From NCBI GenBank assembly GCA_036500145.1, contig DASYCO010000077.1, forward strand, positions 18,294 to 82,293: DNA of 64,000 nucleotides, in the 5' to 3' direction. Made by a program: the position numbers and the translations under genes. Numbering within the stretch: the stretch's first letter is position 1; each line of letters begins with the position of its first letter. Shown here piece after piece: positions 1-64,000 of this stretch. The notes beneath the pieces were generated by a model that saw only the letters and a program-made list of their open reading frames with translations, searched no databases and was not told the DNA's origin. The stretch is from Alphaproteobacteria bacterium. Its GTDB lineage: Bacteria > Pseudomonadota > Alphaproteobacteria > SMXQ01.

Positions 1-2
1 AC

Positions 3-377
3 GAGGACGAGGGCAAGCGCGCTGTCACGCTCTATGCGGTGGTCGAACATGCGGCGACCAAGGCGGCCTGGCTTGCCATGATGCCGGTCACCGGCCGCAC
101 GCACCAGCTGCGCGCCCATGCCGCGGCGCTCAACACGCCGATCCTGGGCGACGGAAAGTACGGCGGCGAGGCGGCCTTCTTCCGCGGTCCCGAAGGGGAC
201 GGCGGCCGTCCGCGTCTGCATCTGCACGCCCGCGAGATCGAATTCATCCAGCCCAATGGGCGCCTGCTGCGCGTCGTGGCGCCGCTGCCGCCCCACATGC
301 GCTCCACCTGGGAGTTCTTCGGCTTCGATCCCAACATGTCGGCGGATTCCTTCGCCGACCTGGCCGAACTTCGCTGA
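3..377 (+). CDS. RluA-family pseudouridine synthase, C-terminal part (5' truncated by window edge)
   Basis: Frame is open from nt 3. The C-terminus carries the RluA-family motif HQLRAH...GDxxYG. GC3-rich codon usage. Confidence 0.75.
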   Translation, partial: EDEGKRAVTLYAVVEHAATKAAWLAMMPVTGRTHQLRAHAAALNTPILGDGKYGGEAAFFRGPEGDGGRPRLHLHAREIEFIQPNGRLLRVVAPLPPHMRSTWEFFGFDPNMSADSFADLAELR

Positions 378-394
378 CGCCTATCGGAAGTCCT

Positions 395-2389
395 ATGCGC
401 CTTCGCCGGATACTCACGCTCGCTACCGTCGCCGTTGCCGCCATCGTGGCGGGCGCCGCTGTCTTCGTCGCGCGCATGGACCTGAACCAGTACAAGCCGT
501 TGATCGCGGAGAAGGCGCAGGCGGCGACCGGCCGCAAGCTGCAGATCTCGGGCGACATCCATCTCGTCGCCTCGCTCGTGCCGTCGCTTGCCGTCGACGG
601 CATCCGCTTCGAGAACGCCAAGTTCGGCACGCGTCCCGAGATGGTCAAGGCCAAGCGCCTGGAAGCCCAGGTGGCGCTGTTGCCGTTGCTGCGCGGGCGC
701 GTCGAAATCCGCCGTCTCTCGCTCGTCGCGCCGGACATCCTGCTCGAGACGGACGACAAGGGCCATGGCAACTGGCAGTTCGCCGCGACGCAGACGTCTG
801 CCGCGCCGACGGCCGCTCCCGCAGCGGCGGCGACGCCGCTCGACCTGCCTTATCTGGCCGAACTGGTGATCGAAGACGGGCTCATCACCTACCGCGACGG
901 CGTCACCGGCCGTTCCCGCAAGCTGGAAGTCGGCCATCTGGCCGCCCGCTCGACGGGCCGCGACGATCCGCTCTCCATCGCCTTCGACGGCGCCTACGAA
1001 GGCATGCCGGTCACGGTCGACGGCAAGCTGGGCGCTCTGTCGGGCCTCGATGGCGCGCGGCCGTTTCCGGTCGACCTGTCGGTCAGCGCCGCCGGCGCGG
1101 ACGTCGCGTTGAGCGGCACGGTCCTGCATCCGCTGGCGCCGAGCGCCGCCGATCTCGCGCTGAACATATCGGGCAAGGACCTCAGCGGCTGGGCAAGCTT
1201 CGCCAAGGCGGCGCTGCCGGCCAGGCCTTACAGCCTCGCGGCGAAGCTGGCCTTCCGCAACCGCAGGTTCGATTTGGCCGACCTGCAGGCCAAGCTCGGC
1301 GTCAGCGACCTGACGGGCACGGCGTCGCTCGACCTCAATGGCGCGCGGCCCCGCATCGCCGCGACCTTGAGCGCGCAGCATTTCGACATGGCCGACGTCA
1401 TCCCGGAGCCCGAAGCCGACGGTCGACCGGTCAAGCCGCGCGGCAATGATCGCCTGTTCAGCGCGGATCCCCTCGACCTGTCCGCCTTGCGCCAAGTCGA
1501 CGGCAACGTCGCCCTCAATGCCGCGAGCCTGATGGTAGGCGGCTTCGACCTGCGCGACATGGCCGTGGTCTTGAGCCTGGATGATGGCCGCCTGCTGGCG
1601 CAGCCCTTCGCGGCACGGCTGGCCGACGGCATGCTGACGGGGCAAAGCGACCTGAGGGTGCCGGCGAACGGGCCCGCGAACCTGGCGCTCAACCTTCAGG
1701 CCGAGAAGCTCGACCTCAAGGCGCTCGGCGGGGCCTTCAACGCCGGCGATATCCTTACGGGCCAGGGCGACTTGCTGGTCGACCTCAAGGGGCAGGGCGG
1801 TTCGGTCCGTGCGCTCATGGCTTCGCTGAACGGCCGGGCGAACTGGGTGATGGGCAAGGGCCGCGTCAAGAGCGGCTACGTCGACCTGCTGGGCGCCGAC
1901 CTGCTTCGCTTCGCGGCGAGCGCAGGCAGCCACGGCAGCGACGCGACGGCGGTCAATTGCCTCGTGGCCCGCTTCGACGTGGAGAAGGGCATCGCCACGT
2001 CGAAGGGCATCCTGTTCGACACGGACCGCATGACGGTGAAGGGCGAGGGCACGGTCAATCTCGGCAACGAGCGGCTGGCGCTGCTCTTTACGCCGCGGCC
2101 GAAGGAAACCAGCTTGATCAACCTGGCGATGCCCTGGCGCGTCGAAGGCAGCCTGCAGTCGCCCGCCGTCAGCGTCGATCAGGGCGCCCTGGCCGAGCGA
2201 GCCGCCGGGGCCCTGCTGAGCGCAGTCAATCCCCTGGCACTGCTGGTGCCCATGGTGACGGCTTCCAATGGCGAGCAGAATCCCTGCCTTGCGGCCTTGC
2301 AGGGCGGTGCGCCAAAGCCTGCCGCCGCCGGCCCGGCGAGCGAAGGCGGCGTGCGCGGTTTTCTCGACAGCCTGATTCCCCGCCGCTAG
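395..2389 (+). CDS. asmA: AsmA-family outer-membrane assembly protein
   Basis: 664 aa with an N-terminal TM anchor, then long repetitive beta-rich AsmA-like regions (DUF748/AsmA pattern). The 789-aa ORF on the opposite strand is antisense noise. Confidence 0.75.
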   Translation: MRLRRILTLATVAVAAIVAGAAVFVARMDLNQYKPLIAEKAQAATGRKLQISGDIHLVASLVPSLAVDGIRFENAKFGTRPEMVKAKRLEAQVALLPLLRGRVEIRRLSLVAPDILLETDDKGHGNWQFAATQTSAAPTAAPAAAATPLDLPYLAELVIEDGLITYRDGVTGRSRKLEVGHLAARSTGRDDPLSIAFDGAYEGMPVTVDGKLGALSGLDGARPFPVDLSVSAAGADVALSGTVLHPLAPSAADLALNISGKDLSGWASFAKAALPARPYSLAAKLAFRNRRFDLADLQAKLGVSDLTGTASLDLNGARPRIAATLSAQHFDMADVIPEPEADGRPVKPRGNDRLFSADPLDLSALRQVDGNVALNAASLMVGGFDLRDMAVVLSLDDGRLLAQPFAARLADGMLTGQSDLRVPANGPANLALNLQAEKLDLKALGGAFNAGDILTGQGDLLVDLKGQGGSVRALMASLNGRANWVMGKGRVKSGYVDLLGADLLRFAASAGSHGSDATAVNCLVARFDVEKGIATSKGILFDTDRMTVKGEGTVNLGNERLALLFTPRPKETSLINLAMPWRVEGSLQSPAVSVDQGALAERAAGALLSAVNPLALLVPMVTASNGEQNPCLAALQGGAPKPAAAGPASEGGVRGFLDSLIPRR

Positions 2390-2399
2390 AAAAGCGCCC

Positions 2400-3158
2400 A
2401 TGACTGAAACCGATCCTCAGAACCGTTCCGACCTCGCCGCCAAGGCAGCGGCGCGCGTCGCCAAGCCGGCGACGGTGCGCGAAGCGGGCGGCCTGTTCCT
2501 GCTCGATCTTGGAGATAAGCCGCTCAAGACGCCGGCTGGCCTGGAACTGGCCTTGCCGACCCGCGCCCTGGCCGAGGCGATTGCGGGCGAACTCGCTGCA
2601 GCGGCGCCCCAGGCGCACAAGAACCCGGCCGCCATGCCGAACCTGCGCTTCGCGGCGACGGCGCTCGACCGCGTGGCGGCGGCCCGCGCCGAGACGGTCG
2701 AGTCGGTCGTGTCCTACGGCGCCACAGACCTGCTCTGCTATCGCGCCGAAGAGCCTGCCGACCTCGTCGCGCGCCAGCATCTCGCCTGGCAGCCGCTGCT
2801 CGACTGGATGGCGGAACGCTTCAAGGCCGTGCTCGTCTCGGTCGCCGGCATCATGCCTTCGCCGCAGCCGCCGAAGGCCTTGGCGGCCTTGCGCGGCGCC
2901 GTGGCCGCTTACGACGACATGACGCTGACGGGGCTCGCCATGGCGACGCAGGTCAGCGGCTCGCTGGTCCTCGGCCTGGCGCTGGTCGAAGGCCGCATCG
3001 ACGGAACCGAGATCTTCGATCTTGCCGAACTGGACGAGACCTACCAGATCGAGAAATGGGGCGAGGACGAGGAGGCGGCGAACCGCCGCGCCATCCGCCG
3101 CCGCGACCTGACGGAGACCGCGGCCTTCCTGCGGCTTCTGCACACCGCCAACGCATGA
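2400..3158 (+). CDS. ATP12-family F1-ATPase assembly chaperone
   Basis: 252 aa. The ATP12 family pattern is conserved (LDGKPLKTP...LALP...LAEAIAxEW, MPLTxLA, C-terminal EKWGEDEE). Typical alphaproteobacterial neighbour of the RluA gene. Confidence 0.65.
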   Translation: MTETDPQNRSDLAAKAAARVAKPATVREAGGLFLLDLGDKPLKTPAGLELALPTRALAEAIAGELAAAAPQAHKNPAAMPNLRFAATALDRVAAARAETVESVVSYGATDLLCYRAEEPADLVARQHLAWQPLLDWMAERFKAVLVSVAGIMPSPQPPKALAALRGAVAAYDDMTLTGLAMATQVSGSLVLGLALVEGRIDGTEIFDLAELDETYQIEKWGEDEEAANRRAIRRRDLTETAAFLRLLHTANA

Positions 3159-3484
3159 GGAACTTCGTGATGCAACGCCCCGAGGACCTGGAAAATTTCG
3201 CCGTGCACCTGCGCATCTTCGGCAAGGTGCAGGGCGTCGGCTTTCGCGCCTGGGCGCAGGAGCAGGCCGACAAGAAATCCCTGCGCGGCTGGGTGCGCAA
3301 CCGCAGCGATGGTTCGGTCGAGGTCGTCTTCGTCGGCCATGCCCATACGCTGGATGCGATGGTGACGCTGTGCCGCAAGGGGCCGGCCGGCGCGGAAGTG
3401 AGCCGCGTCACGCGCATTCCCGGCGAATACCGTCCGGACGAGACGGAAGTGCCGCCGGGCTTCCAGCAGTTCCCGACCGTCTAG
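3155..3484 (+). CDS. acyP: Acylphosphatase
   Basis: VxGxVQGVGFR and GWVRNxxDGSVE motifs. ATG overlaps the ATP12 stop (ATGA). An alternative start is ATG 3170. Confidence 0.8.
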   Translation: MRNFVMQRPEDLENFAVHLRIFGKVQGVGFRAWAQEQADKKSLRGWVRNRSDGSVEVVFVGHAHTLDAMVTLCRKGPAGAEVSRVTRIPGEYRPDETEVPPGFQQFPTV

Positions 3485-3487
3485 CCT

Positions 3488-4258
3488 CTACGCGCCGAAT
3501 ATCTCGTCGAAGCTGGTCTTCAGGGCCGCGTCGACGTCGGCCATGGTCGCCGGCTTGCCGAGCGCCTTGAGCGAGGTGACGCCGAAGGTGCTGAGCCCGC
3601 ATGGAACGATGCCGGCGAAGTGCGACAGGTCCGGCGCCACGTTCAGCGAGATGCCGTGATAGGTCACCCAGCGGCGCACGCGCACGCCGACGGCGCCGAT
3701 CTTCTCCTCGCGCGTGCCGAACACCGGATCGGGCCGCGCCACCCAGATGCCGATGCGGCCCTCGCGCTTCTCGCCGGTCACGTCGAGGGCGGCCAGCGTG
3801 CGGATCACCCAGGCTTCGAGGTTGGCGACGTAGCCGCGCACGTCCGGCCCGCGCCGCTTGAGGTCGAGCAGTACGTAGACCACCCGCTGGCCGGGGCCGT
3901 GGTAGGTGAAGCGGCCGCCGCGTCCGGTCTGGTAGACGGGGAAGCGGGCGGCGTCGAGCAACTCCTCGGGGGCGGCGCTGGTGCCCGCGGTATAGAGGGG
4001 CGGGTGTTCGAGCAGCCAGACCAGTTCCGGGGCGCCTTCGTCGCGGATCGCCGCCACGCGCGCCTCCATGGCCGCCACGGCCTCCTCGTAGGGGACGAGG
4101 CCTTGGCTGACGCGCCATTCCAGGCCGGGGCCAGGATTGGCTTCCAGGGGCCGTTCCAGGCTTTCTGGCGCAGCCGCAGGGGCTGCCCGGTCCGGGATGC
4201 TGGTCGGGGCCACGGGGGCCCGGCTGAGGCTTGGAATATCTGGCAAAACCGCCACCAT
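3488..4258 (-). CDS. lipB: Lipoyl(octanoyl) transferase LipB
   Basis: 256 aa. LipB family: conserved RGGxxTYHGPGQ, the catalytic Cys in GIVPCG, and the reactive Lys in the [10 protein letters not shown] region. Converges on acyP with a 3-nt gap. Confidence 0.85.
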
Positions 4259-4334
4259 CTCCCTTGCGAAGGGTCGGCCGATTTGGTATTCCCCACGCTT
4301 CCGATTGGCAATCCTAAATTGTCGATTATTCCCT

Positions 4335-4421
4335 GCGGTCGTGGCGGAATTGGTAGACGCGCAGCGTTGAGGTCGCTGTGGGGGAAACCTCGTGGAAGTT
4401 CGAGTCTTCTCGACCGCACCA
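4335..4421 (+). tRNA. tRNA-Leu (anticodon GAG)
   Basis: 87 nt. Acceptor stem GCGGTCG/CGACCGC, discriminator A, encoded CCA. D-arm GTGGCGGAATTGGTAGAC. Anticodon loop TTGAGGT. Long variable arm typical of tRNA-Leu. Confidence 0.9.
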
Positions 4422-4531
4422 TACTAGGCATTAGGCCCGTGAACGCTCGTTCCGGGCTTTGATTTTCTGGCCCCCGTCGCCCTAAACCCCATATGGGGGT
4501 TCTGGGCGCGCGTCGAAAGAGAGCCGACGCC

Positions 4532-5965
4532 ATGACGAACCAGCCACCCGAGAACCGGCCGGAAACGGCAGCATCTCCGCCCGAACCCGAAACCCGGGTG
4601 CCGGACGAGATTCTGCGCGAGCACCCCGAACGCGTCGCCGTCGTCCGCGAGGCCCTGGAGGCCGGCGACCTGGCGCGGGTGCGCGACCTTGTCCTGCCGC
4701 TGCACTATGCCGACCTTGCCGACCTGATCGAGGCGCTCGAGCATGACGAGCGCATAGCGCTGCTCGACAGCATCCGCGGCGAGCTCGATCCCGACGTCCT
4801 GCCGATGCTGGAATATGCGGTGCGCGACGAGGTCGTCGAGCATCTCGGTCCCGAGGAGGTCGCGGCCGCCCTCGGCGAGATGGACACCGACGACGCCATG
4901 GAGGTCGTGCAGACCCTCGACGCGGAAGCGCGCGAGGAGGTGCTCGACGCGGTCCCGGCGGACGAGCGCGCGGTCCTCGAGCAGGGCCTGACCTATCCCG
5001 AGGAATCCGCCGGCCGCCTGATGCAGCGCGAGCTGGTCTCCGTGCCGGCCGACTGGACGGTCGGGCAGACCATCGACCATCTGCGCAACGTCGCGGAGAG
5101 GGACGACGAGGAACTGCCCGACGAGTTCTACGACATCTACGTGGTCGACGCGCGCACGCGGCTGGTCGGCCGCGTGTCGCTCAGCCGCCTGCTGCGCTCG
5201 AAGCGCCCAGTCACCCTGCAGGCGCTCGCCGAGACCGAGCTGCGCAGCGTGCCGGTCGACATGGACCAGGAAGAGGTGGCGCTGCTGTTCCGCCAATATG
5301 CCCTGGCGTCGGCGCCCGTCGTCGACCAGGCCGGACGGCTGGTCGGCGTCATCACCGTCGACGACATCGTCGACATCATTCACGAAGAGGCCGAGGAGGA
5401 CATCCTGCTCCTCGGCGGCGTGTCCGAGGGCGACCTCTACGAGGCCGCCATCGACACGGCGAAGTCGCGCTTTCCCTGGCTCGCGGTCAACCTCGCGACG
5501 GCGCTGCTGGCCGCCAACGTCATCGGCCTGTTCGAGGCGACGATCGAGAAGGTCGTGGCGCTCGCGGTGCTGATGCCCATCGTCGCCTCCATGGGCGGCA
5601 ACGCCGGCACCCAGACCATGACGGTGGCCGTGCGCGCGCTCGCCACCAAGGAACTGTCGGTCGCCAACGCCCTGCACATCGTCTGGAAGGAAGCCATCGT
5701 CGGCGGCATCAACGGCCTGCTGTTCGCCGTGCTGATCGGCGTCGTCGCCTGGGCCTGGTTCGGCGATCTCTCCATCGGCCTCGTCATTGCTGCCGCCATG
5801 ACGATCAACCTGCTGGTCGCCGGCTTCGCGGGGGTCGCCATTCCATTGGCGCTCGAACGCGGCGGCGTCGATCCGGCCGTCGCCTCGGCGGTCTTCCTCA
5901 CCACGGTCACCGACGTCGTCGGCTTCTTCGCGTTTCTCGGGCTCGCTTCGCTGTTCGTCGTCTAA
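4532..5965 (+). CDS. mgtE: Magnesium transporter MgtE
   Basis: MgtE-N domain, tandem CBS domains and a C-terminal 5-TM MgtE pore domain (GGNAGTQ motif). Start chosen at MTNQPP; the ORF is open from 4493. Confidence 0.85.
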   Translation: MTNQPPENRPETAASPPEPETRVPDEILREHPERVAVVREALEAGDLARVRDLVLPLHYADLADLIEALEHDERIALLDSIRGELDPDVLPMLEYAVRDEVVEHLGPEEVAAALGEMDTDDAMEVVQTLDAEAREEVLDAVPADERAVLEQGLTYPEESAGRLMQRELVSVPADWTVGQTIDHLRNVAERDDEELPDEFYDIYVVDARTRLVGRVSLSRLLRSKRPVTLQALAETELRSVPVDMDQEEVALLFRQYALASAPVVDQAGRLVGVITVDDIVDIIHEEAEEDILLLGGVSEGDLYEAAIDTAKSRFPWLAVNLATALLAANVIGLFEATIEKVVALAVLMPIVASMGGNAGTQTMTVAVRALATKELSVANALHIVWKEAIVGGINGLLFAVLIGVVAWAWFGDLSIGLVIAAAMTINLLVAGFAGVAIPLALERGGVDPAVASAVFLTTVTDVVGFFAFLGLASLFVV

Positions 5966-5982
5966 CAGGACGGAGATCGACC

Positions 5983-6663
5983 ATGCCGACCATTCTCGTC
6001 ACCGGCGCCAACCGCGGCCTCGGCCTGGAGTTCGCCCGGCAATATGCCGCCGACGGCTGGCGCGTCATCGCCACTTGCCGCGATCCTGCGAAGGCCGGCG
6101 AGCTGAAGGCGCTGCCCTCGGTCGAGGTCCATGCCCTCGACGTCGCCGACATCGGGGCTGGGGCGAAGCTCGCGTCGTCGCTGGCCGGCACGCCCATCGA
6201 CCTTCTGCTCAACAACGCCGGCGTCTATGGCGCGCGCCAGCAGGCGCTGGGCAACCTCGACGCCGAGGACTGGCTGAACGTGCTGCGCGTCAACAGCGTG
6301 GCGCCGCTCAAGCTGGCCGAAGCCTTTCTGCCGCACTTGCGTGCCGGCAAGGGCAAGACGGCGGCCTTCGTCACCAGCCTGATGGGCAGCATCGCCGACA
6401 ACGGAAGCGGGCGCTTCTACGCCTACCGTTCGAGCAAGGCGGCGCTCAACGCGGCGGTCAAGAGCTTCGCCGTCGATACGGCGGCCGACGGGCTGATCGC
6501 CGTCCTGCTGCATCCCGGCTGGGTGCAGACCGACATGGGCGGCCCTGGCGCGCCGGTCACGCCGAAGGAGAGCATCGCCGGCATGCGCAAGGTCTTGGCC
6601 GGCCTCAAGGCTCAGGACAGCGGCCGCTTCTTCGCCTATGACGGCAAGGCGCTGCCTTGGTAG
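5983..6663 (+). CDS. SDR-family short-chain dehydrogenase (C-factor/CsgA-like)
   Basis: TGANRGLG Rossmann motif, NNAG, YxxSK catalytic pair. 226 aa. Confidence 0.8.
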   Translation: MPTILVTGANRGLGLEFARQYAADGWRVIATCRDPAKAGELKALPSVEVHALDVADIGAGAKLASSLAGTPIDLLLNNAGVYGARQQALGNLDAEDWLNVLRVNSVAPLKLAEAFLPHLRAGKGKTAAFVTSLMGSIADNGSGRFYAYRSSKAALNAAVKSFAVDTAADGLIAVLLHPGWVQTDMGGPGAPVTPKESIAGMRKVLAGLKAQDSGRFFAYDGKALPW

Positions 6664-6691
6664 TTTGATTCTTGAGGGTGCCGCCGCCCGC

Positions 6692-8092
6692 ATGGAGAGC
6701 ATGATTCGTAAGTTGCGTTTGCCGGTCCTGATCACCGGCCTGGCTGTCATCGCCGCCGCCGGGCTCGTCGCCATGCCGACGCCGGCCGGCGTCCAGCCCG
6801 AGATGATGCGCGCCGCAGCCCTGGTGCTGGTCGCGCTGGCGCTCTTCGCCACCAACGCCCTGCCGGGCCATATCAGCGCCGTCGCCTTTCTCACCTTCGG
6901 CATGCTGTGCGCCGTGGCTCCGGCCGAGACGGTGTTCGCCGGCTTCTCCTCGACGGCGGTCTGGCTGGTCTTCGGCGGATTGATCGTCGGCGTCGCCATC
7001 CGCGCCACCGGCCTTGGCGAGCGCATGGCGCTGCAGCTGATGCGCATGCTGGGCACGTCCTACCTGCAGATCATCGGCGGCATCATGATCGCCTCAATGC
7101 TCTTTTCCTTCATCATGCCGGCGAGCCTGGGGCGCGTCGTCATCCTCATGCCGATCATGCTGTCGCTCGCCGAGAAGCTCGGTTTTCCGATTGGCAGCAA
7201 GGGCCATGCGGGCCTGGTGGTCGCGGCCGGCTTCGGCACGCTCATTCCGGCATTCACGATCCTGCCGGCCAACGTGCCGAACATGGTGCTGGCGGGCGCG
7301 GCGGAGACGACCTACGGCCTGCACCTGTCCTACGGCAGCTATGCCTTGCTTCATGCGCCTATGAGCGGGCTGGGCAGCGCGCTCATCATCTTCGCGGTGA
7401 TCATGCTGATGTTCAGGGACACGCCGAAATCCGTCACGACTCTAGCGTCGGCCGAACGGCGTCCCTGGTCGGCCGACGAGAAGAAGCTGTCCTGGATCCT
7501 CGGCATCTCGCTCGTGCTGTGGATGACGGACGGCTGGCACGGCATTTCGCCGGCCTGGGTCGGCATGGCGGGCGGCCTCGCCTGCATGCTGCCGCGCATC
7601 GGCGTCCTGCCGCCGAGCGCCTTCAACGAGAAGGTGCAGTTCGGCGGCATGTTCTATGTGGCGGGCGTGCTCGGCCTCGGCGCCGTCGTGGCGCAAAGCG
7701 GGCTCGGCACGGCCTTGGGCCATGCGCTGATGCAGGCGCTCGACCTGCAGCCCGGCGAGACGGCGCGCAATTTCGTCTCCCTGATCCTGCTCTACACGTT
7801 GAGCGGGCTCATCACGACCATGCCGGCCTTGCCCGCCGTGCTCACGCCGCTCGGCAACGAGCTGGCGCAGGCGACGGGTTTTCCGCTGCTGACGGTGCTG
7901 ATGCTGCAGGTCATCGGCTTCTCCAGCATCCTGTTGCCCTACCAAATGGCGCCGATGGTCTTGTCGTTGCAGATGGGGCGCCTATCTTACGTCAATGGCG
8001 TCAAGGCGACCTTTGCAGTGACGCTTTCTTGCCTCCTGTTGCTGACGCCGCTGAATTATCTCTGGTGGCGGTTCCTCGGATATCTTTCGTAA
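6692..8092 (+). CDS. DASS/SLC13 (ArsB/NhaD-superfamily) anion permease
   Basis: Polytopic membrane protein of about 465 aa with an internally repeated hairpin architecture typical of DASS permeases. Start uncertain (6638, 6692 or 6701). Confidence 0.55.
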   Translation: MESMIRKLRLPVLITGLAVIAAAGLVAMPTPAGVQPEMMRAAALVLVALALFATNALPGHISAVAFLTFGMLCAVAPAETVFAGFSSTAVWLVFGGLIVGVAIRATGLGERMALQLMRMLGTSYLQIIGGIMIASMLFSFIMPASLGRVVILMPIMLSLAEKLGFPIGSKGHAGLVVAAGFGTLIPAFTILPANVPNMVLAGAAETTYGLHLSYGSYALLHAPMSGLGSALIIFAVIMLMFRDTPKSVTTLASAERRPWSADEKKLSWILGISLVLWMTDGWHGISPAWVGMAGGLACMLPRIGVLPPSAFNEKVQFGGMFYVAGVLGLGAVVAQSGLGTALGHALMQALDLQPGETARNFVSLILLYTLSGLITTMPALPAVLTPLGNELAQATGFPLLTVLMLQVIGFSSILLPYQMAPMVLSLQMGRLSYVNGVKATFAVTLSCLLLLTPLNYLWWRFLGYLS

Positions 8093-8529
8093 TGCCCCTG
8101 CATCTCGTCAAAATGGCGGTCGGCGCCGAATCGCTCGAACATCTCGCCGCCTGGCAGAAAACCCGCCTGGCGGCGATCAAGGCCGAACGCGGCAAGTCGA
8201 TGCTGATCCACAAAACGCGCAATTATCCCAAGCGCGCCGAGGAGATTCTCGCTGGCGGCTCGATCTATTGGATCATCAAGGGCTTTATCCGCGTGCATCA
8301 GCGCATCCTGGGATTTGAGCGTGTCACGGACGCCGAGGGCAAGCCGCGCTGCGAAATCCACTATTCGCCGAAGCAAATCCGCACGGTGCCTGTGGCACAC
8401 AAGCCGATGCAGGGCTGGCGCTACATGGAAGACGAAGCCGCGCCGCGCGACCTGACCGGCAAGGGCGACGTGACGGCCGACATGCCGCCGGAAATGCTGG
8501 CGGAACTGCGCAAGCTCGGGCTGCTCTAG
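8092..8529 (+). CDS. DUF1489-family conserved hypothetical protein
   Basis: 146 aa. ATG overlaps the upstream stop (TAATG). N-terminus MPLHLVKMAVGAESLEHL resembles the alphaproteobacterial DUF1489 family. The supplied 540-aa ORF 6907..8529 is an out-of-frame read-through of the permease gene plus this gene. Confidence 0.5.
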   Translation: MPLHLVKMAVGAESLEHLAAWQKTRLAAIKAERGKSMLIHKTRNYPKRAEEILAGGSIYWIIKGFIRVHQRILGFERVTDAEGKPRCEIHYSPKQIRTVPVAHKPMQGWRYMEDEAAPRDLTGKGDVTADMPPEMLAELRKLGLL

Positions 8530-8563
8530 CGCGGCCGCGACGGGGGCTGCGCGCCTCGTCGCC

Positions 8564-11500
8564 TTGGGCCATACTCCTGCCATGAGCGCCTTCGTGGACT
8601 TGCCGACGCTGGCCAAGACGGGCAACGCGCAATGGAGCGCCGTCGAGGCGGCCTACCGGGCGGATGAAGCGGCCTGCGTCGCGGCCTTGCTGCGCGCGTC
8701 GCCGTTCGATCCTGCCGCCACGGAACGCGTCGCCACGAAGGCGCGCGAGCTGGTCGCAGGCGCCCGTGCGCGCAAGGACCAGGCGGGGCGCATGGACGCC
8801 TTCCTGCGCGAATTCGGCCTGTCGAGCCGCGAAGGCGTGGCGCTGATGTGCCTCGCCGAAGCGCTGCTGCGGATCCCCGATGTCGACACGGCCGACCGCC
8901 TGATTCGCGAGAAGCTCGCCGACGGCGACTGGGAGCGTCATCTCGGCAAGAGTGAATCGCTGCTGGTCAACGCCTCGACCTACGGCTTGATGCTGACCGG
9001 CAAGCTGGCGCATTGGGGGAACGGCGATGAGGGCGATCTCTTCGGCCTCTTCCGCCGCCTTGCGGCACGCAGCGGCGAACCCATCGTCCGCGAAGCGGTC
9101 GGTGCGGCCATGCGCATCCTTGGCCGCCAGTTCGTCATGGGCCGCACCATGGACGAGGCCATGGAACGGGCGCGGGCGCAGATGGCGCGCGGCTACCGCC
9201 ACTCGTTTGACATGCTGGGCGAGGAAGCCAAGACCCAGCGCGCCGCCGACCGCTATTTCGAGGCTTACCGCAACGCCATCGCCGCGCTGCGCGGATTGGC
9301 CGGCGGCGACCTGGCCAGCGCGCCGTCGATCTCGGTAAAGCTGTCGGCGTTGCATCCGCGCTACGAATGGGCGCAGGGAGACGTTTGCGTGCCCGCTCTG
9401 GCCGCGCGTCTGCGCGCGCTGGCGTCGCTGGCGCGCGAAACCGGCGTCGCGCTCACCGTGGACGCTGAAGAGGCCGACAGGCTATTGCCGTCGTTGGCGG
9501 TGTTCGAGCAGGTCGCTGCCGATCCGCAGCTGAAAGGCTGGGACGGGCTCGGTCTCGCCGTGCAGGCCTATCAGAAGCGGGCGCCGGCGGTGATCGATTG
9601 GCTGGCCGACCTTGCGCGGCGCGCAGGCCGGCGCATCCCGGTGCGTTTGGTCAAGGGCGCCTATTGGGACAGCGAGATCAAGCGCGCGCAGGAGCGGGCG
9701 TTGGCCGGCTATCCCGTCTTCACCCGCAAGGCCTCGACGGATCTGTCCTATCTCGTCTGTGCCGCCCGATTGTTCGCTTCGCCCAGGGCCTTCTATCCGC
9801 AGCTCGCCAGCCACAATGCGCAGACCGTCGCGGCGGTGCTGGAACTGGCCGGCGAATTGGGAAAGGGGCCAAAGCGCCCGTTCGAATTTCAGCGGCTGCA
9901 TGGCATGGGCCGGCCGCTCTACGGCCAGCTGGTTGGGCCTGACGCGCAGGGCTATCCCTGCCGTGTCTATGCGCCGGTCGGCAGCCATGAAGATCTGCTG
10001 CCCTATCTGGTGCGTCGCCTGCTCGAGAATGGCGCCAACAGCTCCTTCGTGCATCGGCTGAGCGACGAAGACCTGCCCATCGAGCGGTTGACCGCCGATC
10101 CCGTGGCGACGGTCCGCGCGACGTCGCCGGTGGCCCATCCTGGAATTCCCTTGCCGCGGGATCTCTATGCGCCGACGCGGCTGGCGAGCTTTGGGGTCGA
10201 TCTCTCCGACCCAGCGGCATTGCGCCGCTTGGCCGACGAGATGGCTCGGGCCCTCGACAAGCCATGGCAAGCCGCGTCCTTGATCGACGGCAAGGCGCAA
10301 GATGGCCCGACGCATGCAGTGCGTGATCCGGCCGACCGCCGGCGCATCGTCGGCGCGGTCGCTCCGGCGACATTCGACGACATGCAACGCGCCTTGGCGG
10401 CAGCGGTCGCAGGGCAGCGGGCGTGGGCGATGCGGTCTGTCGCGGAGCGCGCGGCGATCCTCGAAGCCGCCGGCGACCTGGTCGAGCGCGACCGCGCGGC
10501 CTTGATGGCGCTCTGCGTGCGCGAGGCCGGCAAGACCTTAGCCGACGCAGCGTCGGAAGTGCGTGAGGCGGCGGACTATTGCCGCTATTACGCCGCCGAG
10601 GCGCGCCGCAGCCTTGCGACGCGCCCCTTGCCGGGGCCGACCGGCGAGGAGAACCGGCTGGAGATGCACGGACGCGGCGTCTTCGCTTGCATCAGCCCAT
10701 GGAATTTTCCGTTGGCGATCTTCACCGGCCAAGTCGTCGCGGCGCTCGTGGCCGGCAATGCGGTGATCGCCAAGCCTGCCGAGCAGACGCCGCTGGTCGC
10801 CGCGGCGGCCGTGCGGCTTCTGCATGAAGCGGGCATCCCTGCCGGCGCGCTGCATCTGCTGCCCGGCAGCGGCAGGACCATCGGCGCGGCGCTCGTCGCG
10901 GACGCGTGCATCGCAGGCGTCGCCTTCACCGGTTCGACGGAAGTCGCCAAGGGCATCGCCCAGGCCCTGGCGGCGCGCGACGGCGCGCTGGCGCCGCTGA
11001 TCGCCGAGACGGGCGGGCAGAACGCGATGATCGTCGACTCTTCGGCCTTGCCCGAACAGGTGACGGCCGATGTCCTGGTTTCGGCCTTTCAGTCGGCGGG
11101 CCAGCGCTGCTCCAGCCTGCGCGTGCTGTTCCTGCAGGAAGACATTGCCGATAGATTAATCGCCATGCTGGCGGGCGCGGCGGCGGAACTGGTCGTCGGC
11201 GATCCGGCGCGGCTGGCCACCGATGTCGGTCCCATGATCGACGAGCAGGCGCGCGACGCCATGGAGGCGCATGGCCGCCGCATGGCGGCTGCCGGCCGGC
11301 TGCTGTTTCAGGCGCCGCTTAGTCCCAGCGCCGTCCAGCAGGGCGCGTTCTTCGCGCCGCGCGCCTACGAGATACCCTCGCTCGACCTGCTGACGCGCGA
11401 GGTGTTCGGCCCGATCCTGCATGTGATTCGCTGGCGGGCGGGAGAGCTGGAGCGCGTCGCGGACGCGGTCGCCGCCACGGGCTACGGCCTGACGCTCGGC

Positions 11501-11767
11501 ATTCACAGCCGCATCGCCGAAACGGCCGAGATCGTCCGCGCGCGGCTCGGCGTCGGCAATTCCTACGTGAACCGCAACATGATCGGCGCGGTGGTCGGCG
11601 TGCAGCCGTTCGGCGGCGAAGGCCTGTCGGGCACGGGGCCGAAGGCGGGCGGTCCGCATTACCTGCCGCGCTTCGCGCTGGAGCGCACGGTGACGGTGAA
11701 CAGCGCAGCGGCCGGCGGCAATGCCGGCCTGCTCAGCCTCGACGACGAAGGCGGGAAGACGCCCTAG
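8564..11767 (+). CDS. putA: Bifunctional proline dehydrogenase/L-glutamate gamma-semialdehyde dehydrogenase PutA
   Basis: About 1060 aa. PRODH TIM barrel followed by an aldehyde dehydrogenase domain (catalytic Cys in GQRCSS, ETGGQNAMIVD-type motifs). No N-terminal RHH DNA-binding domain. The start may be the ATG at 8582. Confidence 0.9.
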   Translation: MGHTPAMSAFVDLPTLAKTGNAQWSAVEAAYRADEAACVAALLRASPFDPAATERVATKARELVAGARARKDQAGRMDAFLREFGLSSREGVALMCLAEALLRIPDVDTADRLIREKLADGDWERHLGKSESLLVNASTYGLMLTGKLAHWGNGDEGDLFGLFRRLAARSGEPIVREAVGAAMRILGRQFVMGRTMDEAMERARAQMARGYRHSFDMLGEEAKTQRAADRYFEAYRNAIAALRGLAGGDLASAPSISVKLSALHPRYEWAQGDVCVPALAARLRALASLARETGVALTVDAEEADRLLPSLAVFEQVAADPQLKGWDGLGLAVQAYQKRAPAVIDWLADLARRAGRRIPVRLVKGAYWDSEIKRAQERALAGYPVFTRKASTDLSYLVCAARLFASPRAFYPQLASHNAQTVAAVLELAGELGKGPKRPFEFQRLHGMGRPLYGQLVGPDAQGYPCRVYAPVGSHEDLLPYLVRRLLENGANSSFVHRLSDEDLPIERLTADPVATVRATSPVAHPGIPLPRDLYAPTRLASFGVDLSDPAALRRLADEMARALDKPWQAASLIDGKAQDGPTHAVRDPADRRRIVGAVAPATFDDMQRALAAAVAGQRAWAMRSVAERAAILEAAGDLVERDRAALMALCVREAGKTLADAASEVREAADYCRYYAAEARRSLATRPLPGPTGEENRLEMHGRGVFACISPWNFPLAIFTGQVVAALVAGNAVIAKPAEQTPLVAAAAVRLLHEAGIPAGALHLLPGSGRTIGAALVADACIAGVAFTGSTEVAKGIAQALAARDGALAPLIAETGGQNAMIVDSSALPEQVTADVLVSAFQSAGQRCSSLRVLFLQEDIADRLIAMLAGAAAELVVGDPARLATDVGPMIDEQARDAMEAHGRRMAAAGRLLFQAPLSPSAVQQGAFFAPRAYEIPSLDLLTREVFGPILHVIRWRAGELERVADAVAATGYGLTLGIHSRIAETAEIVRARLGVGNSYVNRNMIGAVVGVQPFGGEGLSGTGPKAGGPHYLPRFALERTVTVNSAAAGGNAGLLSLDDEGGKTP

Positions 11768-12396
11768 AAGGCATCCTTGATGCCGTCGATGACGTACTGC
11801 ACGGCGAGAGCCGCCAGCACGATGCCGAGCACGCGGCCGATCACGTTGGTGCCGGTTTCGCCGAGCAGCTTGGTCATGCGGTTGGCGGCGAGCAGCACGG
11901 CCAGCATGATCGCCATGACGAGAACCAGCGCGGCCAGCACGGCGCTCTGCAGCAGCAGGCTGTGGCCGGCGCGGCCCATCAGCAGCACCGTCGAGGTGAG
12001 CGCGCCGGGGCCGGCGATCAGCGGGATCGCCAGCGGAAACACGGAGATGTCGCGCTTGTGCTCGGCCTCGATCTCCTCGCGCTCGGTGGTGCGGCGCAGG
12101 GGCGTCCCGCGCGCGAACAGCATGTCGATGGAGATCAGCAGCAGCAGGATGCCGCCGGCGATGCGGAAGGCGGCGATCGAGATGCCGAGCCCGCGCAGGA
12201 TCAGGTCGCCGGCGAAGGCGAAGATCAGCAGGATCGCGAGAGCGAGCAGGGAGCCGCGCAGGGCCATCAGGCGGCGATAGTCGGCGCTCTCGCCGCGCGT
12301 GATGGCGATGAAGGTCGGCCCCATGCCCGGCGGGTCGAGGACGACGAAGAAGGTCACGAAGGCGGTGAGGGCGATGTCGAGCAGCGCGGGGGTCAT
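11764..12396 (-). CDS. MarC-family (UPF0056) membrane protein
   Basis: 210 aa with 6 TM segments. N-terminal MarC signature FFVVLDPPG. 4-nt convergent overlap with putA. Confidence 0.75.
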   Translation of the reverse strand: MTPALLDIALTAFVTFFVVLDPPGMGPTFIAITRGESADYRRLMALRGSLLALAILLIFAFAGDLILRGLGISIAAFRIAGGILLLLISIDMLFARGTPLRRTTEREEIEAEHKRDISVFPLAIPLIAGPGALTSTVLLMGRAGHSLLLQSAVLAALVLVMAIMLAVLLAANRMTKLLGETGTNVIGRVLGIVLAALAVQYVIDGIKDAF

Positions 12397-12462
12397 GGCG
12401 TCAGTCTAATCCCGCGGCGCGGGGCGGCCCAGGGCTTTAGCGCTGGACATGCCGCTCCGTGC

Positions 12463-13488
12463 TCACTTGCTCCAGGATGCAAGCGCGGCTTCGAGCCGGG
12501 CGACGTCGCGGGCCGCCGGCAGGCCGAAGCGCAGCCAGTCGGGCTGTTCGGCGAAGGTGCGCGTCAGGATGCCCTGGCGGCCGAGATGGTCGTACAGGGC
12601 GGCGGCTTGCGGATGGCGGACGAGCTGGAACAGCGGCGCGCCGCCGGCCGAGGCGAGGCCGGCGCGGCGCAGCAGGCCGGCGAGGCTCGCGCTTGCCAGC
12701 GCCAGGCGCTCGCGCGTGTCAGCCGCCCAGGCACGGTCGGCCAGGGCCTGGGCGCCGATGGCCTGCGCCGGACCGCTCACCGCCCAGGGGCCGAGCGCCT
12801 CGCGTAGTCGCGTGGCCAAGTCGGTAGGGGCGAGGGCGAAGCCGAGGCGTAGTCCCGCCAGGCCGTAGAACTTGCCGAAGCTGCGCAGCAGCACGAGTCC
12901 GGCCATGCCGGCGCGGGCGGACAGGCTGATCTCGGGCTCGGCGTCGGCGAAGGCTTCGTCGACGACGAGCCAGCCGTCGCGCGCCGCGAGGTCGTCGGCC
13001 AGCGCCAGCAGCGTCTCGGGCGCGATGCGCCGCCCGTCCGGGTTGTTCGGGTTGGCGAGCACGACGACTTGCGCCGCCGCGGCCGTCGCCAGTTCGTGGA
13101 TGATCGTCACTTCATGGCCGGCGGCGCGCCAGTTCGGCGCATACTCGCCGTAGGTCGGCGCCAGCACGGCGACCTTCGCGGGCGGCAACAGGCGCGGCAG
13201 CCATTGCAGGATCGCCTGGGTGCCGGGGGCCGCTACGATGGCGGCGCGTTCGCCGACGCGGTAGCAGCTGGCGGCGGCGGAGATCAGCGCGTCCTGCATG
13301 GCCTGCTGCGGCAGGCGATGCCACAGCGCCGGGTCCAGCGGCATGAAGGGGTAGGGCTGCGGATTGATGCCGGTCGAGAGGTCGAGCCAGCCGCCGGAAA
13401 TGCCGTTGCTGGCGGGGCTGCCGAAGCGCGTGGCCGCGCCGGCGAGGTCGCCGCCATGGACCGGCAGGTCGTCCGGTGCGTCGGTCAC
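12463..13488 (-). CDS. cobD: Threonine-phosphate decarboxylase CobD/CobC (class I/II aminotransferase fold)
   Basis: HGGDL N-terminus; the PLP lysine is in SFGKFYGLAGLRLG; aminotransferase I/II fold. GTG start overlaps the upstream MFS stop (GTGA). The supplied 710-aa ORF is a chimera of this gene and an out-of-frame overlap with the MFS gene. Confidence 0.75.
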   Translation of the reverse strand: MTDAPDDLPVHGGDLAGAATRFGSPASNGISGGWLDLSTGINPQPYPFMPLDPALWHRLPQQAMQDALISAAASCYRVGERAAIVAAPGTQAILQWLPRLLPPAKVAVLAPTYGEYAPNWRAAGHEVTIIHELATAAAAQVVVLANPNNPDGRRIAPETLLALADDLAARDGWLVVDEAFADAEPEISLSARAGMAGLVLLRSFGKFYGLAGLRLGFALAPTDLATRLREALGPWAVSGPAQAIGAQALADRAWAADTRERLALASASLAGLLRRAGLASAGGAPLFQLVRHPQAAALYDHLGRQGILTRTFAEQPDWLRFGLPAARDVARLEAALASWSK

Positions 13489-14741
13489 GTTTTGAAGCCA
13501 GGGATGCGGCGCAGGATGAGCGCGATGACGGCGCAGCCGCCGATCAGCAGGGCTCCCATGATCCAGAAGCTGTCCTCGATGCTGGTCCATTCGACGATGT
13601 AGCCCATCATGGTCGGCACGATCATCGTCGCCAGGCGGTTGGAGGTGGTGCGCAGGCCGATGCTCATGCCCTGCTCCTTGCGGCTGACGGCGCGCGAGAG
13701 CACGGCGAACATGACCGGCTGGGCGAGGCCCTGGGCGCTGCCGCGGAAGCTCGACGCGATCAGCAGCAGCACGAAGATGCCGCCGAGATAGGGCGTCACC
13801 GCGATGAAGAACAGCGACAGGGCGATGAAGATCAGCAGCACCCAGTGGGGCGCCATCAGCTTCTCCATCGGCTTGGCGATGAAGGAGCCGAACATGCCGC
13901 CGCCTTCCGACATGGCGAGCAGGACGCCGATCAGCGTGCCGGTGTAGCCGATGCCCTGCAGGTAGACGACGTAGAACGAGCCCTGCATGGACGAGGAGGC
14001 GATGCGCAGAAAGGTGACGGCGACGACGAAGGCGACGGCAGGGATCGCCATCATGGCGAAGGCCTGGACGTAGTCCCTGAAGCGCGGCACCAGGTCGGAC
14101 ATGCGGATCGGCGGCGGATTGTCGACGAAGTCGGCGTCGGTCAGCCGCGCCGGCACCATGTAGGTGCAGACGACGACGCCGAGGCCGATCAGGCCGCAGA
14201 ACATGAAGGCGCCCCAGGCGCCGACGACGTCCCAGATCGCGCCGATGACGATGGGGCCGGACACCGTGCCGATGCGGGTCGCGAAGCTGAACTTGGCGAT
14301 CAAGCCGGTGTTGCCGCGCCCGAACTGCACGATCAGCGCCTGGGCGCCCATCCAGCTGACGTTGTTGGTGTAGCCCGACACCAGCTGCAGCATGAAGAGC
14401 GCGACGACCCAAGGCAGCATCGGATAGAGGAACATGGTGGCGGCGCCGAGGACGGCGAAGATCAGCGTGATGCGCCGCGTGCCCAGGCGGTCCATCATGG
14501 TGCCGCCGTGGATCGACAGGATGAAGGGAATCAGGCCGCCGGCGCCCATGGCGAGGCCGATGGCGCTTGGCGACATGCCGAGGTCCACCGCCCACAACGG
14601 CACGATCACCTTCATCATGATGACGAGCGCGGTCGTCGTCAGGCCGACCATGTAGGTGGCGTAGAGCGCGCGGGCAGGGATGTGCTTTTGCGCCTCGATC
14701 TCCTCTGCGGTGATCGGCGTGCCGTCGGCGGGACTCGTCAT
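13485..14741 (-). CDS. MFS transporter
   Basis: 12 predicted TM helices with MFS loop motifs. Start taken at the internal ATG (MTSPADG) because the upstream 51 codons are Arg/Pro-rich and non-genic in character. Confidence 0.7.
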   Translation of the reverse strand: MTSPADGTPITAEEIEAQKHIPARALYATYMVGLTTTALVIMMKVIVPLWAVDLGMSPSAIGLAMGAGGLIPFILSIHGGTMMDRLGTRRITLIFAVLGAATMFLYPMLPWVVALFMLQLVSGYTNNVSWMGAQALIVQFGRGNTGLIAKFSFATRIGTVSGPIVIGAIWDVVGAWGAFMFCGLIGLGVVVCTYMVPARLTDADFVDNPPPIRMSDLVPRFRDYVQAFAMMAIPAVAFVVAVTFLRIASSSMQGSFYVVYLQGIGYTGTLIGVLLAMSEGGGMFGSFIAKPMEKLMAPHWVLLIFIALSLFFIAVTPYLGGIFVLLLIASSFRGSAQGLAQPVMFAVLSRAVSRKEQGMSIGLRTTSNRLATMIVPTMMGYIVEWTSIEDSFWIMGALLIGGCAVIALILRRIPGFKT

Positions 14742-14847
14742 CGGTGCTGTCGGTCCCCCTCGGACCAACGACGCGGCTTGCCGGCGATGAGCCGGCGACC
14801 GCTTGTCATGATGTGTGAAAAGACGAGCGAATCGTAGTCCAGCCCGG

Positions 14848-14888
14848 CCCATAAAGCAAAGGCCCCGCCGGTCTCCCGGCAGGGCCTC
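14848..14888 (-). terminator. Intrinsic terminator of the tctC-like gene
   Basis: Minus-strand hairpin GGCCCTGCCGG-AGAC-CGGCGGGGCC followed by TTTGCTTTATGGG, just 3' of the stop at 14916. Confidence 0.6.
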
Positions 14889-14915
14889 TCCCATGCGTCA
14901 CGTCATGCGGAACGC

Positions 14916-15938
14916 CTACTTGATGGCGGCGTCGACCTTGGCGATGACCTCTTTCGGCGTGGCGTAGACGGTCTTGATCAGCGCCTCGAGCTCGGCGCCG
15001 CTGACCGGCTCGACGTCGAGCTGCTGCTTGGCGGTCTCGGCGAGGAATTCCTTGTCCTTCATCGTGTCGTCGAACGCCTTGCGCAGCGTGGCGAGCACGC
15101 CGGGCTGCAGGTCGGGCGGCGCGATGAAGGGGCGGCCGATGGTCTGGCCGGCGTAGAGGAATTCGAGTTCCTGGCGATGCTCGGCGCTGACCTTGTCGAG
15201 CAGGAAGGGCGCCTTCACGGCCGGGTTGGCCTTGGACGATGCCTGGAACAGGATCTTGAACTTGCCGGACGCGATGGCCTCGGCGTCCTTGCGATAGAGG
15301 CTGGAATAGCTTTCGCAGATGCCGAACACCTCGCTGCGCTCCATGGCGAGCTGCACGTCGGTCGAGGACGGATAGCCGCCGACGACCTTGAAATGCGCGC
15401 CGATCAGGCCGTTGAGGGCCTTCGGGTAGATTTCCGTGCCGGTGCCGGCGCCGGTGCCGCCGATGATCAGGTCGCCCTTGTCGCCCTTGAGCAGGTCGTC
15501 GAGGGTCTGGACCTTGGACTTGTCGGTCGCCATGCAGACGCTGGTTTCGCCGATGGGGCTGCCGATCCAGCCGAACTTGGTGGCGTCGAACTGCGCGCCC
15601 GTGCCGCCGGTCAGCGGCTGGGTCGCCGTGTCGCGCGCGATGATGCCGAACACGGTGCCGTCCTTCGGCGAGTTGGCGTAGATCGTGTTGGCGGCGGTGA
15701 GGCTGCCGGCGCCCGGCATGTTCTGCGGCACGAAGCTCGGGTTGCCGGGCAGGTGGCGGCCCATGTGGCGGATCAGCACGCGGGCGTACTGGTCGTAGCC
15801 GCCGCTCGGCCCGAAGCCGATGATCATGCGGATCTGCTTGCCCTTGAAGTCGACGTTCTGCGCCGAGGCCTGCGTCGCCAGGACGATGGGCATGGCGAGC
15901 AGCGCGAGGCCGGCGAAAGCCAGACTGCGAGTCTTCAT
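14916..15938 (-). CDS. Tripartite tricarboxylate transporter substrate-binding protein (TctC/Bug family), orphan
   Basis: Signal peptide; motifs KQIRMIIGFGPSGGYDQYAR and VPQNMPGAGS align with the Bug-family RPIRLIVPFAAGGTTD / VVENRPGAGG motifs. No tctAB adjacent. Confidence 0.65.
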   Translation of the reverse strand: MKTRSLAFAGLALLAMPIVLATQASAQNVDFKGKQIRMIIGFGPSGGYDQYARVLIRHMGRHLPGNPSFVPQNMPGAGSLTAANTIYANSPKDGTVFGIIARDTATQPLTGGTGAQFDATKFGWIGSPIGETSVCMATDKSKVQTLDDLLKGDKGDLIIGGTGAGTGTEIYPKALNGLIGAHFKVVGGYPSSTDVQLAMERSEVFGICESYSSLYRKDAEAIASGKFKILFQASSKANPAVKAPFLLDKVSAEHRQELEFLYAGQTIGRPFIAPPDLQPGVLATLRKAFDDTMKDKEFLAETAKQQLDVEPVSGAELEALIKTVYATPKEVIAKVDAAIK

Positions 15939-16123
15939 TTCGTGATGTCTCCCCTTATTGGTGCATCCCTGTCAGATGCCGGTGTTAAGCTTCTTTTGCG
16001 GGGAGTTTGGCAGCTTGCCCATGGGCCGTCGAGGACGTTGGCTGTGCAGGAAACGGCACAGATTGCGGGCGTTTTCTCCACAGTTCAGCCTCAATTGGCG
16101 GTTAAGAATCACGGAAACGCGCC

Positions 16124-16582
16124 ATGGCCTACATCCTTCTCGCCTTTCCTGTCTTCATCCTCGTCTGGCTCCTGACCAACTGGATCGCCAACGCGAACCC
16201 GGCCCTGTTGGTCAAGGCCGTCCGCTGGACGCTGATCGTCCTTGTCGCGGTGGCCCTGGGCGCGATCGCCTGGTACGGGCGCTACCTGCTCGCCGCCTAT
16301 GTGCTGCCGTTCCTGATCCCGGCCCTCATCCGCTGGCGCCTGGGCGGCGGTGGCCGTCCGGGCGGCCCGAATCCCGGGCCGGGGCAGCAGCGTCCCAGGC
16401 CGCCTGGCGGCATGAGCCGCGCCGATGCCTATGCGGTCCTCGGGCTGACGCCCGGGGCCGACGAGGCGGCGATCCGCGAGGCCCACCGCCGGCTCATGGC
16501 GCGGGTCCATCCGGACAAGGGCGGGTCGGACTACCTGGCGGCCCAGATCAACCGGGCGCGGGATGTCCTGCTTGGCCAGTAA
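16124..16582 (+). CDS. J-domain (DnaJ-like) membrane protein
   Basis: Two N-terminal TM helices, a Gly/Pro-rich linker, and a C-terminal J domain (YAVLGL...HPDKGG with the HPD motif). Confidence 0.7.
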   Translation: MAYILLAFPVFILVWLLTNWIANANPALLVKAVRWTLIVLVAVALGAIAWYGRYLLAAYVLPFLIPALIRWRLGGGGRPGGPNPGPGQQRPRPPGGMSRADAYAVLGLTPGADEAAIREAHRRLMARVHPDKGGSDYLAAQINRARDVLLGQ

Positions 16583-16714
16583 TCTTGCCGAATCAACGAC
16601 TTTGTGTCACAAAACGCCCGCTTTCCAGCCATACCGTAGCGGCTTAATTTGCGGTGGCTCCCGGGGACCCGACACGACTATTTTCCCAAAAACGCAGCGA
16701 GTTTGGCACCCCTG

Positions 16715-17584
16715 ATGGCACATTCAGTTCGCAAGGCAGTCTTCCCGGTCGCCGGCCTCGGCACCCGCTTCCTGCCCGCCACCAAGGCGATCCCCAAGGA
16801 AATGCTGCCGGTCCTCGACCGGCCGCTGATCCAGTACGCGGTGGAAGAGGCCAAGGCGGCCGGCATCGAGCATTTCATCTTCGTCACCGGGCGCGGCAAG
16901 GGCGCCATGGAAGACCATTTCGACCGCGCGCCGGAACTGGAGCGCACCCTCGAAGCGGCCGGCAAGACCAAGGAGCTGAAGGCGCTCGCCGACCTGCTGC
17001 CGGAAGCGGGCAGCATTTCCTACACGCGCCAGCAGGCGCCGCTCGGCCTCGGCCACGCCGTCTGGTGCGCGCGCGAGTTCATCGGTGACGAGCCCTTCGC
17101 GGTGATCCTGCCCGACGACATGGTGAAGTCGAAGACGCCCTGCATCGGGCAGCTGATCGACGTGCACGCCAAGACCGGCGGCAACGTCGTCGGCGTCATG
17201 GACGTGCCGCGCGACCAGACCAACAAGTACGGCATCCTCGACGTGTCCTCGGACGACGGCAAGCTCGCGGCCATCAAGGGCCTGGTCGAGAAGCCGAAGC
17301 CTGAAGTGGCGCCGTCGACGCTCTCCATCATCGGCCGCTACATCCTGCTGCCCGAGGTGTTCGATCATCTCGGCCGCAAGGAGAAGGGCGCCGGCGGCGA
17401 GATCCAGCTCACCGACGCCATGGCCAAGATGATCGGCGGCAAGCCGTTCCATGGCCTGCGCTTCGAAGGCGAGCGCTTCGACTGCGGCAGCAAGATCGGC
17501 TGGCTCGCGGGCAACGTCGCCTTGGCCCTGGACGACCCGGAAGTTTCCGGCGCCCTCAAAGACTTCATCCGCACGCGTCTCTAG
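16715..17584 (+). CDS. galU: UTP--glucose-1-phosphate uridylyltransferase GalU
   Basis: VFPVAGLGTRFLPATKAIPKEMLPV nucleotidyltransferase signature. 289 aa from MAHSV. Confidence 0.9.
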   Translation: MAHSVRKAVFPVAGLGTRFLPATKAIPKEMLPVLDRPLIQYAVEEAKAAGIEHFIFVTGRGKGAMEDHFDRAPELERTLEAAGKTKELKALADLLPEAGSISYTRQQAPLGLGHAVWCAREFIGDEPFAVILPDDMVKSKTPCIGQLIDVHAKTGGNVVGVMDVPRDQTNKYGILDVSSDDGKLAAIKGLVEKPKPEVAPSTLSIIGRYILLPEVFDHLGRKEKGAGGEIQLTDAMAKMIGGKPFHGLRFEGERFDCGSKIGWLAGNVALALDDPEVSGALKDFIRTRL

Positions 17585-17616
17585 GGCGTGCCTTCACAGC
17601 GAGATAGGAAGACTCC

Positions 17617-18942
17617 ATGCGCGTCGCAATGATCGGAACCGGGTACGTCGGGCTCGTGTCCGGTGCCTGCTTTTCGGAGTTCGGTTTCGAAGTCGTCTGC
17701 GTCGACAAGGACGCCGGCAAGATCGAGCGCCTGAAGAAGGGCGAGATTCCGATCTACGAGCCGGGGCTCGACGACCTCGTGAAGAGCAACGTCGAGGACA
17801 AGCGCCTCAGCTTCACCACGGACCTCTCCGCCGCCGTGCAGGACGCCGACGTGGTGTTCATCGCAGTCGGCACGCCGAGCCGCCGCGGCGACGGGCATGC
17901 CGACCTCAGCTACGTCTTCGCCGCCGCCGAAGAGATCGCCAAGGCGATGAACGGCTACACGCTGGTCGTCACCAAGTCGACCGTGCCGGTCGGCACCGGC
18001 CGCCAGGTCGCCGAGGTCATGCGCAAGGCGCGGCCCGACGGCGACTTCGACGTCGCCTCCAACCCGGAATTCCTGCGCGAAGGCTCGGCGATCAACGACT
18101 TCATGCGGCCCGACCGCGTCGTCATCGGCGCCGAGACCGAGAAGGCCCAGGGCATCCTCAAGCGGCTCTACCGCCCGCTCTACCTGCTCGAGACGCCGAT
18201 CCTCTTCACCAAGCTCGAGACCGCCGAGCTGATCAAGTACGCCGCCAACAGCTTCCTCGCCGTGAAGATCACCTTCATCAACGAGATCGCCGACCTCTGC
18301 GAGAAGGTCGGCGGCGACGTCAGCGACGTGGCGCGCGGCATCGGCCTCGACGGCCGCATCGGCCGCAAGTTCCTGCATCCGAGCCCCGGCTACGGCGGCT
18401 CCTGCTTCCCGAAGGACACGCTCGCCCTGGTGCGCACGGCGCAGGACGCCGGCGCGCCGATGCGCATCGTCGAGACCGTCGTCGCGGTCAACGACGCGCG
18501 CAAGAAGGCGATGGCGGGCCGCGTCAAGGCGGCGGTCGGCGGCGGGGCGCTCGCCGGCAAGACCGTGGCCGTGCTCGGCCTGACCTTCAAGCCCAACACC
18601 GACGACATGCGCGACAGCGCCAGCCTGGAACTGGTGCCCGGCCTGCTGGCCGACGGCGCGTCCCTGCGGGTCTACGACCCGGAGGGCATGGACGAGGCGA
18701 AGAAGCTGCTGAGCGGCGACAAGATCGCCTGGTGCGAGAACGCCTACGACGCCATGAAGGGCGCGGACGTGCTCGTCATCCTCACCGAATGGAACGAATT
18801 CCGCTCGCTCAACCTCGACCAGGTGAAAAAGCTGCTCAAGCAGCCGGTCATCGTCGACCTGCGGAATATTTACAGCCCGGCTGAGATGACTGCCGCCGGA
18901 TTCCGTTATACGTGCCTCGGCCGCCCGGCAAACGCCGTCTGA
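17617..18942 (+). CDS. ugd: UDP-glucose 6-dehydrogenase
   Basis: N-terminal GTGYVGL Rossmann motif and the catalytic GGSCFPKD motif. 441 aa. Confidence 0.9.
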   Translation: MRVAMIGTGYVGLVSGACFSEFGFEVVCVDKDAGKIERLKKGEIPIYEPGLDDLVKSNVEDKRLSFTTDLSAAVQDADVVFIAVGTPSRRGDGHADLSYVFAAAEEIAKAMNGYTLVVTKSTVPVGTGRQVAEVMRKARPDGDFDVASNPEFLREGSAINDFMRPDRVVIGAETEKAQGILKRLYRPLYLLETPILFTKLETAELIKYAANSFLAVKITFINEIADLCEKVGGDVSDVARGIGLDGRIGRKFLHPSPGYGGSCFPKDTLALVRTAQDAGAPMRIVETVVAVNDARKKAMAGRVKAAVGGGALAGKTVAVLGLTFKPNTDDMRDSASLELVPGLLADGASLRVYDPEGMDEAKKLLSGDKIAWCENAYDAMKGADVLVILTEWNEFRSLNLDQVKKLLKQPVIVDLRNIYSPAEMTAAGFRYTCLGRPANAV

Positions 18943-18975
18943 TCCTCACAGGCGAAACGAACAGGAGACCACTCC

Positions 18976-20361
18976 ATGAGCCAGAAGACCCATCGTTTCG
19001 AGCCGACCATTCTGCGCGAGTACGACATTCGCGGCACTGTCGGCAAGACGCTGCATCCGGAAGACGCCTACGCCATCGGCCGGGGGCTCGCGACGATGGT
19101 GGCGCGCAAGGGCGGCAGCCACGTGCATGTCGGCCGCGACGGCCGCGCCAGCTCGCCGGAGATGGAAAAGCACGTCTGCCAAGGCCTGTCCGACGGCGGC
19201 ATGAAGGTGACGCGCATCGGCCTCGGCGCCACGCCGATGCTGTACTACGCCACCTTCAGCCGCGGCTCCGACGCCGGCCTGATGGTCACCGGCTCGCACA
19301 ACCCGTCCGAATACAACGGCTTCAAGATGGTCCTCGGCAAGAAGGCCTTCTACGGCGAGGACATCCTCAACCTCGGCCGTCTCGCCGCCGCCGGCGACTA
19401 TGTCGAAGGCAAGGGCTCGATCGGCGACGAGGAGGTGTTCGACGACTACATCGCCCGCCTGCTGAAGGACTTCACGCCCGGCCGCGACCTGAAGGTCGCC
19501 TGGGACGCCGGCAACGGCTCCGCCGGCCCGGCCATGGTGGCGCTGACGAAGAAGCTGCCGGGCCAGCATTTCCTGCTCTACGAGAACGTCGACGGCAACT
19601 TCCCGAATCACCACCCCGACCCGACCGTGCCGAAGAACCTCGAGGATCTGCAGGCGCTGGTCCTGAAGGAGAAGTGCGACCTCGGCATCGCCTTCGACGG
19701 CGACGGCGACCGCATCGGTGTGGTCGACGGCAAGGGCCGCATCCTGTGGGGCGACCAGCTCATGGCGATCTGGTCGCGCGACGTGCTGAAGAACAAGCCG
19801 GGCGCCACCATCATCGCCGACGTGAAGGCGAGCCAGGTGCTGTTCAATGAAGTCGCCAAGCTCGGTGGCAAGCCGCTGATGTGGAAGACCGGCCATTCGC
19901 TGATCAAGTCGAAGATGGCCGAGACCGGCGCGCCGCTCGCCGGCGAGATGAGCGGCCACATCTTCTTCGCCGACAAGTACTACGGCTACGACGACGCGCC
20001 CTATGCGGCGATCCGCCTGCTGTCGATCGTCGGCACCGCCAAGGAAAGCCTGGCCGACATGCGCGACGCCATGCCGCAGGTGATCAACACGCCGGAAGTG
20101 CGCTTCCAGTGCGACGACACCCGCAAGTTTGCCGTGGCTGAAGAAGTGAAGGCGCGCCTGGTCAAGGCCGGCGCCGACTTCAACGACTGCGACGGCGTGC
20201 GCGTGAACACGAAGGACGGCTGGTGGCTGCTCCGCGCGTCCAACACCCAGGATGTGCTGGTCGCCCGTTGCGAGGCCTTCGACGCGGCCGGCCTCGAACG
20301 GCTGAAGGCCGACCTCTTCGCCCAGCTTTCGCTAAGCGGCATCAATCCGCCCAAGATGTGA
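18976..20361 (+). CDS. Phosphomannomutase/phosphoglucomutase (AlgC/ManB type)
   Basis: Active-site [13 protein letters not shown], metal-binding DGDGDR, and a C-terminal sugar-binding loop. 461 aa. Confidence 0.9.
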
Positions 20362-20846
20362 TGGCCGGCGAAGGGCCGCACAGGCGTCGCGCGGCAGGGC
20401 CGGGGCTCTTCGTCTTCGGCACCCTGATGGATGCCGACGTGCGGACCCTGGTGATCGGCCGCCCGCTCGACGCGGCGCAGCTGCAGCCCGCCCAGCTCAA
20501 GAACTACCGTCGCGTTTACATCGCCGGCCGGCTCTATCCCATGGTGCAGCCGCGTCGCGGCTCGGTCGTCGACGGCTTGCTGCTGTCGGGGCTGAGCGAA
20601 GAGGACTTCGCGCGGCTCGACGCCTTCGAGGGCGCCGACTACCGCCGCGAGCGCCAGCATGTCTCGCCGCGCGCCGAGGACGGCGAGGCCGAACCGGTGC
20701 TGGCCTGGTTCTACCGTTCGCGCGGCGCGGTGACGCCGAGCTTCAGGCTCTGGAATTTGGAAGGTTGGCGAGCGCGGGAAAAGGCGGTCTTCCTGCGCGC
20801 CGCGCGGGACTGGCTCACCGAGCTGGGACTGCGTCCCAGCCGATAG
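20361..20846 (+). CDS. Gamma-glutamylcyclotransferase-like (AIG2/GGACT family) protein
   Basis: LFVFGTLM N-terminal motif and the later YRR/E pattern of the GGCT fold. ATG overlaps the upstream TGA by 1 nt. Confidence 0.65.
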   Translation: MAGEGPHRRRAAGPGLFVFGTLMDADVRTLVIGRPLDAAQLQPAQLKNYRRVYIAGRLYPMVQPRRGSVVDGLLLSGLSEEDFARLDAFEGADYRRERQHVSPRAEDGEAEPVLAWFYRSRGAVTPSFRLWNLEGWRAREKAVFLRAARDWLTELGLRPSR

Positions 20847-20858
20847 GCCGAGACGGCT

Positions 20859-22397
20859 CTAGCCGTCGTTGCTGCCCATCTCGGGGGCGACGGTGATGCA
20901 GCCGACGCCCTTCTGCTCGAGCTGGCGGCAAGCCGTGCGCGCCGAGGCTTCCGTCAGGCCGACGAGGCGGGCGCGGTAGAGCTTGCTGCCGTCGTCCTTG
21001 CCGTCGAGCACGGCGACGCGCGCGCTCGACAAGGTCTTGGGCAGGGCGCCCTTGGCCTTGTTGGCGGCGGCCTGGGCGGGCGCCTGGCGGCTGAAGGCGC
21101 CGACCTGGATGGCCCATTCGGTGCCGCTGTTCTTCGGCAGGCTGTAGCGCGGACGCGGGCTGGGCAGGGCGGCGACGGTCGATTCGGTGTCGCCCTGTTC
21201 GAGGTTGAGGGCCGGGTCGGCAAGCGTGTCGGCGCGGCTGCCGGACATCTCGGCCTGGGCGATCAGGTCCGGGCGGGGCGTCGGCTTGCGCGTCGCCGAA
21301 GCCGGCGACGACTTGGGCGTGGCGGCGGCGACCAGGGTCGGCGTCGGGTTCGTCAGCGTGTTGTCGAAGGCCTGGTCCATCAGCTGGACCATGCGGGCGT
21401 CGCGCCAGTTGCCGGATTCGCCGCCGAGCACGATGCCGACGATGCGCCGGTTGCCGCGCTGCGCCGAGGTGGCGAGGTTGAAGCCGGAGGCACGGATGTA
21501 GCCGGTCTTGAGGCCGTCGGCGCCTTCGAGCTGCGTCAGCACGCGGTTGTGGTTGCCGATGGTGACGCCCTTGTAGGTGAACTCGGGCGTCGAGAAGAAG
21601 TGGTAGTGCTGCGGGAAGTCGCGGTGCAGGGCGCGGGCTAGCGTCGCGAGGTCGCGCGCCGTGGTGTGCTGCTGCGGATCCGGCAGGCCGTTGGCGTTCT
21701 TGAACAGCGTGTTGGTCATGCCGAGGGCCTGGGCGCGCTTGTTCATCATGGCGGCGAAGGCGGGTTCGGTGCCGCCGACGGTCTCGCCGAGGGCGACGGC
21801 CACGTCGTTGGCGGACTTGGTGACGAGCGCCATGATGGCCTGGCGCACGGTCAGGTTGTCGCCCGGCATGATGCCGAGCTTGGACGGCGCCTGGTTGGCG
21901 GCGTGCATGGAGATGTCGAGGCGCGAATCGAGGGTGAGCTTCTTCTTCTCGATGGCGTCGAGGGTCACGTAGATGGTCATCATCTTGGTCAGCGACGCGG
22001 GGTAGCGCTGCTCGTCGGCATTGACCTGATGGAGCACGCGGCCGGTGGCGTCGTCGATGATGATGGCGGCGTAGCGGGTCGGCATTTCAGCCGACGACTT
22101 AGGCGCGACGCTGGCGACTTTCTTGTGGACGGCCTTCTGGGCGGCGTCGGCGGGGGCGACGGCGAAGCCGGCCGTTAGGCCGGTGGCCAGCGCGCCGAGG
22201 ATCAGGCCGGTGGCCAGGAGGTTCGCGCCCAGGCGAGTCCCGAGGACGGGCCGCGCGGAATGGGTGTGGCGCGCCAGCGCCCTGAAGAATTTCAAATTCA
22301 CCGGCCGTATCCCCCCGGTTGAGTGTCGAACCCCTGGAATCGACTGGCCGCCCAAAATCGAGGCACGGGCGTTAACCAAATCGTTTCGCGCGCGCAT
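20859..22397 (-). CDS. dacC: D-alanyl-D-alanine carboxypeptidase (S11, PBP5/6 type) with C-terminal SPOR domain
   Basis: Active-site SLTK, SGN and KTG motifs. The C-terminal roughly 80 aa match a SPOR septal peptidoglycan-binding domain (WAIQVGAF...YRARLVGL). The N-terminal start may be internal. Confidence 0.8.
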   Translation of the reverse strand: MRARNDLVNARASILGGQSIPGVRHSTGGIRPVNLKFFRALARHTHSARPVLGTRLGANLLATGLILGALATGLTAGFAVAPADAAQKAVHKKVASVAPKSSAEMPTRYAAIIIDDATGRVLHQVNADEQRYPASLTKMMTIYVTLDAIEKKKLTLDSRLDISMHAANQAPSKLGIMPGDNLTVRQAIMALVTKSANDVAVALGETVGGTEPAFAAMMNKRAQALGMTNTLFKNANGLPDPQQHTTARDLATLARALHRDFPQHYHFFSTPEFTYKGVTIGNHNRVLTQLEGADGLKTGYIRASGFNLATSAQRGNRRIVGIVLGGESGNWRDARMVQLMDQAFDNTLTNPTPTLVAAATPKSSPASATRKPTPRPDLIAQAEMSGSRADTLADPALNLEQGDTESTVAALPSPRPRYSLPKNSGTEWAIQVGAFSRQAPAQAAANKAKGALPKTLSSARVAVLDGKDDGSKLYRARLVGLTEASARTACRQLEQKGVGCITVAPEMGSNDG

Positions 22398-22533
22398 GGT
22401 AAAAGAATCAATGATTCCTTGTCTATACGTAATGTTCTAAAGGTGAATTTTTAGTGAATCGACGGATGCTCCCGCGCGGACCATGCTGAATCCGCCTCGG
22501 AACGCCGCCCGGCCCCCCACGTTGAGTGTCATC

Positions 22534-23238
22534 ATGCGCCTTATTCCGCTCCGCCTCGTCCTGCCGCTGGCCGCCATCGCCCTGGGAGCGGCGGCCTGCG
22601 CCTATTCCGGGCAGACCAGCAATCCCATCGCCTTGAGCAATAGCTGGTTCAGCTACCTGGATGCGGGAGACCTGCGCAAAGCCTGCGTCGCCGGCGCCCC
22701 CGAGGCCTACCGCATTGCCTTCAACGGCAGTTACGAAGAGCAACTACGGACTTACGACGTGACCGCCATCGGGCCGGGCGGCGCCCGCATGGCCGTGCGC
22801 GTGCGCGGTTCCGCCGGCAATGTGGCCAACTTCAAGCTCAGCGAGCCTTTCCAGGGCTGGACCGGGGACCAGACCCAGGTTCCCCTGACGGCGGCGGACG
22901 TGACGGCGCTGCGTCAGTCCTTGGCCGACAGCAACGCCTTCAGCCCGACCCCGGAGGGGCTGGAACTGAAGTCACGGCGGTTCTACTGGATCGTCGCCGC
23001 CTGCCGGGGCGGGCATTTCACCTACAACGCTTGGCAATGGCCGTCGGCGGACTACGACAAGCTGACCTTCCCAGCGTTGCTCGCCCGCCTCGACCGCAGC
23101 GGCGTGGCGCTCAATCCGCCCCGCCCGAACGACCGGCCCGAGTTCCCCGAGAGCAACGACAAGGGCAACTACCGCGACCGCGAATTCCAGCTCCGGGTGG
23201 GTAAGGATGGGATCTCCAATCTCGTGACGGTCTTCTAG
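22534..23238 (+). CDS. Hypothetical lipoprotein
   Basis: Signal peptide with lipobox (LGAAAC). Strong GC3 bias. No recognisable domain. Confidence 0.5.
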   Translation: MRLIPLRLVLPLAAIALGAAACAYSGQTSNPIALSNSWFSYLDAGDLRKACVAGAPEAYRIAFNGSYEEQLRTYDVTAIGPGGARMAVRVRGSAGNVANFKLSEPFQGWTGDQTQVPLTAADVTALRQSLADSNAFSPTPEGLELKSRRFYWIVAACRGGHFTYNAWQWPSADYDKLTFPALLARLDRSGVALNPPRPNDRPEFPESNDKGNYRDREFQLRVGKDGISNLVTVF

Positions 23239-23292
23239 GTTTGTAAGGTTTCTTGCTGTTCGCGGCGCTTATGCTGCGCTGCACAATTTCCC

Positions 23293-23321
23293 TTGACGGA
23301 ACGGCGGACAGGCCGCATATA
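23293..23321 (+). promoter_or_regulatory. Candidate sigma-70 promoter of the phasin gene (TTGACG-N17-CATATA) flanked by TGC-N3-GCA boxes
   Basis: -35 at 23293-23298, -10 at 23316-23321. PhaR-like boxes CTGCgctGCA (23274-23283) and TTGCattGCAGC (23331-23342). RBS AGGAGA precedes the ATG at 23425. Confidence 0.4.
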
Positions 23322-23424
23322 GGGTCTATGTTGCATTGCAGCAAAAGCTGGCTTGCACGAGAGACCCCCGTATTCGTTCGTCCCTTTGCCCCCCGCAAAC
23401 TGTTTTCGAGCCCAGGAGATTGCG

Positions 23425-24000
23425 ATGACCGAGAAGACCACTGCCAAGACGTTCAAGGCCGCGACTGCTGAAGCCACCGCCGCTGAGGCCGGTGCCACGC
23501 CGGCCGAACAGATCTATGCCGCCTTCGTCGAGAGCGCCGAGCTGATGCTCAAGGCTGGCGCCGACGCCGCCCGCAAGACCTACGACAGCGCCGTCTCCGC
23601 CACCCGCGAGCCGGCCACCACGGCCATGAAGGCCGGCGGCCTCGCCATGAAGGACTACGACGACGCCGTCGCCTTCGGCCGCGACAACATCGACGCCGTG
23701 ACCGAATCGAGCACCATCGCCGTCCATGGCCTGCAGGACGTGGGCAAGGAATGGGTCGGCCTGGTCCAGAAGTCGGCCGACGAGTTTCCCGCCACCGTGA
23801 AGGCGTTCGCCGCCTGCAAGACGGTCAAGGAAGCGACCGACCTGCACAGCGAGTTCGTGAAGACGAGCATCGAGAGCTTCACGGCCTCGGCGATGAAGTT
23901 CCAGCAGCTCAGCATGAAGGTCGCGACTGCGACCGCCGAGCCGATCAACAAGCGCTTCACCGACGCGATGTCGAAGTACGGCAAGCCGTTCGCCGCCTAA
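23425..24000 (+). CDS. Phasin-family PHA granule-associated protein
   Basis: 191 aa, Ala/Lys/Glu-rich alpha-helical with a phasin-2-type pattern (AEQIYAAFVESAELMLKAG...). Strong promoter and terminator. Confidence 0.75.
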   Translation: MTEKTTAKTFKAATAEATAAEAGATPAEQIYAAFVESAELMLKAGADAARKTYDSAVSATREPATTAMKAGGLAMKDYDDAVAFGRDNIDAVTESSTIAVHGLQDVGKEWVGLVQKSADEFPATVKAFAACKTVKEATDLHSEFVKTSIESFTASAMKFQQLSMKVATATAEPINKRFTDAMSKYGKPFAA

Positions 24001-24050
24001 CGCGGCGCTGCCAAATCCCGCCGCGCGGCGACGTCGCGCGGCGGTCTCGA

Positions 24051-24084
24051 AAGCCCGGCCTTGCGCCGGGCTTTTCCTGTTTTG
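24051..24084 (+). terminator. Intrinsic terminator of the phasin gene
   Basis: GCCCGGC-CTTGC-GCCGGGC hairpin followed by TTTTCCTGTTTT. Confidence 0.8.
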
Positions 24085-24361
24085 GGGCCAGTTTCTTCCG
24101 AGACAGTATCCAGCGCCTTTTTTTCCTGCCGAATCCGCCGCCTAGCCCAACTTGGCACTTCCGTTTCCGGCGAGCGTTCCCATATGATGAAAGGCGATGG
24201 AAGACATCGCCGCGACCGTCGATATGGTGATGATCGGTACCGCTCGCAGAGATCAGTCCCAGGGCTCTCGAAGCCCGGATTTGGCCGCTCCACGACAGGC
24301 AGCCGGCCGCTTTGGCGAACGTCCGAAATTTCCCGCTTCCACATATTTTCCGCGGCCCATC

Positions 24362-24820
24362 GTGAAACAGACCCAGTTGCGCCAGACAGCGTTGCAGCAG
24401 ACCGCGTCCCTGCAGACCGTAAGCGTCGAGGCGACCGTTAACGGTTCTCTATCGGCGCAGCCTATACGCGCGGCCGGCAACGACGGACCCGGCAAGAATG
24501 GCGCGGGCAACGGTCCGGGCGGCGGTTCGAACACCGGCGTCATCACGCGCACGCGGAGCAAGACGGCAAAGCCGTCCATGTACAAAGTTCTTCTGTTGAA
24601 CGACGACTATACGCCGATGGAGTTCGTCGTTCACGTCCTCGAAAGATTCTTCCACAAGAATCATGAGGAGGCGACCGAGATCATGTTGCATGTCCACCGC
24701 AGAGGCGTTGGTATTTGTGGCGTGTATCCGTACGAGATCGCAGAGACGAAAGTGACGCAGGTGATAGACTTGGCCCGCAAGCACCAGCATCCGCTGCAGT
24801 GCACGCTGGAGAAGGACTGA
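24362..24820 (+). CDS. clpS: ATP-dependent Clp protease adaptor ClpS
   Basis: The C-terminal 85 aa are canonical ClpS ([24 protein letters not shown]). No in-frame ATG lies upstream of the core. GC3 bias begins near the GTG at 24362, and TTG starts at 24377 and 24392 are alternatives. The N-terminal extension is long and disordered. Confidence 0.75.
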
Positions 24821-25010
24821 TGGCGGGCGTCGCCTTATTTCGGCCTGAAGTTTGCAGGCATAATTTCTTGAGACCCTTCGTCACAGTCGACGGAGGTGGC
24901 CCATCAGGGCCGTTGCCGGAAGGCCCATTGCGTAGGGCGCGTTGATCCGGCGCGGGGGCACGAGTGAGTTGAGGGGACTTTGACAAGACCAGCGGAAAAG
25001 GAACCAACAG

Positions 25011-27323
25011 ATGCTCTCGCGTAATTTGGAACAGACCCTGCACCGCGCGCTCTCGTTCGCCAATCAGCGTCGGCACGAGTTCGCCACTCTCGAGCATCTC
25101 CTCCTGGCGCTCACCGAGGACCAGGACGCCGTCGCCGTCATGCGCGCCTGCGGCGTCGACCTCGCCAAGATCCGCGAAGAGCTGGTCGCCTACATCGACA
25201 ACGAGCTGGCCAGCCTGGTCATGGAGAAGTCGGAGGACGCCAAGCCGACGGCGGGCTTCCAGCGCGTGCTGCAGCGCGCCGCGATCCATGTCCAGTCGTC
25301 CGGCCGCGAGGAAGTGACCGGCGCCAACGTGCTGGTCGCGCTGTTCTCCGAACGCGAGAGCCATGCCGTCTACTTCCTGCAGGAGCAGGAGATGACGCGC
25401 CTCGACGCGGTCAACTACATCTCGCACGGCATCGCCAAGGTGTCGGCCCGCAGCGAGCGTCGCCCGGTGGGCGGCGCCGAGGAAGAGGCTAAGCCGGAGA
25501 AGGTCGTGAAGAAGGGCCATGAGGCCCTCGACGCCTACTGCGTCAACCTCAACAAGAAGGCGGCCAACGGCAAGATCGATCCGCTGATCGGCCGCGCCGA
25601 CGAGGTCGAGCGCACGATCCAGATCCTCTGCCGGCGCACCAAGAACAACCCGCTCTACGTGGGCGATCCCGGCGTCGGCAAGACCGCCATCGCTGAGGGC
25701 CTGGCGCGGCGCATCGTGCACGCCGAAGTGCCCGAGGTGCTGAAGACCGCGACGATCTACAGCCTCGACATGGGCTCGCTGCTCGCCGGCACGCGCTATC
25801 GCGGCGACTTCGAGGAGCGCATCAAGGCGGTCATCACGGAGCTGCAGGACCAGGACAACGCCATCCTGTTCATCGACGAGATCCACACGGTGATCGGCGC
25901 CGGCGCGACTTCCGGCGGCTCGATGGACGCGTCCAACCTGCTCAAGCCGGCGCTCGCCAACGGCAGCCTGCGCTGCATCGGCTCGACCACCTACAAGGAA
26001 TACCGCAGCTACTTCGAGAAGGACCGCGCGCTGGTGCGCCGCTTCCAGAAGATCGACGTCAACGAGCCGTCGGTCGAGGACGCGATCAAGATCCTCAAGG
26101 GCCTCAAGCCCTACTACGAGAAGCACCACAACGTGCGCTACACCGACGACGCCATCGTCGCCGCGGTGAACCTCTCGTCGCGCTACATCAACGACCGCAA
26201 GCTGCCCGACAAGGCGATCGACGTGATCGACGAAGTCGGCGCGGCGCAGATGCTGGTGCCCGAAGGCAAGCGCAAGAAGGTCATCAACGTGAAGGACGTG
26301 GAGGCGGTGGTCGCCAAGATCGCCCGCATCCCGCCCAAGAGCGTCAGCAACACCGACAAGGAAGGCCTGCGCAACCTCGACCGCGACCTCAAGGCGGTCG
26401 TGTTCGGCCAGGACCATGCCATCGAGGCGCTCGCCAGCTCGATCAAGCTGTCGCGCGCCGGCCTGCGCGAAGGCGACAAGCCGATCGGCAGCTACCTGTT
26501 CTCCGGCCCGACCGGCGTCGGCAAGACGGAAGTGGCGCGCCAGCTCTCGCGCATCATGGCCATCGAGCTGATCCGCTTCGACATGTCGGAGTACATGGAG
26601 CGGCACACGGTGTCGCGCCTGATCGGCGCGCCGCCGGGCTACGTCGGCTTCGACCAGGGCGGCTTGCTGACCGACGCCATCGACCAGCACCCGCACGCGG
26701 TCCTGCTGCTCGACGAGATCGAGAAGGCCCACCCGGACCTGTTCAACATTCTGCTGCAGGTGATGGACCACGGCAAGCTGACGGACCACAACGGCAAGAT
26801 CGTCGACTTCCGCAACGTCATCCTGATCATGACGACGAACGCGGGCGCCGCCGACATGGCCAAGCCGGCCATCGGCTTCGGCTCCAGCGTGCGCACGGGC
26901 GACGACGAAGAGGCGATCAAGCGGATGTTCACGCCGGAATTCCGCAACCGTCTCGACGCGGTAATCCCGTTCGCCGGACTTTCTCCGGCGATCATCGCCC
27001 AGGTGGTCGACAAGTTCGTCATCGAGCTGGAAGAGCAGCTGGCCGACCGCAACGTGCACATCGTGCTCGACCAGGCGGCGCGCGACTGGCTGGCGGTGAA
27101 GGGCTACGACCCGCTGTTCGGCGCCCGTCCGCTCGGCCGCGTGATCCAGGAGCACATCAAGCGCCCGCTCGCCGACGAGCTGCTGTTCGGCAAGCTGGCC
27201 AAGGGCGGCTCCGTCACGGTGACGATCACCGACGACAAGCCGAGCTTCGTGATCGTCGAGGGCGTGCCGAAGCCCGCTGGGGGCAAGCCGAAGCGCCCGA
27301 AGGAGCCGGCTCTCGTCGAATAG
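25011..27323 (+). CDS. clpA: ATP-dependent Clp protease ATP-binding subunit ClpA
   Basis: 770 aa. Clp N domain, two AAA+ modules with Walker A GDPGVGKT / GPTGVGKT, and the sensor and ClpP-binding IGF-type loop. Confidence 0.95.
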
Positions 27324-27345
27324 GAAAACGATAGATATTGATGAA

Positions 27346-27383
27346 TTAGGGCTTCAGTCCAAACTGGAGCCCTAATTTTTTGT
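27346..27383 (+). terminator. Terminator-like hairpin between clpA and the KAP gene
   Basis: TTAGGGCTTCAG-TCCAAA-CTGGAGCCCTAA (12-bp stem, 1 mismatch) followed by TTTTTTGT. Only about 14 nt separate the T-tract from the KAP ATG (27397), with a GGGGG RBS. Confidence 0.6.
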
Positions 27384-27396
27384 CTGGGGGGTGAAT

Positions 27397-28773
27397 ATGA
27401 GATTGACGCCGAAGATTCCGAAAATTGGAGAATCTGAAGGGTTTAGTAATTCTGATCTATTCGAACTCAAAGGGTTTGGTGAACGGTTATCGAACCTAAT
27501 TATAAAAATAAATGAGCCTCTAGTAATCGTACTTGATGGTGCATGGGGCAGCGGAAAATCCACCTTTATTAAGCAATGGTCTGGAGTGCTGAGAGAGCAG
27601 AGAACTCCAGTAATAATTTTTGACGCATTTGAAAATGATTATCACGAGGACGCCTTTTTCACGCTGGCGAGTCAGGTGATTGAGCAAGCTCAGAAAATCC
27701 TGGGCAAAACACGAACGACAAAACAATTTATCGAACAAACTAAAAAGGTTGGTCGTGTGCTCGTACCATTAACTGCAAAGCTGATGATACGTGCTGCATC
27801 TTTAGGTGCTTTATCGGCTTCAGATCTTACGGAAAGTTCCGACGAAATTATGAAAACAATTTCGGGTGATGTGTCCGAAACGATAGAGAGAGTACTAGAC
27901 GATAAAATTAAAAAAATTGAATCAGATAAATTAGCGATTGAAAGTTTTAGAAGTCATTTAGCGCGCCTGGCTGGCGCTATGAGTGAAAAGCTTGCTGACG
28001 TCACCGATAAAGCTTCGCACCTTCCACCCTTGGTAATTGTCATTGATGAATTAGATAGGTGTCGGCCACCTTTTTCGATCAATCTTCTTGAGAGAATTAA
28101 ACATCTCTTTTCAGTCGAGGGTGTTTGTTTTGTGCTCGTAACTCATTTGCCCCAGTTGGCTGTTGCTATTAGGGGATCTTATGGCCAGGACATGAATGCC
28201 GAACGTTATCTTGAAAAATTTTATCACTTAAAACTATCTTTGCCGGATGATACCCGAACAGGAGGCCCTAAAAAGAAATATGAAAAATACGTAGACTATT
28301 TGTGGTCTTCCATGGAGCTGGCAACAGATGATCCCCATTGGGACGCGCTTTTGCAGGGAGGTATTGTTAACTTTTCTTATTCGTATTCACTTTCATATAG
28401 AACAATTGAGAGAGTTGTCTCCTGTGTTGCTCTTGTTACTGCGGCAACATCTAAGAGAAATTTACGTTGGCCTCCACTCATTGTTGGTTTGTGTGTGATG
28501 AAAGTAGAAAATCCAAGTCTGTATGAGCGCGTAAAAAACGGGGTGCTTGAATGGGAAGATGCATTCAAATTTTTAAATATGACGCCATGGAATGATCAAG
28601 CCGCATACGATTTTTATTATCGATCATGGAAATTTGCGCTGTCTAAAAATCTATCTAACGAAGGCTGGGAGGAGCAGTACTTTAGTGAGCTTCATAGGTA
28701 CAATTTAAGGCGGGAGAGAATAATTCCATTTATGATCGGATATATTGAAGAGCTTTTCCAAACGAAGTCGTAG
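27397..28773 (+). CDS. KAP-family P-loop NTPase (PifA-like), soluble
   Basis: 458 aa. KAP Walker A LDGAWGSGKSTF and the KAP-specific Walker B VIVIDELDRC. No clear TM insert. AT-rich codon usage, foreign to the host. Confidence 0.85.
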   Translation: MRLTPKIPKIGESEGFSNSDLFELKGFGERLSNLIIKINEPLVIVLDGAWGSGKSTFIKQWSGVLREQRTPVIIFDAFENDYHEDAFFTLASQVIEQAQKILGKTRTTKQFIEQTKKVGRVLVPLTAKLMIRAASLGALSASDLTESSDEIMKTISGDVSETIERVLDDKIKKIESDKLAIESFRSHLARLAGAMSEKLADVTDKASHLPPLVIVIDELDRCRPPFSINLLERIKHLFSVEGVCFVLVTHLPQLAVAIRGSYGQDMNAERYLEKFYHLKLSLPDDTRTGGPKKKYEKYVDYLWSSMELATDDPHWDALLQGGIVNFSYSYSLSYRTIERVVSCVALVTAATSKRNLRWPPLIVGLCVMKVENPSLYERVKNGVLEWEDAFKFLNMTPWNDQAAYDFYYRSWKFALSKNLSNEGWEEQYFSELHRYNLRRERIIPFMIGYIEELFQTKS

Positions 28774-28778
28774 TTTTT

Positions 28779-30026
28779 TTAAGGCTCGTCCTCGAAGCGG
28801 CGGCCTGATTTATCGATCTGAGACACGACGCCGGAGATCACCTCTCCGGCGTCGTTCTTTTTGAACGGGCCGTGCGCGATCAGGCGCTCGGCCTTGCGTT
28901 CCAGTTCGCCTTGCTCGGCGCGCACGAAGCGCGCGACGGCCTGCTTGAAGCCGTCGTCGGCGATCCAGTGGGCGCTCCAGGTCGCGGCGGGCAGGTAGCC
29001 GCGGCCGAGCTTGTGGCTGCCGCCGCCGGCGCCGGCCTCGACGCGGGCGAGCCCACGCTCGATGGCGAAGTCGATGGCCTGGTAGTAGCAGACCTCGAAA
29101 TGCAGGCAGGGATGCTCTTCGAGCGCGCCCCAGTTGCGGCCGTAGAGCGCGTCCTGGCCGATCAGGTTGATGGCGCCGGCGATGGGGCGGCCCTGGCGGT
29201 AGGCGATCACCAGCAGCACGTCGTCGGCCATCGTCTGGCTGAGGCGGGTGAAGAAGTCCGGCTCGAGATAGGCCTGGCCCCACTTGCGGCCGGCGGTGTC
29301 GATGTAGAACTCGTAGAAGGCGTCCCAGTCGGCCGGCGTGATGGCGTCGCCGGTCAAGCGGCGAATCTCGATGCCGGGGCTGACGGCCTCCAGCCGCTCC
29401 TTGCGCAGGTTCTTGCGCTTGCGCGACGAGAGCGCGCCGAGGAAGTCGTCGAAGCTGCCGTAGCCGGCGTTGTGCCACTGGAACTGCTGGCCTTCGCGGA
29501 CGAGAAAGCCATGGCCGGCGAGCAGGTCGGCTTCGGGCTTGGTCAGGAAGTTGACGTGCAGGGACGACACCTTGTGCCGCCGCGCGACTTCGATCAGGGC
29601 GCCGGCCAGAGCGTCGGCCGTGCCGGCCGGCGCTTCTGGATGGAGCAGCAGGCGCGGCCCGGTCACAGGCGTGAAGGGCACGGCGGCGAGCAGCTTGGGA
29701 TAGTAACGTCCGCCGGCTCGTTCCCAGGCGTCGGCCCAGGCCCAGTCGAAGACATATTCGCCGTAGCTGTGGCCCTTCAGGTAGAGCGGCACCGCGCCGA
29801 CGATGCGGCCGGTGCCGTCCTGCGCCACCACATGCTGCGGCTGCCAGCCGCTGTCGCGCGTCGCCGAGCCGCTGGCTTCCGCCGCGAGCAGGAAGGCATG
29901 GGAGACGAAGGGATTGCTGCCGCTGGCGTGGGGGCGGGCGCAGGCGTCCCAGTCGGCGGTGGCGACTTCGGCGATGGAGGGCACCACCATCGCCGTCAAA
30001 TCGGTCTTGCCGTCGCCGTCCGCCAT
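28779..30026 (-). CDS. DUF482/COG3146 GNAT-fold N-acyltransferase-like protein
   Basis: About 415 aa with FemAB-like/GNAT-like architecture. Conserved in Proteobacteria as a predicted N-acyltransferase. Start ambiguous (30026, 30041 or 29990). The stop codon TAA lies in the AT-rich islet junction. Confidence 0.55.
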   Translation of the reverse strand: MADGDGKTDLTAMVVPSIAEVATADWDACARPHASGSNPFVSHAFLLAAEASGSATRDSGWQPQHVVAQDGTGRIVGAVPLYLKGHSYGEYVFDWAWADAWERAGGRYYPKLLAAVPFTPVTGPRLLLHPEAPAGTADALAGALIEVARRHKVSSLHVNFLTKPEADLLAGHGFLVREGQQFQWHNAGYGSFDDFLGALSSRKRKNLRKERLEAVSPGIEIRRLTGDAITPADWDAFYEFYIDTAGRKWGQAYLEPDFFTRLSQTMADDVLLVIAYRQGRPIAGAINLIGQDALYGRNWGALEEHPCLHFEVCYYQAIDFAIERGLARVEAGAGGGSHKLGRGYLPAATWSAHWIADDGFKQAVARFVRAEQGELERKAERLIAHGPFKKNDAGEVISGVVSQIDKSGRRFEDEP

Positions 30027-30033
30027 CTGCGCT

Positions 30034-31863
30034 TCACTCATTCCTGAACCGGGCGGGGACAGCTTGCCGCAAGCCGTCGAACAGGGCCAGCAGCCAGATT
30101 CGGAGGCCGTCGATGCGGTTGCGGGCCGAGGGCGGCGGCGCAACGTCGAGGCCGACGCGGATCACCTGGCCATGCTCCACCACGCGCACGATCAGGTCGA
30201 CGCCGCCGACATGCAGGCGGCGGCCCGGAACAGGCGCGCCGCGCAGGGCGAGGCGCAGGAAGCGGCCGAGCGGCATGTGGCGCAGCACCCTGGGAACGCG
30301 GAACTCGTAGAGGCTGGCGACGGCGCCCAGCTCGGCCTGGCCGTCGAGCACGAACTCGCCGAGCATTTCCTCCGTCGCCGAGCGGCCGCTGCGGATGCCG
30401 GCGGCGAAGAAGCGGTCGAGGGTGGTCATCTGGTCCGACGGCGCGATGACGAGCACGTAGTCGTTGGGCTCCAGCCGCTGGACGGCCGCCGCCGCGAGCA
30501 GAGCGCCGTCGCGGATGATGGTGATGATGCTGACGCCTTCCGGCATGACGAGGCGCTCGAGCCGGCGGCGGGTCGCCATGCTGAAGGGCTGCACCGTGTA
30601 GGCCGCCATGTCGCGGCCGGCGCTGCCCGGCAGGTCCAGTTCGGCGCGCAGCGGCGGCGGCGGGCGCGGCGGCAGTTCGAGGCCGAGCCAACGGGCCACG
30701 GGCGCCACGGTCCAGCCCTGCACGCTCATGGAGAAGAGGACGACGACGAAGGCGACGGAGAACACCACCATGCCGCCCTGGATGCCCGACAGCACCGGGA
30801 TGCTGGCGAGGAAGATCGGCACCGCGCCGCGCAGCCCGACCCAGGAGATGAACGCGATCTCGCGCTTGCTGAAGCGGAAGGGGATGAGGCAGAGCGCCAC
30901 GGCCAGCGGACGGGCGACGAAGACCAGCGTCAGCGCGATGGCGATGGCGGGGACGAGGTCCGGCAGCAGCGCCTTCGGCGTGACCAGCAGGCCGAGCATG
31001 AGGAACATGAGGATCTGGCTGAGCCAGGCGAGCCCGTCGCTGAAGCGGCTGATGAGCTGCGTGGCGCGGTGGCGCCGGCTGCCGAGCAGGAAGCCGACCA
31101 GGTAGATCGCCATGTAGCCGCTGGCGCCGATGCTTTGCGCCGTGGCGAAGATCAGCATGGCGCCGGCCATGGCCAGGATCGGATAGAGGCCGGGCGCGAT
31201 GTCGAGCCGGTTGACGAGGCGCAACAGCGCCAGGCCGCCGAGCACGCCGAGCGTCGCGCCGCCGGCGATCTGCAGCAGGAACATGCCGACGAAGTTGTCC
31301 AGCAGGTCCCAGCTCACGGTCGTGGCGCCCGAGCGCAGCAGCTCGACGCAGAGCACGGTGAGGAAGATCGCCATCGGGTCGTTGAGGCCCGATTCGACTT
31401 CCAGCGTCGCGCCGACGCGGTTCTTCAGGTGCATGCCGCGGAGGTGCAGCAGGAAGAACACGGCCGCCGCGTCGGTCGAGGCGACGACCGAGCCGATCAG
31501 CATGCCCTGCAGCCAGTGCAGGCCGAGCGCCCAGGCCGCCGTCAGGCCGACCAGGATCGCGGTCACCAGCACGCCGAGGGTGGCGAGCGACAGGGCGGGG
31601 GCCCAGGCGACGCGCAGGTTGCCGCGCGTCGTCTTGAGGCCGCCGTCGAACAGGATGATCGCCAGCGTCAGGCTGCCGACGAGGTAGGCGACGTGGAAGT
31701 CGCCGAAATGGATGCCGCCCGGGCCGTCTTCGCCGGCCAGCATCCCGAGCGCCAGGAAGACCAGCAGCAGAGGGGCGCCGATGCGCGAGGAGACCAGCCC
31801 GGCGAGGATGCTGAGAACCACCAGGCCGGCGCCGATCAGGATGAGGTGATGGGCGAATTCCAT
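30034..31863 (-). CDS. K+/H+ (cation:proton) antiporter, CPA1/NhaP2 type with C-terminal TrkA-C regulatory domain
   Basis: 609 aa. About 13 TM helices, then a soluble C-terminal domain resembling TrkA-C/RCK. Confidence 0.8.
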   Translation of the reverse strand: MEFAHHLILIGAGLVVLSILAGLVSSRIGAPLLLVFLALGMLAGEDGPGGIHFGDFHVAYLVGSLTLAIILFDGGLKTTRGNLRVAWAPALSLATLGVLVTAILVGLTAAWALGLHWLQGMLIGSVVASTDAAAVFFLLHLRGMHLKNRVGATLEVESGLNDPMAIFLTVLCVELLRSGATTVSWDLLDNFVGMFLLQIAGGATLGVLGGLALLRLVNRLDIAPGLYPILAMAGAMLIFATAQSIGASGYMAIYLVGFLLGSRRHRATQLISRFSDGLAWLSQILMFLMLGLLVTPKALLPDLVPAIAIALTLVFVARPLAVALCLIPFRFSKREIAFISWVGLRGAVPIFLASIPVLSGIQGGMVVFSVAFVVVLFSMSVQGWTVAPVARWLGLELPPRPPPPLRAELDLPGSAGRDMAAYTVQPFSMATRRRLERLVMPEGVSIITIIRDGALLAAAAVQRLEPNDYVLVIAPSDQMTTLDRFFAAGIRSGRSATEEMLGEFVLDGQAELGAVASLYEFRVPRVLRHMPLGRFLRLALRGAPVPGRRLHVGGVDLIVRVVEHGQVIRVGLDVAPPPSARNRIDGLRIWLLALFDGLRQAVPARFRNE

Positions 31864-31967
31864 GGAGACAAGACTATACGGGACGGTCCGGCCGCACCCA
31901 GGATTTTCGGCCTATCGCCGCAAATTGCCCTGCTGATTCAGGAGGTGGTTCAGCGGCGTGATTCGCC

Positions 31968-32435
31968 TCAGGCGATCTCGACGACCGCATCCACTTCCAC
32001 CGCGACCCCGAAGGGCAGGGAGGCGACGCCGACCGCGGCGCGGGCGTGCTTGCCCCTGTCGCCGAAGATCTGCACAAGCAGGTCGGAGGCGCCATTGATG
32101 ACGGCGGGCTGTTCGGCGAAATCGGGTGTAGAATTGACGAAGCCGCCGAGCTTGACCCAGCGTACGACGCGGTCGAGGTCGCCGCCGCAGGCGGCCTTGG
32201 CCTGGGCGATCAGGTTGAGGGCGCAGAGCCGGGCGGCGTCCTGGCCCTGCTTGACGTCCATGTCGGCGCCGAGCTTGCCGATGAAGCGGCGCTCTCCGTT
32301 CCAGATCGTCACCTGGCCGGAGATGAAGACAGTCTTTCCTGTGACGACGTACGGCACGTAATTGGCGACGGGCGCGGTCGCGGCGGGAAGTTCGAGGCCA
32401 AGTTCTTTCAGGCGGGCGTCGATCAGGCCGGGCAT
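31968..32435 (-). CDS. RidA/YjgF-family protein
   Basis: YjgF/chorismate-mutase-like fold signature (PAR..VGV..LP....VEV). Start taken at MPGLID. Confidence 0.8.
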   Translation of the reverse strand: MPGLIDARLKELGLELPAATAPVANYVPYVVTGKTVFISGQVTIWNGERRFIGKLGADMDVKQGQDAARLCALNLIAQAKAACGGDLDRVVRWVKLGGFVNSTPDFAEQPAVINGASDLLVQIFGDRGKHARAAVGVASLPFGVAVEVDAVVEIA

Positions 32436-32501
32436 GGCTGTCTCCATCATTCGTTAACGATACGCCGCAAAACTCGCGAATCATCACAGGCGCGTGAGAA
32501 C

Positions 32502-32539
32502 AGCCAAATAACACAAAAACGCCGTTTTCCTGCGGCGTT
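32502..32539 (-). promoter_or_regulatory. Orphan terminator-like hairpin in the RidA/RND divergent intergenic region
   Basis: AACGCCG-caggaaaa-CGGCGTT followed on the minus strand by TTTTTGTGTTATTTGG. It lies upstream of ridA, not 3' of any gene. Confidence 0.4.
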
Positions 32540-32618
32540 TGTTGCGCGGAACGAATAGATATTCCGGACGTTAAGCGCCGGATTTCGGGCGGCGCGGCGT
32601 ATAACCCATAGGCCGGCC

Positions 32619-33803
32619 TTGCGCCGAGAGAGACATTCTAGGAAACGAGCAATGCGCGAACGACGGATACGGCAGATCGGCATAGGCGTCCTTCTGATCG
32701 CCGTGGTTGGGCTGGGGGTGCACTTCCTTCTCGGCGACGGCACCGCGGCCCAGGCGGTGAAGCAGAACCCTGGCGCGCCGGTGGTCATCGCCAGCGCCGA
32801 AACGCGCGACGTGCCCATCCGGGTGTCCGTCGTCGGCACGACCCAGGCCTACGCCACGGTGAACGTGAAGTCGCAGGTCGACGGCCAGATCCTCTCCGCC
32901 AGCTTCAAGGAAGGCCAGCTGGTGAAGAAGGGCGATCCGCTCTTCACCCTCGACCCGCGGCCGCTGCAGGCCGAGCTCGACCAGGCCAAGGCCGCGCTCG
33001 CGCGCGACCAGGCGCAGCTCGAGAGCGCCGACAAGAACCTCGCGCGCTACAAGGACCTGGCCAAGCAGGGCGTCTACTCCGAACAGCAGCTCGAGGCGGC
33101 GGAAGCCACGGCCAAGAGCCTGCGCGGCACGGTGAACGCCGACCAGGCGCAGATCGAGATGGCGCGCCTGCAGCTCGAATACACGCAGATCTCCTCGCCG
33201 ATCGACGGCCGCACCGGCAGCATGCTGGTCAACCCCGGCAACCTCGTGAAGGCCAACGACACCACGGCCCTCGTGACCATCAACCAGATCGAGCCGATCT
33301 ACGTCGCCTTCTCGGTGCCCGAGAAGTACCTGGCGGAAATCCGCAGCAGCATGAGCGAAGTGCATGACGCCGAACGCGGCGACGGCCTGGAAGTGACGGC
33401 CACCGCGCCGGGCGCCGGCCAGACGGCGCAGAGCGGCGTGCTGACCTTCGTCAACAACGAGGCGGACTCGACGACCGGCACCATCGAGCTGAAGGCGAGC
33501 TTCCTCAACAGCGGCGAAGCCTTCACGCCGGGCCAGCTCGTCCAGGTGACGCTGACCCTGCGCAGCATCTCGGGCGCGATCACGATTCCGAATTCGGCCG
33601 TGCAGAACGCGCAAACCGGCAACTACGTCTTTCTCGTCAAGCCGGACATGACGGTCGAACAGCGGACGATCAAGCTCGGGCCTTCCGTCGACGGCTACAC
33701 GGTCATCACGGAAGGCGTCGCCACGGGCGACAAGGTCGTGACCGAGGGGCAGATGCGCCTCTCGCCCGGCAGCAAGGTTCAAGTGGCGGCGCCCGCCGTT
33801 TAG
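32619..33803 (+). CDS. RND efflux periplasmic adaptor (membrane fusion protein, AcrA/HlyD family)
   Basis: N-terminal TM anchor, coiled-coil hairpin, lipoyl and beta-barrel domains. Alternative start at 32652. Confidence 0.85.
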   Translation: MRRERHSRKRAMRERRIRQIGIGVLLIAVVGLGVHFLLGDGTAAQAVKQNPGAPVVIASAETRDVPIRVSVVGTTQAYATVNVKSQVDGQILSASFKEGQLVKKGDPLFTLDPRPLQAELDQAKAALARDQAQLESADKNLARYKDLAKQGVYSEQQLEAAEATAKSLRGTVNADQAQIEMARLQLEYTQISSPIDGRTGSMLVNPGNLVKANDTTALVTINQIEPIYVAFSVPEKYLAEIRSSMSEVHDAERGDGLEVTATAPGAGQTAQSGVLTFVNNEADSTTGTIELKASFLNSGEAFTPGQLVQVTLTLRSISGAITIPNSAVQNAQTGNYVFLVKPDMTVEQRTIKLGPSVDGYTVITEGVATGDKVVTEGQMRLSPGSKVQVAAPAV

Positions 33804-33831
33804 TCCGCGTTCGGCAAGAGGATCGTCTGCC

Positions 33832-36800
33832 ATGAATCTTCCAGAGCTCTGCATCCGCCGCCCGATCATGACCACGCTGGTCATGGCCGGCGTTCTGCTG
33901 GCGGGCGCCATCGGCTACGTCTCCTTGCCGGTCAGCGAATTGCCGAAGGTCGACTTCCCGACCATCAACGTGTCGGCCAGCCTGCCGGGCGCCAGCCCGG
34001 AGACCATGGCGTCCGCCGTCGCGACGCCGCTCGAATCGCAGTTCTCCAGCATCGACGGCGTCGCTTCGATGACCTCATCGAGCTCGCTCGGCAGCACGCG
34101 CATCACTCTGCAGTTCGACTTGAGCAAGAACATCGACTCGGCGGCGCAGGACGTGCAGTCGGCGATTTCGGCCACCCTGCGCAAGCTGCCTGACGACATG
34201 CCGAACCCGCCGTCCTACCGCAAGAGCAACCCGGCGGACGCGCCCATCCTCTTCCTGGCGCTGAGTTCCGAGACGCTGCCGCTCTCGAAGGTCGACGACT
34301 ACGCCGAAACGATCCTGGCGCAGCGCATCTCCACCGTGCTCGGCGTCGCCGAGGTGCAGGTGTTCGGCGCGCAGAAATACGCCGTGCGCGTGCAGGCGGA
34401 CCCGAACGCGCTCGCCGCGCGCGACATCGCCTTCGACGAGCTGATCGACGCGGTCAAGGCGTCCAACGTCAACCAGGCGACGGGCAGCCTGAACGGCACG
34501 GACCGCACGACGACGATCACGGTCGGCGGCCAGATGAAGGACGCCAAGGCGTTCCGCGAGCAGACGATCGTCTATCGCGACGGCGCCCCGGTGAAGCTCG
34601 GCGACGTCAGCACCGTTCTGGATTCCGTCGAGAACGACAAGGTCGGCGGCTGGTACAACGACAAGCGCGCCATCATTCTCGCCATCAACCGCCAGCCTGG
34701 CTCGAACACCGTCGAGGTGGTCGATTCGATCAAGAAGCTGCTGCCCAATTTCGAGGCGACGCTGCCGGCCTCGGTCAAGCTCAACATCCTCTATGACCAC
34801 TCCCAGTCCATCCGCGCCAGCATCGCCGACGTGCAGTTCACCCTGCTTCTGGCGGCGGCCCTGGTGGTGATGATCATCTTCGTCTTCCTGCGCAAGCTCT
34901 CGGCGACGATCATTCCGAGCTTGGCCTTGCCGATCTCCGTCGTCGGCACCTTCGGCGTCATGTCGATGCTCGGCTACAGCCTCGACAACCTGTCGCTGAT
35001 GGCCCTGACGCTCTCGGTCGGCTTCGTCGTCGACGACGCCATCGTCATGCTCGAAAACATCGTGCGGCATGTGGAGAACGGCCAGAAGCCCTGGGAGGCG
35101 GCCTTGACCGGCTCGCGGGAAATCGGTTTTACCATCATTTCGATGACGGCTTCGCTGACGGCGGTGTTCATTCCGGTGGTCTTCATGGGCGGCGTCGTCG
35201 GCCGCCTGCTGCACGAATTCGCCGTCACCATCGTGGCCGCGATCTTCGTGTCGGGCTTCGTCTCCTTGACCCTGACGCCGATGCTCTGCAGCCGCTTCAT
35301 TCGCGGCCATAAGCCCGGCGAAGAGGAGCATCACAACAAGCTCTATCTCTGGATGGAGAACCTGTTCGACGCGGCGCGCGACGGCTATGGCCGCACCCTC
35401 GACTGGGCCTTGGGCCGCCAGCGCTTCATGCTGGCGGTGTTCGCGTCCACCCTGGTCGTCACGGTTGTCCTGTTCCAGGTCATCCAGAAGGATTTCCTGC
35501 CGAGCGAGGACACGGGCCGCATCTCGGTGCAGACCGAAGGCGAGCCGGATTCCTCATACGAGACCATGGCGCGCAACCAGCAGGCCATGGCGCGCATCCT
35601 GCAGGCCGATCCCAACATCGCCGGCGTCATGTCGTCGGTCGGCACCGGCGGCGCCCGCGGCGGCACCGGCTCGGGCACCATGCTGCTCACGCTCAAGCCG
35701 CGCGGCGAGCGCGACCTGAGCGCCGACGAGATCATCCGCGAGCTGCGCCGCAAGACGGAAGGCCTTCCGGGCGTGCGCATCTACATGCAGAACCCGCCGG
35801 CCATCCGCATCGGCGGCCGCCAGACCAAGGCGCAGTACCAGTACACCCTGCAAGGCTCGGACCTGCCGACGCTCATGGAATGGGCGCCGAAGATGCAGGC
35901 GGCCTTGGGCAAGATCGACGGCCTGCGCGACGTCAGCAGCGACCTCGACCGCGCGGTCAGCAACCTGTCGATCAGCATCGACCGCGACCGCGCCGCGGCG
36001 CTCGGCGTCGGCGTCGACCAGATCGAAAGCGTGCTGGGCAGCGCCTTCGGCACCCAGCAGATATCGACGATCTACACCCAGACCAACCAGTACGAGGTGA
36101 TCCTCGGCGTCGCGCCTGAATACCAGGGCGATCCGACGGCCCTGTCGCGCCTCTACCTGCGCTCCAAGGACGGCGGCCTCGTGCCGCTCGACACCGTGGT
36201 CACGGCCACGCGCGGCGTCGGCCCCTTGACGATCAACCATCTCGGCCAGCTGCCGTCGGTGACCCTGTCGTTCGACGTCGCGCCGGGCATCTCGCTCGGC
36301 ACCGCCGTCGACCTCATCCATCAGGCGGAAGTGCAGATGCACCTGCCGGACACCATCTCCGGCGTGTTCGAAGGCACGGCGCAGGCCTTCGAATCGTCGC
36401 TGCAAGGCATGGGCATGCTGCTCATCCTCGCCGTGGCGGTCGTCTACATCGTTCTGGGCATTCTCTACGAGAGCTACATCCACCCGCTGACCATTCTGTC
36501 GGGCCTGCCGTCGGCGGGCATCGGCGCCCTGTTCACGCTGTGGATATTCGGGGTGCCTCTCAGCCTCTATGCCTTCGTCGGCATCATCATGCTGGTCGGC
36601 ATCGTGAAGAAGAACGCCATCATGATGATCGACTTCGCCCTCGAACGTCAGCGCGGCGAGGGGCTGGCGCCGCGGGACGCGATCCGCGAAGCGGCCCTGA
36701 CGCGATTCCGCCCGATCATGATGACGACCATGGCCGCCCTCGTCGGCAGCCTGCCCATCGCCATCGGCATGGGCGCGGGCGGCGAGGCGCGCCAGCCTCT

Positions 36801-36948
36801 CGGCCTGGCGGTGGTCGGCGGCCTGATCCTGTCGCAGGTGCTGACGCTGTACCTGACGCCGGTGATCTACATCCGCCTCGACCGCCTGAGCGGCTGGCGG
36901 CCTTTCGGCAAGCACCGCGCCGAGCCAGTGCCGGTGCCCGGCGAGTAA
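33832..36948 (+). CDS. RND efflux permease (HAE1, AcrB/AcrD family)
   Basis: 1038 aa, 12 TM helices with two large periplasmic loops. Conserved AcrB motifs. Confidence 0.9.
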   Translation: MNLPELCIRRPIMTTLVMAGVLLAGAIGYVSLPVSELPKVDFPTINVSASLPGASPETMASAVATPLESQFSSIDGVASMTSSSSLGSTRITLQFDLSKNIDSAAQDVQSAISATLRKLPDDMPNPPSYRKSNPADAPILFLALSSETLPLSKVDDYAETILAQRISTVLGVAEVQVFGAQKYAVRVQADPNALAARDIAFDELIDAVKASNVNQATGSLNGTDRTTTITVGGQMKDAKAFREQTIVYRDGAPVKLGDVSTVLDSVENDKVGGWYNDKRAIILAINRQPGSNTVEVVDSIKKLLPNFEATLPASVKLNILYDHSQSIRASIADVQFTLLLAAALVVMIIFVFLRKLSATIIPSLALPISVVGTFGVMSMLGYSLDNLSLMALTLSVGFVVDDAIVMLENIVRHVENGQKPWEAALTGSREIGFTIISMTASLTAVFIPVVFMGGVVGRLLHEFAVTIVAAIFVSGFVSLTLTPMLCSRFIRGHKPGEEEHHNKLYLWMENLFDAARDGYGRTLDWALGRQRFMLAVFASTLVVTVVLFQVIQKDFLPSEDTGRISVQTEGEPDSSYETMARNQQAMARILQADPNIAGVMSSVGTGGARGGTGSGTMLLTLKPRGERDLSADEIIRELRRKTEGLPGVRIYMQNPPAIRIGGRQTKAQYQYTLQGSDLPTLMEWAPKMQAALGKIDGLRDVSSDLDRAVSNLSISIDRDRAAALGVGVDQIESVLGSAFGTQQISTIYTQTNQYEVILGVAPEYQGDPTALSRLYLRSKDGGLVPLDTVVTATRGVGPLTINHLGQLPSVTLSFDVAPGISLGTAVDLIHQAEVQMHLPDTISGVFEGTAQAFESSLQGMGMLLILAVAVVYIVLGILYESYIHPLTILSGLPSAGIGALFTLWIFGVPLSLYAFVGIIMLVGIVKKNAIMMIDFALERQRGEGLAPRDAIREAALTRFRPIMMTTMAALVGSLPIAIGMGAGGEARQPLGLAVVGGLILSQVLTLYLTPVIYIRLDRLSGWRPFGKHRAEPVPVPGE

Positions 36949-36982
36949 GTCCGGAGAAACGAGACGCCGCCATGCTCGAAGG

Positions 36983-37012
36983 AAAAGCCCGCCGACCGGC
37001 GGGCTTTTTTAT
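36983..37012. terminator. Bidirectional intrinsic terminator (RND operon / arylsulfatase)
   Basis: GAAAA-GCCCGCC-GACC-GGCGGGC-TTTTTT. Confidence 0.8.
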
Positions 37013-37028
37013 GCGCATGCTCTCCGTT

Positions 37029-39398
37029 TTATTGGCGTGCCATCGCGACGCGCGCCAATGCCTGTTCTTCTTCTGCCGTGTCTTGAAACAGTTGACCTGA
37101 TACGTCGACGGTGACCGTCAAGATCGTGCCGGTGAATTCGAACGGCGGTCCGTAGAGGGCGCTGACGGGGGAGGCCGGATTATTGCCGACGGTCACGCCG
37201 CTGCCGATGCCGAGAGCAAGCGGAACCGTGTAGGGCAATGCCATTTCGCCAACGAGCTTGTGATTGATGTAAAGCTGGGCCTTGCCGGGCGTTCCTTTGC
37301 CTTTCTTGATATCGGGCTTGCCGGTCGGTTCGAACTCGTATCTCAAACTCGCCTTGCCTTCCGGCACGGCGACGTTCGATTCGACATGAAATTCTTCTGC
37401 GCCGACGTAATTGTGGACGTAGTGAAGTTTTCCATCTTTCACGAAAAGCGTATAGCCGCCGACATTGCCGCCGTGGCACATCAAAACGCCTTCGGCGCCG
37501 CCCTTCGGAATATCCACCTCGGCGGTGATGCTGTGCGCGCGGTTTAAAAGCTTGGCCGCGATGTTCTCGGGAATGCCTTGTGTGTGCGGATAATAGACGT
37601 AGGTCTGGCGATCTTTCGTGAGCTGAGGACGTTCATCGCCGAAACGGAGGGTGCCGCGACTGTCGAGTGGCAGGACGTTGTATTTTCCCGCCTCCGTATA
37701 CCAGGTCGCGATCATCTCGATCAGCTTTTCGGGTTTCTCTTTCGCGAGATCCTTCGACTCGGTCGGGTCGGCCGACAGGTCGTAAAGCTCCCAGCCTTTG
37801 GCGTCGAGCTCGCGGAGCTTTTCTTCCGTCAATGTCGCCATCCCGAAGAAAACGCCGGCTTCCGCAAATGACGGGCCAGGAAACGGGCAAACCGCGCGCC
37901 AGCCGTCGTGATAGATCGAACGGTGCGCGAACATTTCGAAATATTGGGTCTTATGCAGGCTTTCCGCTTTCCCTGCATTGAATGTGTGGAAGAAGCTCAC
38001 GCCCTCGATCGGCGCTTGAGTGACGCCGCGGATTTGCGCCGGCGGCTCGATGCCCAGCGCGGCGAGAGTCGTCGGCATCATGTCGATGGCATGGGCATAT
38101 TGGTGGCGAATTTCCCCCTTGGCCTTGATTCCTTTGGGCCAGTGGACGAGGAACGGATCGGAAATGCCGCCACGATAAGTCTCTCGCTTCCATCTCCGGA
38201 ATGGCGTGTTGCCGGCGTAAGTCCAGCCCCATGCATAATGGTTGAAGTATTTGGGGCCGCCTAAGTTATCGATTGCGGCGAGGTTTTGCGTCAAGTCGTC
38301 CGGGACGTTATTGAAAAATTTGTTCTCGTTGACCGATCCGTTCGGTCCGCCCTCGGAACTCGCGCCGTTGTCGCTGATCACCATGATCAGCGTATTGTCG
38401 AGTTCGCCGAGTTTTTCGAGAAAATCCAGCAGGCGGCCGATCTGGTGATCGGTGTATTCGAAGAAGCCGGCGAACACCTCCATCATGCGGGCATAGAGCT
38501 TCCGTTCATCGGCTGAAAGCTTGCTCCAATCCTGCACGTCGGGGTCGTGACGCGACAATTCGGCATGCGCGGGCATGATCCCGAACTCCTTTTGCCGCTT
38601 GAAGGTCTTTTCGCGATAGGCGTCCCACCCGTCGTCGAATTTGCCTTTGTATTTGTCGATCCATTCCTTTGGCGCGTGATGGGGGGCGTGATTGGCGCCG
38701 GGCGCGAAATACATGAAGAACGGCTTGTCCGGCGCGACCTGCTTAAGGTCGGCTATGAAGCCGATGGCTTTTTCCGCGAGGTCTTCGCTGAGATGGTAGC
38801 CTTGTTCGGGCGTCTTCGGCGGCGCGACCTGGTGATTGTCGTAGACCAGGTCCGGATAATATTGATGAGTGTCGCCGCCGAGAAAGCCGTAATACCGTTC
38901 GAAGCCGCGGCCAAGCGGCCAGCGGTCGTAAGGTCCGGCGGCGCTGATCTGTTCCGATGGCGTCAGGTGCCACTTGCCGATGCAATAGGTCGCATATCCG
39001 TTTTGCACGAGCGTTTCCGAAAGAAAGCCGTTCTCGAACGGAATGGCGCCGTTGCTTCCCGGAAAGCCGGTCGATCCTTCGGTGATGCAGGCCATGGCGT
39101 TGGAGTGGTGGTTCCTGCCGGTCATGATGCATGACCGCGTCGGCGAACAAAGAGCCGTCGTATGCATGTTGGTGTAAAGCAGGCCGTTCTTGGCGAGCCT
39201 ATCTAAGTTCGGGGTGTTGATGGGCGATCCGTAGCAGCCGAACTGTCCAAAGCCGGTATCGTCCATGACGATATAAAGGACGTTCGGCATGCCTTCCTTC
39301 GTGCGCTTGGGGGCAGGCCAAGCGGATTCGGATTCGCTAACCGTGCGGCCCATGCGGCCAGAAAATGCGGTACCGGATTTATATTCCTTGAGAGCCAT
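37029..39398 (-). CDS. Arylsulfatase (Cys-type sulfatase family), large 789-aa form
   Basis: Sulfatase signature CSPTRSCIMTGR (C-x-P-x-R) and metal-binding DD / GKWH motifs, plus a C-terminal extra domain. The gene's GC content (about 56-58%) is below the flanking 68-70%. Confidence 0.85.
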   Translation of the reverse strand: MALKEYKSGTAFSGRMGRTVSESESAWPAPKRTKEGMPNVLYIVMDDTGFGQFGCYGSPINTPNLDRLAKNGLLYTNMHTTALCSPTRSCIMTGRNHHSNAMACITEGSTGFPGSNGAIPFENGFLSETLVQNGYATYCIGKWHLTPSEQISAAGPYDRWPLGRGFERYYGFLGGDTHQYYPDLVYDNHQVAPPKTPEQGYHLSEDLAEKAIGFIADLKQVAPDKPFFMYFAPGANHAPHHAPKEWIDKYKGKFDDGWDAYREKTFKRQKEFGIMPAHAELSRHDPDVQDWSKLSADERKLYARMMEVFAGFFEYTDHQIGRLLDFLEKLGELDNTLIMVISDNGASSEGGPNGSVNENKFFNNVPDDLTQNLAAIDNLGGPKYFNHYAWGWTYAGNTPFRRWKRETYRGGISDPFLVHWPKGIKAKGEIRHQYAHAIDMMPTTLAALGIEPPAQIRGVTQAPIEGVSFFHTFNAGKAESLHKTQYFEMFAHRSIYHDGWRAVCPFPGPSFAEAGVFFGMATLTEEKLRELDAKGWELYDLSADPTESKDLAKEKPEKLIEMIATWYTEAGKYNVLPLDSRGTLRFGDERPQLTKDRQTYVYYPHTQGIPENIAAKLLNRAHSITAEVDIPKGGAEGVLMCHGGNVGGYTLFVKDGKLHYVHNYVGAEEFHVESNVAVPEGKASLRYEFEPTGKPDIKKGKGTPGKAQLYINHKLVGEMALPYTVPLALGIGSGVTVGNNPASPVSALYGPPFEFTGTILTVTVDVSGQLFQDTAEEEQALARVAMARQ

Positions 39399-39749
39399 CG
39401 TCCCGTCCTTTCGCGCTGGCGCAGACTCGATGGTCTGCGGAATAAGTCACGGAGGTTCGTCGTGGATGCCCGCGCTGCGCATGGATGGGTAACGCGCTCG
39501 CTTTGACAAATGGCACCCGCACTCCACGAGAGTGCCGGGTTCAAAGATATCGCCCATGCATGCGAACCATGCCGGAAACCGGCCCGGACCAAGCCGCCGA
39601 TGGCAGGCGAAGGCCAAATCCGGAATCGTTTCTGAAGACGGATGAACGGGCTGAAGGCCGCCCGCAGGCCTGAAACCCGCCGCGGTGCCTAAGGCGGTGG
39701 CCACGGAAGGGAAGGGGTAATTTCAGAGGCAGGCGGAATTCGTCACGCC

Positions 39750-39784
39750 CGAACGAAAATGGGGTGCGGCTTGCGCCGCACCCC
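39750..39784 (-). terminator. Strong intrinsic terminator downstream of nrdJ
   Basis: GGGGTGCGGC-GCAA-GCCGCACCCC (10-bp perfect stem, GNRA loop), followed on the minus strand by ATTTTCGTTCG. Confidence 0.8.
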
Positions 39785-39981
39785 AAGTTTAATCAGGGAG
39801 AACCTACACCACTAAGGTACTAGGTACCCTACTAACTGTATTTGCCGGCAAGTACGCACCGGCCGGTGATTACCGCCTTCGCTTTACTGTTACGCGCGAA
39901 TTCGGCACTGGGGAGCGCTTCGGCAAGCGCTTGACCCAGAACGGAGGCCCGCCCGCACCGCGGACGGGCCAATTTCATTCC

Positions 39982-42900
39982 TCAGCTGCAGCCGCTCGTC
40001 GAGCCGCAGGTGTTGCACTTCATGCAGGTGCCGTTGCGCACCAGCGTGAAATTCCCGCATTCGCCGCAGGAGTCGCCCTCGTAGCCTTTCAGGCGCGCTT
40101 CGCGGATCTTCTCCATCTTGGCGTTGACGCCCGTGGCCGCAGCGGAGCTCACGCCGCCTGCCGCCGCGAAGGCGACGCCGGCCATGGCCTGAGCCGAGGT
40201 GGCGGTGACGAAGCTGGCGTCGGACGCCATTGCCGTCGCCTCGGCCGTGGCGCCGCCCTTCAGCACGTAGAGGTTGCTGCGGACGTAGCCGTTCGAGGCC
40301 AGCTTGCGCACGGCGTCGGCCACCTGCATGGCGGCGGCGGTGCCGGCTTCCGGCAGGTCGCCCTGCTTGTCGCCGAGGCCCATGGCGTCGGGCAGCACGT
40401 CGCTCGGCGAGACATGGGCGAGGTCGTTGCGGCCGCCGTAGGAGATCGCCAGCTCGCGGAACACGTAGTCGATGATCGACGTCGCCATCTTGATGGCGTC
40501 GTTGCCTTCGACCATGCCCGAGGGCTCGAAGCGCGTGAAGGTGAAGGCCTCGACGAACTCGTCGAGCGGCACGCCGTACTGCAGGCCGATCGAAATGGCG
40601 ATGGCGAAGTTGTTCATCATCGCGCGGAAGGCGGCGCCTTCCTTGTGCATGTCGATGAATATCTCGCCGATCTTGCCGTCTTCGTATTCGCCGGTGCGCA
40701 GGTACACCTTGTGGCCGCCGACGACGGCCTTCTGGGTGTAGCCCTTGCGGCGCAGCGGCAGGCGGCGGCGCTCCGAGACGTACTTCTCGACGATGCGCTC
40801 GGCGATGATCTGCGCCTTCTGCGGCGCGGGCGCCTCGATGACCTGCTCGACGAGGTCCTGGTTGTCGCCGGTCTCGTCGTCGAGCACGACGGCGTTGAGC
40901 GGCTGGGACAGCTTCGAGCCGTCGCGGTAGAGCGCGTTGGCCTTGAGCGCCAGGCGCCAGGACAGCATGTAGGCGTTCTTGCAGTCCTCGACCGTCGCCG
41001 CGTTCTGCATGTTGATGGTCTTGGAGATGGCGCCCGAAATGAAGGGCTGCGCCGCCGCCAGCATGTGGATGTGGCTGTCGACCGACAGGAAGCGCTTGCC
41101 GGTGCGGCCGCAGGGGTTGGCGCAGTCGAACACCGAGTAGTGTTCGAGCTTCAGGTGCGGGGCGCCTTCCAGCGTCATGGCGCCGCAGCAGTATATGTTC
41201 GCGGCTTCGATGTCGGCCTTGGAGAAGCCGAGCTGCTCCAGCATGTTGAAGCCGACGTCGTTGAGCTGCTCAACCGTGAAGCCGAGCACCTTGGTGCAGA
41301 ACTCCTCGCCGAGCGTCCACTTGTTGAAGGCGAACTTGACGTCGAAGGCGGAGCCGAGGCCGGCCTCGATGGCCTGCAGGGCGCTTTCGTTGAAGCCCTT
41401 GGCGACCAGCTTGGCATGGTCGATGCCGGGCGACGCCTTGAGGGTGCCGCGGCCGACTGCGTAGGCGATCATCTCGTCGATCTGGGCGTCGCCGTAGCCC
41501 ATGGTCTTGAGGCCGACGGGCACGACGCGGTTGATGATCTTGAAGTAGCCGCCGCCGGCGAGCTTCTTGAACTTCACCAGGGCGAAGTCGGGCTCGATGC
41601 CGGTGGTGTCGCAGTCCATCACCAGGCCGATGGTGCCTGTGGGGGCGACGACGCTGGCCTGGGCGTTGCGGTAGCCGTGCTCCTCGCCGAGGGTCAGGGC
41701 GCTGTCCCAGGCGCGGGCGGCGGCGACGGCCAGGTTCACGTCGGGGCAGTTGTCGATGTCGAGCGGCACCGGGGTGACCGTCAGGCCCTCGTAGCCGTCG
41801 CTCTCGCCGTAGGCGGCGCGGCGATGGTTGCGGATGACGCGCAGCATGTGGTCGCGGTTCTTGGCGAAGCCCGAGAAGGCGCCGAGCTCGCCGGCCATCT
41901 CCGCCGACGTGGCGTAGGACACGCCGGTCAGCACGGCGGTGATCGCGCCGATCATGGCACGGCCCTCGGCCGAGTCGTAGCCCAGGCCGTTGGCCATCAG
42001 CAAGCCGCCGACGTTGGCGTAGCCGAGGCCCAGCGTGCGGAACACGTAGGACAGGTCGGCGATCTCCTTGGACGGGAACTGCGCCATCAGCACGGAGATT
42101 TCCAGCACGACGGTCCACAGGCGCGTGGCGTGCTCGAAGCCGTCGATGTCGAAGTGGCCGTCCGGTTTGCGGAAGGCGAGCAGGTTGATCGACGCCAGGT
42201 TGCAGGCCGTGTCGTCGAGGAACATGTACTCGGAGCAGGGGTTCGACGCGTTGATGCGGCCCGATTCGGGGCAGGTGTGCCACTCGTTGATCGTGCTGTC
42301 GAACTGAACGCCCGGATCGGCGGAGGCCCAGGCGGCGTGGCCGATCTGCTCCCACAGGTCGCGGGCGCGGATCTTCTTGTGGAGCTTGCCGTCGGTGCGG
42401 CGGATCAGCTCCCACTCGCCGTCCTCGAGGACGCGCTCGAGGAACTTATTGGTGACGCGCACGGAGTTGTTCGAGTTCTGGCCCGAGACCGTGAGGTAGG
42501 CGTCGCTGTCCCAGTCGGTGTCGTAGGTCTTGAAGTCGATCTCGGTATAGCCCTGCTGGGCGAACTGGATCACGCGCTGGATGTAGTTCTCGGAGATCAT
42601 CACCTTGCGGGCGGCGATGATGGCCTTCTTCAGCGCGGGGTTCTTCTTCGCGTCGAACTTCTCGGCGCCGACGATGTCGTCGGCCGCGGTGTGGCAGGCC
42701 TTGATGACGGCGTTGAGGTGCTGGCTGGCGAGCTTGGAGCCGGCGACCAGCGCGGCCACCTTCTGCTCCTCGACGACCTTCCAGTCGATGTACTGCTCGA
42801 TGTCCGGATGGTCGAGGTCGACCGTGACCATCTTGGCGGCGCGGCGCGTGGTGCCGCCCGACTTGATGGCGCCGGCGGCGCGGTCGCCGATCTTGAGGAA

Positions 42901-43668
42901 GCTCATCAGGCCGGACGACTTGCCGCCGCCCGACAGGCGCTCGCTCTCGCCGCGCAGCTTGGAGAAGTTGCTGCCGGTGCCCGAGCCGTACTTGAACAGG
43001 CGCGCCTCGCGGACCCACAGGTCCATGATGCCGCCTTCGTTCACCAGGTCGTCGGCGACGCCCTGGATGAAGCAGGCGTGCGGCTGCGGGTGCTCGTAGG
43101 ACGATTCGGACTTCGTCAGCTCGCCGGACTTGAAGTCGACGTAGTAGTGGCCCTGCGACGGGCCGTCGATGCCATAGGCCCAGTGCAGGCCGGTGTTGAA
43201 CCACTGCGGCGAGTTCGGCGCGGCCATCTGCTTGGCGAGCATGAAGCAGAGCTCGTCGTAGAAGCTGCGGGCGTCCTCGTCGGAATCGAAGTAGCCGCCC
43301 TTCCAGCCCCAGTAGGTCCAGGTGCCGGCGAGGCGGTTGAAAACCTGCGTCGCCTGGGCTTCGCCGCCGGTGCGCTTGCCCTTATCGAGGCCCGCGAGCT
43401 TGTCTTCGTCGGCGACCTGGCGCCACAGCCAGGCGGGAACGTCGGCTTCTTCGAGCGGCTTCAGCGCCGTCGGCACGCCGGCCTTGCGGAAGTACTTCTG
43501 GGCGATGATGTCGCAGGCGACCTGCGACCATTCCTCGGGAACCTCAATGCCTTCCAGGCGGAAGACGATCGAGCCGTCGGGGTTGCGGATTTCGCTGGTC
43601 GCGGCGCGGAAGGCGATGTCCGCGTAAGGCGACTGGCCGCTTTTCGTGAAATGACGTGCGATACGCAT
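39982..43668 (-). CDS. nrdJ: Adenosylcobalamin-dependent (class II) ribonucleotide reductase
   Basis: 1228 aa. Active-site region with the thiyl-radical Cys, the B12-binding region, and a C-terminal Cys-rich redox tail. Long alphaproteobacterial form. Confidence 0.9.
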
Positions 43669-43790
43669 GGTCCCCCCAAGACGAGACTGAAAATGGAATG
43701 TGATCTATGTCGGCGCGGCCCCCGGGCCCTTACCGGCCCACCCTGCCGCCCGTGCAGCCTATGAGGCGCAACATGCGGAAGGGAATCCGG

Positions 43791-43818
43791 AGTATGCCAC
43801 CACATGTTGGGTGGTCAA
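43791..43818 (-). promoter_or_regulatory. Candidate sigma-70 promoter of nrdJ (TTGACC-N16-CATACT)
   Basis: Read on the minus strand. The IR CCACC-N8-GGTGG overlaps the spacer. A GATACC-N8-GGTATC palindrome lies at 43846-43865. Confidence 0.4.
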
Positions 43819-44021
43819 CCGTATTTTGTGTTACACTACTTAGGTGATACCAAATCTATGGTATCCAGTTCTGCGCACGATCGCGCAATGCTGATCGCCG
43901 GCGCGGCGCAGGGCGCCCGGGCGGCTTGTCGAAGCGCATGACGAGTGCGATAGTCGCGCGCAAATTTTCCGGCGCAGGGCGCGGCTCTCCGCCGCCCGGC
44001 GCCTCAGTTCTGGAGTTCACG

Positions 44022-44408
44022 ATGTCATTCGGTACCCGCCTGTTCACTTGGCTCCATGGCGAGCTTGTGGGGACGGATCGTTTCGGCAACCGCTACTACC
44101 GCGACAAGAGCGGCGCGAAGGCCAAGGTCGGTGCCGGCCTGTCCAAGGAGCGCCGCTGGGTGCTCTATGACGGCGAGGCGGAAGCCTCCAAGGTCCCGCC
44201 TATGTGGCACGCCTGGCTGCACTACACCGTGCAGCAGCCGCCCGCAGCGGGCGCGGATGCCGATCCGGCGCGCCTCTACGGCTGGCAGAAGGAACATCTG
44301 CCGAACCTGACGGGCACGGCGGAAGCCTACCGTCCGCCCGGTTCGCTGCTGGCCGGCGGCCAGCGTGCGCCCGCAACCGGCGATTACGAGCCTTGGCGTC
44401 CGTCCTGA
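44022..44408 (+). CDS. NDUFA12-family (complex I B17.2-like) protein
   Basis: FTWLHGELVGTDRFGNRYY and WHAWLH motifs. 128 aa from MSFGT. Confidence 0.7.
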   Translation: MSFGTRLFTWLHGELVGTDRFGNRYYRDKSGAKAKVGAGLSKERRWVLYDGEAEASKVPPMWHAWLHYTVQQPPAAGADADPARLYGWQKEHLPNLTGTAEAYRPPGSLLAGGQRAPATGDYEPWRPS

Positions 44409-44486
44409 AACGGCCTATCTCCATCGCCCAGCCGCCATCCGTCGCGCTGCCGTCCGTGACGGCGCGTAGCTAGAGGAATCCGCGCC

Positions 44487-44999
44487 ATGCGCCGCAATGT
44501 CATCGAAACCGTCCTGGGCGCCGTCGTCCTGCTCGTGGCAGCCCTGTTTGTCATCTTCGCTTACAGCAACGCCAGCCTGCGCACGGTCAGCGGCTATCCG
44601 CTGATCGCCAAGTTCGACCGCGTCGACGGCCTCAATCCGGGCAGCGACGTGAAGATGAGCGGCATCAAGATCGGCACCATCACCGCCCAGGACATTGATC
44701 CGCAGAGCTTCCTCGCGGTCGTGCATTTCTCGGTCGACCCGCGCATCAAGCTGCCGTCCGATTCGGCGGCGGAAGTCGTGAGCGACGGCCTGCTCGGCAG
44801 CAAGTACCTGTCGCTGGTGCCGGGCGCCGATTCGCGCATGCTGGAAGCCAACGGCGAGATCAAGTTCACCCAGTCGCCCATCAACCTGGAATCGCTGATC
44901 GGCCAGCTGCTGTTCAGCAACCAGAAGGGCAGCGGCGACGGCGGCGGCGACAGCAAGACGCCGGCCCCGCCCGACGGCGTGCCGGGCGGCACGCTCTAG
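44487..44999 (+). CDS. mlaD: Mce/MlaD-domain protein (outer-membrane lipid asymmetry MlaD-like)
   Basis: N-terminal TM then an MCE domain (GLNPGSDVKMSGIKIG...GLLGSKYLSLVPG). Confidence 0.7.
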   Translation: MRRNVIETVLGAVVLLVAALFVIFAYSNASLRTVSGYPLIAKFDRVDGLNPGSDVKMSGIKIGTITAQDIDPQSFLAVVHFSVDPRIKLPSDSAAEVVSDGLLGSKYLSLVPGADSRMLEANGEIKFTQSPINLESLIGQLLFSNQKGSGDGGGDSKTPAPPDGVPGGTL

Positions 45000-45002
45000 C
45001 CG

Positions 45003-45233
45003 ATGGCCGGGCGCGACAAGGCGCTGGCCCTGCCGGCGTGGAAGACGCCGGAGGGAGCGCCCGTGTCCTGCACCGAGAAGATCAAGGTGCTGAACGAGAA
45101 CCTGGGCGAGATCCAGGGCCTCGTGCAGGACGCCTTCGAGGACGCCGTCCTGATGGGATGCGACGAAGCGCAGGTGCGCGACGTGCTGCGCCGCCTCGTC
45201 GAGGCCCTCGAAAACCCCTATCGCAAGGACTGA
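45003..45233 (+). CDS. Small conserved hypothetical protein (76 aa)
   Basis: Strong GC3 codon bias; tightly packed between mlaD and the DUF2155 gene. Confidence 0.45.
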   Translation: MAGRDKALALPAWKTPEGAPVSCTEKIKVLNENLGEIQGLVQDAFEDAVLMGCDEAQVRDVLRRLVEALENPYRKD

Positions 45234-45235
45234 CC

Positions 45236-45634
45236 GTGCGCCGTTCGTTCGTCGTCGCTGCGGCGCTCTTCGCCGCTGCCGTCCCGTTCTCCGCCGCCCA
45301 TGCCCTCGAAGGCGGCACGGCGCTGCTGCAGGGGCTCGACAAGGTGACGGCGCGCATCTCCACCTTCGAGGCGCCGATCGGCGTCGAGGTGCGTTTCGGC
45401 ACGCTCGACATCGTGGCGAAGCGCTGCGTCAAGGCGCCGCCGGAGGATTCGCCGGAAAGCTCCGCCTTCCTCGACATCCAGGAACTGCGGCCGGACGAAG
45501 CGCCGCGCCAGCTCTTCTCGGGGTGGATGTTCGCGTCCTCGCCGGCGCTCTCCGCGCTCGAGCATCCGGTCTACGACGTCTGGGTCAAGGACTGCCTGAA
45601 CGTCAAGTCCGACTCGTCGAGCGGACCCAGGTAG
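45236..45634 (+). CDS. DUF2155-family secreted protein
   Basis: GTG start, signal peptide, and a conserved DUF2155 pattern (LDKVTARISTF...LFSGWMFASSP...HPVYDVWV). Confidence 0.55.
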   Translation: MRRSFVVAAALFAAAVPFSAAHALEGGTALLQGLDKVTARISTFEAPIGVEVRFGTLDIVAKRCVKAPPEDSPESSAFLDIQELRPDEAPRQLFSGWMFASSPALSALEHPVYDVWVKDCLNVKSDSSSGPR

Positions 45635-46242
45635 AACTCCGCCTTGACCTGCAGCGCCGCCGTGAGCTGGCGGCGGTAGTCGGCGCGGTCGATCTCCATC
45701 GCGCCGAAGCCGATCAGGTGCTGCGTCACGAACTGCGTGTCGAGCAGGATGTAGCCGCTGCGCCGCAGCCGCGCGATCAGGTGGCAGAGCGCCAGCTTGC
45801 TGGCGTCGGTCTCGACGCTGAACATGCTCTCGCCGAAGAACGCGCCGCCGATCGAGATGCCGTAGAGGCCGCCGACCATGCGGCCGTCGCGCCAGGCCTC
45901 GACCGAATGGGCGTGCCCCATGTCGAACAGCCCGGAATAGAGCCGGATGATCTCGCTGTTGATCCAGGTCTTCGGCCGTTCGGGGCGGCTGGCGCCGCAG
46001 GCGCGGATCACCGCCTCGTAGGCGGTGTCGCAGCGCATCTCGAACGGATTGCGCCGCAGCTTCTTCTGCAGCTTGCGCGAGACGTGGAAGCCGTCGATGG
46101 GCAGGACGCCGCGACGCTCGGGATCGACCCAGAACAGCGTCGGGTCGTCGGCGCTCTCGGCCATTGGGAAGATGCCGGCGGCATAGGTCCGGATCAGGAT
46201 GTCCGGCGTCAAGTCCGACATCTGTCCGTCCCGCGCGCTCAT
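45571..46242 (-). CDS. aat: Leucyl/phenylalanyl-tRNA--protein transferase
   Basis: Aat family (FPM..., WINSEI, SVEAW..G.LVGGLYG). 64-nt convergent overlap with the DUF2155 gene. Confidence 0.85.
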   Translation of the reverse strand: MSARDGQMSDLTPDILIRTYAAGIFPMAESADDPTLFWVDPERRGVLPIDGFHVSRKLQKKLRRNPFEMRCDTAYEAVIRACGASRPERPKTWINSEIIRLYSGLFDMGHAHSVEAWRDGRMVGGLYGISIGGAFFGESMFSVETDASKLALCHLIARLRRSGYILLDTQFVTQHLIGFGAMEIDRADYRRQLTAALQVKAEFYLGPLDESDLTFRQSLTQTS

Positions 46243-46288
46243 TATCCCGTCCTGCTCATGGATGAAGGCCGCCTATGTGCGCCGCCGG

Positions 46289-47632
46289 CTATTTCTTCAG
46301 GCCGACGAACCGTTCCAGCCAGTGGATGTCGTACTCGCCGTTGACGAAGTCCGGCGCGGTGACGATGCGCCGGTGCAGCGGGATGGTCGTCTCGATGCCG
46401 GCGATGACGTATTCCTCCAGCGCGCGGCGCAGGCGCATCAGGCATTCGTTGCGCGTGGCCCCGTGCACGATCAGCTTGGAGATCAGGCTGTCGTAGTAGG
46501 GCGGCACGTTGTAGCCGGCATAGAGCGCCGAATCGACGCGCACGCCCAGGCCGCCGGGCGGATGGTAGTCGCGCACGCGGCCCGGGGCCGGCGTGAATGT
46601 GTCCGACGTCTCGGCGTTGATGCGGCACTCGATGGCATGGCCGCTGAACTTGATGTCGTCCTGCTTGAAGCTGAGCGGCGAGCCGGCCGCGATGCGCAGC
46701 TGTTCGCGCACGATGTCGACGCCGCTGATCATCTCGCTGATCGGATGCTCGACCTGCAGGCGGGTGTTCATCTCGATGAAGTAGAACTCGCCGTCCTGGT
46801 AGAGGAACTCCAGCGTGCCGGCGCCGAGGTAGCCGAGCTTCTTGATCGCGTTGACGGCGATCTTGCCGATGCGCGCGCGCGCCTCTGGGTTGAGGGCGGG
46901 CGAAGGGGCCTCTTCGAGCAGCTTCTGGTGGCGGCGCTGCAGGGAGCAGTCGCGCTCGCCGAGATGCACCACGTTGCCATGCGCGTCGCCGAGGATCTGC
47001 ACCTCGATGTGGCGCGGATGCGACAGGTACTTCTCCATGTAGACCTGGTCGTTGCCGAACGCCGCCTTGGCCTCGGCGCGGGCGTTCATGTAGGCCTCGA
47101 CCACCTGCGATTCGTCTTCGGCGACCTTCATGCCGCGGCCGCCGCCGCCGCCCGACGCCTTGATCAGCACCGGATAGCCGATGCGCTTGGCGGTCTGGCG
47201 GACGGTTTCCGGGTCTTCGAGCGAGCCTGCCGAGCCGGGCACGCAGGGCACGCCCGCCGCGATCATCGTTTCCTTGGCGACGATCTTGTCGCCCATCATG
47301 CGGATATGGTCCGCCGACGGGCCGATGAAGGTGAAGCCGTGCTCGGCCACCATGGCGGCGAAGGTCGCGTTCTCGGAAAGCAGCCCGTAGCCGGGATGGA
47401 TGGCGTCGGCATTGGTGATGATGGCGGCGGACAGGATCGCCGGCATGCTCAGGTAGCTGTCCTTGGGCGCCGGCGGGCCGATGCAGACGCTTTCGTCGGC
47501 CAGGCGCACGTGCATGGCGTCGGCGTCGGCGGTCGAATGGACAGCCACGGTGGAAATGCCCATCTCGCGGCAGGCGCGATGGATGCGGAGCGCGATTTCG
47601 CCGCGGTTGGCGATGAGGACCTTGTCGAACAT
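46289..47632 (-). CDS. accC: Acetyl-CoA carboxylase biotin carboxylase subunit AccC
   Basis: Canonical AccC ([20 protein letters not shown]-grasp). ATG overlaps the accB stop. Confidence 0.95.
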
Positions 47633-48087
47633 CACTCGATGATCAGCAGCACTTCGCCGTACTCGACCGGCGCGGCGTTGGCGACGAGGATCTGGCTGAT
47701 CTTGCCAGCGCGCGGGGCGCGGATCGGGTTCATGGTCTTCATGGCCTCGATCAGCATCACTGTCTGGCCTTCGGCCACGTGGTCTCCGACCTTCACGTAA
47801 GACGCCGCGTTCGGCTCGGGCGCCACGTAGACGGTGCCGACCATCGGCGAGGTGACGGCGCCGGGATGGCGCGCCGGGTCTTCGCCCGCGGCCGGATGGG
47901 CCGCCGCGTTCACCGCGGCCGTGGTCGCCGCCGCCACCGCCGCCGGGACCATGCCGACCGCGCTGGAGGCTTTGGAGACGCGCACCTTCCAGGTGCCGTC
48001 GGCGACTTCGATTTCGGTCAGTCCGGTCTCTTCGAGCAGCTGGGCCAGCTTGCGGACCAGCTCTTCCTCGACGTTGGGCTTCGCCAT
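47632..48087 (-). CDS. accB: Acetyl-CoA carboxylase biotin carboxyl carrier protein AccB
   Basis: C-terminal biotinyl domain EAMKTMN with the biotin-attachment Lys. Confidence 0.9.
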
Positions 48088-48644
48088 TATTTCGTCCTCT
48101 TGCCCTTGATGGGTGTCTTCGTTTTCGCGATGGGTTTCTTCGCGACGGATGCCTTGGCGCGGGTGGACGCCAGGGCCTTCGCGGGAGCTTTCTTCTTCGC
48201 GGGCGCGGCGGCCAGGATGCGCGCCATCGCCGTCAGGGCCAGCTCGTAGCCCTGCGAGCCGAAGCCGCAGATCATGCCGCGCGCGGCGCGCGAAACATAG
48301 GAGTGATGTCGGAAGTCTTCGCGCCGGAACAGGTTCGACAGATGCACTTCGACGACCGGCAGCTCGCTCGCCAGGAGGGCGTCGAGCAGGGAGATCGAGG
48401 TGTGGGTCAGGGCGCCGGCGTTGATCAGGATGCCGTCATGGCGGCCGCGGGCGGCCTGGATCCAGCCGACCAGCTCCGCCTCGGCGTTGCTCTGGCGGAA
48501 ATCGACGGTCAGGCCGAGGCCCTTGCCCGTCTTGGCGCAGAGCGCGGCGATATCGGCCAGGGTCTCGCGTCCGTAGATCTCCGGCTCCCGGCTCCCCAAT
48601 AGATTGAGGTTGGGACCGTTCAGGACCAGCACAGGTTGTGGCAT
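48087..48644 (-). CDS. aroQ: Type II 3-dehydroquinate dehydratase AroQ with a C-terminal Lys/Ala/Pro-rich tail
   Basis: [14 protein letters not shown]-terminus and catalytic motifs. About 40 extra C-terminal residues ([14 protein letters not shown]...KGKRTK), histone H1-like. Confidence 0.85.
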
Positions 48645-48854
48645 CGGCGGCGAAATTCCTTCGACGAGCGTGTGGGCGACCTTTATCCCATGCCCTCCCG
48701 GGGCGCAACCGGCCAATGGTGGCGGGGAGGGGCGGGAGGTGGACAAGTCCCTGATCGGGCAATGGGATAGGCGGCGGCTGGACCGTTTTACGACCCGTTA
48801 ACCATTTTACCCTATTTAATTTGAGTAGAATTGTCCTGATTTGGGGGAAAGCCC

Positions 48855-49331
48855 GTGACCGGCGAGATCAATCCGCGCGAACGACGCCTTGTGCTGCGCC
48901 TGCTCGACCATTGGCGGGCCATGGCGGGCGAGCTCGACTGGCCGCGGCCGGACTCGGTCGAGCCGGCGGCCATGACCGACATGTGGACCTTCTGCTTCAT
49001 GATCGACGACGCGCGCGCCGCGCCGCGCCTCAGCTACGTGGGCGACTACCACAAGGAAATGTACGGCTCCGACCCGACGGGCCTGGCCTTCGCCGACGTG
49101 AACAGCGACACCCTGATCGGCCGTTCGGCCTCCTACCTGAAGGACGTGCTGGCGAAGAACGTGCCGGTGACCTACGGCGGCCAGTTCGTCGACATCCACG
49201 GCAACGGCCTGCTCTACCGCAGCATCCTGCTGCCGCTCAGCACCGACGGCAAGACGGTCAACGCCGTGCTCGGCGGCGCCAACTGCCGCATCCTCGATCT
49301 CGGCGAAGTCGTGGAGAACCCGTTACCATGA
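48855..49331 (+). CDS. PAS-like domain conserved hypothetical protein
   Basis: GTG start with a GGGGGA RBS; about 158 aa; PAS-fold-like spacing. ATGA overlap with the downstream gene. Confidence 0.45.
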   Translation: MTGEINPRERRLVLRLLDHWRAMAGELDWPRPDSVEPAAMTDMWTFCFMIDDARAAPRLSYVGDYHKEMYGSDPTGLAFADVNSDTLIGRSASYLKDVLAKNVPVTYGGQFVDIHGNGLLYRSILLPLSTDGKTVNAVLGGANCRILDLGEVVENPLP

Positions 49332-49723
49332 TGGTCGTGTTCGAAATCCACACCTTCCGCGACGGCGTCTGGAAGATCGACTCGGTCTTCGACGACAAGG
49401 AGCTTGCCGTCGTCGAAGCGCAGCGCATGGAGCGTGCCGGCCGCTATTCGGCGATCCGCGTCGTCGAGGAGAGCTTCGACGAGGCGACCGAGCGCGGCAA
49501 CACCCGCACGGTCTACCGCTCCACCAAGGTCGACCGCACCAACACCGAATCGGCGGAGCGCCGCAAGGCGCCACCGAACATCGCGCCGCCGCCGCGTCCC
49601 ATCAAGCCGAAGAAGGCCAAGGCAAGCTTCACCCAGCTGCTGATCGTCACCTCCCTGACGCTCGGCGCCATCGCCCTGGCCGGCATCGGCATCATGTACG
49701 CCCTGCACAGCTTCGTCGGCTGA
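49328..49723 (+). CDS. Conserved hypothetical protein with C-terminal TM helix
   Basis: 131 aa. Charged N-terminal domain, a Pro/Lys-rich linker, and a C-terminal TM segment. Translationally coupled to the upstream PAS-like gene. Confidence 0.45.
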   Translation: MMVVFEIHTFRDGVWKIDSVFDDKELAVVEAQRMERAGRYSAIRVVEESFDEATERGNTRTVYRSTKVDRTNTESAERRKAPPNIAPPPRPIKPKKAKASFTQLLIVTSLTLGAIALAGIGIMYALHSFVG

Positions 49724-49905
49724 CGCGGGGGCCGTTTCCGGCCGTTTCGAGGGCTTTCCGCGCCCTGAACCCCCAGCCTTGAACCGGGGGCGGAATCGGC
49801 GATAATCCTGGCAAAACGCGTCGCGGCGGGAACTCCCCGTCCGCGGCCCTTCTTCAAGCGCCGCCGGCGGCCTTCGCGCCGCCGCCGCTCAGCCAGGGAC
49901 ATTCC

Positions 49906-50895
49906 ATGCAAGTCACCATCAACGGCGAGCCGCGTCCTCTAGCGTCTCCGCAAAGCGTCCAGGTCCTGCTCGACACCCTCGGCCTCGACACGCGCAAGGT
50001 CGCCGTCGAGCTGAACCTCGAGATCGTGCCGCGCTCGGCCTACGGCCAGACCCAGGTCGGCGACGGCGACCGGCTTGAGATCGTGCATTTCATCGGCGGC
50101 GGCGCGCCGGACGGCGCGGCCCCCGACGGCGACGGCTTCACGGTCGCCGGCAAGCGCTACACCTCGCGCCTGCTGGTCGGCACCGGCAAGTACAAGGACT
50201 TCGAGGAGACGGCGCGCGCCATCGCCGCCTCGGGCGCGCAGATCGTCACCGTGGCGGTGCGCCGCGTCAACGTCACCGATCCCGGCAAGCCCATGCTGGT
50301 CGATTACGTCAGCCCCAAGGACTACACCTACCTGCCCAATACGGCGGGTTGCTACACCGCCGAGGAGGCCGTGCGCACGCTGCGCCTCGCGCGCGAGGCG
50401 GGCGGCTGGGATCTCGTGAAGCTCGAGGTGCTCGGCGACCACAAGACGCTCTATCCCAACATGCCGGAGACCGTGCGCGCCGCCGAGACGCTCGTCAAAG
50501 AGGGCTTCAAGGTCATGGTCTACTGCGCCGACGACCCAATCCAGGCCAAGCGCCTGGAGGAGATGGGCTGCGTCGCCATCATGCCGCTGGCGGCACCCAT
50601 CGGCTCCGGCCTCGGCGTGCAGAATCCGGTCGGCATCCGGCTCATCATCGAGCAAGCCAAGGTGCCGGTCCTGGTCGACGCCGGCGTCGGCACCGCGTCG
50701 GATGCGGCCATCGCCATGGAGCTTGGCTGCGACGGCGTGCTGATGAACACCGCCATCGCCGAGGCCAAGGACCCGATCAAGATGGCGCGCGCCATGAAGC
50801 TCGCCATCGAAGCCGGCCGGCTCGCCTATCTCGCTGGGCGCATGCCGAAGAAGCTCTATGCCGATCCGTCGTCGCCGCTGGCCGGCCTGATTTAA
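49906..50895 (+). CDS. thiG: ThiS-ThiG fusion (sulfur-carrier ThiS domain fused to thiazole synthase ThiG)
   Basis: Residues 1-66 form a ThiS/MoaD fold ending in GGG. A Pro/Asp/Gly linker follows, then full-length ThiG ([14 protein letters not shown]..., Schiff-base Lys region). Confidence 0.8.
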
Positions 50896-50914
50896 TCAAG
50901 CAAGGATACTAGGG

Positions 50915-51562
50915 ATGAAGCTGCACGGGTTCTTCCGCTCGTCCGCGAGCTATCGGCTGCGCATCGCGCTCGCGCTCAAAGGGATCGAGGCCGAGCAGGT
51001 CTCGGTGCATATTTCGCGCCCCGGCGGCGGCGACCAGTTCCTGCCGGGCTTTCGCGCGCTGAACCCGCAACTGCTGGTGCCGGTGCTGGAAGACGACGGC
51101 AAGGTGCTCGTGCAGTCGCTCGCCATCCTCGAATATTTCGAAGAAACCCATCCGGCGCCGGCGATCCTGCCGAAGACGCCGGCGGCGCGGGCGCGGGTGC
51201 GCGCGCTGGCCCAGGTGATCGCTTGCGAAATGCACCCGATCAACAATCTGCGCGTGCTGAACTACCTGACCAAGGACCTCGGCGTCAGCGAAGACGCCAA
51301 GCTCGCCTGGTACCGCCATTGGGTGAAGCTCGGCTTCGATGCGCTGGAGCCGATGCTGGCGGGCCATCCGGACACGGGCACGTTCTGCCATGGCGACACG
51401 CCGACCATCGCCGACATCTGCCTGGTCCCGCAGGTCTTCAACGCCAAGCGCTTCGAATGCCCGCTCGACGCCTATCCCACGGTGATGCGGATTTACGAAG
51501 CCTGCGAGAAGCTGCCGGCCTTCGCCGGCGCGCATCCCTCGAAGCAGCCCGACGCCGCTTAG
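50915..51562 (+). CDS. maiA: Maleylacetoacetate isomerase (GST zeta)
   Basis: GST-zeta N-terminal SSxSxRxRIAL motif and a GST C-terminal domain. Confidence 0.8.
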   Translation: MKLHGFFRSSASYRLRIALALKGIEAEQVSVHISRPGGGDQFLPGFRALNPQLLVPVLEDDGKVLVQSLAILEYFEETHPAPAILPKTPAARARVRALAQVIACEMHPINNLRVLNYLTKDLGVSEDAKLAWYRHWVKLGFDALEPMLAGHPDTGTFCHGDTPTIADICLVPQVFNAKRFECPLDAYPTVMRIYEACEKLPAFAGAHPSKQPDAA

Positions 51563-51614
51563 GCGGCGGGCGGCGTAAGACGAGCCAGCAGCCCGACGTG
51601 GCTGGGAGTAGGCG

Positions 51615-53027
51615 CTAGTCGTCCTCGTCGCGCCGCGCGGCGGCCTGCAGGTCCTGCAGGCGGATCCAGCCCGGCGAGCCGCGCACCAGCAGCTTTTCGG
51701 CTCGCGCGCCCTGCAGGCGGGCTTCGCGCTTGTTGCCGCGCGCCAGCGCGGCCTCGGCCGAGGACAGCGCGCTCATGCCGAGCTGGTTGTCGCGGCCGTA
51801 GGCGATGGCGAGCTCCGACCAGGCGAAGGCATTGAGCGGCTCGCGCTGGGTGGCGCGGCGCAGGTTGTTGATCGCGTCCGTGTTGAGGGCGGGGTCGTCG
51901 CGCTCGATCTGCGCCTGGGCGAGGCCGACGCGCAGCAGGGCGTCGTTCGGCAGCAGCGACACGGCCTTCTGATAGGGGGCGAGGGCCTCGGCGCCGCGCC
52001 CGTTCTCGAACATCATCTGCCCCTTGAGCTCGTAGAAGTAGGGATTGTCGGGCTCTTCGGCGATCAGGCCGTCGATCAGCGGCACGGCCTTCGTCATGTC
52101 GGGCAGGCGGTAGTAGGCGATGGCGCGGGCATAGCGCGCGGCGACGCTCTTGTCGGCTTCCTTGTAGCGCGCCAGCGTGTTGGCCGGCGACAGGATGAAG
52201 CCGCTGAGCTTGGCGACCATCCGCTTGTGCATCTCGATGTTCTCGGGCTTGTCGGGCACGTCGGAATATTTCGACTTGGCGACATGCGCGTCGACCGCCT
52301 CGATGCGGTCGCGAGTCAGCGGGTGGGTCTGCACGTAGGGATCCTGGTGGGTCGTGTTCAGCAGCTCCTGGCCGGAGAGGATGTGGAAGAACTCGGACAT
52401 GCCGCGCGCCGACTGGCCGCTCTCGTCGAGGAACTTCATGCCGGCCTGGTCGGCGGAGGACTCCTGGGTGCGGCTGTAGGCGAGCAGGTTGCCCTGGGCC
52501 ACGCCGAGGCCGCCCGTCATCACCGCCACGCCGGCGCCGCCGGCGCCGGCCACCGCAGCGCCCGCGCCGAGGATCATCGCCAGGATGGCGGTGATCGACG
52601 CGCCGCGCAGGCGGTCCTGGAAGCGCGCCAGGTGGCCGCCGGCGATATGGCCGGTTTCGTGGGCCATGACGCCGATCACCTGGTTCGGCGTCTGGCTTTT
52701 CATCAGCAGGCCGGTGTTGATGAACAGGTTCATGCCGCCGGCGACGAAGGCGTTGATGGAGGAATCGTTGACCAGGTAGATGTCGACGTCGGCGGCGTTC
52801 AGGCCGGCCGCTTCAAAGACTGGCGACGCCCATGTCCGGATGGTATTTTCGATCTCCGAGTCGCGGATCAGCCGCGGCGCGGGGGAGGCGGCGTAGGCAG
52901 CGCCCGAGGTCATGGCGACCAAGGGCAGGCCGTCGTTCCGAAAGCCATTCCAATTCACGCCAAAGGGCGTCATGGCGACCGATCCGGCCGTCAGTCCGAC
53001 GCATAGGGTTTTGATGAATTTCCGCAC
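51615..53027 (-). CDS. M48-family metalloprotease with TPR repeats (BepA/YfgC-like)
   Basis: HETGH zinc motif with a downstream Glu; C-terminal TPR-like repeats; signal peptide. Confidence 0.75.
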   Translation of the reverse strand: MRKFIKTLCVGLTAGSVAMTPFGVNWNGFRNDGLPLVAMTSGAAYAASPAPRLIRDSEIENTIRTWASPVFEAAGLNAADVDIYLVNDSSINAFVAGGMNLFINTGLLMKSQTPNQVIGVMAHETGHIAGGHLARFQDRLRGASITAILAMILGAGAAVAGAGGAGVAVMTGGLGVAQGNLLAYSRTQESSADQAGMKFLDESGQSARGMSEFFHILSGQELLNTTHQDPYVQTHPLTRDRIEAVDAHVAKSKYSDVPDKPENIEMHKRMVAKLSGFILSPANTLARYKEADKSVAARYARAIAYYRLPDMTKAVPLIDGLIAEEPDNPYFYELKGQMMFENGRGAEALAPYQKAVSLLPNDALLRVGLAQAQIERDDPALNTDAINNLRRATQREPLNAFAWSELAIAYGRDNQLGMSALSSAEAALARGNKREARLQGARAEKLLVRGSPGWIRLQDLQAAARRDEDD

Positions 53028-54489
53028 GCATTTCGCTCCCGGGCTTCTCTCCCAAGGTAGGTATGACGCGGGGGCGCGTCAATGCACGCTCCGGGGAGCC
53101 GCGCGGCGCGCCATTCTGGCGCTGGCGGGCCTCTTGACCCTGGCGGGCTGCAGCGACGCAGGCAAGCCTGCGGAGGGGGAACTCGGCTTCATCAGCGGCT
53201 TCCTCGGCGGCGTCGCCGCCGACGAGCCGCGCGCGGCCCTGAACGGGCGGGACGTGCTGTCGGCCGGCGGCAACGCGGTCGATGCGGCGGTCGCGGTCTT
53301 CTTCACCATGGCGGTCACGCGGCCGTCGCTGGTCGGGCTCGATAGCGACGGCCAATGCGTCGTCTACGACCAGAAGTCGAAGCGCGTCGAGGCCATCGAC
53401 TTCACCGGCGCGCCGGGCGTGCCAGGCGCGCCGCGCGGCATGTACGCGCTGCACGCCAAGTACGGCCACCTGCGCTGGGAGCAGATGGTCGCGCCGGCGG
53501 AAAACCTGGCCCGCTTCGGCTTCCCGGTGTCGCGCGGCTTCGCCCGCGACCTCGCCGCCGCCAGCGCCACGCTGGCCGCCAATCCGTCGCTGGCGCGCCT
53601 CTACGTCGGCCCTAGCGGCCGTGCGCCGATCGAGGGCGAGCGGATGAGCCAGCTCGACCTTGCCGCCACCATCAGCCTGTTGCGCCGCGCGCCCGGCCAG
53701 TTCTACGGCGGCGGCTTCTTGCAGAGCTACATCGACGGCGCGGCCGCCGACGGCATCGTCATCTCGGCGGACGCCATGCGCAGCTACGCGCCCCAGTTCC
53801 GCGAGCCCATCCAGGTGAAGCAGGACCTGCTGGTCAGCTACTTCGCGCCGACGCCCGGCGGAGCGATTGCGGCGCGCATGTGGTCGGCGCTGGCGACGGA
53901 AGGGCAGTATCACCGCACCGCGCCGGCGGCGCGGGGCGCGCTGATCGCCGACGCGCAGGCGAAGGCCGTGGCGCAGGCGTCGCCGGGGGTCAGCGAGCTG
54001 CCCATCGGCGCGTCGCAGGCCGGCGCCAGCTTCGTCGTCGCCGACCAGGACAGCAACACGGTCGCCTGCGCCTTCACCATGGGCAAGCTGTTCGGCACCG
54101 GCAAGGTCGCCGGCGACACCGGCATCGTCATCGCCGCGCCGGCGACGGGCGGCGAGGCCTTCGCCGTCGCGCCGATGCTGACGATCAACCCGATCGTCAA
54201 CAAGATGTACTTCGCCGCCGCCGGATCGAACGGCGCGCCGGCGCCCGCCGCCGAGGTGCAGGCGGGGCTGGAGACGATGATCGAGGGCAAGGCCCTGGCC
54301 GACGCCGTCGCCCTGCCGCGCAGCCATTGGATATCGGCCGGCCGCGTGGCGACGGAGCCGCAGATTTCCCTGGGCTCGATCAACGCCTTCTTCTGCCCGA
54401 AGGGCCTGCTCTCGCCGGGCGCGGAAAAGCCGGACATCTTCTGCAGCGTGGCGACCGACGGGCGCGGATACGGCCTTGCGACCCGCTGA
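53014..54489 (+). CDS. Gamma-glutamyltranspeptidase-family lipoprotein (possibly non-catalytic)
   Basis: N-terminal GNAVDAAVAVFFTMAVT is a strong GGT match. Lipobox LTLAGC. At the position of the nucleophile Thr-Thr-His the sequence reads GAS, and the MDD motif is absent. Start uncertain; it overlaps the M48 gene's 3' end. Confidence 0.7.
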   Translation: MNFRTHFAPGLLSQGRYDAGARQCTLRGAARRAILALAGLLTLAGCSDAGKPAEGELGFISGFLGGVAADEPRAALNGRDVLSAGGNAVDAAVAVFFTMAVTRPSLVGLDSDGQCVVYDQKSKRVEAIDFTGAPGVPGAPRGMYALHAKYGHLRWEQMVAPAENLARFGFPVSRGFARDLAAASATLAANPSLARLYVGPSGRAPIEGERMSQLDLAATISLLRRAPGQFYGGGFLQSYIDGAAADGIVISADAMRSYAPQFREPIQVKQDLLVSYFAPTPGGAIAARMWSALATEGQYHRTAPAARGALIADAQAKAVAQASPGVSELPIGASQAGASFVVADQDSNTVACAFTMGKLFGTGKVAGDTGIVIAAPATGGEAFAVAPMLTINPIVNKMYFAAAGSNGAPAPAAEVQAGLETMIEGKALADAVALPRSHWISAGRVATEPQISLGSINAFFCPKGLLSPGAEKPDIFCSVATDGRGYGLATR

Positions 54490-54509
54490 CCCTGCAAAGG
54501 CCTGAGGCC

Positions 54510-55667
54510 ATGGCGCTGAAGGTCTCCGGGCGCGGTCGCATCTCGCCCTTCATCGTCATGGAAGTGATGCGCGCCGCCCATGCGCGAGCGGCGGCCGGCG
54601 GCGACGTCATCCATCTCGAAGTCGGCCAGCCGTCGACCGGCGCGCCCGCGCCGGTGATCGCGGCGGCGCAGGCGGCCTTGCTGCGCGAGCGGCTGGGCTA
54701 CACCGAGGCGCTGGGCCTGCCCGACCTGCGCGCCCGCATCGCGCGCCATTACCAGGACAGCTACGGCGTCGCCGTCGATCCCGCCCGCGTGGTGGTGACG
54801 ACCGGATCGTCGGGCGCGTTCCTGCTGGCCTTCCTGGCGGCCTTCGACGCGGGCGACCGCGTGGCGCTGGCCGAGCCGGGCTATCCGGCCTATCGCAACA
54901 TCCTGCGCGCCGTCGACGTCGTGCCTGTGGCCCTGCCGTCGGCCGCCGCCGACGGCTTCCAGCCGACGCCGGCGCTGCTTGCGGCGGCGCAGCGCGAGAC
55001 GCCGCTCGCCGGGCTGATCGTCGCTTCGCCGGCCAACCCGACCGGCAGCATGATGACGCCGCAGGCGCTCGCCGACGTCGCGCTCTGGTGCCGCGACAAC
55101 GGCGTGCGGCTGGTCTCCGACGAGATCTATCACGGCATCTCCTTCGGGATGCGCGCCGAGACGGCGCTGGCGGTCGACCCGGAGGCCATCGTCATCAACA
55201 GCTTCTCGAAATATTTCTCGATGACCGGCTGGCGGCTCGGCTGGATGATCGTGCCGCCGGACCTGGCGCGCGCCGTCGAGTCCCTGGCGCAGAACCTGTT
55301 CATCTCGCCGCCGACGCTGTCGCAGGTGGCCGCCACGGCGGCCTTCGAGGCGCGCGAGGAGCTGGACGCCAACGTGGCGCGCTACGGGCGCAACCGCGCG
55401 ATTCTGATCGAGGGCCTGGCTGCAGCCGGGCTGCCCCGCCTGGCGCCGGCCGACGGCGCCTTCTACCTCTATGCCGACGTGAGCGACGTGACGGCGAGCA
55501 GCACGGCCTTCTGCGCCAAGATGCTGGCGGAGACGGGGATCGCGGCGACGCCTGGCGTGGACTTCGACGAGCGGCGCGGCGAGGGCTTCGTGCGCTTCTG
55601 CTTCGCCGGCAGCGAGACGGAAATGCGGGAGACGTCGCGTCGCCTGAAGGCCTGGCTGAGGCCGTAG
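54510..55667 (+). CDS. PLP-dependent aminotransferase, class I/II
   Basis: SFSKYFSMTGWRLGW PLP-lysine motif. 385 aa. The 595-aa supplied ORF includes an out-of-frame overlap with the GGT gene. Confidence 0.8.
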   Translation: MALKVSGRGRISPFIVMEVMRAAHARAAAGGDVIHLEVGQPSTGAPAPVIAAAQAALLRERLGYTEALGLPDLRARIARHYQDSYGVAVDPARVVVTTGSSGAFLLAFLAAFDAGDRVALAEPGYPAYRNILRAVDVVPVALPSAAADGFQPTPALLAAAQRETPLAGLIVASPANPTGSMMTPQALADVALWCRDNGVRLVSDEIYHGISFGMRAETALAVDPEAIVINSFSKYFSMTGWRLGWMIVPPDLARAVESLAQNLFISPPTLSQVAATAAFEAREELDANVARYGRNRAILIEGLAAAGLPRLAPADGAFYLYADVSDVTASSTAFCAKMLAETGIAATPGVDFDERRGEGFVRFCFAGSETEMRETSRRLKAWLRP

Positions 55668-55718
55668 GGCTTCATCGAACTGGAACCTGGCTGAAGCCTT
55701 GGGGCTTCAGCCAACTGG
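55651..55718 (+). repeat. Tandem duplication of a 33-nt unit (28/33 identical, period 35)
   Basis: Copy A (55651-55683) encodes the aminotransferase C-terminus AWLRP and its TAG. Copy B (55686-55718) is a perfect 10-bp hairpin GGCTGAAGCC-TTGG-GGCTTCAGCC. Confidence 0.7.
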
Positions 55719-55735
55719 AGAACGGGCAAAGAAAA

Positions 55736-55770
55736 AGCCGCGCATCCTGGGATGCGCGGCTTTGTTCGTT
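55736..55770. terminator. Bidirectional intrinsic terminator (aminotransferase / rne convergent)
   Basis: A-rich leader, GCCGCGCATCC-TGG-GATGCGCGGC hairpin, then TTTGTTCGTT. Confidence 0.75.
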
Positions 55771-55787
55771 GTGCAACGATCCGGCGA

Positions 55788-58622
55788 CTATTCCGTCAGG
55801 CGCTGCCACCAGCCCTTGCGCTTCGGCTGGTTGGGGTCCTCGGCCTGCTCGGGCGCCGCCACGGGCGGCGGGGGCGGAGCGTAGGTCGTCTCGGCGGCGT
55901 GGCTCACCGTTTCGCGCTCGATGGCGGGCGCGACCGTCTCGGCCGGGCGCCAGCTGTCGCGCGGGACGGGCTGCTCGTCGCCGTTGCCGTAGGACGGGCT
56001 TTCGGTATGGCCCGGCTCTTCGTGCGAACCTTCTTCGGCCGATGCGTCGCCTTCGGCGCGCGCGGGGCGCTCGCCATCTTCCGGGCGGCGGCGGCGGCGG
56101 CCGCCGCGCTTGCCGCGACGGCGGCGCTTGCGCTCGCCGTCCTCGCCGCGCGCTTCGTCAGCGCCACCGGCATTTGCGGACTCGTCGCCTTCGTCGCTGT
56201 CGTTGTCATCGTCGGTGGCGGACTCGTCGGACGCCAGCGCGGGCTGCTCGCCGTCGGACGGCTCGCCATGGGCCGGCGCGTCGCCGCGGGCCGGGCGCTC
56301 GTCGCCACGACGGCGACGGCGGCGGCGTCCACGGCCACGGCGTTCGCCGTCTTCGCCGCGCTCGCGGGTCTCTTCGCGCGCTTCGGCCGGCTCGTCGGCT
56401 TCGGCTTCGGCTTCGGCTTCGATCTCGGCGTCCAATTCCTCGTCGACGATGTCGTCGTCAGGATCGGGCTGGACCACCTCGACCGGACGGACCGGCGGCG
56501 GGTTGGTCTGCGTCTTGAGGCGGTCGAGCTTGAAGTCGGGCGGGATCAGCGCGTCGTCGGTGCCGACGAAGATGCGGAAGTCGTAGCGCGTCTCCAGCGA
56601 CGCCAGGGCGGCGCGCTTGTGGTTGAGCAGGTAGATCGCGACCGACGACGGCACGGTCAGCTTGACCTCGCTGGCGCGGCGGCGGATGCCTTCTTCCTCG
56701 AGCGCGCGGATGACGTGCAGCGCGGCCGATTCCGTCGAGCGCACGACGCCGGTGCCGGCGCAGTGCGGGCAGATCTCGGTCGAGGCTTCGAGGAAGCTCG
56801 GGCGCAGGCGCTGGCGCGACAGCTCGAGCAGGCCGAAGGCGCTGATCTTGCCGATCTGGATGCGCGCGCGGTCGACGCGCATGGCTTCCTTCAGGCGCTT
56901 CTCGACGGTGTGCTGGTTGCGCGACTCCTCCATGTCGATGAAGTCGATCACGATCAGGCCGGCGAGGTCGCGCAGGCGAAGCTGGCGGGCGATTTCCTCG
57001 GCCGCTTCCAGGTTCGTCTTGTAGGCGGTCTCTTCGATGTTGCGCTCGCGCGTGGCGCGGCCCGAGTTCACGTCGATGGAGACGAGCGCTTCGGTCGGGT
57101 TGATCACGATGTAGCCGCCGGACTTGAGCGTCACGACCGGGTTGTGCATCGCGTCGAGCTGCGTCTCGATCTGGTAGCGGTGGAACAGCGGGATCTCGGG
57201 GTCGCGGTACTGCTGAACCTTCTTGGCGTGGCTCGGCATCAGCATCCGCATGAACTCTTTGGCGTTTCGGTAGCCTTCGTCGCCCTCGACGAGAACCTCG
57301 TCGATGTCCTTGCTGTAATGGTCGCGGATCGAGCGCTTGATCAGCGAGGCCTCTTCGTAGACCAGCGCCGGCGCAATCGACTTCAGGGTCAGCTCGCGCA
57401 CTTCGTCCCACTGGCGGACGAGATATTCGTAGTCGCGCTTCAGCTCGGTCTTGCTGCGCTCGACGGCTGCCGTGCGCAGGATGACCGCCATGCCCTCGGG
57501 AATCTCCAGCTCGTCGAGATGGGACTTGAGGCGCTTGCGGTCGGCCGGGTTGCTGATCTTGCGGGAGATGCCGCCGCCGCGCGCGGTGTTGGGCATCAGC
57601 ACGCAGTAGCGGCCGGCGAGCGACAGGTAGGTGGTCAGCGCGGCGCCCTTGTTGCCGCGCTCTTCCTTGACGACCTGGACCAGCAGGATCTGCCGGCGCT
57701 TGATGACGTCCTGGATCTTGTAGTGGTGACGGCTGCGGCTGCGGCCGCGGCGACGCTCGGCAGCGGCGCTTTCGACTTCCGATTCGACCTCGTCGGCGCC
57801 GCCGACGGTCTCGACCGGCTTGGGCGCGGCGTCGGCGATCTCGGCGATGTTGTCGCCGGCCGGCTCGCTGTGCGGGGCTTCGTCGTCGGCGCGGGGCTCG
57901 CTGCCGGCGGCCTGCTCGGGCAGCAGCACGTCCGCGCTCGTCGGGGTGGTGTCGGCAATCTCCGCGCTGGCGACGATGTCGCCGGCACCCGGTTCATTGA
58001 CCAGGGCGATGCTGGCGGGCGCGGTCTCTTCGGCGCTTTCCGGGGCGGCGGACGCTAGGTCCGGCGCCGGCGGCGTGTATTCGTCGGTGACGGCCGGCTC
58101 GGGCGGCAGCGGCTGAATTTGGCTTTCGGCCTCATGCGCGTGGTCATGGCCGACGTGGTCGTGGCCGACATGGTCATGCTCGTCATGACTGTGCTCGTCG
58201 TGGCCATGCGCGTCATGGTCGTGGCCATGCTCTTCGTCGTGGTCGGGCTGCTCCTGCTCGCGCGGGGCCTCCTCGTCCGGCTCGGGGCCGAAGTCGGCGT
58301 CGTCGCCGCCGCCGAAGCCGCCCGAGCGGCGCTGCTCTTCCAGCAGCGCGATGCGGTCGGCGGCCGGGATCTGGTAGTAGTCGGGATGGATTTCGCTGAA
58401 CGGGAGGAAGCCGTGGCGATTGCCGCCGAAATCGACGAAGGCGGCCTGCAGCGAGGGTTCGACCCGCGTGACTTTCGCGAGGTAGATGTTGCCCTTGAGC
58501 TGCTTCTTGGTCGAACTTTCGAAATCGAATTCGTCGAGGCGGGTACCGTTTGCGATGACCACCCGGGTTTCTTCCAGGTGGGTCGCATCGATCAGCATGC
58601 GCTTAACCATGTATTCTAACAC
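55788..58622 (-). CDS. rne: Ribonuclease E
   Basis: N-terminal catalytic domain (S1, DNase I-like, Zn-link CPxCxGxG). The C-terminal half is Arg/Asp/Glu/Pro-rich and disordered. The start may be the internal ATG at 58610 or 58598. Confidence 0.9.
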   Translation of the reverse strand: MLEYMVKRMLIDATHLEETRVVIANGTRLDEFDFESSTKKQLKGNIYLAKVTRVEPSLQAAFVDFGGNRHGFLPFSEIHPDYYQIPAADRIALLEEQRRSGGFGGGDDADFGPEPDEEAPREQEQPDHDEEHGHDHDAHGHDEHSHDEHDHVGHDHVGHDHAHEAESQIQPLPPEPAVTDEYTPPAPDLASAAPESAEETAPASIALVNEPGAGDIVASAEIADTTPTSADVLLPEQAAGSEPRADDEAPHSEPAGDNIAEIADAAPKPVETVGGADEVESEVESAAAERRRGRSRSRHHYKIQDVIKRRQILLVQVVKEERGNKGAALTTYLSLAGRYCVLMPNTARGGGISRKISNPADRKRLKSHLDELEIPEGMAVILRTAAVERSKTELKRDYEYLVRQWDEVRELTLKSIAPALVYEEASLIKRSIRDHYSKDIDEVLVEGDEGYRNAKEFMRMLMPSHAKKVQQYRDPEIPLFHRYQIETQLDAMHNPVVTLKSGGYIVINPTEALVSIDVNSGRATRERNIEETAYKTNLEAAEEIARQLRLRDLAGLIVIDFIDMEESRNQHTVEKRLKEAMRVDRARIQIGKISAFGLLELSRQRLRPSFLEASTEICPHCAGTGVVRSTESAALHVIRALEEEGIRRRASEVKLTVPSSVAIYLLNHKRAALASLETRYDFRIFVGTDDALIPPDFKLDRLKTQTNPPPVRPVEVVQPDPDDDIVDEELDAEIEAEAEAEADEPAEAREETRERGEDGERRGRGRRRRRRRGDERPARGDAPAHGEPSDGEQPALASDESATDDDNDSDEGDESANAGGADEARGEDGERKRRRRGKRGGRRRRRPEDGERPARAEGDASAEEGSHEEPGHTESPSYGNGDEQPVPRDSWRPAETVAPAIERETVSHAAETTYAPPPPPVAAPEQAEDPNQPKRKGWWQRLTE

Positions 58623-59141
58623 TCCGCGACGCGTCGGCAGGCTGCGCGCTGAATTCGGGCGCGCGCCGGCGTTGCGTCGTCATCTCTGCGAAGCTGGCGG
58701 ATTCTCGTCTCGACCCGCGTGACCTGAAAACCCTGTTGGGGAGAATCCAGAGACGGGGAGGGCGGAGGTGGCCGCGATCCCTTCGACGGGCTCTTTTCAA
58801 AAAAGCCGGAGATGCCGAAGGGCAGCTTCAGGGTTCACACGACTCCTTGGCTGTCTTAAGCGCGCCTCGCATCATCCGACGGCGATTATGGTCTGCCGTC
58901 CCGCTGATGCGCGCCGCGCCGCCTTATCCACAGCCGACGCTCGGGTTCTTGACGATTTTCCGAAGCGTGGGCGGCCGAGGAAGGCCGACTGGAGCTATTC
59001 CACTGACAAAATAATCGCAGAAGCGATTTTCCACAATCGGTTAATGGAACATGTCTCCCATGAAGGGCGGGGGCTTTCGGGTTGCCGCTGCCCGCTAGGC
59101 GACGCTATATGTAGCGGCCAGTAGAAGGCGGGTGCCGATAT
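58623..59141 (-). promoter_or_regulatory. Long structured rne leader / rne-amiC divergent promoter region
   Basis: 519-nt non-coding region with several stable hairpins, e.g. CCCTTCG...CGAAGGG enclosing GGCTCTTTT/AAAAAAGCC. Confidence 0.4.
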
Positions 59142-60455
59142 ATGCCTGGGATCATGAGGGGTTTGATGCGGAAAGGGCATGGCGGGTCTTTGCGGACCGG
59201 CTGGGTCTGGAAAGCGCTGCTTACGATTTCGGCCGCACTTTGGCTGCTGGCGGAGGGGATTGCCCTTCCGGCCGATGCCCAGTCGGCCGTTCCGCCGACC
59301 ACAGTCGTTGGGGTGCGCATCGGCGGCACCGCCGCAGCGACCCGTTTCGTCCTCGAAATGACCAATTCGACCAAGCCGGAGGTCTTCACCCTCGGTTCGC
59401 CCTATCGCGTGGTCGTCGACCTGCCGGAAATCGCCTGGAGCCTGCCGCCGAACGACATCGGCGCCAAGGGCGGCCTTGTCGACGGCTTCCGCTTCGGCCT
59501 GTTCGAACAGGGCCGTTCGCGCCTGGTGATCGATGTCCATGAGCCCGTGGCGGTGAAGAGCGCCTTCGTCATGGAGCCGCGCGACGGCCACCGCTACCGG
59601 CTGGTGCTGGACATCGAGCGCGTCGCCGCCTCGGCCTTCCAGGACCAGAATCCTGCCGCGCCGAAGCCCCAGCCGCAGCCGGTGCCGACAGCCGCAGCGC
59701 CCCAGGCGATCATGACGCCGCGCCCGCCCGCCCCGCAGCCGGCGCCGCGCCCGCGCGCCACCGGCGACGCGCGCCACATCGTGGTCGTCGACGCCGGCCA
59801 CGGCGGCGTCGATCCCGGCACCATCGGTCCCGGCGGCACCTACGAAAAGGACGTCACCATCGCCATGGCGCGCGAGCTGAAGGCGCGCATGGAGGCTTCC
59901 GGCCGCTACAAGGTGGTCCTGACGCGCGACAAGGACATCTTCATTCCCTTGCGCGACCGCGTCGCCATCTCGCGCGCGGCGGGCGCCGAGATGTTCATCT
60001 CATTGCACGCCGACTCGATCGCCAACCGCAGCACGCGGGGCGGCACGGTCTACACCCTGTCCGAAGTCGCCTCCGACAAGGAAGCCGAGGCCCTGGCTGC
60101 CAAGGAAAACAAGGCCGACCTGATCGCCGGCATGGACCTGAGCCACGAAAGCCGCGAGGTGGCGAGCATCCTGCTCGACCTCGCCCAGCGCGAGACGATG
60201 AACTATTCGGCGCGCTTCGCCTCCATCCTGGTGGAGGAATTGGGCAAAACGGTCCAGCTCGGAATCAATTCGCACCGCTATGCCGGCTTTGCCGTGCTGA
60301 AGGCGCCCGACGTGCCCGCCGTGCTCTATGAAATGGGCTATCTGTCGAATCCGACGGAGGAAAAGGAGCTGCTGAAGCCGGCCTACCGCCAGAAGATGGC
60401 GGACGGCATCGTGCGGGCGGCCGACCGTTTCTTCCGCGAACGGGTCAATCCCTAG
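59142..60455 (+). CDS. amiC: N-acetylmuramoyl-L-alanine amidase (AmiC type, AMIN + Amidase_3)
   Basis: N-terminal AMIN domain, a Pro-rich linker, and an Amidase_3 domain (VVVDAGHGG). Start may be internal. Confidence 0.8.
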   Translation: MPGIMRGLMRKGHGGSLRTGWVWKALLTISAALWLLAEGIALPADAQSAVPPTTVVGVRIGGTAAATRFVLEMTNSTKPEVFTLGSPYRVVVDLPEIAWSLPPNDIGAKGGLVDGFRFGLFEQGRSRLVIDVHEPVAVKSAFVMEPRDGHRYRLVLDIERVAASAFQDQNPAAPKPQPQPVPTAAAPQAIMTPRPPAPQPAPRPRATGDARHIVVVDAGHGGVDPGTIGPGGTYEKDVTIAMARELKARMEASGRYKVVLTRDKDIFIPLRDRVAISRAAGAEMFISLHADSIANRSTRGGTVYTLSEVASDKEAEALAAKENKADLIAGMDLSHESREVASILLDLAQRETMNYSARFASILVEELGKTVQLGINSHRYAGFAVLKAPDVPAVLYEMGYLSNPTEEKELLKPAYRQKMADGIVRAADRFFRERVNP

Positions 60456-60662
60456 GCTTTTCCCAAGATTCCAGGCGCTGCGGGCCATTTCGGCCGCCTT
60501 TTCGCGTGGCGCGGCGGCCACGGTTAGGTCCGGGGAGGCCGGGGAGCGTTTCAGCGCCATTGACGTTGCTTAACCGCGCCCATATTTCTGCGCTATTCTA
60601 GCTTCCCGGCAGCTGGGGGCGCCGTCGGCAAGGAGCGCGCCCGCGATGGTTTTCAAAGTCAC

Positions 60663-63101
60663 ATGCGCATTTTAAGGTCATTCGCCGCCCTGCTGGCGGG
60701 CGTCGCGTTGCTCGGCCTCGTCGGCGGCGGAGCGATCCTGGCGGTCTTTTACCATTACGGCCGTGGCTTGCCCGACTACCAGCAGCTCGCGACCTACGAG
60801 CCGCCCGTGGTGACCCGCGTGCATGCCGGCGACGGCAGCCTGATCGCCGAGTACGCTTCCGAGAAGCGCATCTTCGTGCCGATCCAGTCGATCCCGAAGA
60901 CGGTCATCGAGGCCTTCCTCTCCGCCGAGGACAAGAATTTCTACAACCACCCGGGCATCGACGTGGGCGGCATCATCCGCGCGTCGCTGCAGAACCTGGC
61001 GCAGATGGGCCAGAACCGCCGCCCGGTCGGCGCCTCGACGATCACGCAGCAGGTGGCGAAGAACTTCCTGCTGACCAACGAGGTCTCGCTCGAACGCAAG
61101 ATCAAGGAGGCGCTGATCTCGCTGCGCATCGAGCGCGTGCTGTCGAAGGACCGCATCCTCGAGCTCTACCTCAACGAGATCTACCTCGGCTACGGCTCCT
61201 ATGGCGTCGCCGCCGCCGCGCTCAACTACTTCAACAAGTCGCTCGACGAGCTGACGGCAGGCGAAGCCGCCTACCTGGCCGCGCTGCCCAAGGCGCCGAA
61301 CAACTACAATCCCTACCGCCGCCCCGAAGCGGCCAAGGCGCGCCGCGACTGGGTGCTCGACCGCATGGCGGAGGAGAACTACATCACGGCCGAGCAGGAC
61401 GCCGCCTTCCAGGCGACGCCGCTCGGCGTGCGCGCGCCGACCGAGCCGCACATCACCGAGGCAGGCTTCTTCGCCGAGGAAGTGCGCCGCCAGCTCTATG
61501 ACCGCTACGGCGAGAAGGGGCTCTATCGCGGCGGCCTCTCCGTGCGCGCCACCCTCGACACCCATCTGCAGGCCATCGCCGACAAGGCGCTGCGCGACGG
61601 CTTGATCCGCTACGACCGCCGCCACGGCTATCGCGGGCCGATCGCCCATGTGGCGCTCGCGGCCGGCGACGACTGGTCGGCAAAGCTGCGCGACGTGGCG
61701 CTGCCGCCCGCCTTGGCACCTTGGCGCCTCGCCGTCGTCCTGTCGGTCGGCGGCGACCATGCGCAGGTCGGGGTGGCCGGCGCGGGCGAGGGGCGCATTC
61801 CCTTCGACCAGATGAAATGGGCGCGGCCCTGGCAAAAAGAGCAGCATGTCGGCGCTGCGCCGAAGGCGCCGTCCGACGTGCTCGCGGTCGGCGACGTCGT
61901 CGCCGTCGACGAGGCGGACGGCAAGGACGTCTATTCCCTGCAGCAGATTCCCGACGTCAACGGCGCCGTGCTGGCGCTCGATCCGCATACCGGCCGCGTG
62001 CTGGCGATGAGCGGCGGCTTCTCCTACGCCGCCAGCCAGTTCAACCGCGCGACGCAGGCGATGCGCCAGACCGGCTCGTCGTTCAAGCCCTTCGTCTACA
62101 CGGCGGCGCTCGATTCGGGCTTCACGCCGTCGAGCCTGGTGCTCGACGCGCCCTTCGTTATGGACCAGGGCCCCGGTCTCGGCCTGTGGAAGCCCGGCAA
62201 CTACGGCAACGACTTCCTTGGGCCCAGCACGCTGCGCACCGGCATCGAGAAATCGCGCAACCTGATGACCGTGCGCCTGGCGCAGACCATCGGCATGGAC
62301 AAGGTCGCCGCCTACGCCAAGAAGTTCGGCGTCATCGACAAGCTCGACCCGGTGCTGTCCATGTCGCTCGGCGCCGGCGAGACGACGCTGCTGCGCATGG
62401 CGACGGGCTACGCCATGTTCGTCAACGGCGGCAAGCGCATCACGCCGAGCGTGATTGACCGCATCCAGGACCGCCACGGCAAGACGATCTACCGCCACGA
62501 CACGCGGACCTGCCCGGGCTGCGACGGCGCCGACGCCGACGTGAACAACCCGCCGCAGCTGCCCGACGACCGCGAGCAAGTCGAGGATCCGCGCACCGCC
62601 TACCAGATGGTCTCCATCCTGCAGGGCGTGGTGCAGCGCGGCACCGGCATCCGCATTGCCTCGCTCGGCCGCACGCTGGCCGGCAAGACCGGCACGACCA
62701 ACGACTATACCGATGCCTGGTTCATGGGCTTCTCGCCGGACCTCGTGGTCGGCACCTATGTCGGCTTCGACAATCCGAAGACGCTGGGCAAGGACGAGAC
62801 CGGCTCGTCGGTCACGGTGCCGATCTTCCGTGACTTCATGGAAGCGGCGCTCAAGGGCAAGCCGGACATTCCTTTCCGCATCCCGCCGGGCATTCGCCTG
62901 GTGCGCGTGAACCCGAAGACGGGCCAGCTCGCGTCGGCGAGCGAGCGCGGCACGATCCTCGAAGCCTTCAAGCCCGGCACCGAGCCGACGGGGCGTGACG
63001 GCGTGCTCGACGGCAGCCGCGATCCCATCGCGGCGTCGGGCGGCCCGGTGCTGCGCACCCTTGGCGGCGACGCCAACGGCACCACCGGCGGCCTCTACTA
63101 G
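60663..63101 (+). CDS. mrcA: Penicillin-binding protein 1A (bifunctional transglycosylase/transpeptidase)
   Basis: GT51 motifs EDKNFYNHPGID and RQxxxK. Transpeptidase SxxK (SSFK), SxN and KTG motifs. Confidence 0.9.
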   Translation: MRILRSFAALLAGVALLGLVGGGAILAVFYHYGRGLPDYQQLATYEPPVVTRVHAGDGSLIAEYASEKRIFVPIQSIPKTVIEAFLSAEDKNFYNHPGIDVGGIIRASLQNLAQMGQNRRPVGASTITQQVAKNFLLTNEVSLERKIKEALISLRIERVLSKDRILELYLNEIYLGYGSYGVAAAALNYFNKSLDELTAGEAAYLAALPKAPNNYNPYRRPEAAKARRDWVLDRMAEENYITAEQDAAFQATPLGVRAPTEPHITEAGFFAEEVRRQLYDRYGEKGLYRGGLSVRATLDTHLQAIADKALRDGLIRYDRRHGYRGPIAHVALAAGDDWSAKLRDVALPPALAPWRLAVVLSVGGDHAQVGVAGAGEGRIPFDQMKWARPWQKEQHVGAAPKAPSDVLAVGDVVAVDEADGKDVYSLQQIPDVNGAVLALDPHTGRVLAMSGGFSYAASQFNRATQAMRQTGSSFKPFVYTAALDSGFTPSSLVLDAPFVMDQGPGLGLWKPGNYGNDFLGPSTLRTGIEKSRNLMTVRLAQTIGMDKVAAYAKKFGVIDKLDPVLSMSLGAGETTLLRMATGYAMFVNGGKRITPSVIDRIQDRHGKTIYRHDTRTCPGCDGADADVNNPPQLPDDREQVEDPRTAYQMVSILQGVVQRGTGIRIASLGRTLAGKTGTTNDYTDAWFMGFSPDLVVGTYVGFDNPKTLGKDETGSSVTVPIFRDFMEAALKGKPDIPFRIPPGIRLVRVNPKTGQLASASERGTILEAFKPGTEPTGRDGVLDGSRDPIAASGGPVLRTLGGDANGTTGGLY

Positions 63102-63401
63102 CAGCCAGATTCGCGGAACGGCGACGTCGCCCGTCGTCACGGGGGGCGTTTGTCTTCGCGCGGGACCGTGCGCGCTGCACACATGCTTAATGGAAATTTA
63201 CCTTGATAGCCGCCCGCGGCGCTTCGTGCATCGCGGCCTGTGGCGTCGTCTCCATGGCCGGATACCCCTTTTGCTCCGGCTCACGTTTACGGTTCATTAT
63301 TCATTCCTACGCCAAAAGTGGAACTTGCGCCGGGCCCAGGGAGGGCAGGCGCGAGAGGCAAGAGAGTGCCTCGCGAAACTTCAGTAGAGGGCCACATCAT
63401 C

Positions 63402-64000
63402 ATGGCGAATATCTCGTCGCGCGCCGCATCGCGCCGGACGCTGACGCTCCGCATGCTCGTTTTGGGCATCACCAGCGTCCTCAGCCTCATCGTTCTTGCG
63501 CTCTGCGCGAACTTGCTCTGGTCGGCGTACCAGCAATATTCGACGGCGGAGCGCATCCATGAGGTCCAGCGCATCAGCGACACCCTCGTCAAGAGCGGCG
63601 ACGACTGGGACGACGAGCGCGTGATGACGATCAACGCCATGCGCGACCCGGGCCCGATCAGCGACGCCGCGATGGCCGAAATTCGCAAGCATCGCGCCGA
63701 CGCCGAGGCAACCTTCGCCAAGGGCGTGGCGATGCTCAAGGCCATGAAGGGCTTTAAGGACCAGGGCGATTCGCTGGCCCGCACCGAGGAAGCGAAGCCC
63801 AAGATGGCCAGCTACCGGACGGCGCTGGACGCCAACATGGCCAAGCCGCTCAACGGGCGCGACCCGAAGCTGCTGACCAGCTGGTTCAACGACATGGGCG
63901 CCTACATCTCGCGCACGCAATTGATCCGCACGCGCCTCGAGCAGTCGACGGTCGACATCGACGGCCTGTTCGGCATCCTCATCGGCATCGAGCAGACGGC
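63402..64000 (+). CDS. Probable methyl-accepting chemotaxis/sensor protein, N-terminal region (3' truncated by window edge)
   Basis: Not in the supplied ORF track because it has no stop within the window. 200 open codons with strong GC3 bias. An N-terminal TM helix is followed by a 4-helix-bundle-like sensor region. The two minus-strand ORFs listed here are antisense to it. Confidence 0.5.
   Translation, partial: MANISSRAASRRTLTLRMLVLGITSVLSLIVLALCANLLWSAYQQYSTAERIHEVQRISDTLVKSGDDWDDERVMTINAMRDPGPISDAAMAEIRKHRADAEATFAKGVAMLKAMKGFKDQGDSLARTEEAKPKMASYRTALDANMAKPLNGRDPKLLTSWFNDMGAYISRTQLIRTRLEQSTVDIDGLFGILIGIEQT

Follow-up and report, generated by a model that had tools for sequence, protein, structure and literature searches.

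An AT-rich islet between clpA and a FemAB-like gene carries a single KAP-family NTPase gene, a candidate anti-phage defence module

Introduction

How does a lone gene of foreign composition come to lie, stop codon to stop codon, between two native genes of a high-GC genome, and what might it do there? The question is raised by a 1.46-kb islet within the 64-kb stretch of alphaproteobacterial DNA analysed here (the window), whose only gene encodes a KAP-family NTPase of 458 aa. An earlier note on this DNA had taken the islet for a plausible single-gene phage-exclusion or abortive-infection module, by kinship with PifA of the F plasmid, which excludes phage T7. PifA is a single-gene exclusion factor carried on mobile DNA, much larger than 458 aa and membrane-associated.

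Other single-gene KAP NTPases, including EF_KAP, guard against phages, an activity for which the Walker B motif is needed (PLoS Biol 2026, PMC13552941). Proteins of the EF_KAP type carry TM helices and a C-terminal region of about 320 aa of unknown function, and the characterised single-gene KAP defence is reported not to be abortive infection (PMC13552941). A KAP NTPase core is also present in PDC-S20, a single-gene entry among the PADLOC phage defence candidates (PDCs) (Payne et al., bioRxiv 10.1101/2024.01.29.577857). PDCs are candidates only, put forward on the grounds that they occur embedded within BREX, DISARM or type I RM systems. In one study that assayed eight other PADLOC candidates, four protected; our literature search found no mention of PDC-S20 and no paper testing it, and the integron defence preprint makes no mention of KAP.

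Results

Over positions 27324-28782 the GC content is 0.404, compared with 0.677 to the left (1-27323) and 0.669 to the right (28783-64000). This lies 9.2 standard deviations under windows of the same size, the lowest of which elsewhere is 0.563, and the sliding-window check suggested by the earlier note thus confirms the anomaly. The composition switches within about 20 nt of the stop codons of clpA (27321-27323) and of the FemAB-like gene (28779-28781), and the islet proper (27324..28778, no strand assigned) fills the entire gap between these convergent stop codons. The drop and its sharp edges, as first described, are real; the GC content given then, about 37%, has to be corrected to 40%, and just the GC3 of the KAP gene is that low (0.36, against 0.95 for clpA and 0.90 for the FemAB-like gene). 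The islet contains exactly one gene, as had been stated, an intact ORF at 27397-28773 on the + strand. Given so extreme a jump in composition, in a contig assembled from a metagenome, AT-rich DNA of another organism might be thought to have been joined into it during assembly. Such a chimera is vanishingly improbable: an independent Logan assembly (L082, run SRR11833507) has a 1731-nt contig that is identical over both junctions, with 0 mismatches, and the genes that flank the insert neighbour one another in relatives too, an arrangement that a chimeric join would fail to produce. The junctions are genuine and not an assembly artefact.

Both flanking genes are native and lie outside the islet. 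On the left, clpA (25011..27323, + strand) encodes a protein 90% identical to ClpA of the closest genome (L001). On the right stands the FemAB-like gene (28779..30041, - strand), for which we used the 5' end of the source-contig gene call (420 aa; the mechanical ORF extends to 30143). It had been labelled DUF482, the right family under a former name, the current Pfam name being FemAB_like (PF04339). The suggestion that the insertion had supplied the stop codon of this gene or trimmed its 3' end is refuted by comparison with L001: the protein ends in ...GRRFEDEP before a TAA here and in ...GRRFEEEP before a TAA there, and both the C-terminus and the stop are therefore intact and native. The genes within 10 kb comprise ClpS, ClpA, the FemAB-like gene, a Na/H exchanger, a RidA-like gene and an RND efflux system.

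The convergent clpA/FemAB-like pair is kept in 18 loci of relatives with a complete gap, and the comparison of this interval that had been proposed shows the KAP gene in none of them. The gaps of relatives have host-like GC and hold other contents, such as HIT (13 loci), SelO with a TctC-like gene, DUF2189 or a CoA-transferase. The best relative at the site has 65% identity in the FemAB-like protein and 90% in ClpA. A near-isogenic empty site was not recovered (the best FemAB-like matches were 65% among genome contigs and 59% among metagenome contigs), and we thus infer the insertion event from composition and distant synteny. These features make it very likely that the islet is a foreign single gene acquired horizontally, and its arrival seems to have been recent.

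The borders carry no signature of a mobile element. No target-site duplications or terminal inverted repeats were found there and no integrase gene lies within 10 kb on either side of the KAP gene; with regard to these, and to a partner gene, the earlier reading stands. There is no tRNA at the islet, the sole one in the window being at 4335-4421. An integrative island of the tRNA/integrase type was accordingly discarded, the islet having no integrase, tRNA target or border repeats. An origin as an integron cassette was also rejected. No attC-like imperfect hairpin is found at the end of the KAP gene, nor could one fit downstream, as merely 5 nt separate its stop codon from that of its neighbour; no R'/R'' core-site match was seen by eye at the borders, and the hairpin upstream of the gene has a short stem without mismatches and a T-run. 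The exact 13-mer ATTGATGAATTAG occurs twice in the islet, at the left border (27337) and within the Walker B codons (28042). A repeat of this length appears in about 2.6% of Markov-simulated islets, and we therefore treat it as probable chance.

The product of the gene belongs to the KAP class as defined by Pfam PF07693 (Aravind et al. 2004), which it matches over residues 29-345 with 122.7 bits against a cut-off of 20 (E=2.4e-35). The start codon, an ATG at 27397, is backed by an M1-anchored alignment with 70 homologs. Walker A, GAWGSGKS (residues 48-55), is of the type GxWGxGKS/T, and Walker B, LVIVIDELDRC (residues 212-222), of the type hhhhD[DE]LDR; the motifs that had been recognised by eye are thus confirmed, together with the profile. 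Among 71 family members 27 columns are invariant, including W50, G51, G53, K54, D217, D220, R221, C222 and R335, all of which the islet protein holds by construction.

The TM helices that are common, if not universal, between Walker A and Walker B of KAP proteins are missing here, as had been claimed, and hydropathy and the AlphaFold2 (AF2) model agree on a soluble protein. No TM-grade hydrophobic segment was found from 19-residue Kyte-Doolittle means, the highest of which (1.73) falls on a core beta-strand; within the insert the means do not exceed 1.53, a value reached by a stretch with K and R residues in it. The model (pLDDT 90, pTM 0.85) consists entirely of soluble helices and strands. 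In place of the usual TM helices there is a helical insert at residues 86-199, predicted with low confidence at 121-160, and the C-terminal half (residues 286-458) is helical and variable. Identity across the family is 56-61% in the core and 27-29% in the insert, lid and C-terminal parts, an uneven conservation that looks sensor-like. The closest structural relatives of the model are RdrA and Orc/Cdc6, and the nearest solved fold is a defence ATPase; the search of solved structures by sequence gave marginal, short matches at the P-loop region alone (best E=0.0066). The protein has no fused nuclease, TIR, deaminase or membrane domain, and none is encoded next to it.

The PADLOC check that had been called for returned PDC-S20. 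Model PDLC04959 matches residues 1-417 over positions 1-395 of its 464 (E=7.7e-79, 264 bits), and three other PDC-S20 models match as well, among them PDLC04956 at E=2.4e-55. The match covers most of the profile, and the system consists of one gene, with no partner needed or present. The islet gene can thus be assigned, by profile, as an additional member of a family that PADLOC already lists as a candidate. It is also a member of phrog_8614 (E=3e-90). The family comprises 1,562 clusters at 50% identity (E<=1e-30), and the nearest homolog found anywhere is merely 46-47% identical to the islet protein. Gene GC is under flank GC in 11 of 13 family loci, usually as a gene-sized dip. The family is large, fast-diverging and mobile, moving as a lone gene.

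The surroundings of its members are varied. In Vibrio, one homolog is found as a genuine cassette of a chromosomal integron. Among "phage" records the best, MK672802, proved to be a chromosomal integron region beside rplT and no phage, and a phage origin was dismissed. Some homologs directly follow a tRNA gene or have one within about 3 kb. Neighbours of homologs include a resolvase, TIR and IS66; HicAB; Mrr_N, an MTase-HNH fusion and EcoEI_R_C; and an MqsA-like gene, TIR and nSTAND1. Several relatives are located among ordinary housekeeping genes. No conserved partner gene emerged from an all-against-all comparison of ORFs within 3.5 kb across 10 homolog loci.

As for expression, the leader of 73 nt contains a terminator-like hairpin (27343..27384, + strand; 15-16 bp stem, 4-nt loop, T6 run; dG -28.2 kcal/mol, z -4.9), a putative clpA terminator that belongs to the foreign DNA and stops 13 nt short of the KAP start codon; in L001, clpA is followed by a different, GC-rich terminator. 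The leader gave no known RNA, its lone match to Rfam being a sub-threshold one to BjrC68 (23.5 bits against a gathering score of 39) that is driven by the terminator stem, and BjrC68 at the gathering score is absent from 10 related loci. A purine-rich, RBS-like run, GGGGGG (27386..27391, + strand), read from the sequence, precedes the ATG by 5 nt. Upstream of the gene we detected no sigma-70-like promoter, and given the hairpin before its start, transcription may depend on read-through from clpA. Downstream, the only terminator-like element is a hairpin with a T-run within the 3'-terminal coding sequence of the FemAB-like gene (28825..28862, + strand; perfect 13-bp, GC-rich stem; dG -28.4 kcal/mol, z -6.5). 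Judged by the upstream signals, expression of the KAP gene is probably low, and the gene could be poorly expressed or silent.

Discussion

In this study, we have described a foreign gene that fills the gap between two housekeeping genes and encodes a compact, soluble KAP NTPase. In view of its match to PDC-S20, the islet is at present best read as a single-gene defence module, and we lean towards an anti-phage role for the gene. Of the original proposal, the soluble, solitary and foreign character of the gene is retained; the abortive mechanism finds no support here, and the characterised KAP defence reportedly works otherwise (PMC13552941). The islet protein resembles PDC-S20 in its full-length profile match, its single gene, its size (about 450-460 aa) and its KAP NTPase core, with no structural difference, and departs from it in standing alone rather than embedded in a defence system. 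The kinship with PifA holds for the common NTPase domain and for nothing beyond it: the PADLOC PifA model (E=5e-12, 43 bits) is matched at profile positions 16-350 of 720 alone, which falls short of full-length similarity. EF_KAP and its relatives are also one protein with a KAP NTPase domain; the islet protein differs from them in having neither TM helices nor a long extra region. That the demonstrated KAP defences carry TM helices and a large C-terminal region, unlike this compact protein, counts against a defence role, as do the relatives amid housekeeping genes and the possibly poor or silent expression of the islet gene.

Could the protein instead be the ATPase subunit of a multi-gene system, Qat (QatABCD) or RADAR (RdrAB), with its partners elsewhere or lost? 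QatA is a KAP-type ATPase and weakly matches by profile (PADLOC E=1e-14; NCBIfam 63.8 bits), and RdrA (PDB 8fnt, 8fnu, 8hr8) is structurally similar, at an identity of just 12-17%. Nevertheless, the NCBIfam score reaches roughly one tenth of the 600 bits required of a QatA equivalog, the islet protein is about 170-190 aa shorter than QatA, and the qatBCD genes that should adjoin it are absent nearby, with no QatB-, QatC- or QatD-like gene within 10 kb. In the case of RADAR, RdrA has about 800-850 aa and is partnered with the deaminase RdrB; the islet protein has about half this length, no RdrB-like gene lies within 10 kb, and the PADLOC RdrA model gives no match at E<=1. As, in addition, no neighbour is conserved across the 10 homolog loci, we regard a lost or distant partnership as highly improbable. 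A role outside defence is more serious, if still unlikely: the gene might serve as a selfish, addiction-like maintenance gene of mobile DNA or regulate a host complex. KAP proteins are heterogeneous in function, it has been questioned whether phage exclusion is the primary role of PifA (quoted in PMC13552941), several homologs occupy non-defence neighbourhoods, and phrog_8614 is without known function. Against this, the best profile match is to a family chosen for its embedding inside defence systems, relatives adjoin TIR, toxin-antitoxin and restriction-related genes, and the closest solved fold is that of a defence ATPase. It is rather unlikely, too, that the gene is inert cargo, left when deletions reduced a larger inserted element or island to one barely expressed gene with no current role. 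The islet has no mobility genes, repeats or att sites, the terminator-like hairpin directly precedes a gene with no promoter-like site found upstream, and one homolog (L164) lies by a tRNA, beside an 82-aa DUF6538 fragment, in what resembles a decayed island. Yet the ORF is unbroken over 458 codons, every family-invariant residue is kept and a good RBS-like run precedes the ATG, and a GC3 of 0.36, unameliorated in a genome where GC3 is at least 0.9, argues for a recent arrival that would have left little time for functional decay.

With a defence role as the preferred reading, a model can be proposed in which a lone foreign gene arrived horizontally, now exactly fills the tail-to-tail gap, and most likely encodes a one-protein anti-phage sensor-switch. 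NTP would be bound and hydrolysed by the Walker A/B core together with the conserved segment at the N-terminus, and the variable helical insert (86-199) and C-terminal half (286-458) would sense a phage-made trigger. Nucleotide-dependent oligomerisation might then build a ring, as in RdrA and Orc/Cdc6. Since no nuclease, TIR, deaminase or membrane domain is at hand, the oligomer or the NTPase activity itself would be the effector, acting by depletion of NTP or by capture or remodelling of a component of the phage; without a recognisable effector domain, the killing or blocking step is guesswork. Each of these steps, trigger, oligomerisation and blocking of infection, is held with much less confidence than the defence role as such. 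A bolder and decidedly doubtful extension is that compact, effector-less PDC-S20 proteins are stand-alone immune proteins whose oligomer is the effector, that the family spreads as a bare, promoter-less gene landing precisely in tail-to-tail junctions with no element-encoded recombinase, and that its AT-richness is deliberately kept, for example for xenogeneic silencing until needed. Such bare-gene spread and retained AT-richness would account for the gene-sized GC dips in unrelated genomes.

Current views are not overturned by these findings. If the islet gene does protect against phages, it would lend experimental support to PDC-S20, a family of more than 1,500 clusters at 50% identity, and a KAP NTPase would be seen to work with neither TM helices nor a fused effector region, which would narrow where the activity resides. 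In either case, the locus is a very clean natural case of minimal horizontal acquisition, one gene inserted stop to stop with no mobility machinery and, together with the GC dips across the family, it lends itself to the study of the mobility of solitary defence genes and of their expression in hosts of high GC.

Composition and boundaries of the islet

The interval between clpA and the convergent FemAB-like gene (27324-28782) has a GC content of 40.4%, against 67.7% in the 27 kb to its left and 66.9% in the 35 kb to its right, and lies 9.2 sd under the mean of every non-overlapping window of its size (mean 67.3%, sd 2.9%, minimum 56.3%). Followed in 20-nt steps, GC drops from 0.6-0.8 to 0.3-0.4 immediately past the clpA stop codon (27321-27323) and is back up no more than about 20-40 nt from the convergent gene's stop codon (28779-28781). 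The sole open reading frame of at least 80 aa within the islet is on the + strand (27391/27397-28773); its start is fixed at the ATG at 27397, since 70 homologs align there from their first methionine (consensus MRLTPxEP...). Its GC3 is 0.36, whereas clpA has 0.95 and the gene to the right of the islet 0.90. GC profile, sd comparison and ORF scan thus agree with the sharply bounded, single-gene AT-rich islet of the earlier note, whose description holds except that its GC figure, about 37%, is slightly low for the overall value. An assembly chimera is ruled out by an independent assembly, as a 1731-nt Logan contig from run SRR11833507 equals window positions 27166-28896 with 0 mismatches and spans both junctions, which are genuine.

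The second-lowest composition in the window belongs to a milder low-GC stretch (0.57-0.60 vs 0.67). In it lies a sulfatase-family gene of 789 aa (37029-39398, - strand; PF00884, E=2e-70), which may likewise have been acquired, but earlier.

The clpA/FemAB-like slot and the route of arrival

To the left of the islet the gene order is ClpS then ClpA, and to the right a FemAB_like protein (PF04339, formerly DUF482, E=2e-153) is followed by a Na/H exchanger. The convergent FemAB-like/clpA pair recurs across many Alphaproteobacteria, with a KAP gene in none of the 18 loci in which the whole gap is visible; these gaps measure 0.55-3.4 kb and have host-like GC. In the three nearest genomes they hold a SelO and a TctC-like gene (L001), a DUF2189 gene (L002) and a CoA-transferase (L007), and in 13 more distant relatives a HIT-domain gene. 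As the gaps of relatives carry other genes, the interval is a variable slot, in which only the source lineage has the KAP gene. The SelO-like gene of L001 (7351-8774) is read as two overlapping ORFs, 7351-8661 and 8283-8774, possibly through a frameshift, pseudogenization or sequencing error.

The suggestion that the insertion had clipped the FemAB-like gene and supplied its stop codon is not borne out: the protein ends in ...GRRFEDEP before a TAA in the window and in ...GRRFEEEP before a TAA in L001, the closest genome (ClpA 90%, FemAB-like 65% identical). The lysine-/proline-rich tail of ClpA is also conserved, and by these comparisons both flanks are native and untrimmed. The foreign DNA extends from stop codon to stop codon, with no host-like intergenic DNA remaining on either side. 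Two scans of large collections returned no near-isogenic empty site, the best FemAB-like matches being 65% and 59% identical.

Neither an integrase nor a nearby tRNA was detected, and the searches for direct repeats, terminal inverted repeats and attC were likewise negative, in agreement with the reported absence of an integrase and a target-site duplication. Two histories would fit: a foreign fragment entered a very short tail-to-tail spacer by illegitimate insertion, or a larger element lost all but its last gene. A hairpin at 28825-28862 (+), lying antisense inside the final ~30 codons of the FemAB-like gene, has a perfect 13-bp GC-rich stem and a T-run (dG -28.4 kcal/mol, z -6.5). It has the look of an intrinsic terminator acting on + strand transcripts, at present those of the KAP gene and in the past perhaps those of clpA. 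Conjecturally, if it once terminated clpA, the spacer may at first have had only a few bases, which would account for the missing native intergenic DNA. The left edge of the islet (27337-27349) and the Walker B codons for IDEL (28042-28054) share an exact 13-mer, ATTGATGAATTAG; because a repeat of that length arises in ~2.6% of simulated islets it is probably chance, although it could be a recombination scar.

Expression

The 73-nt leader is mostly taken up by a stem at 27343-27384 (+; 15-16 bp then T6, dG -28.2 kcal/mol, z -4.9) that stops 13 nt short of the ATG; between them, 5 nt upstream of this codon, is a GGGGGG run. The hairpin is unlike the GC-rich clpA terminator of L001. It resembles the terminator stem of the Bradyrhizobiaceae sRNA BjrC68, with C-to-U and G-to-A changes; the Rfam match (27320-27382, +) is sub-threshold (23.5 bits vs 39), and none of ten related loci reaches the gathering score. 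A consensus scan upstream of the KAP gene found no sigma-70-like promoter, and only 5 nt separate its stop from that of its neighbour. From hairpin, promoter scan and stop spacing we infer that the gene may be transcribed mainly via clpA read-through and that antisense transcription starting at the FemAB-like gene may run into it.

The KAP protein and its family

Assignment to the KAP family stands far above threshold (PF07693, 122.7 bits vs 20, residues 29-345). Walker A is GAWGSGKS (residues 48-55) and Walker B LVIVIDELDRC (212-222). All 27 invariant columns of a 71-sequence alignment, including K54, D217, D220, R221, C222 and R335, are kept, by construction, as the islet protein belongs to that alignment. 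No segment reaches TM-like hydrophobicity, the inter-Walker insert peaking at 1.53 with charged residues, in line with the earlier reading that no TM insertion separates the motifs. The AlphaFold2 model built from the same alignment is confident (pLDDT 90, pTM 0.85). Its C-terminal half is made up entirely of helices, and the P-loop core is accompanied by a helical insert (86-199) whose confidence is low at 121-160. A PDB sequence search gave only marginal, short matches in the P-loop region (best E=0.0066). Across the family, identity is 56-61% in the N-terminus and Walker core and 27-29% in the insert, lid and C-terminal helices.

In an exhaustive HMMER search, 1,562 of 1.84 billion cluster representatives matched at E<=1e-30, and 7,064 did so at E<=1e-10. 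Lengths of ~440-480 aa prevail among the top 150, most of which are matched across nearly their full length; the islet protein is a singleton in its 50% cluster, with nearest relatives 46-47% identical.

Among the twelve homologs whose neighbourhoods were examined, no neighbour gene is common to different loci. On an Azospirillum megaplasmid or chromid the neighbours are a resolvase, a TIR protein and IS66; elsewhere they are an SNase-domain and an HTH_17 gene, Mrr_N with an MTase-HNH fusion and EcoEI_R_C, an MqsA-like gene with TIR_2 and nSTAND1, or plain metabolic genes. At four of eight chromosomal loci a tRNA gene directly precedes either the KAP gene itself or a tiny island that contains it: tRNA-Gln (L164, 7816-7889), 112 nt upstream and with a DUF6538 fragment; tRNA-Ser (L171, 7696-7785), directly upstream amid housekeeping genes; tRNA-Pro (L166, 5738-5814), then HicAB; and tRNA-Phe (L168, 4932-5005), then three hypothetical genes. 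No intact integrase is in view at these four loci, which suggests decayed integrative islets. In Azospirillum argentinense (L163, CP032331.1) a divergent small serine recombinase (Resolvase) gene (7182-7871) adjoins the KAP homolog, an arrangement that agrees with a 2026 report that such recombinases mark defence genes, KAP NTPases included. More distant relatives occur on about 40 plasmids, at no more than 60% identity (23-31% among the matches listed).

The best "phage" match, in GenBank MK672802 ('Vibrio phage Va_90-11-286_p16'; 36% identity over 98% of the query), was rejected as such, the record being a Vibrio chromosomal integron cassette array beside infC-rpmI-rplT. Locus positions 2000-13300 include thrS-infC-rpmI-rplT and an integrase; the latter is followed by 12 or more attC-like repeats (TAACAAA...GGGCGTTA), two of which flank the KAP homolog as one cassette.

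Gene GC is below flank GC in 11 of 13 homolog loci, by at least 0.10 in 8 of these, and at several the dip is limited to the gene, e.g., in Nisaea sediminum (0.38 vs 0.66). Varied contexts, gene-sized dips and the lack of a common neighbour mark the family as lone-gene accessory cargo that has been captured repeatedly and in different ways. In composition, the window's islet is the most extreme case of all.

Discussion

The PADLOC comparison proposed in the earlier note returned a near-full-length match to PDC-S20, a single-gene candidate family: model PDLC04959 aligns residues 1-417 with profile positions 1-395 of 464 (E=7.7e-79, 264 bits), and three further PDC-S20 models match. PDCs are 145 "phage defence candidates" picked for members embedded within BREX, DISARM or type I RM loci, and untested by their authors' own description (10.1101/2024.01.29.577857). 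Our literature search found no paper naming PDC-S20; in one study of eight other PADLOC candidates, four gave protection. The protein also matches phrog_8614, a phage/prophage family of unknown function (E=3e-90). It is thus a divergent new member of a family already catalogued as a defence candidate.

We lean towards anti-phage defence as the role of the KAP gene; its rivals are that it is inert leftover cargo or a KAP NTPase with a non-defence role. Descent from a Qat or RADAR system as an orphan subunit fails, with scores, length and missing partners all against it. Matches to characterised systems are weak and domain-only: QatA gives E=1e-14 in PADLOC and 63.8 bits against a 600-bit cut-off in NCBIfam, PifA E=5e-12 over profile positions 16-350 of 720 only, and mad8 E=6e-9. 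In Enterococcus, single-gene KAP NTPases protect from phages in a Walker-B-dependent manner, reportedly without abortive infection (PMC13552941), but those proteins combine TM helices with a long C-terminal region of unknown function, whereas the islet protein has neither TM helices nor an effector region.

If defence is its role, the protein might work as a one-protein anti-phage NTPase switch, in which the strongly conserved N-terminus and Walker core would be the motor; the recognition surface would be formed by the insert, the lid and the C-terminal helices, all of them poorly conserved. As Pfam, the locus neighbours and the homolog neighbourhoods revealed no effector domain or partner gene, the effector role would have to fall to the oligomer or to its NTP turnover; fold relatives assemble as nucleotide-dependent rings.

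What deserves attention is the exceptionally clean stop-to-stop single-gene islet, the gene-sized GC dips as a family-wide pattern, and a protein with neither TM helices nor effector region. KAP NTPases as a class are now known to include defence genes, and the islet, while of little surprise to specialists, is a good test case.
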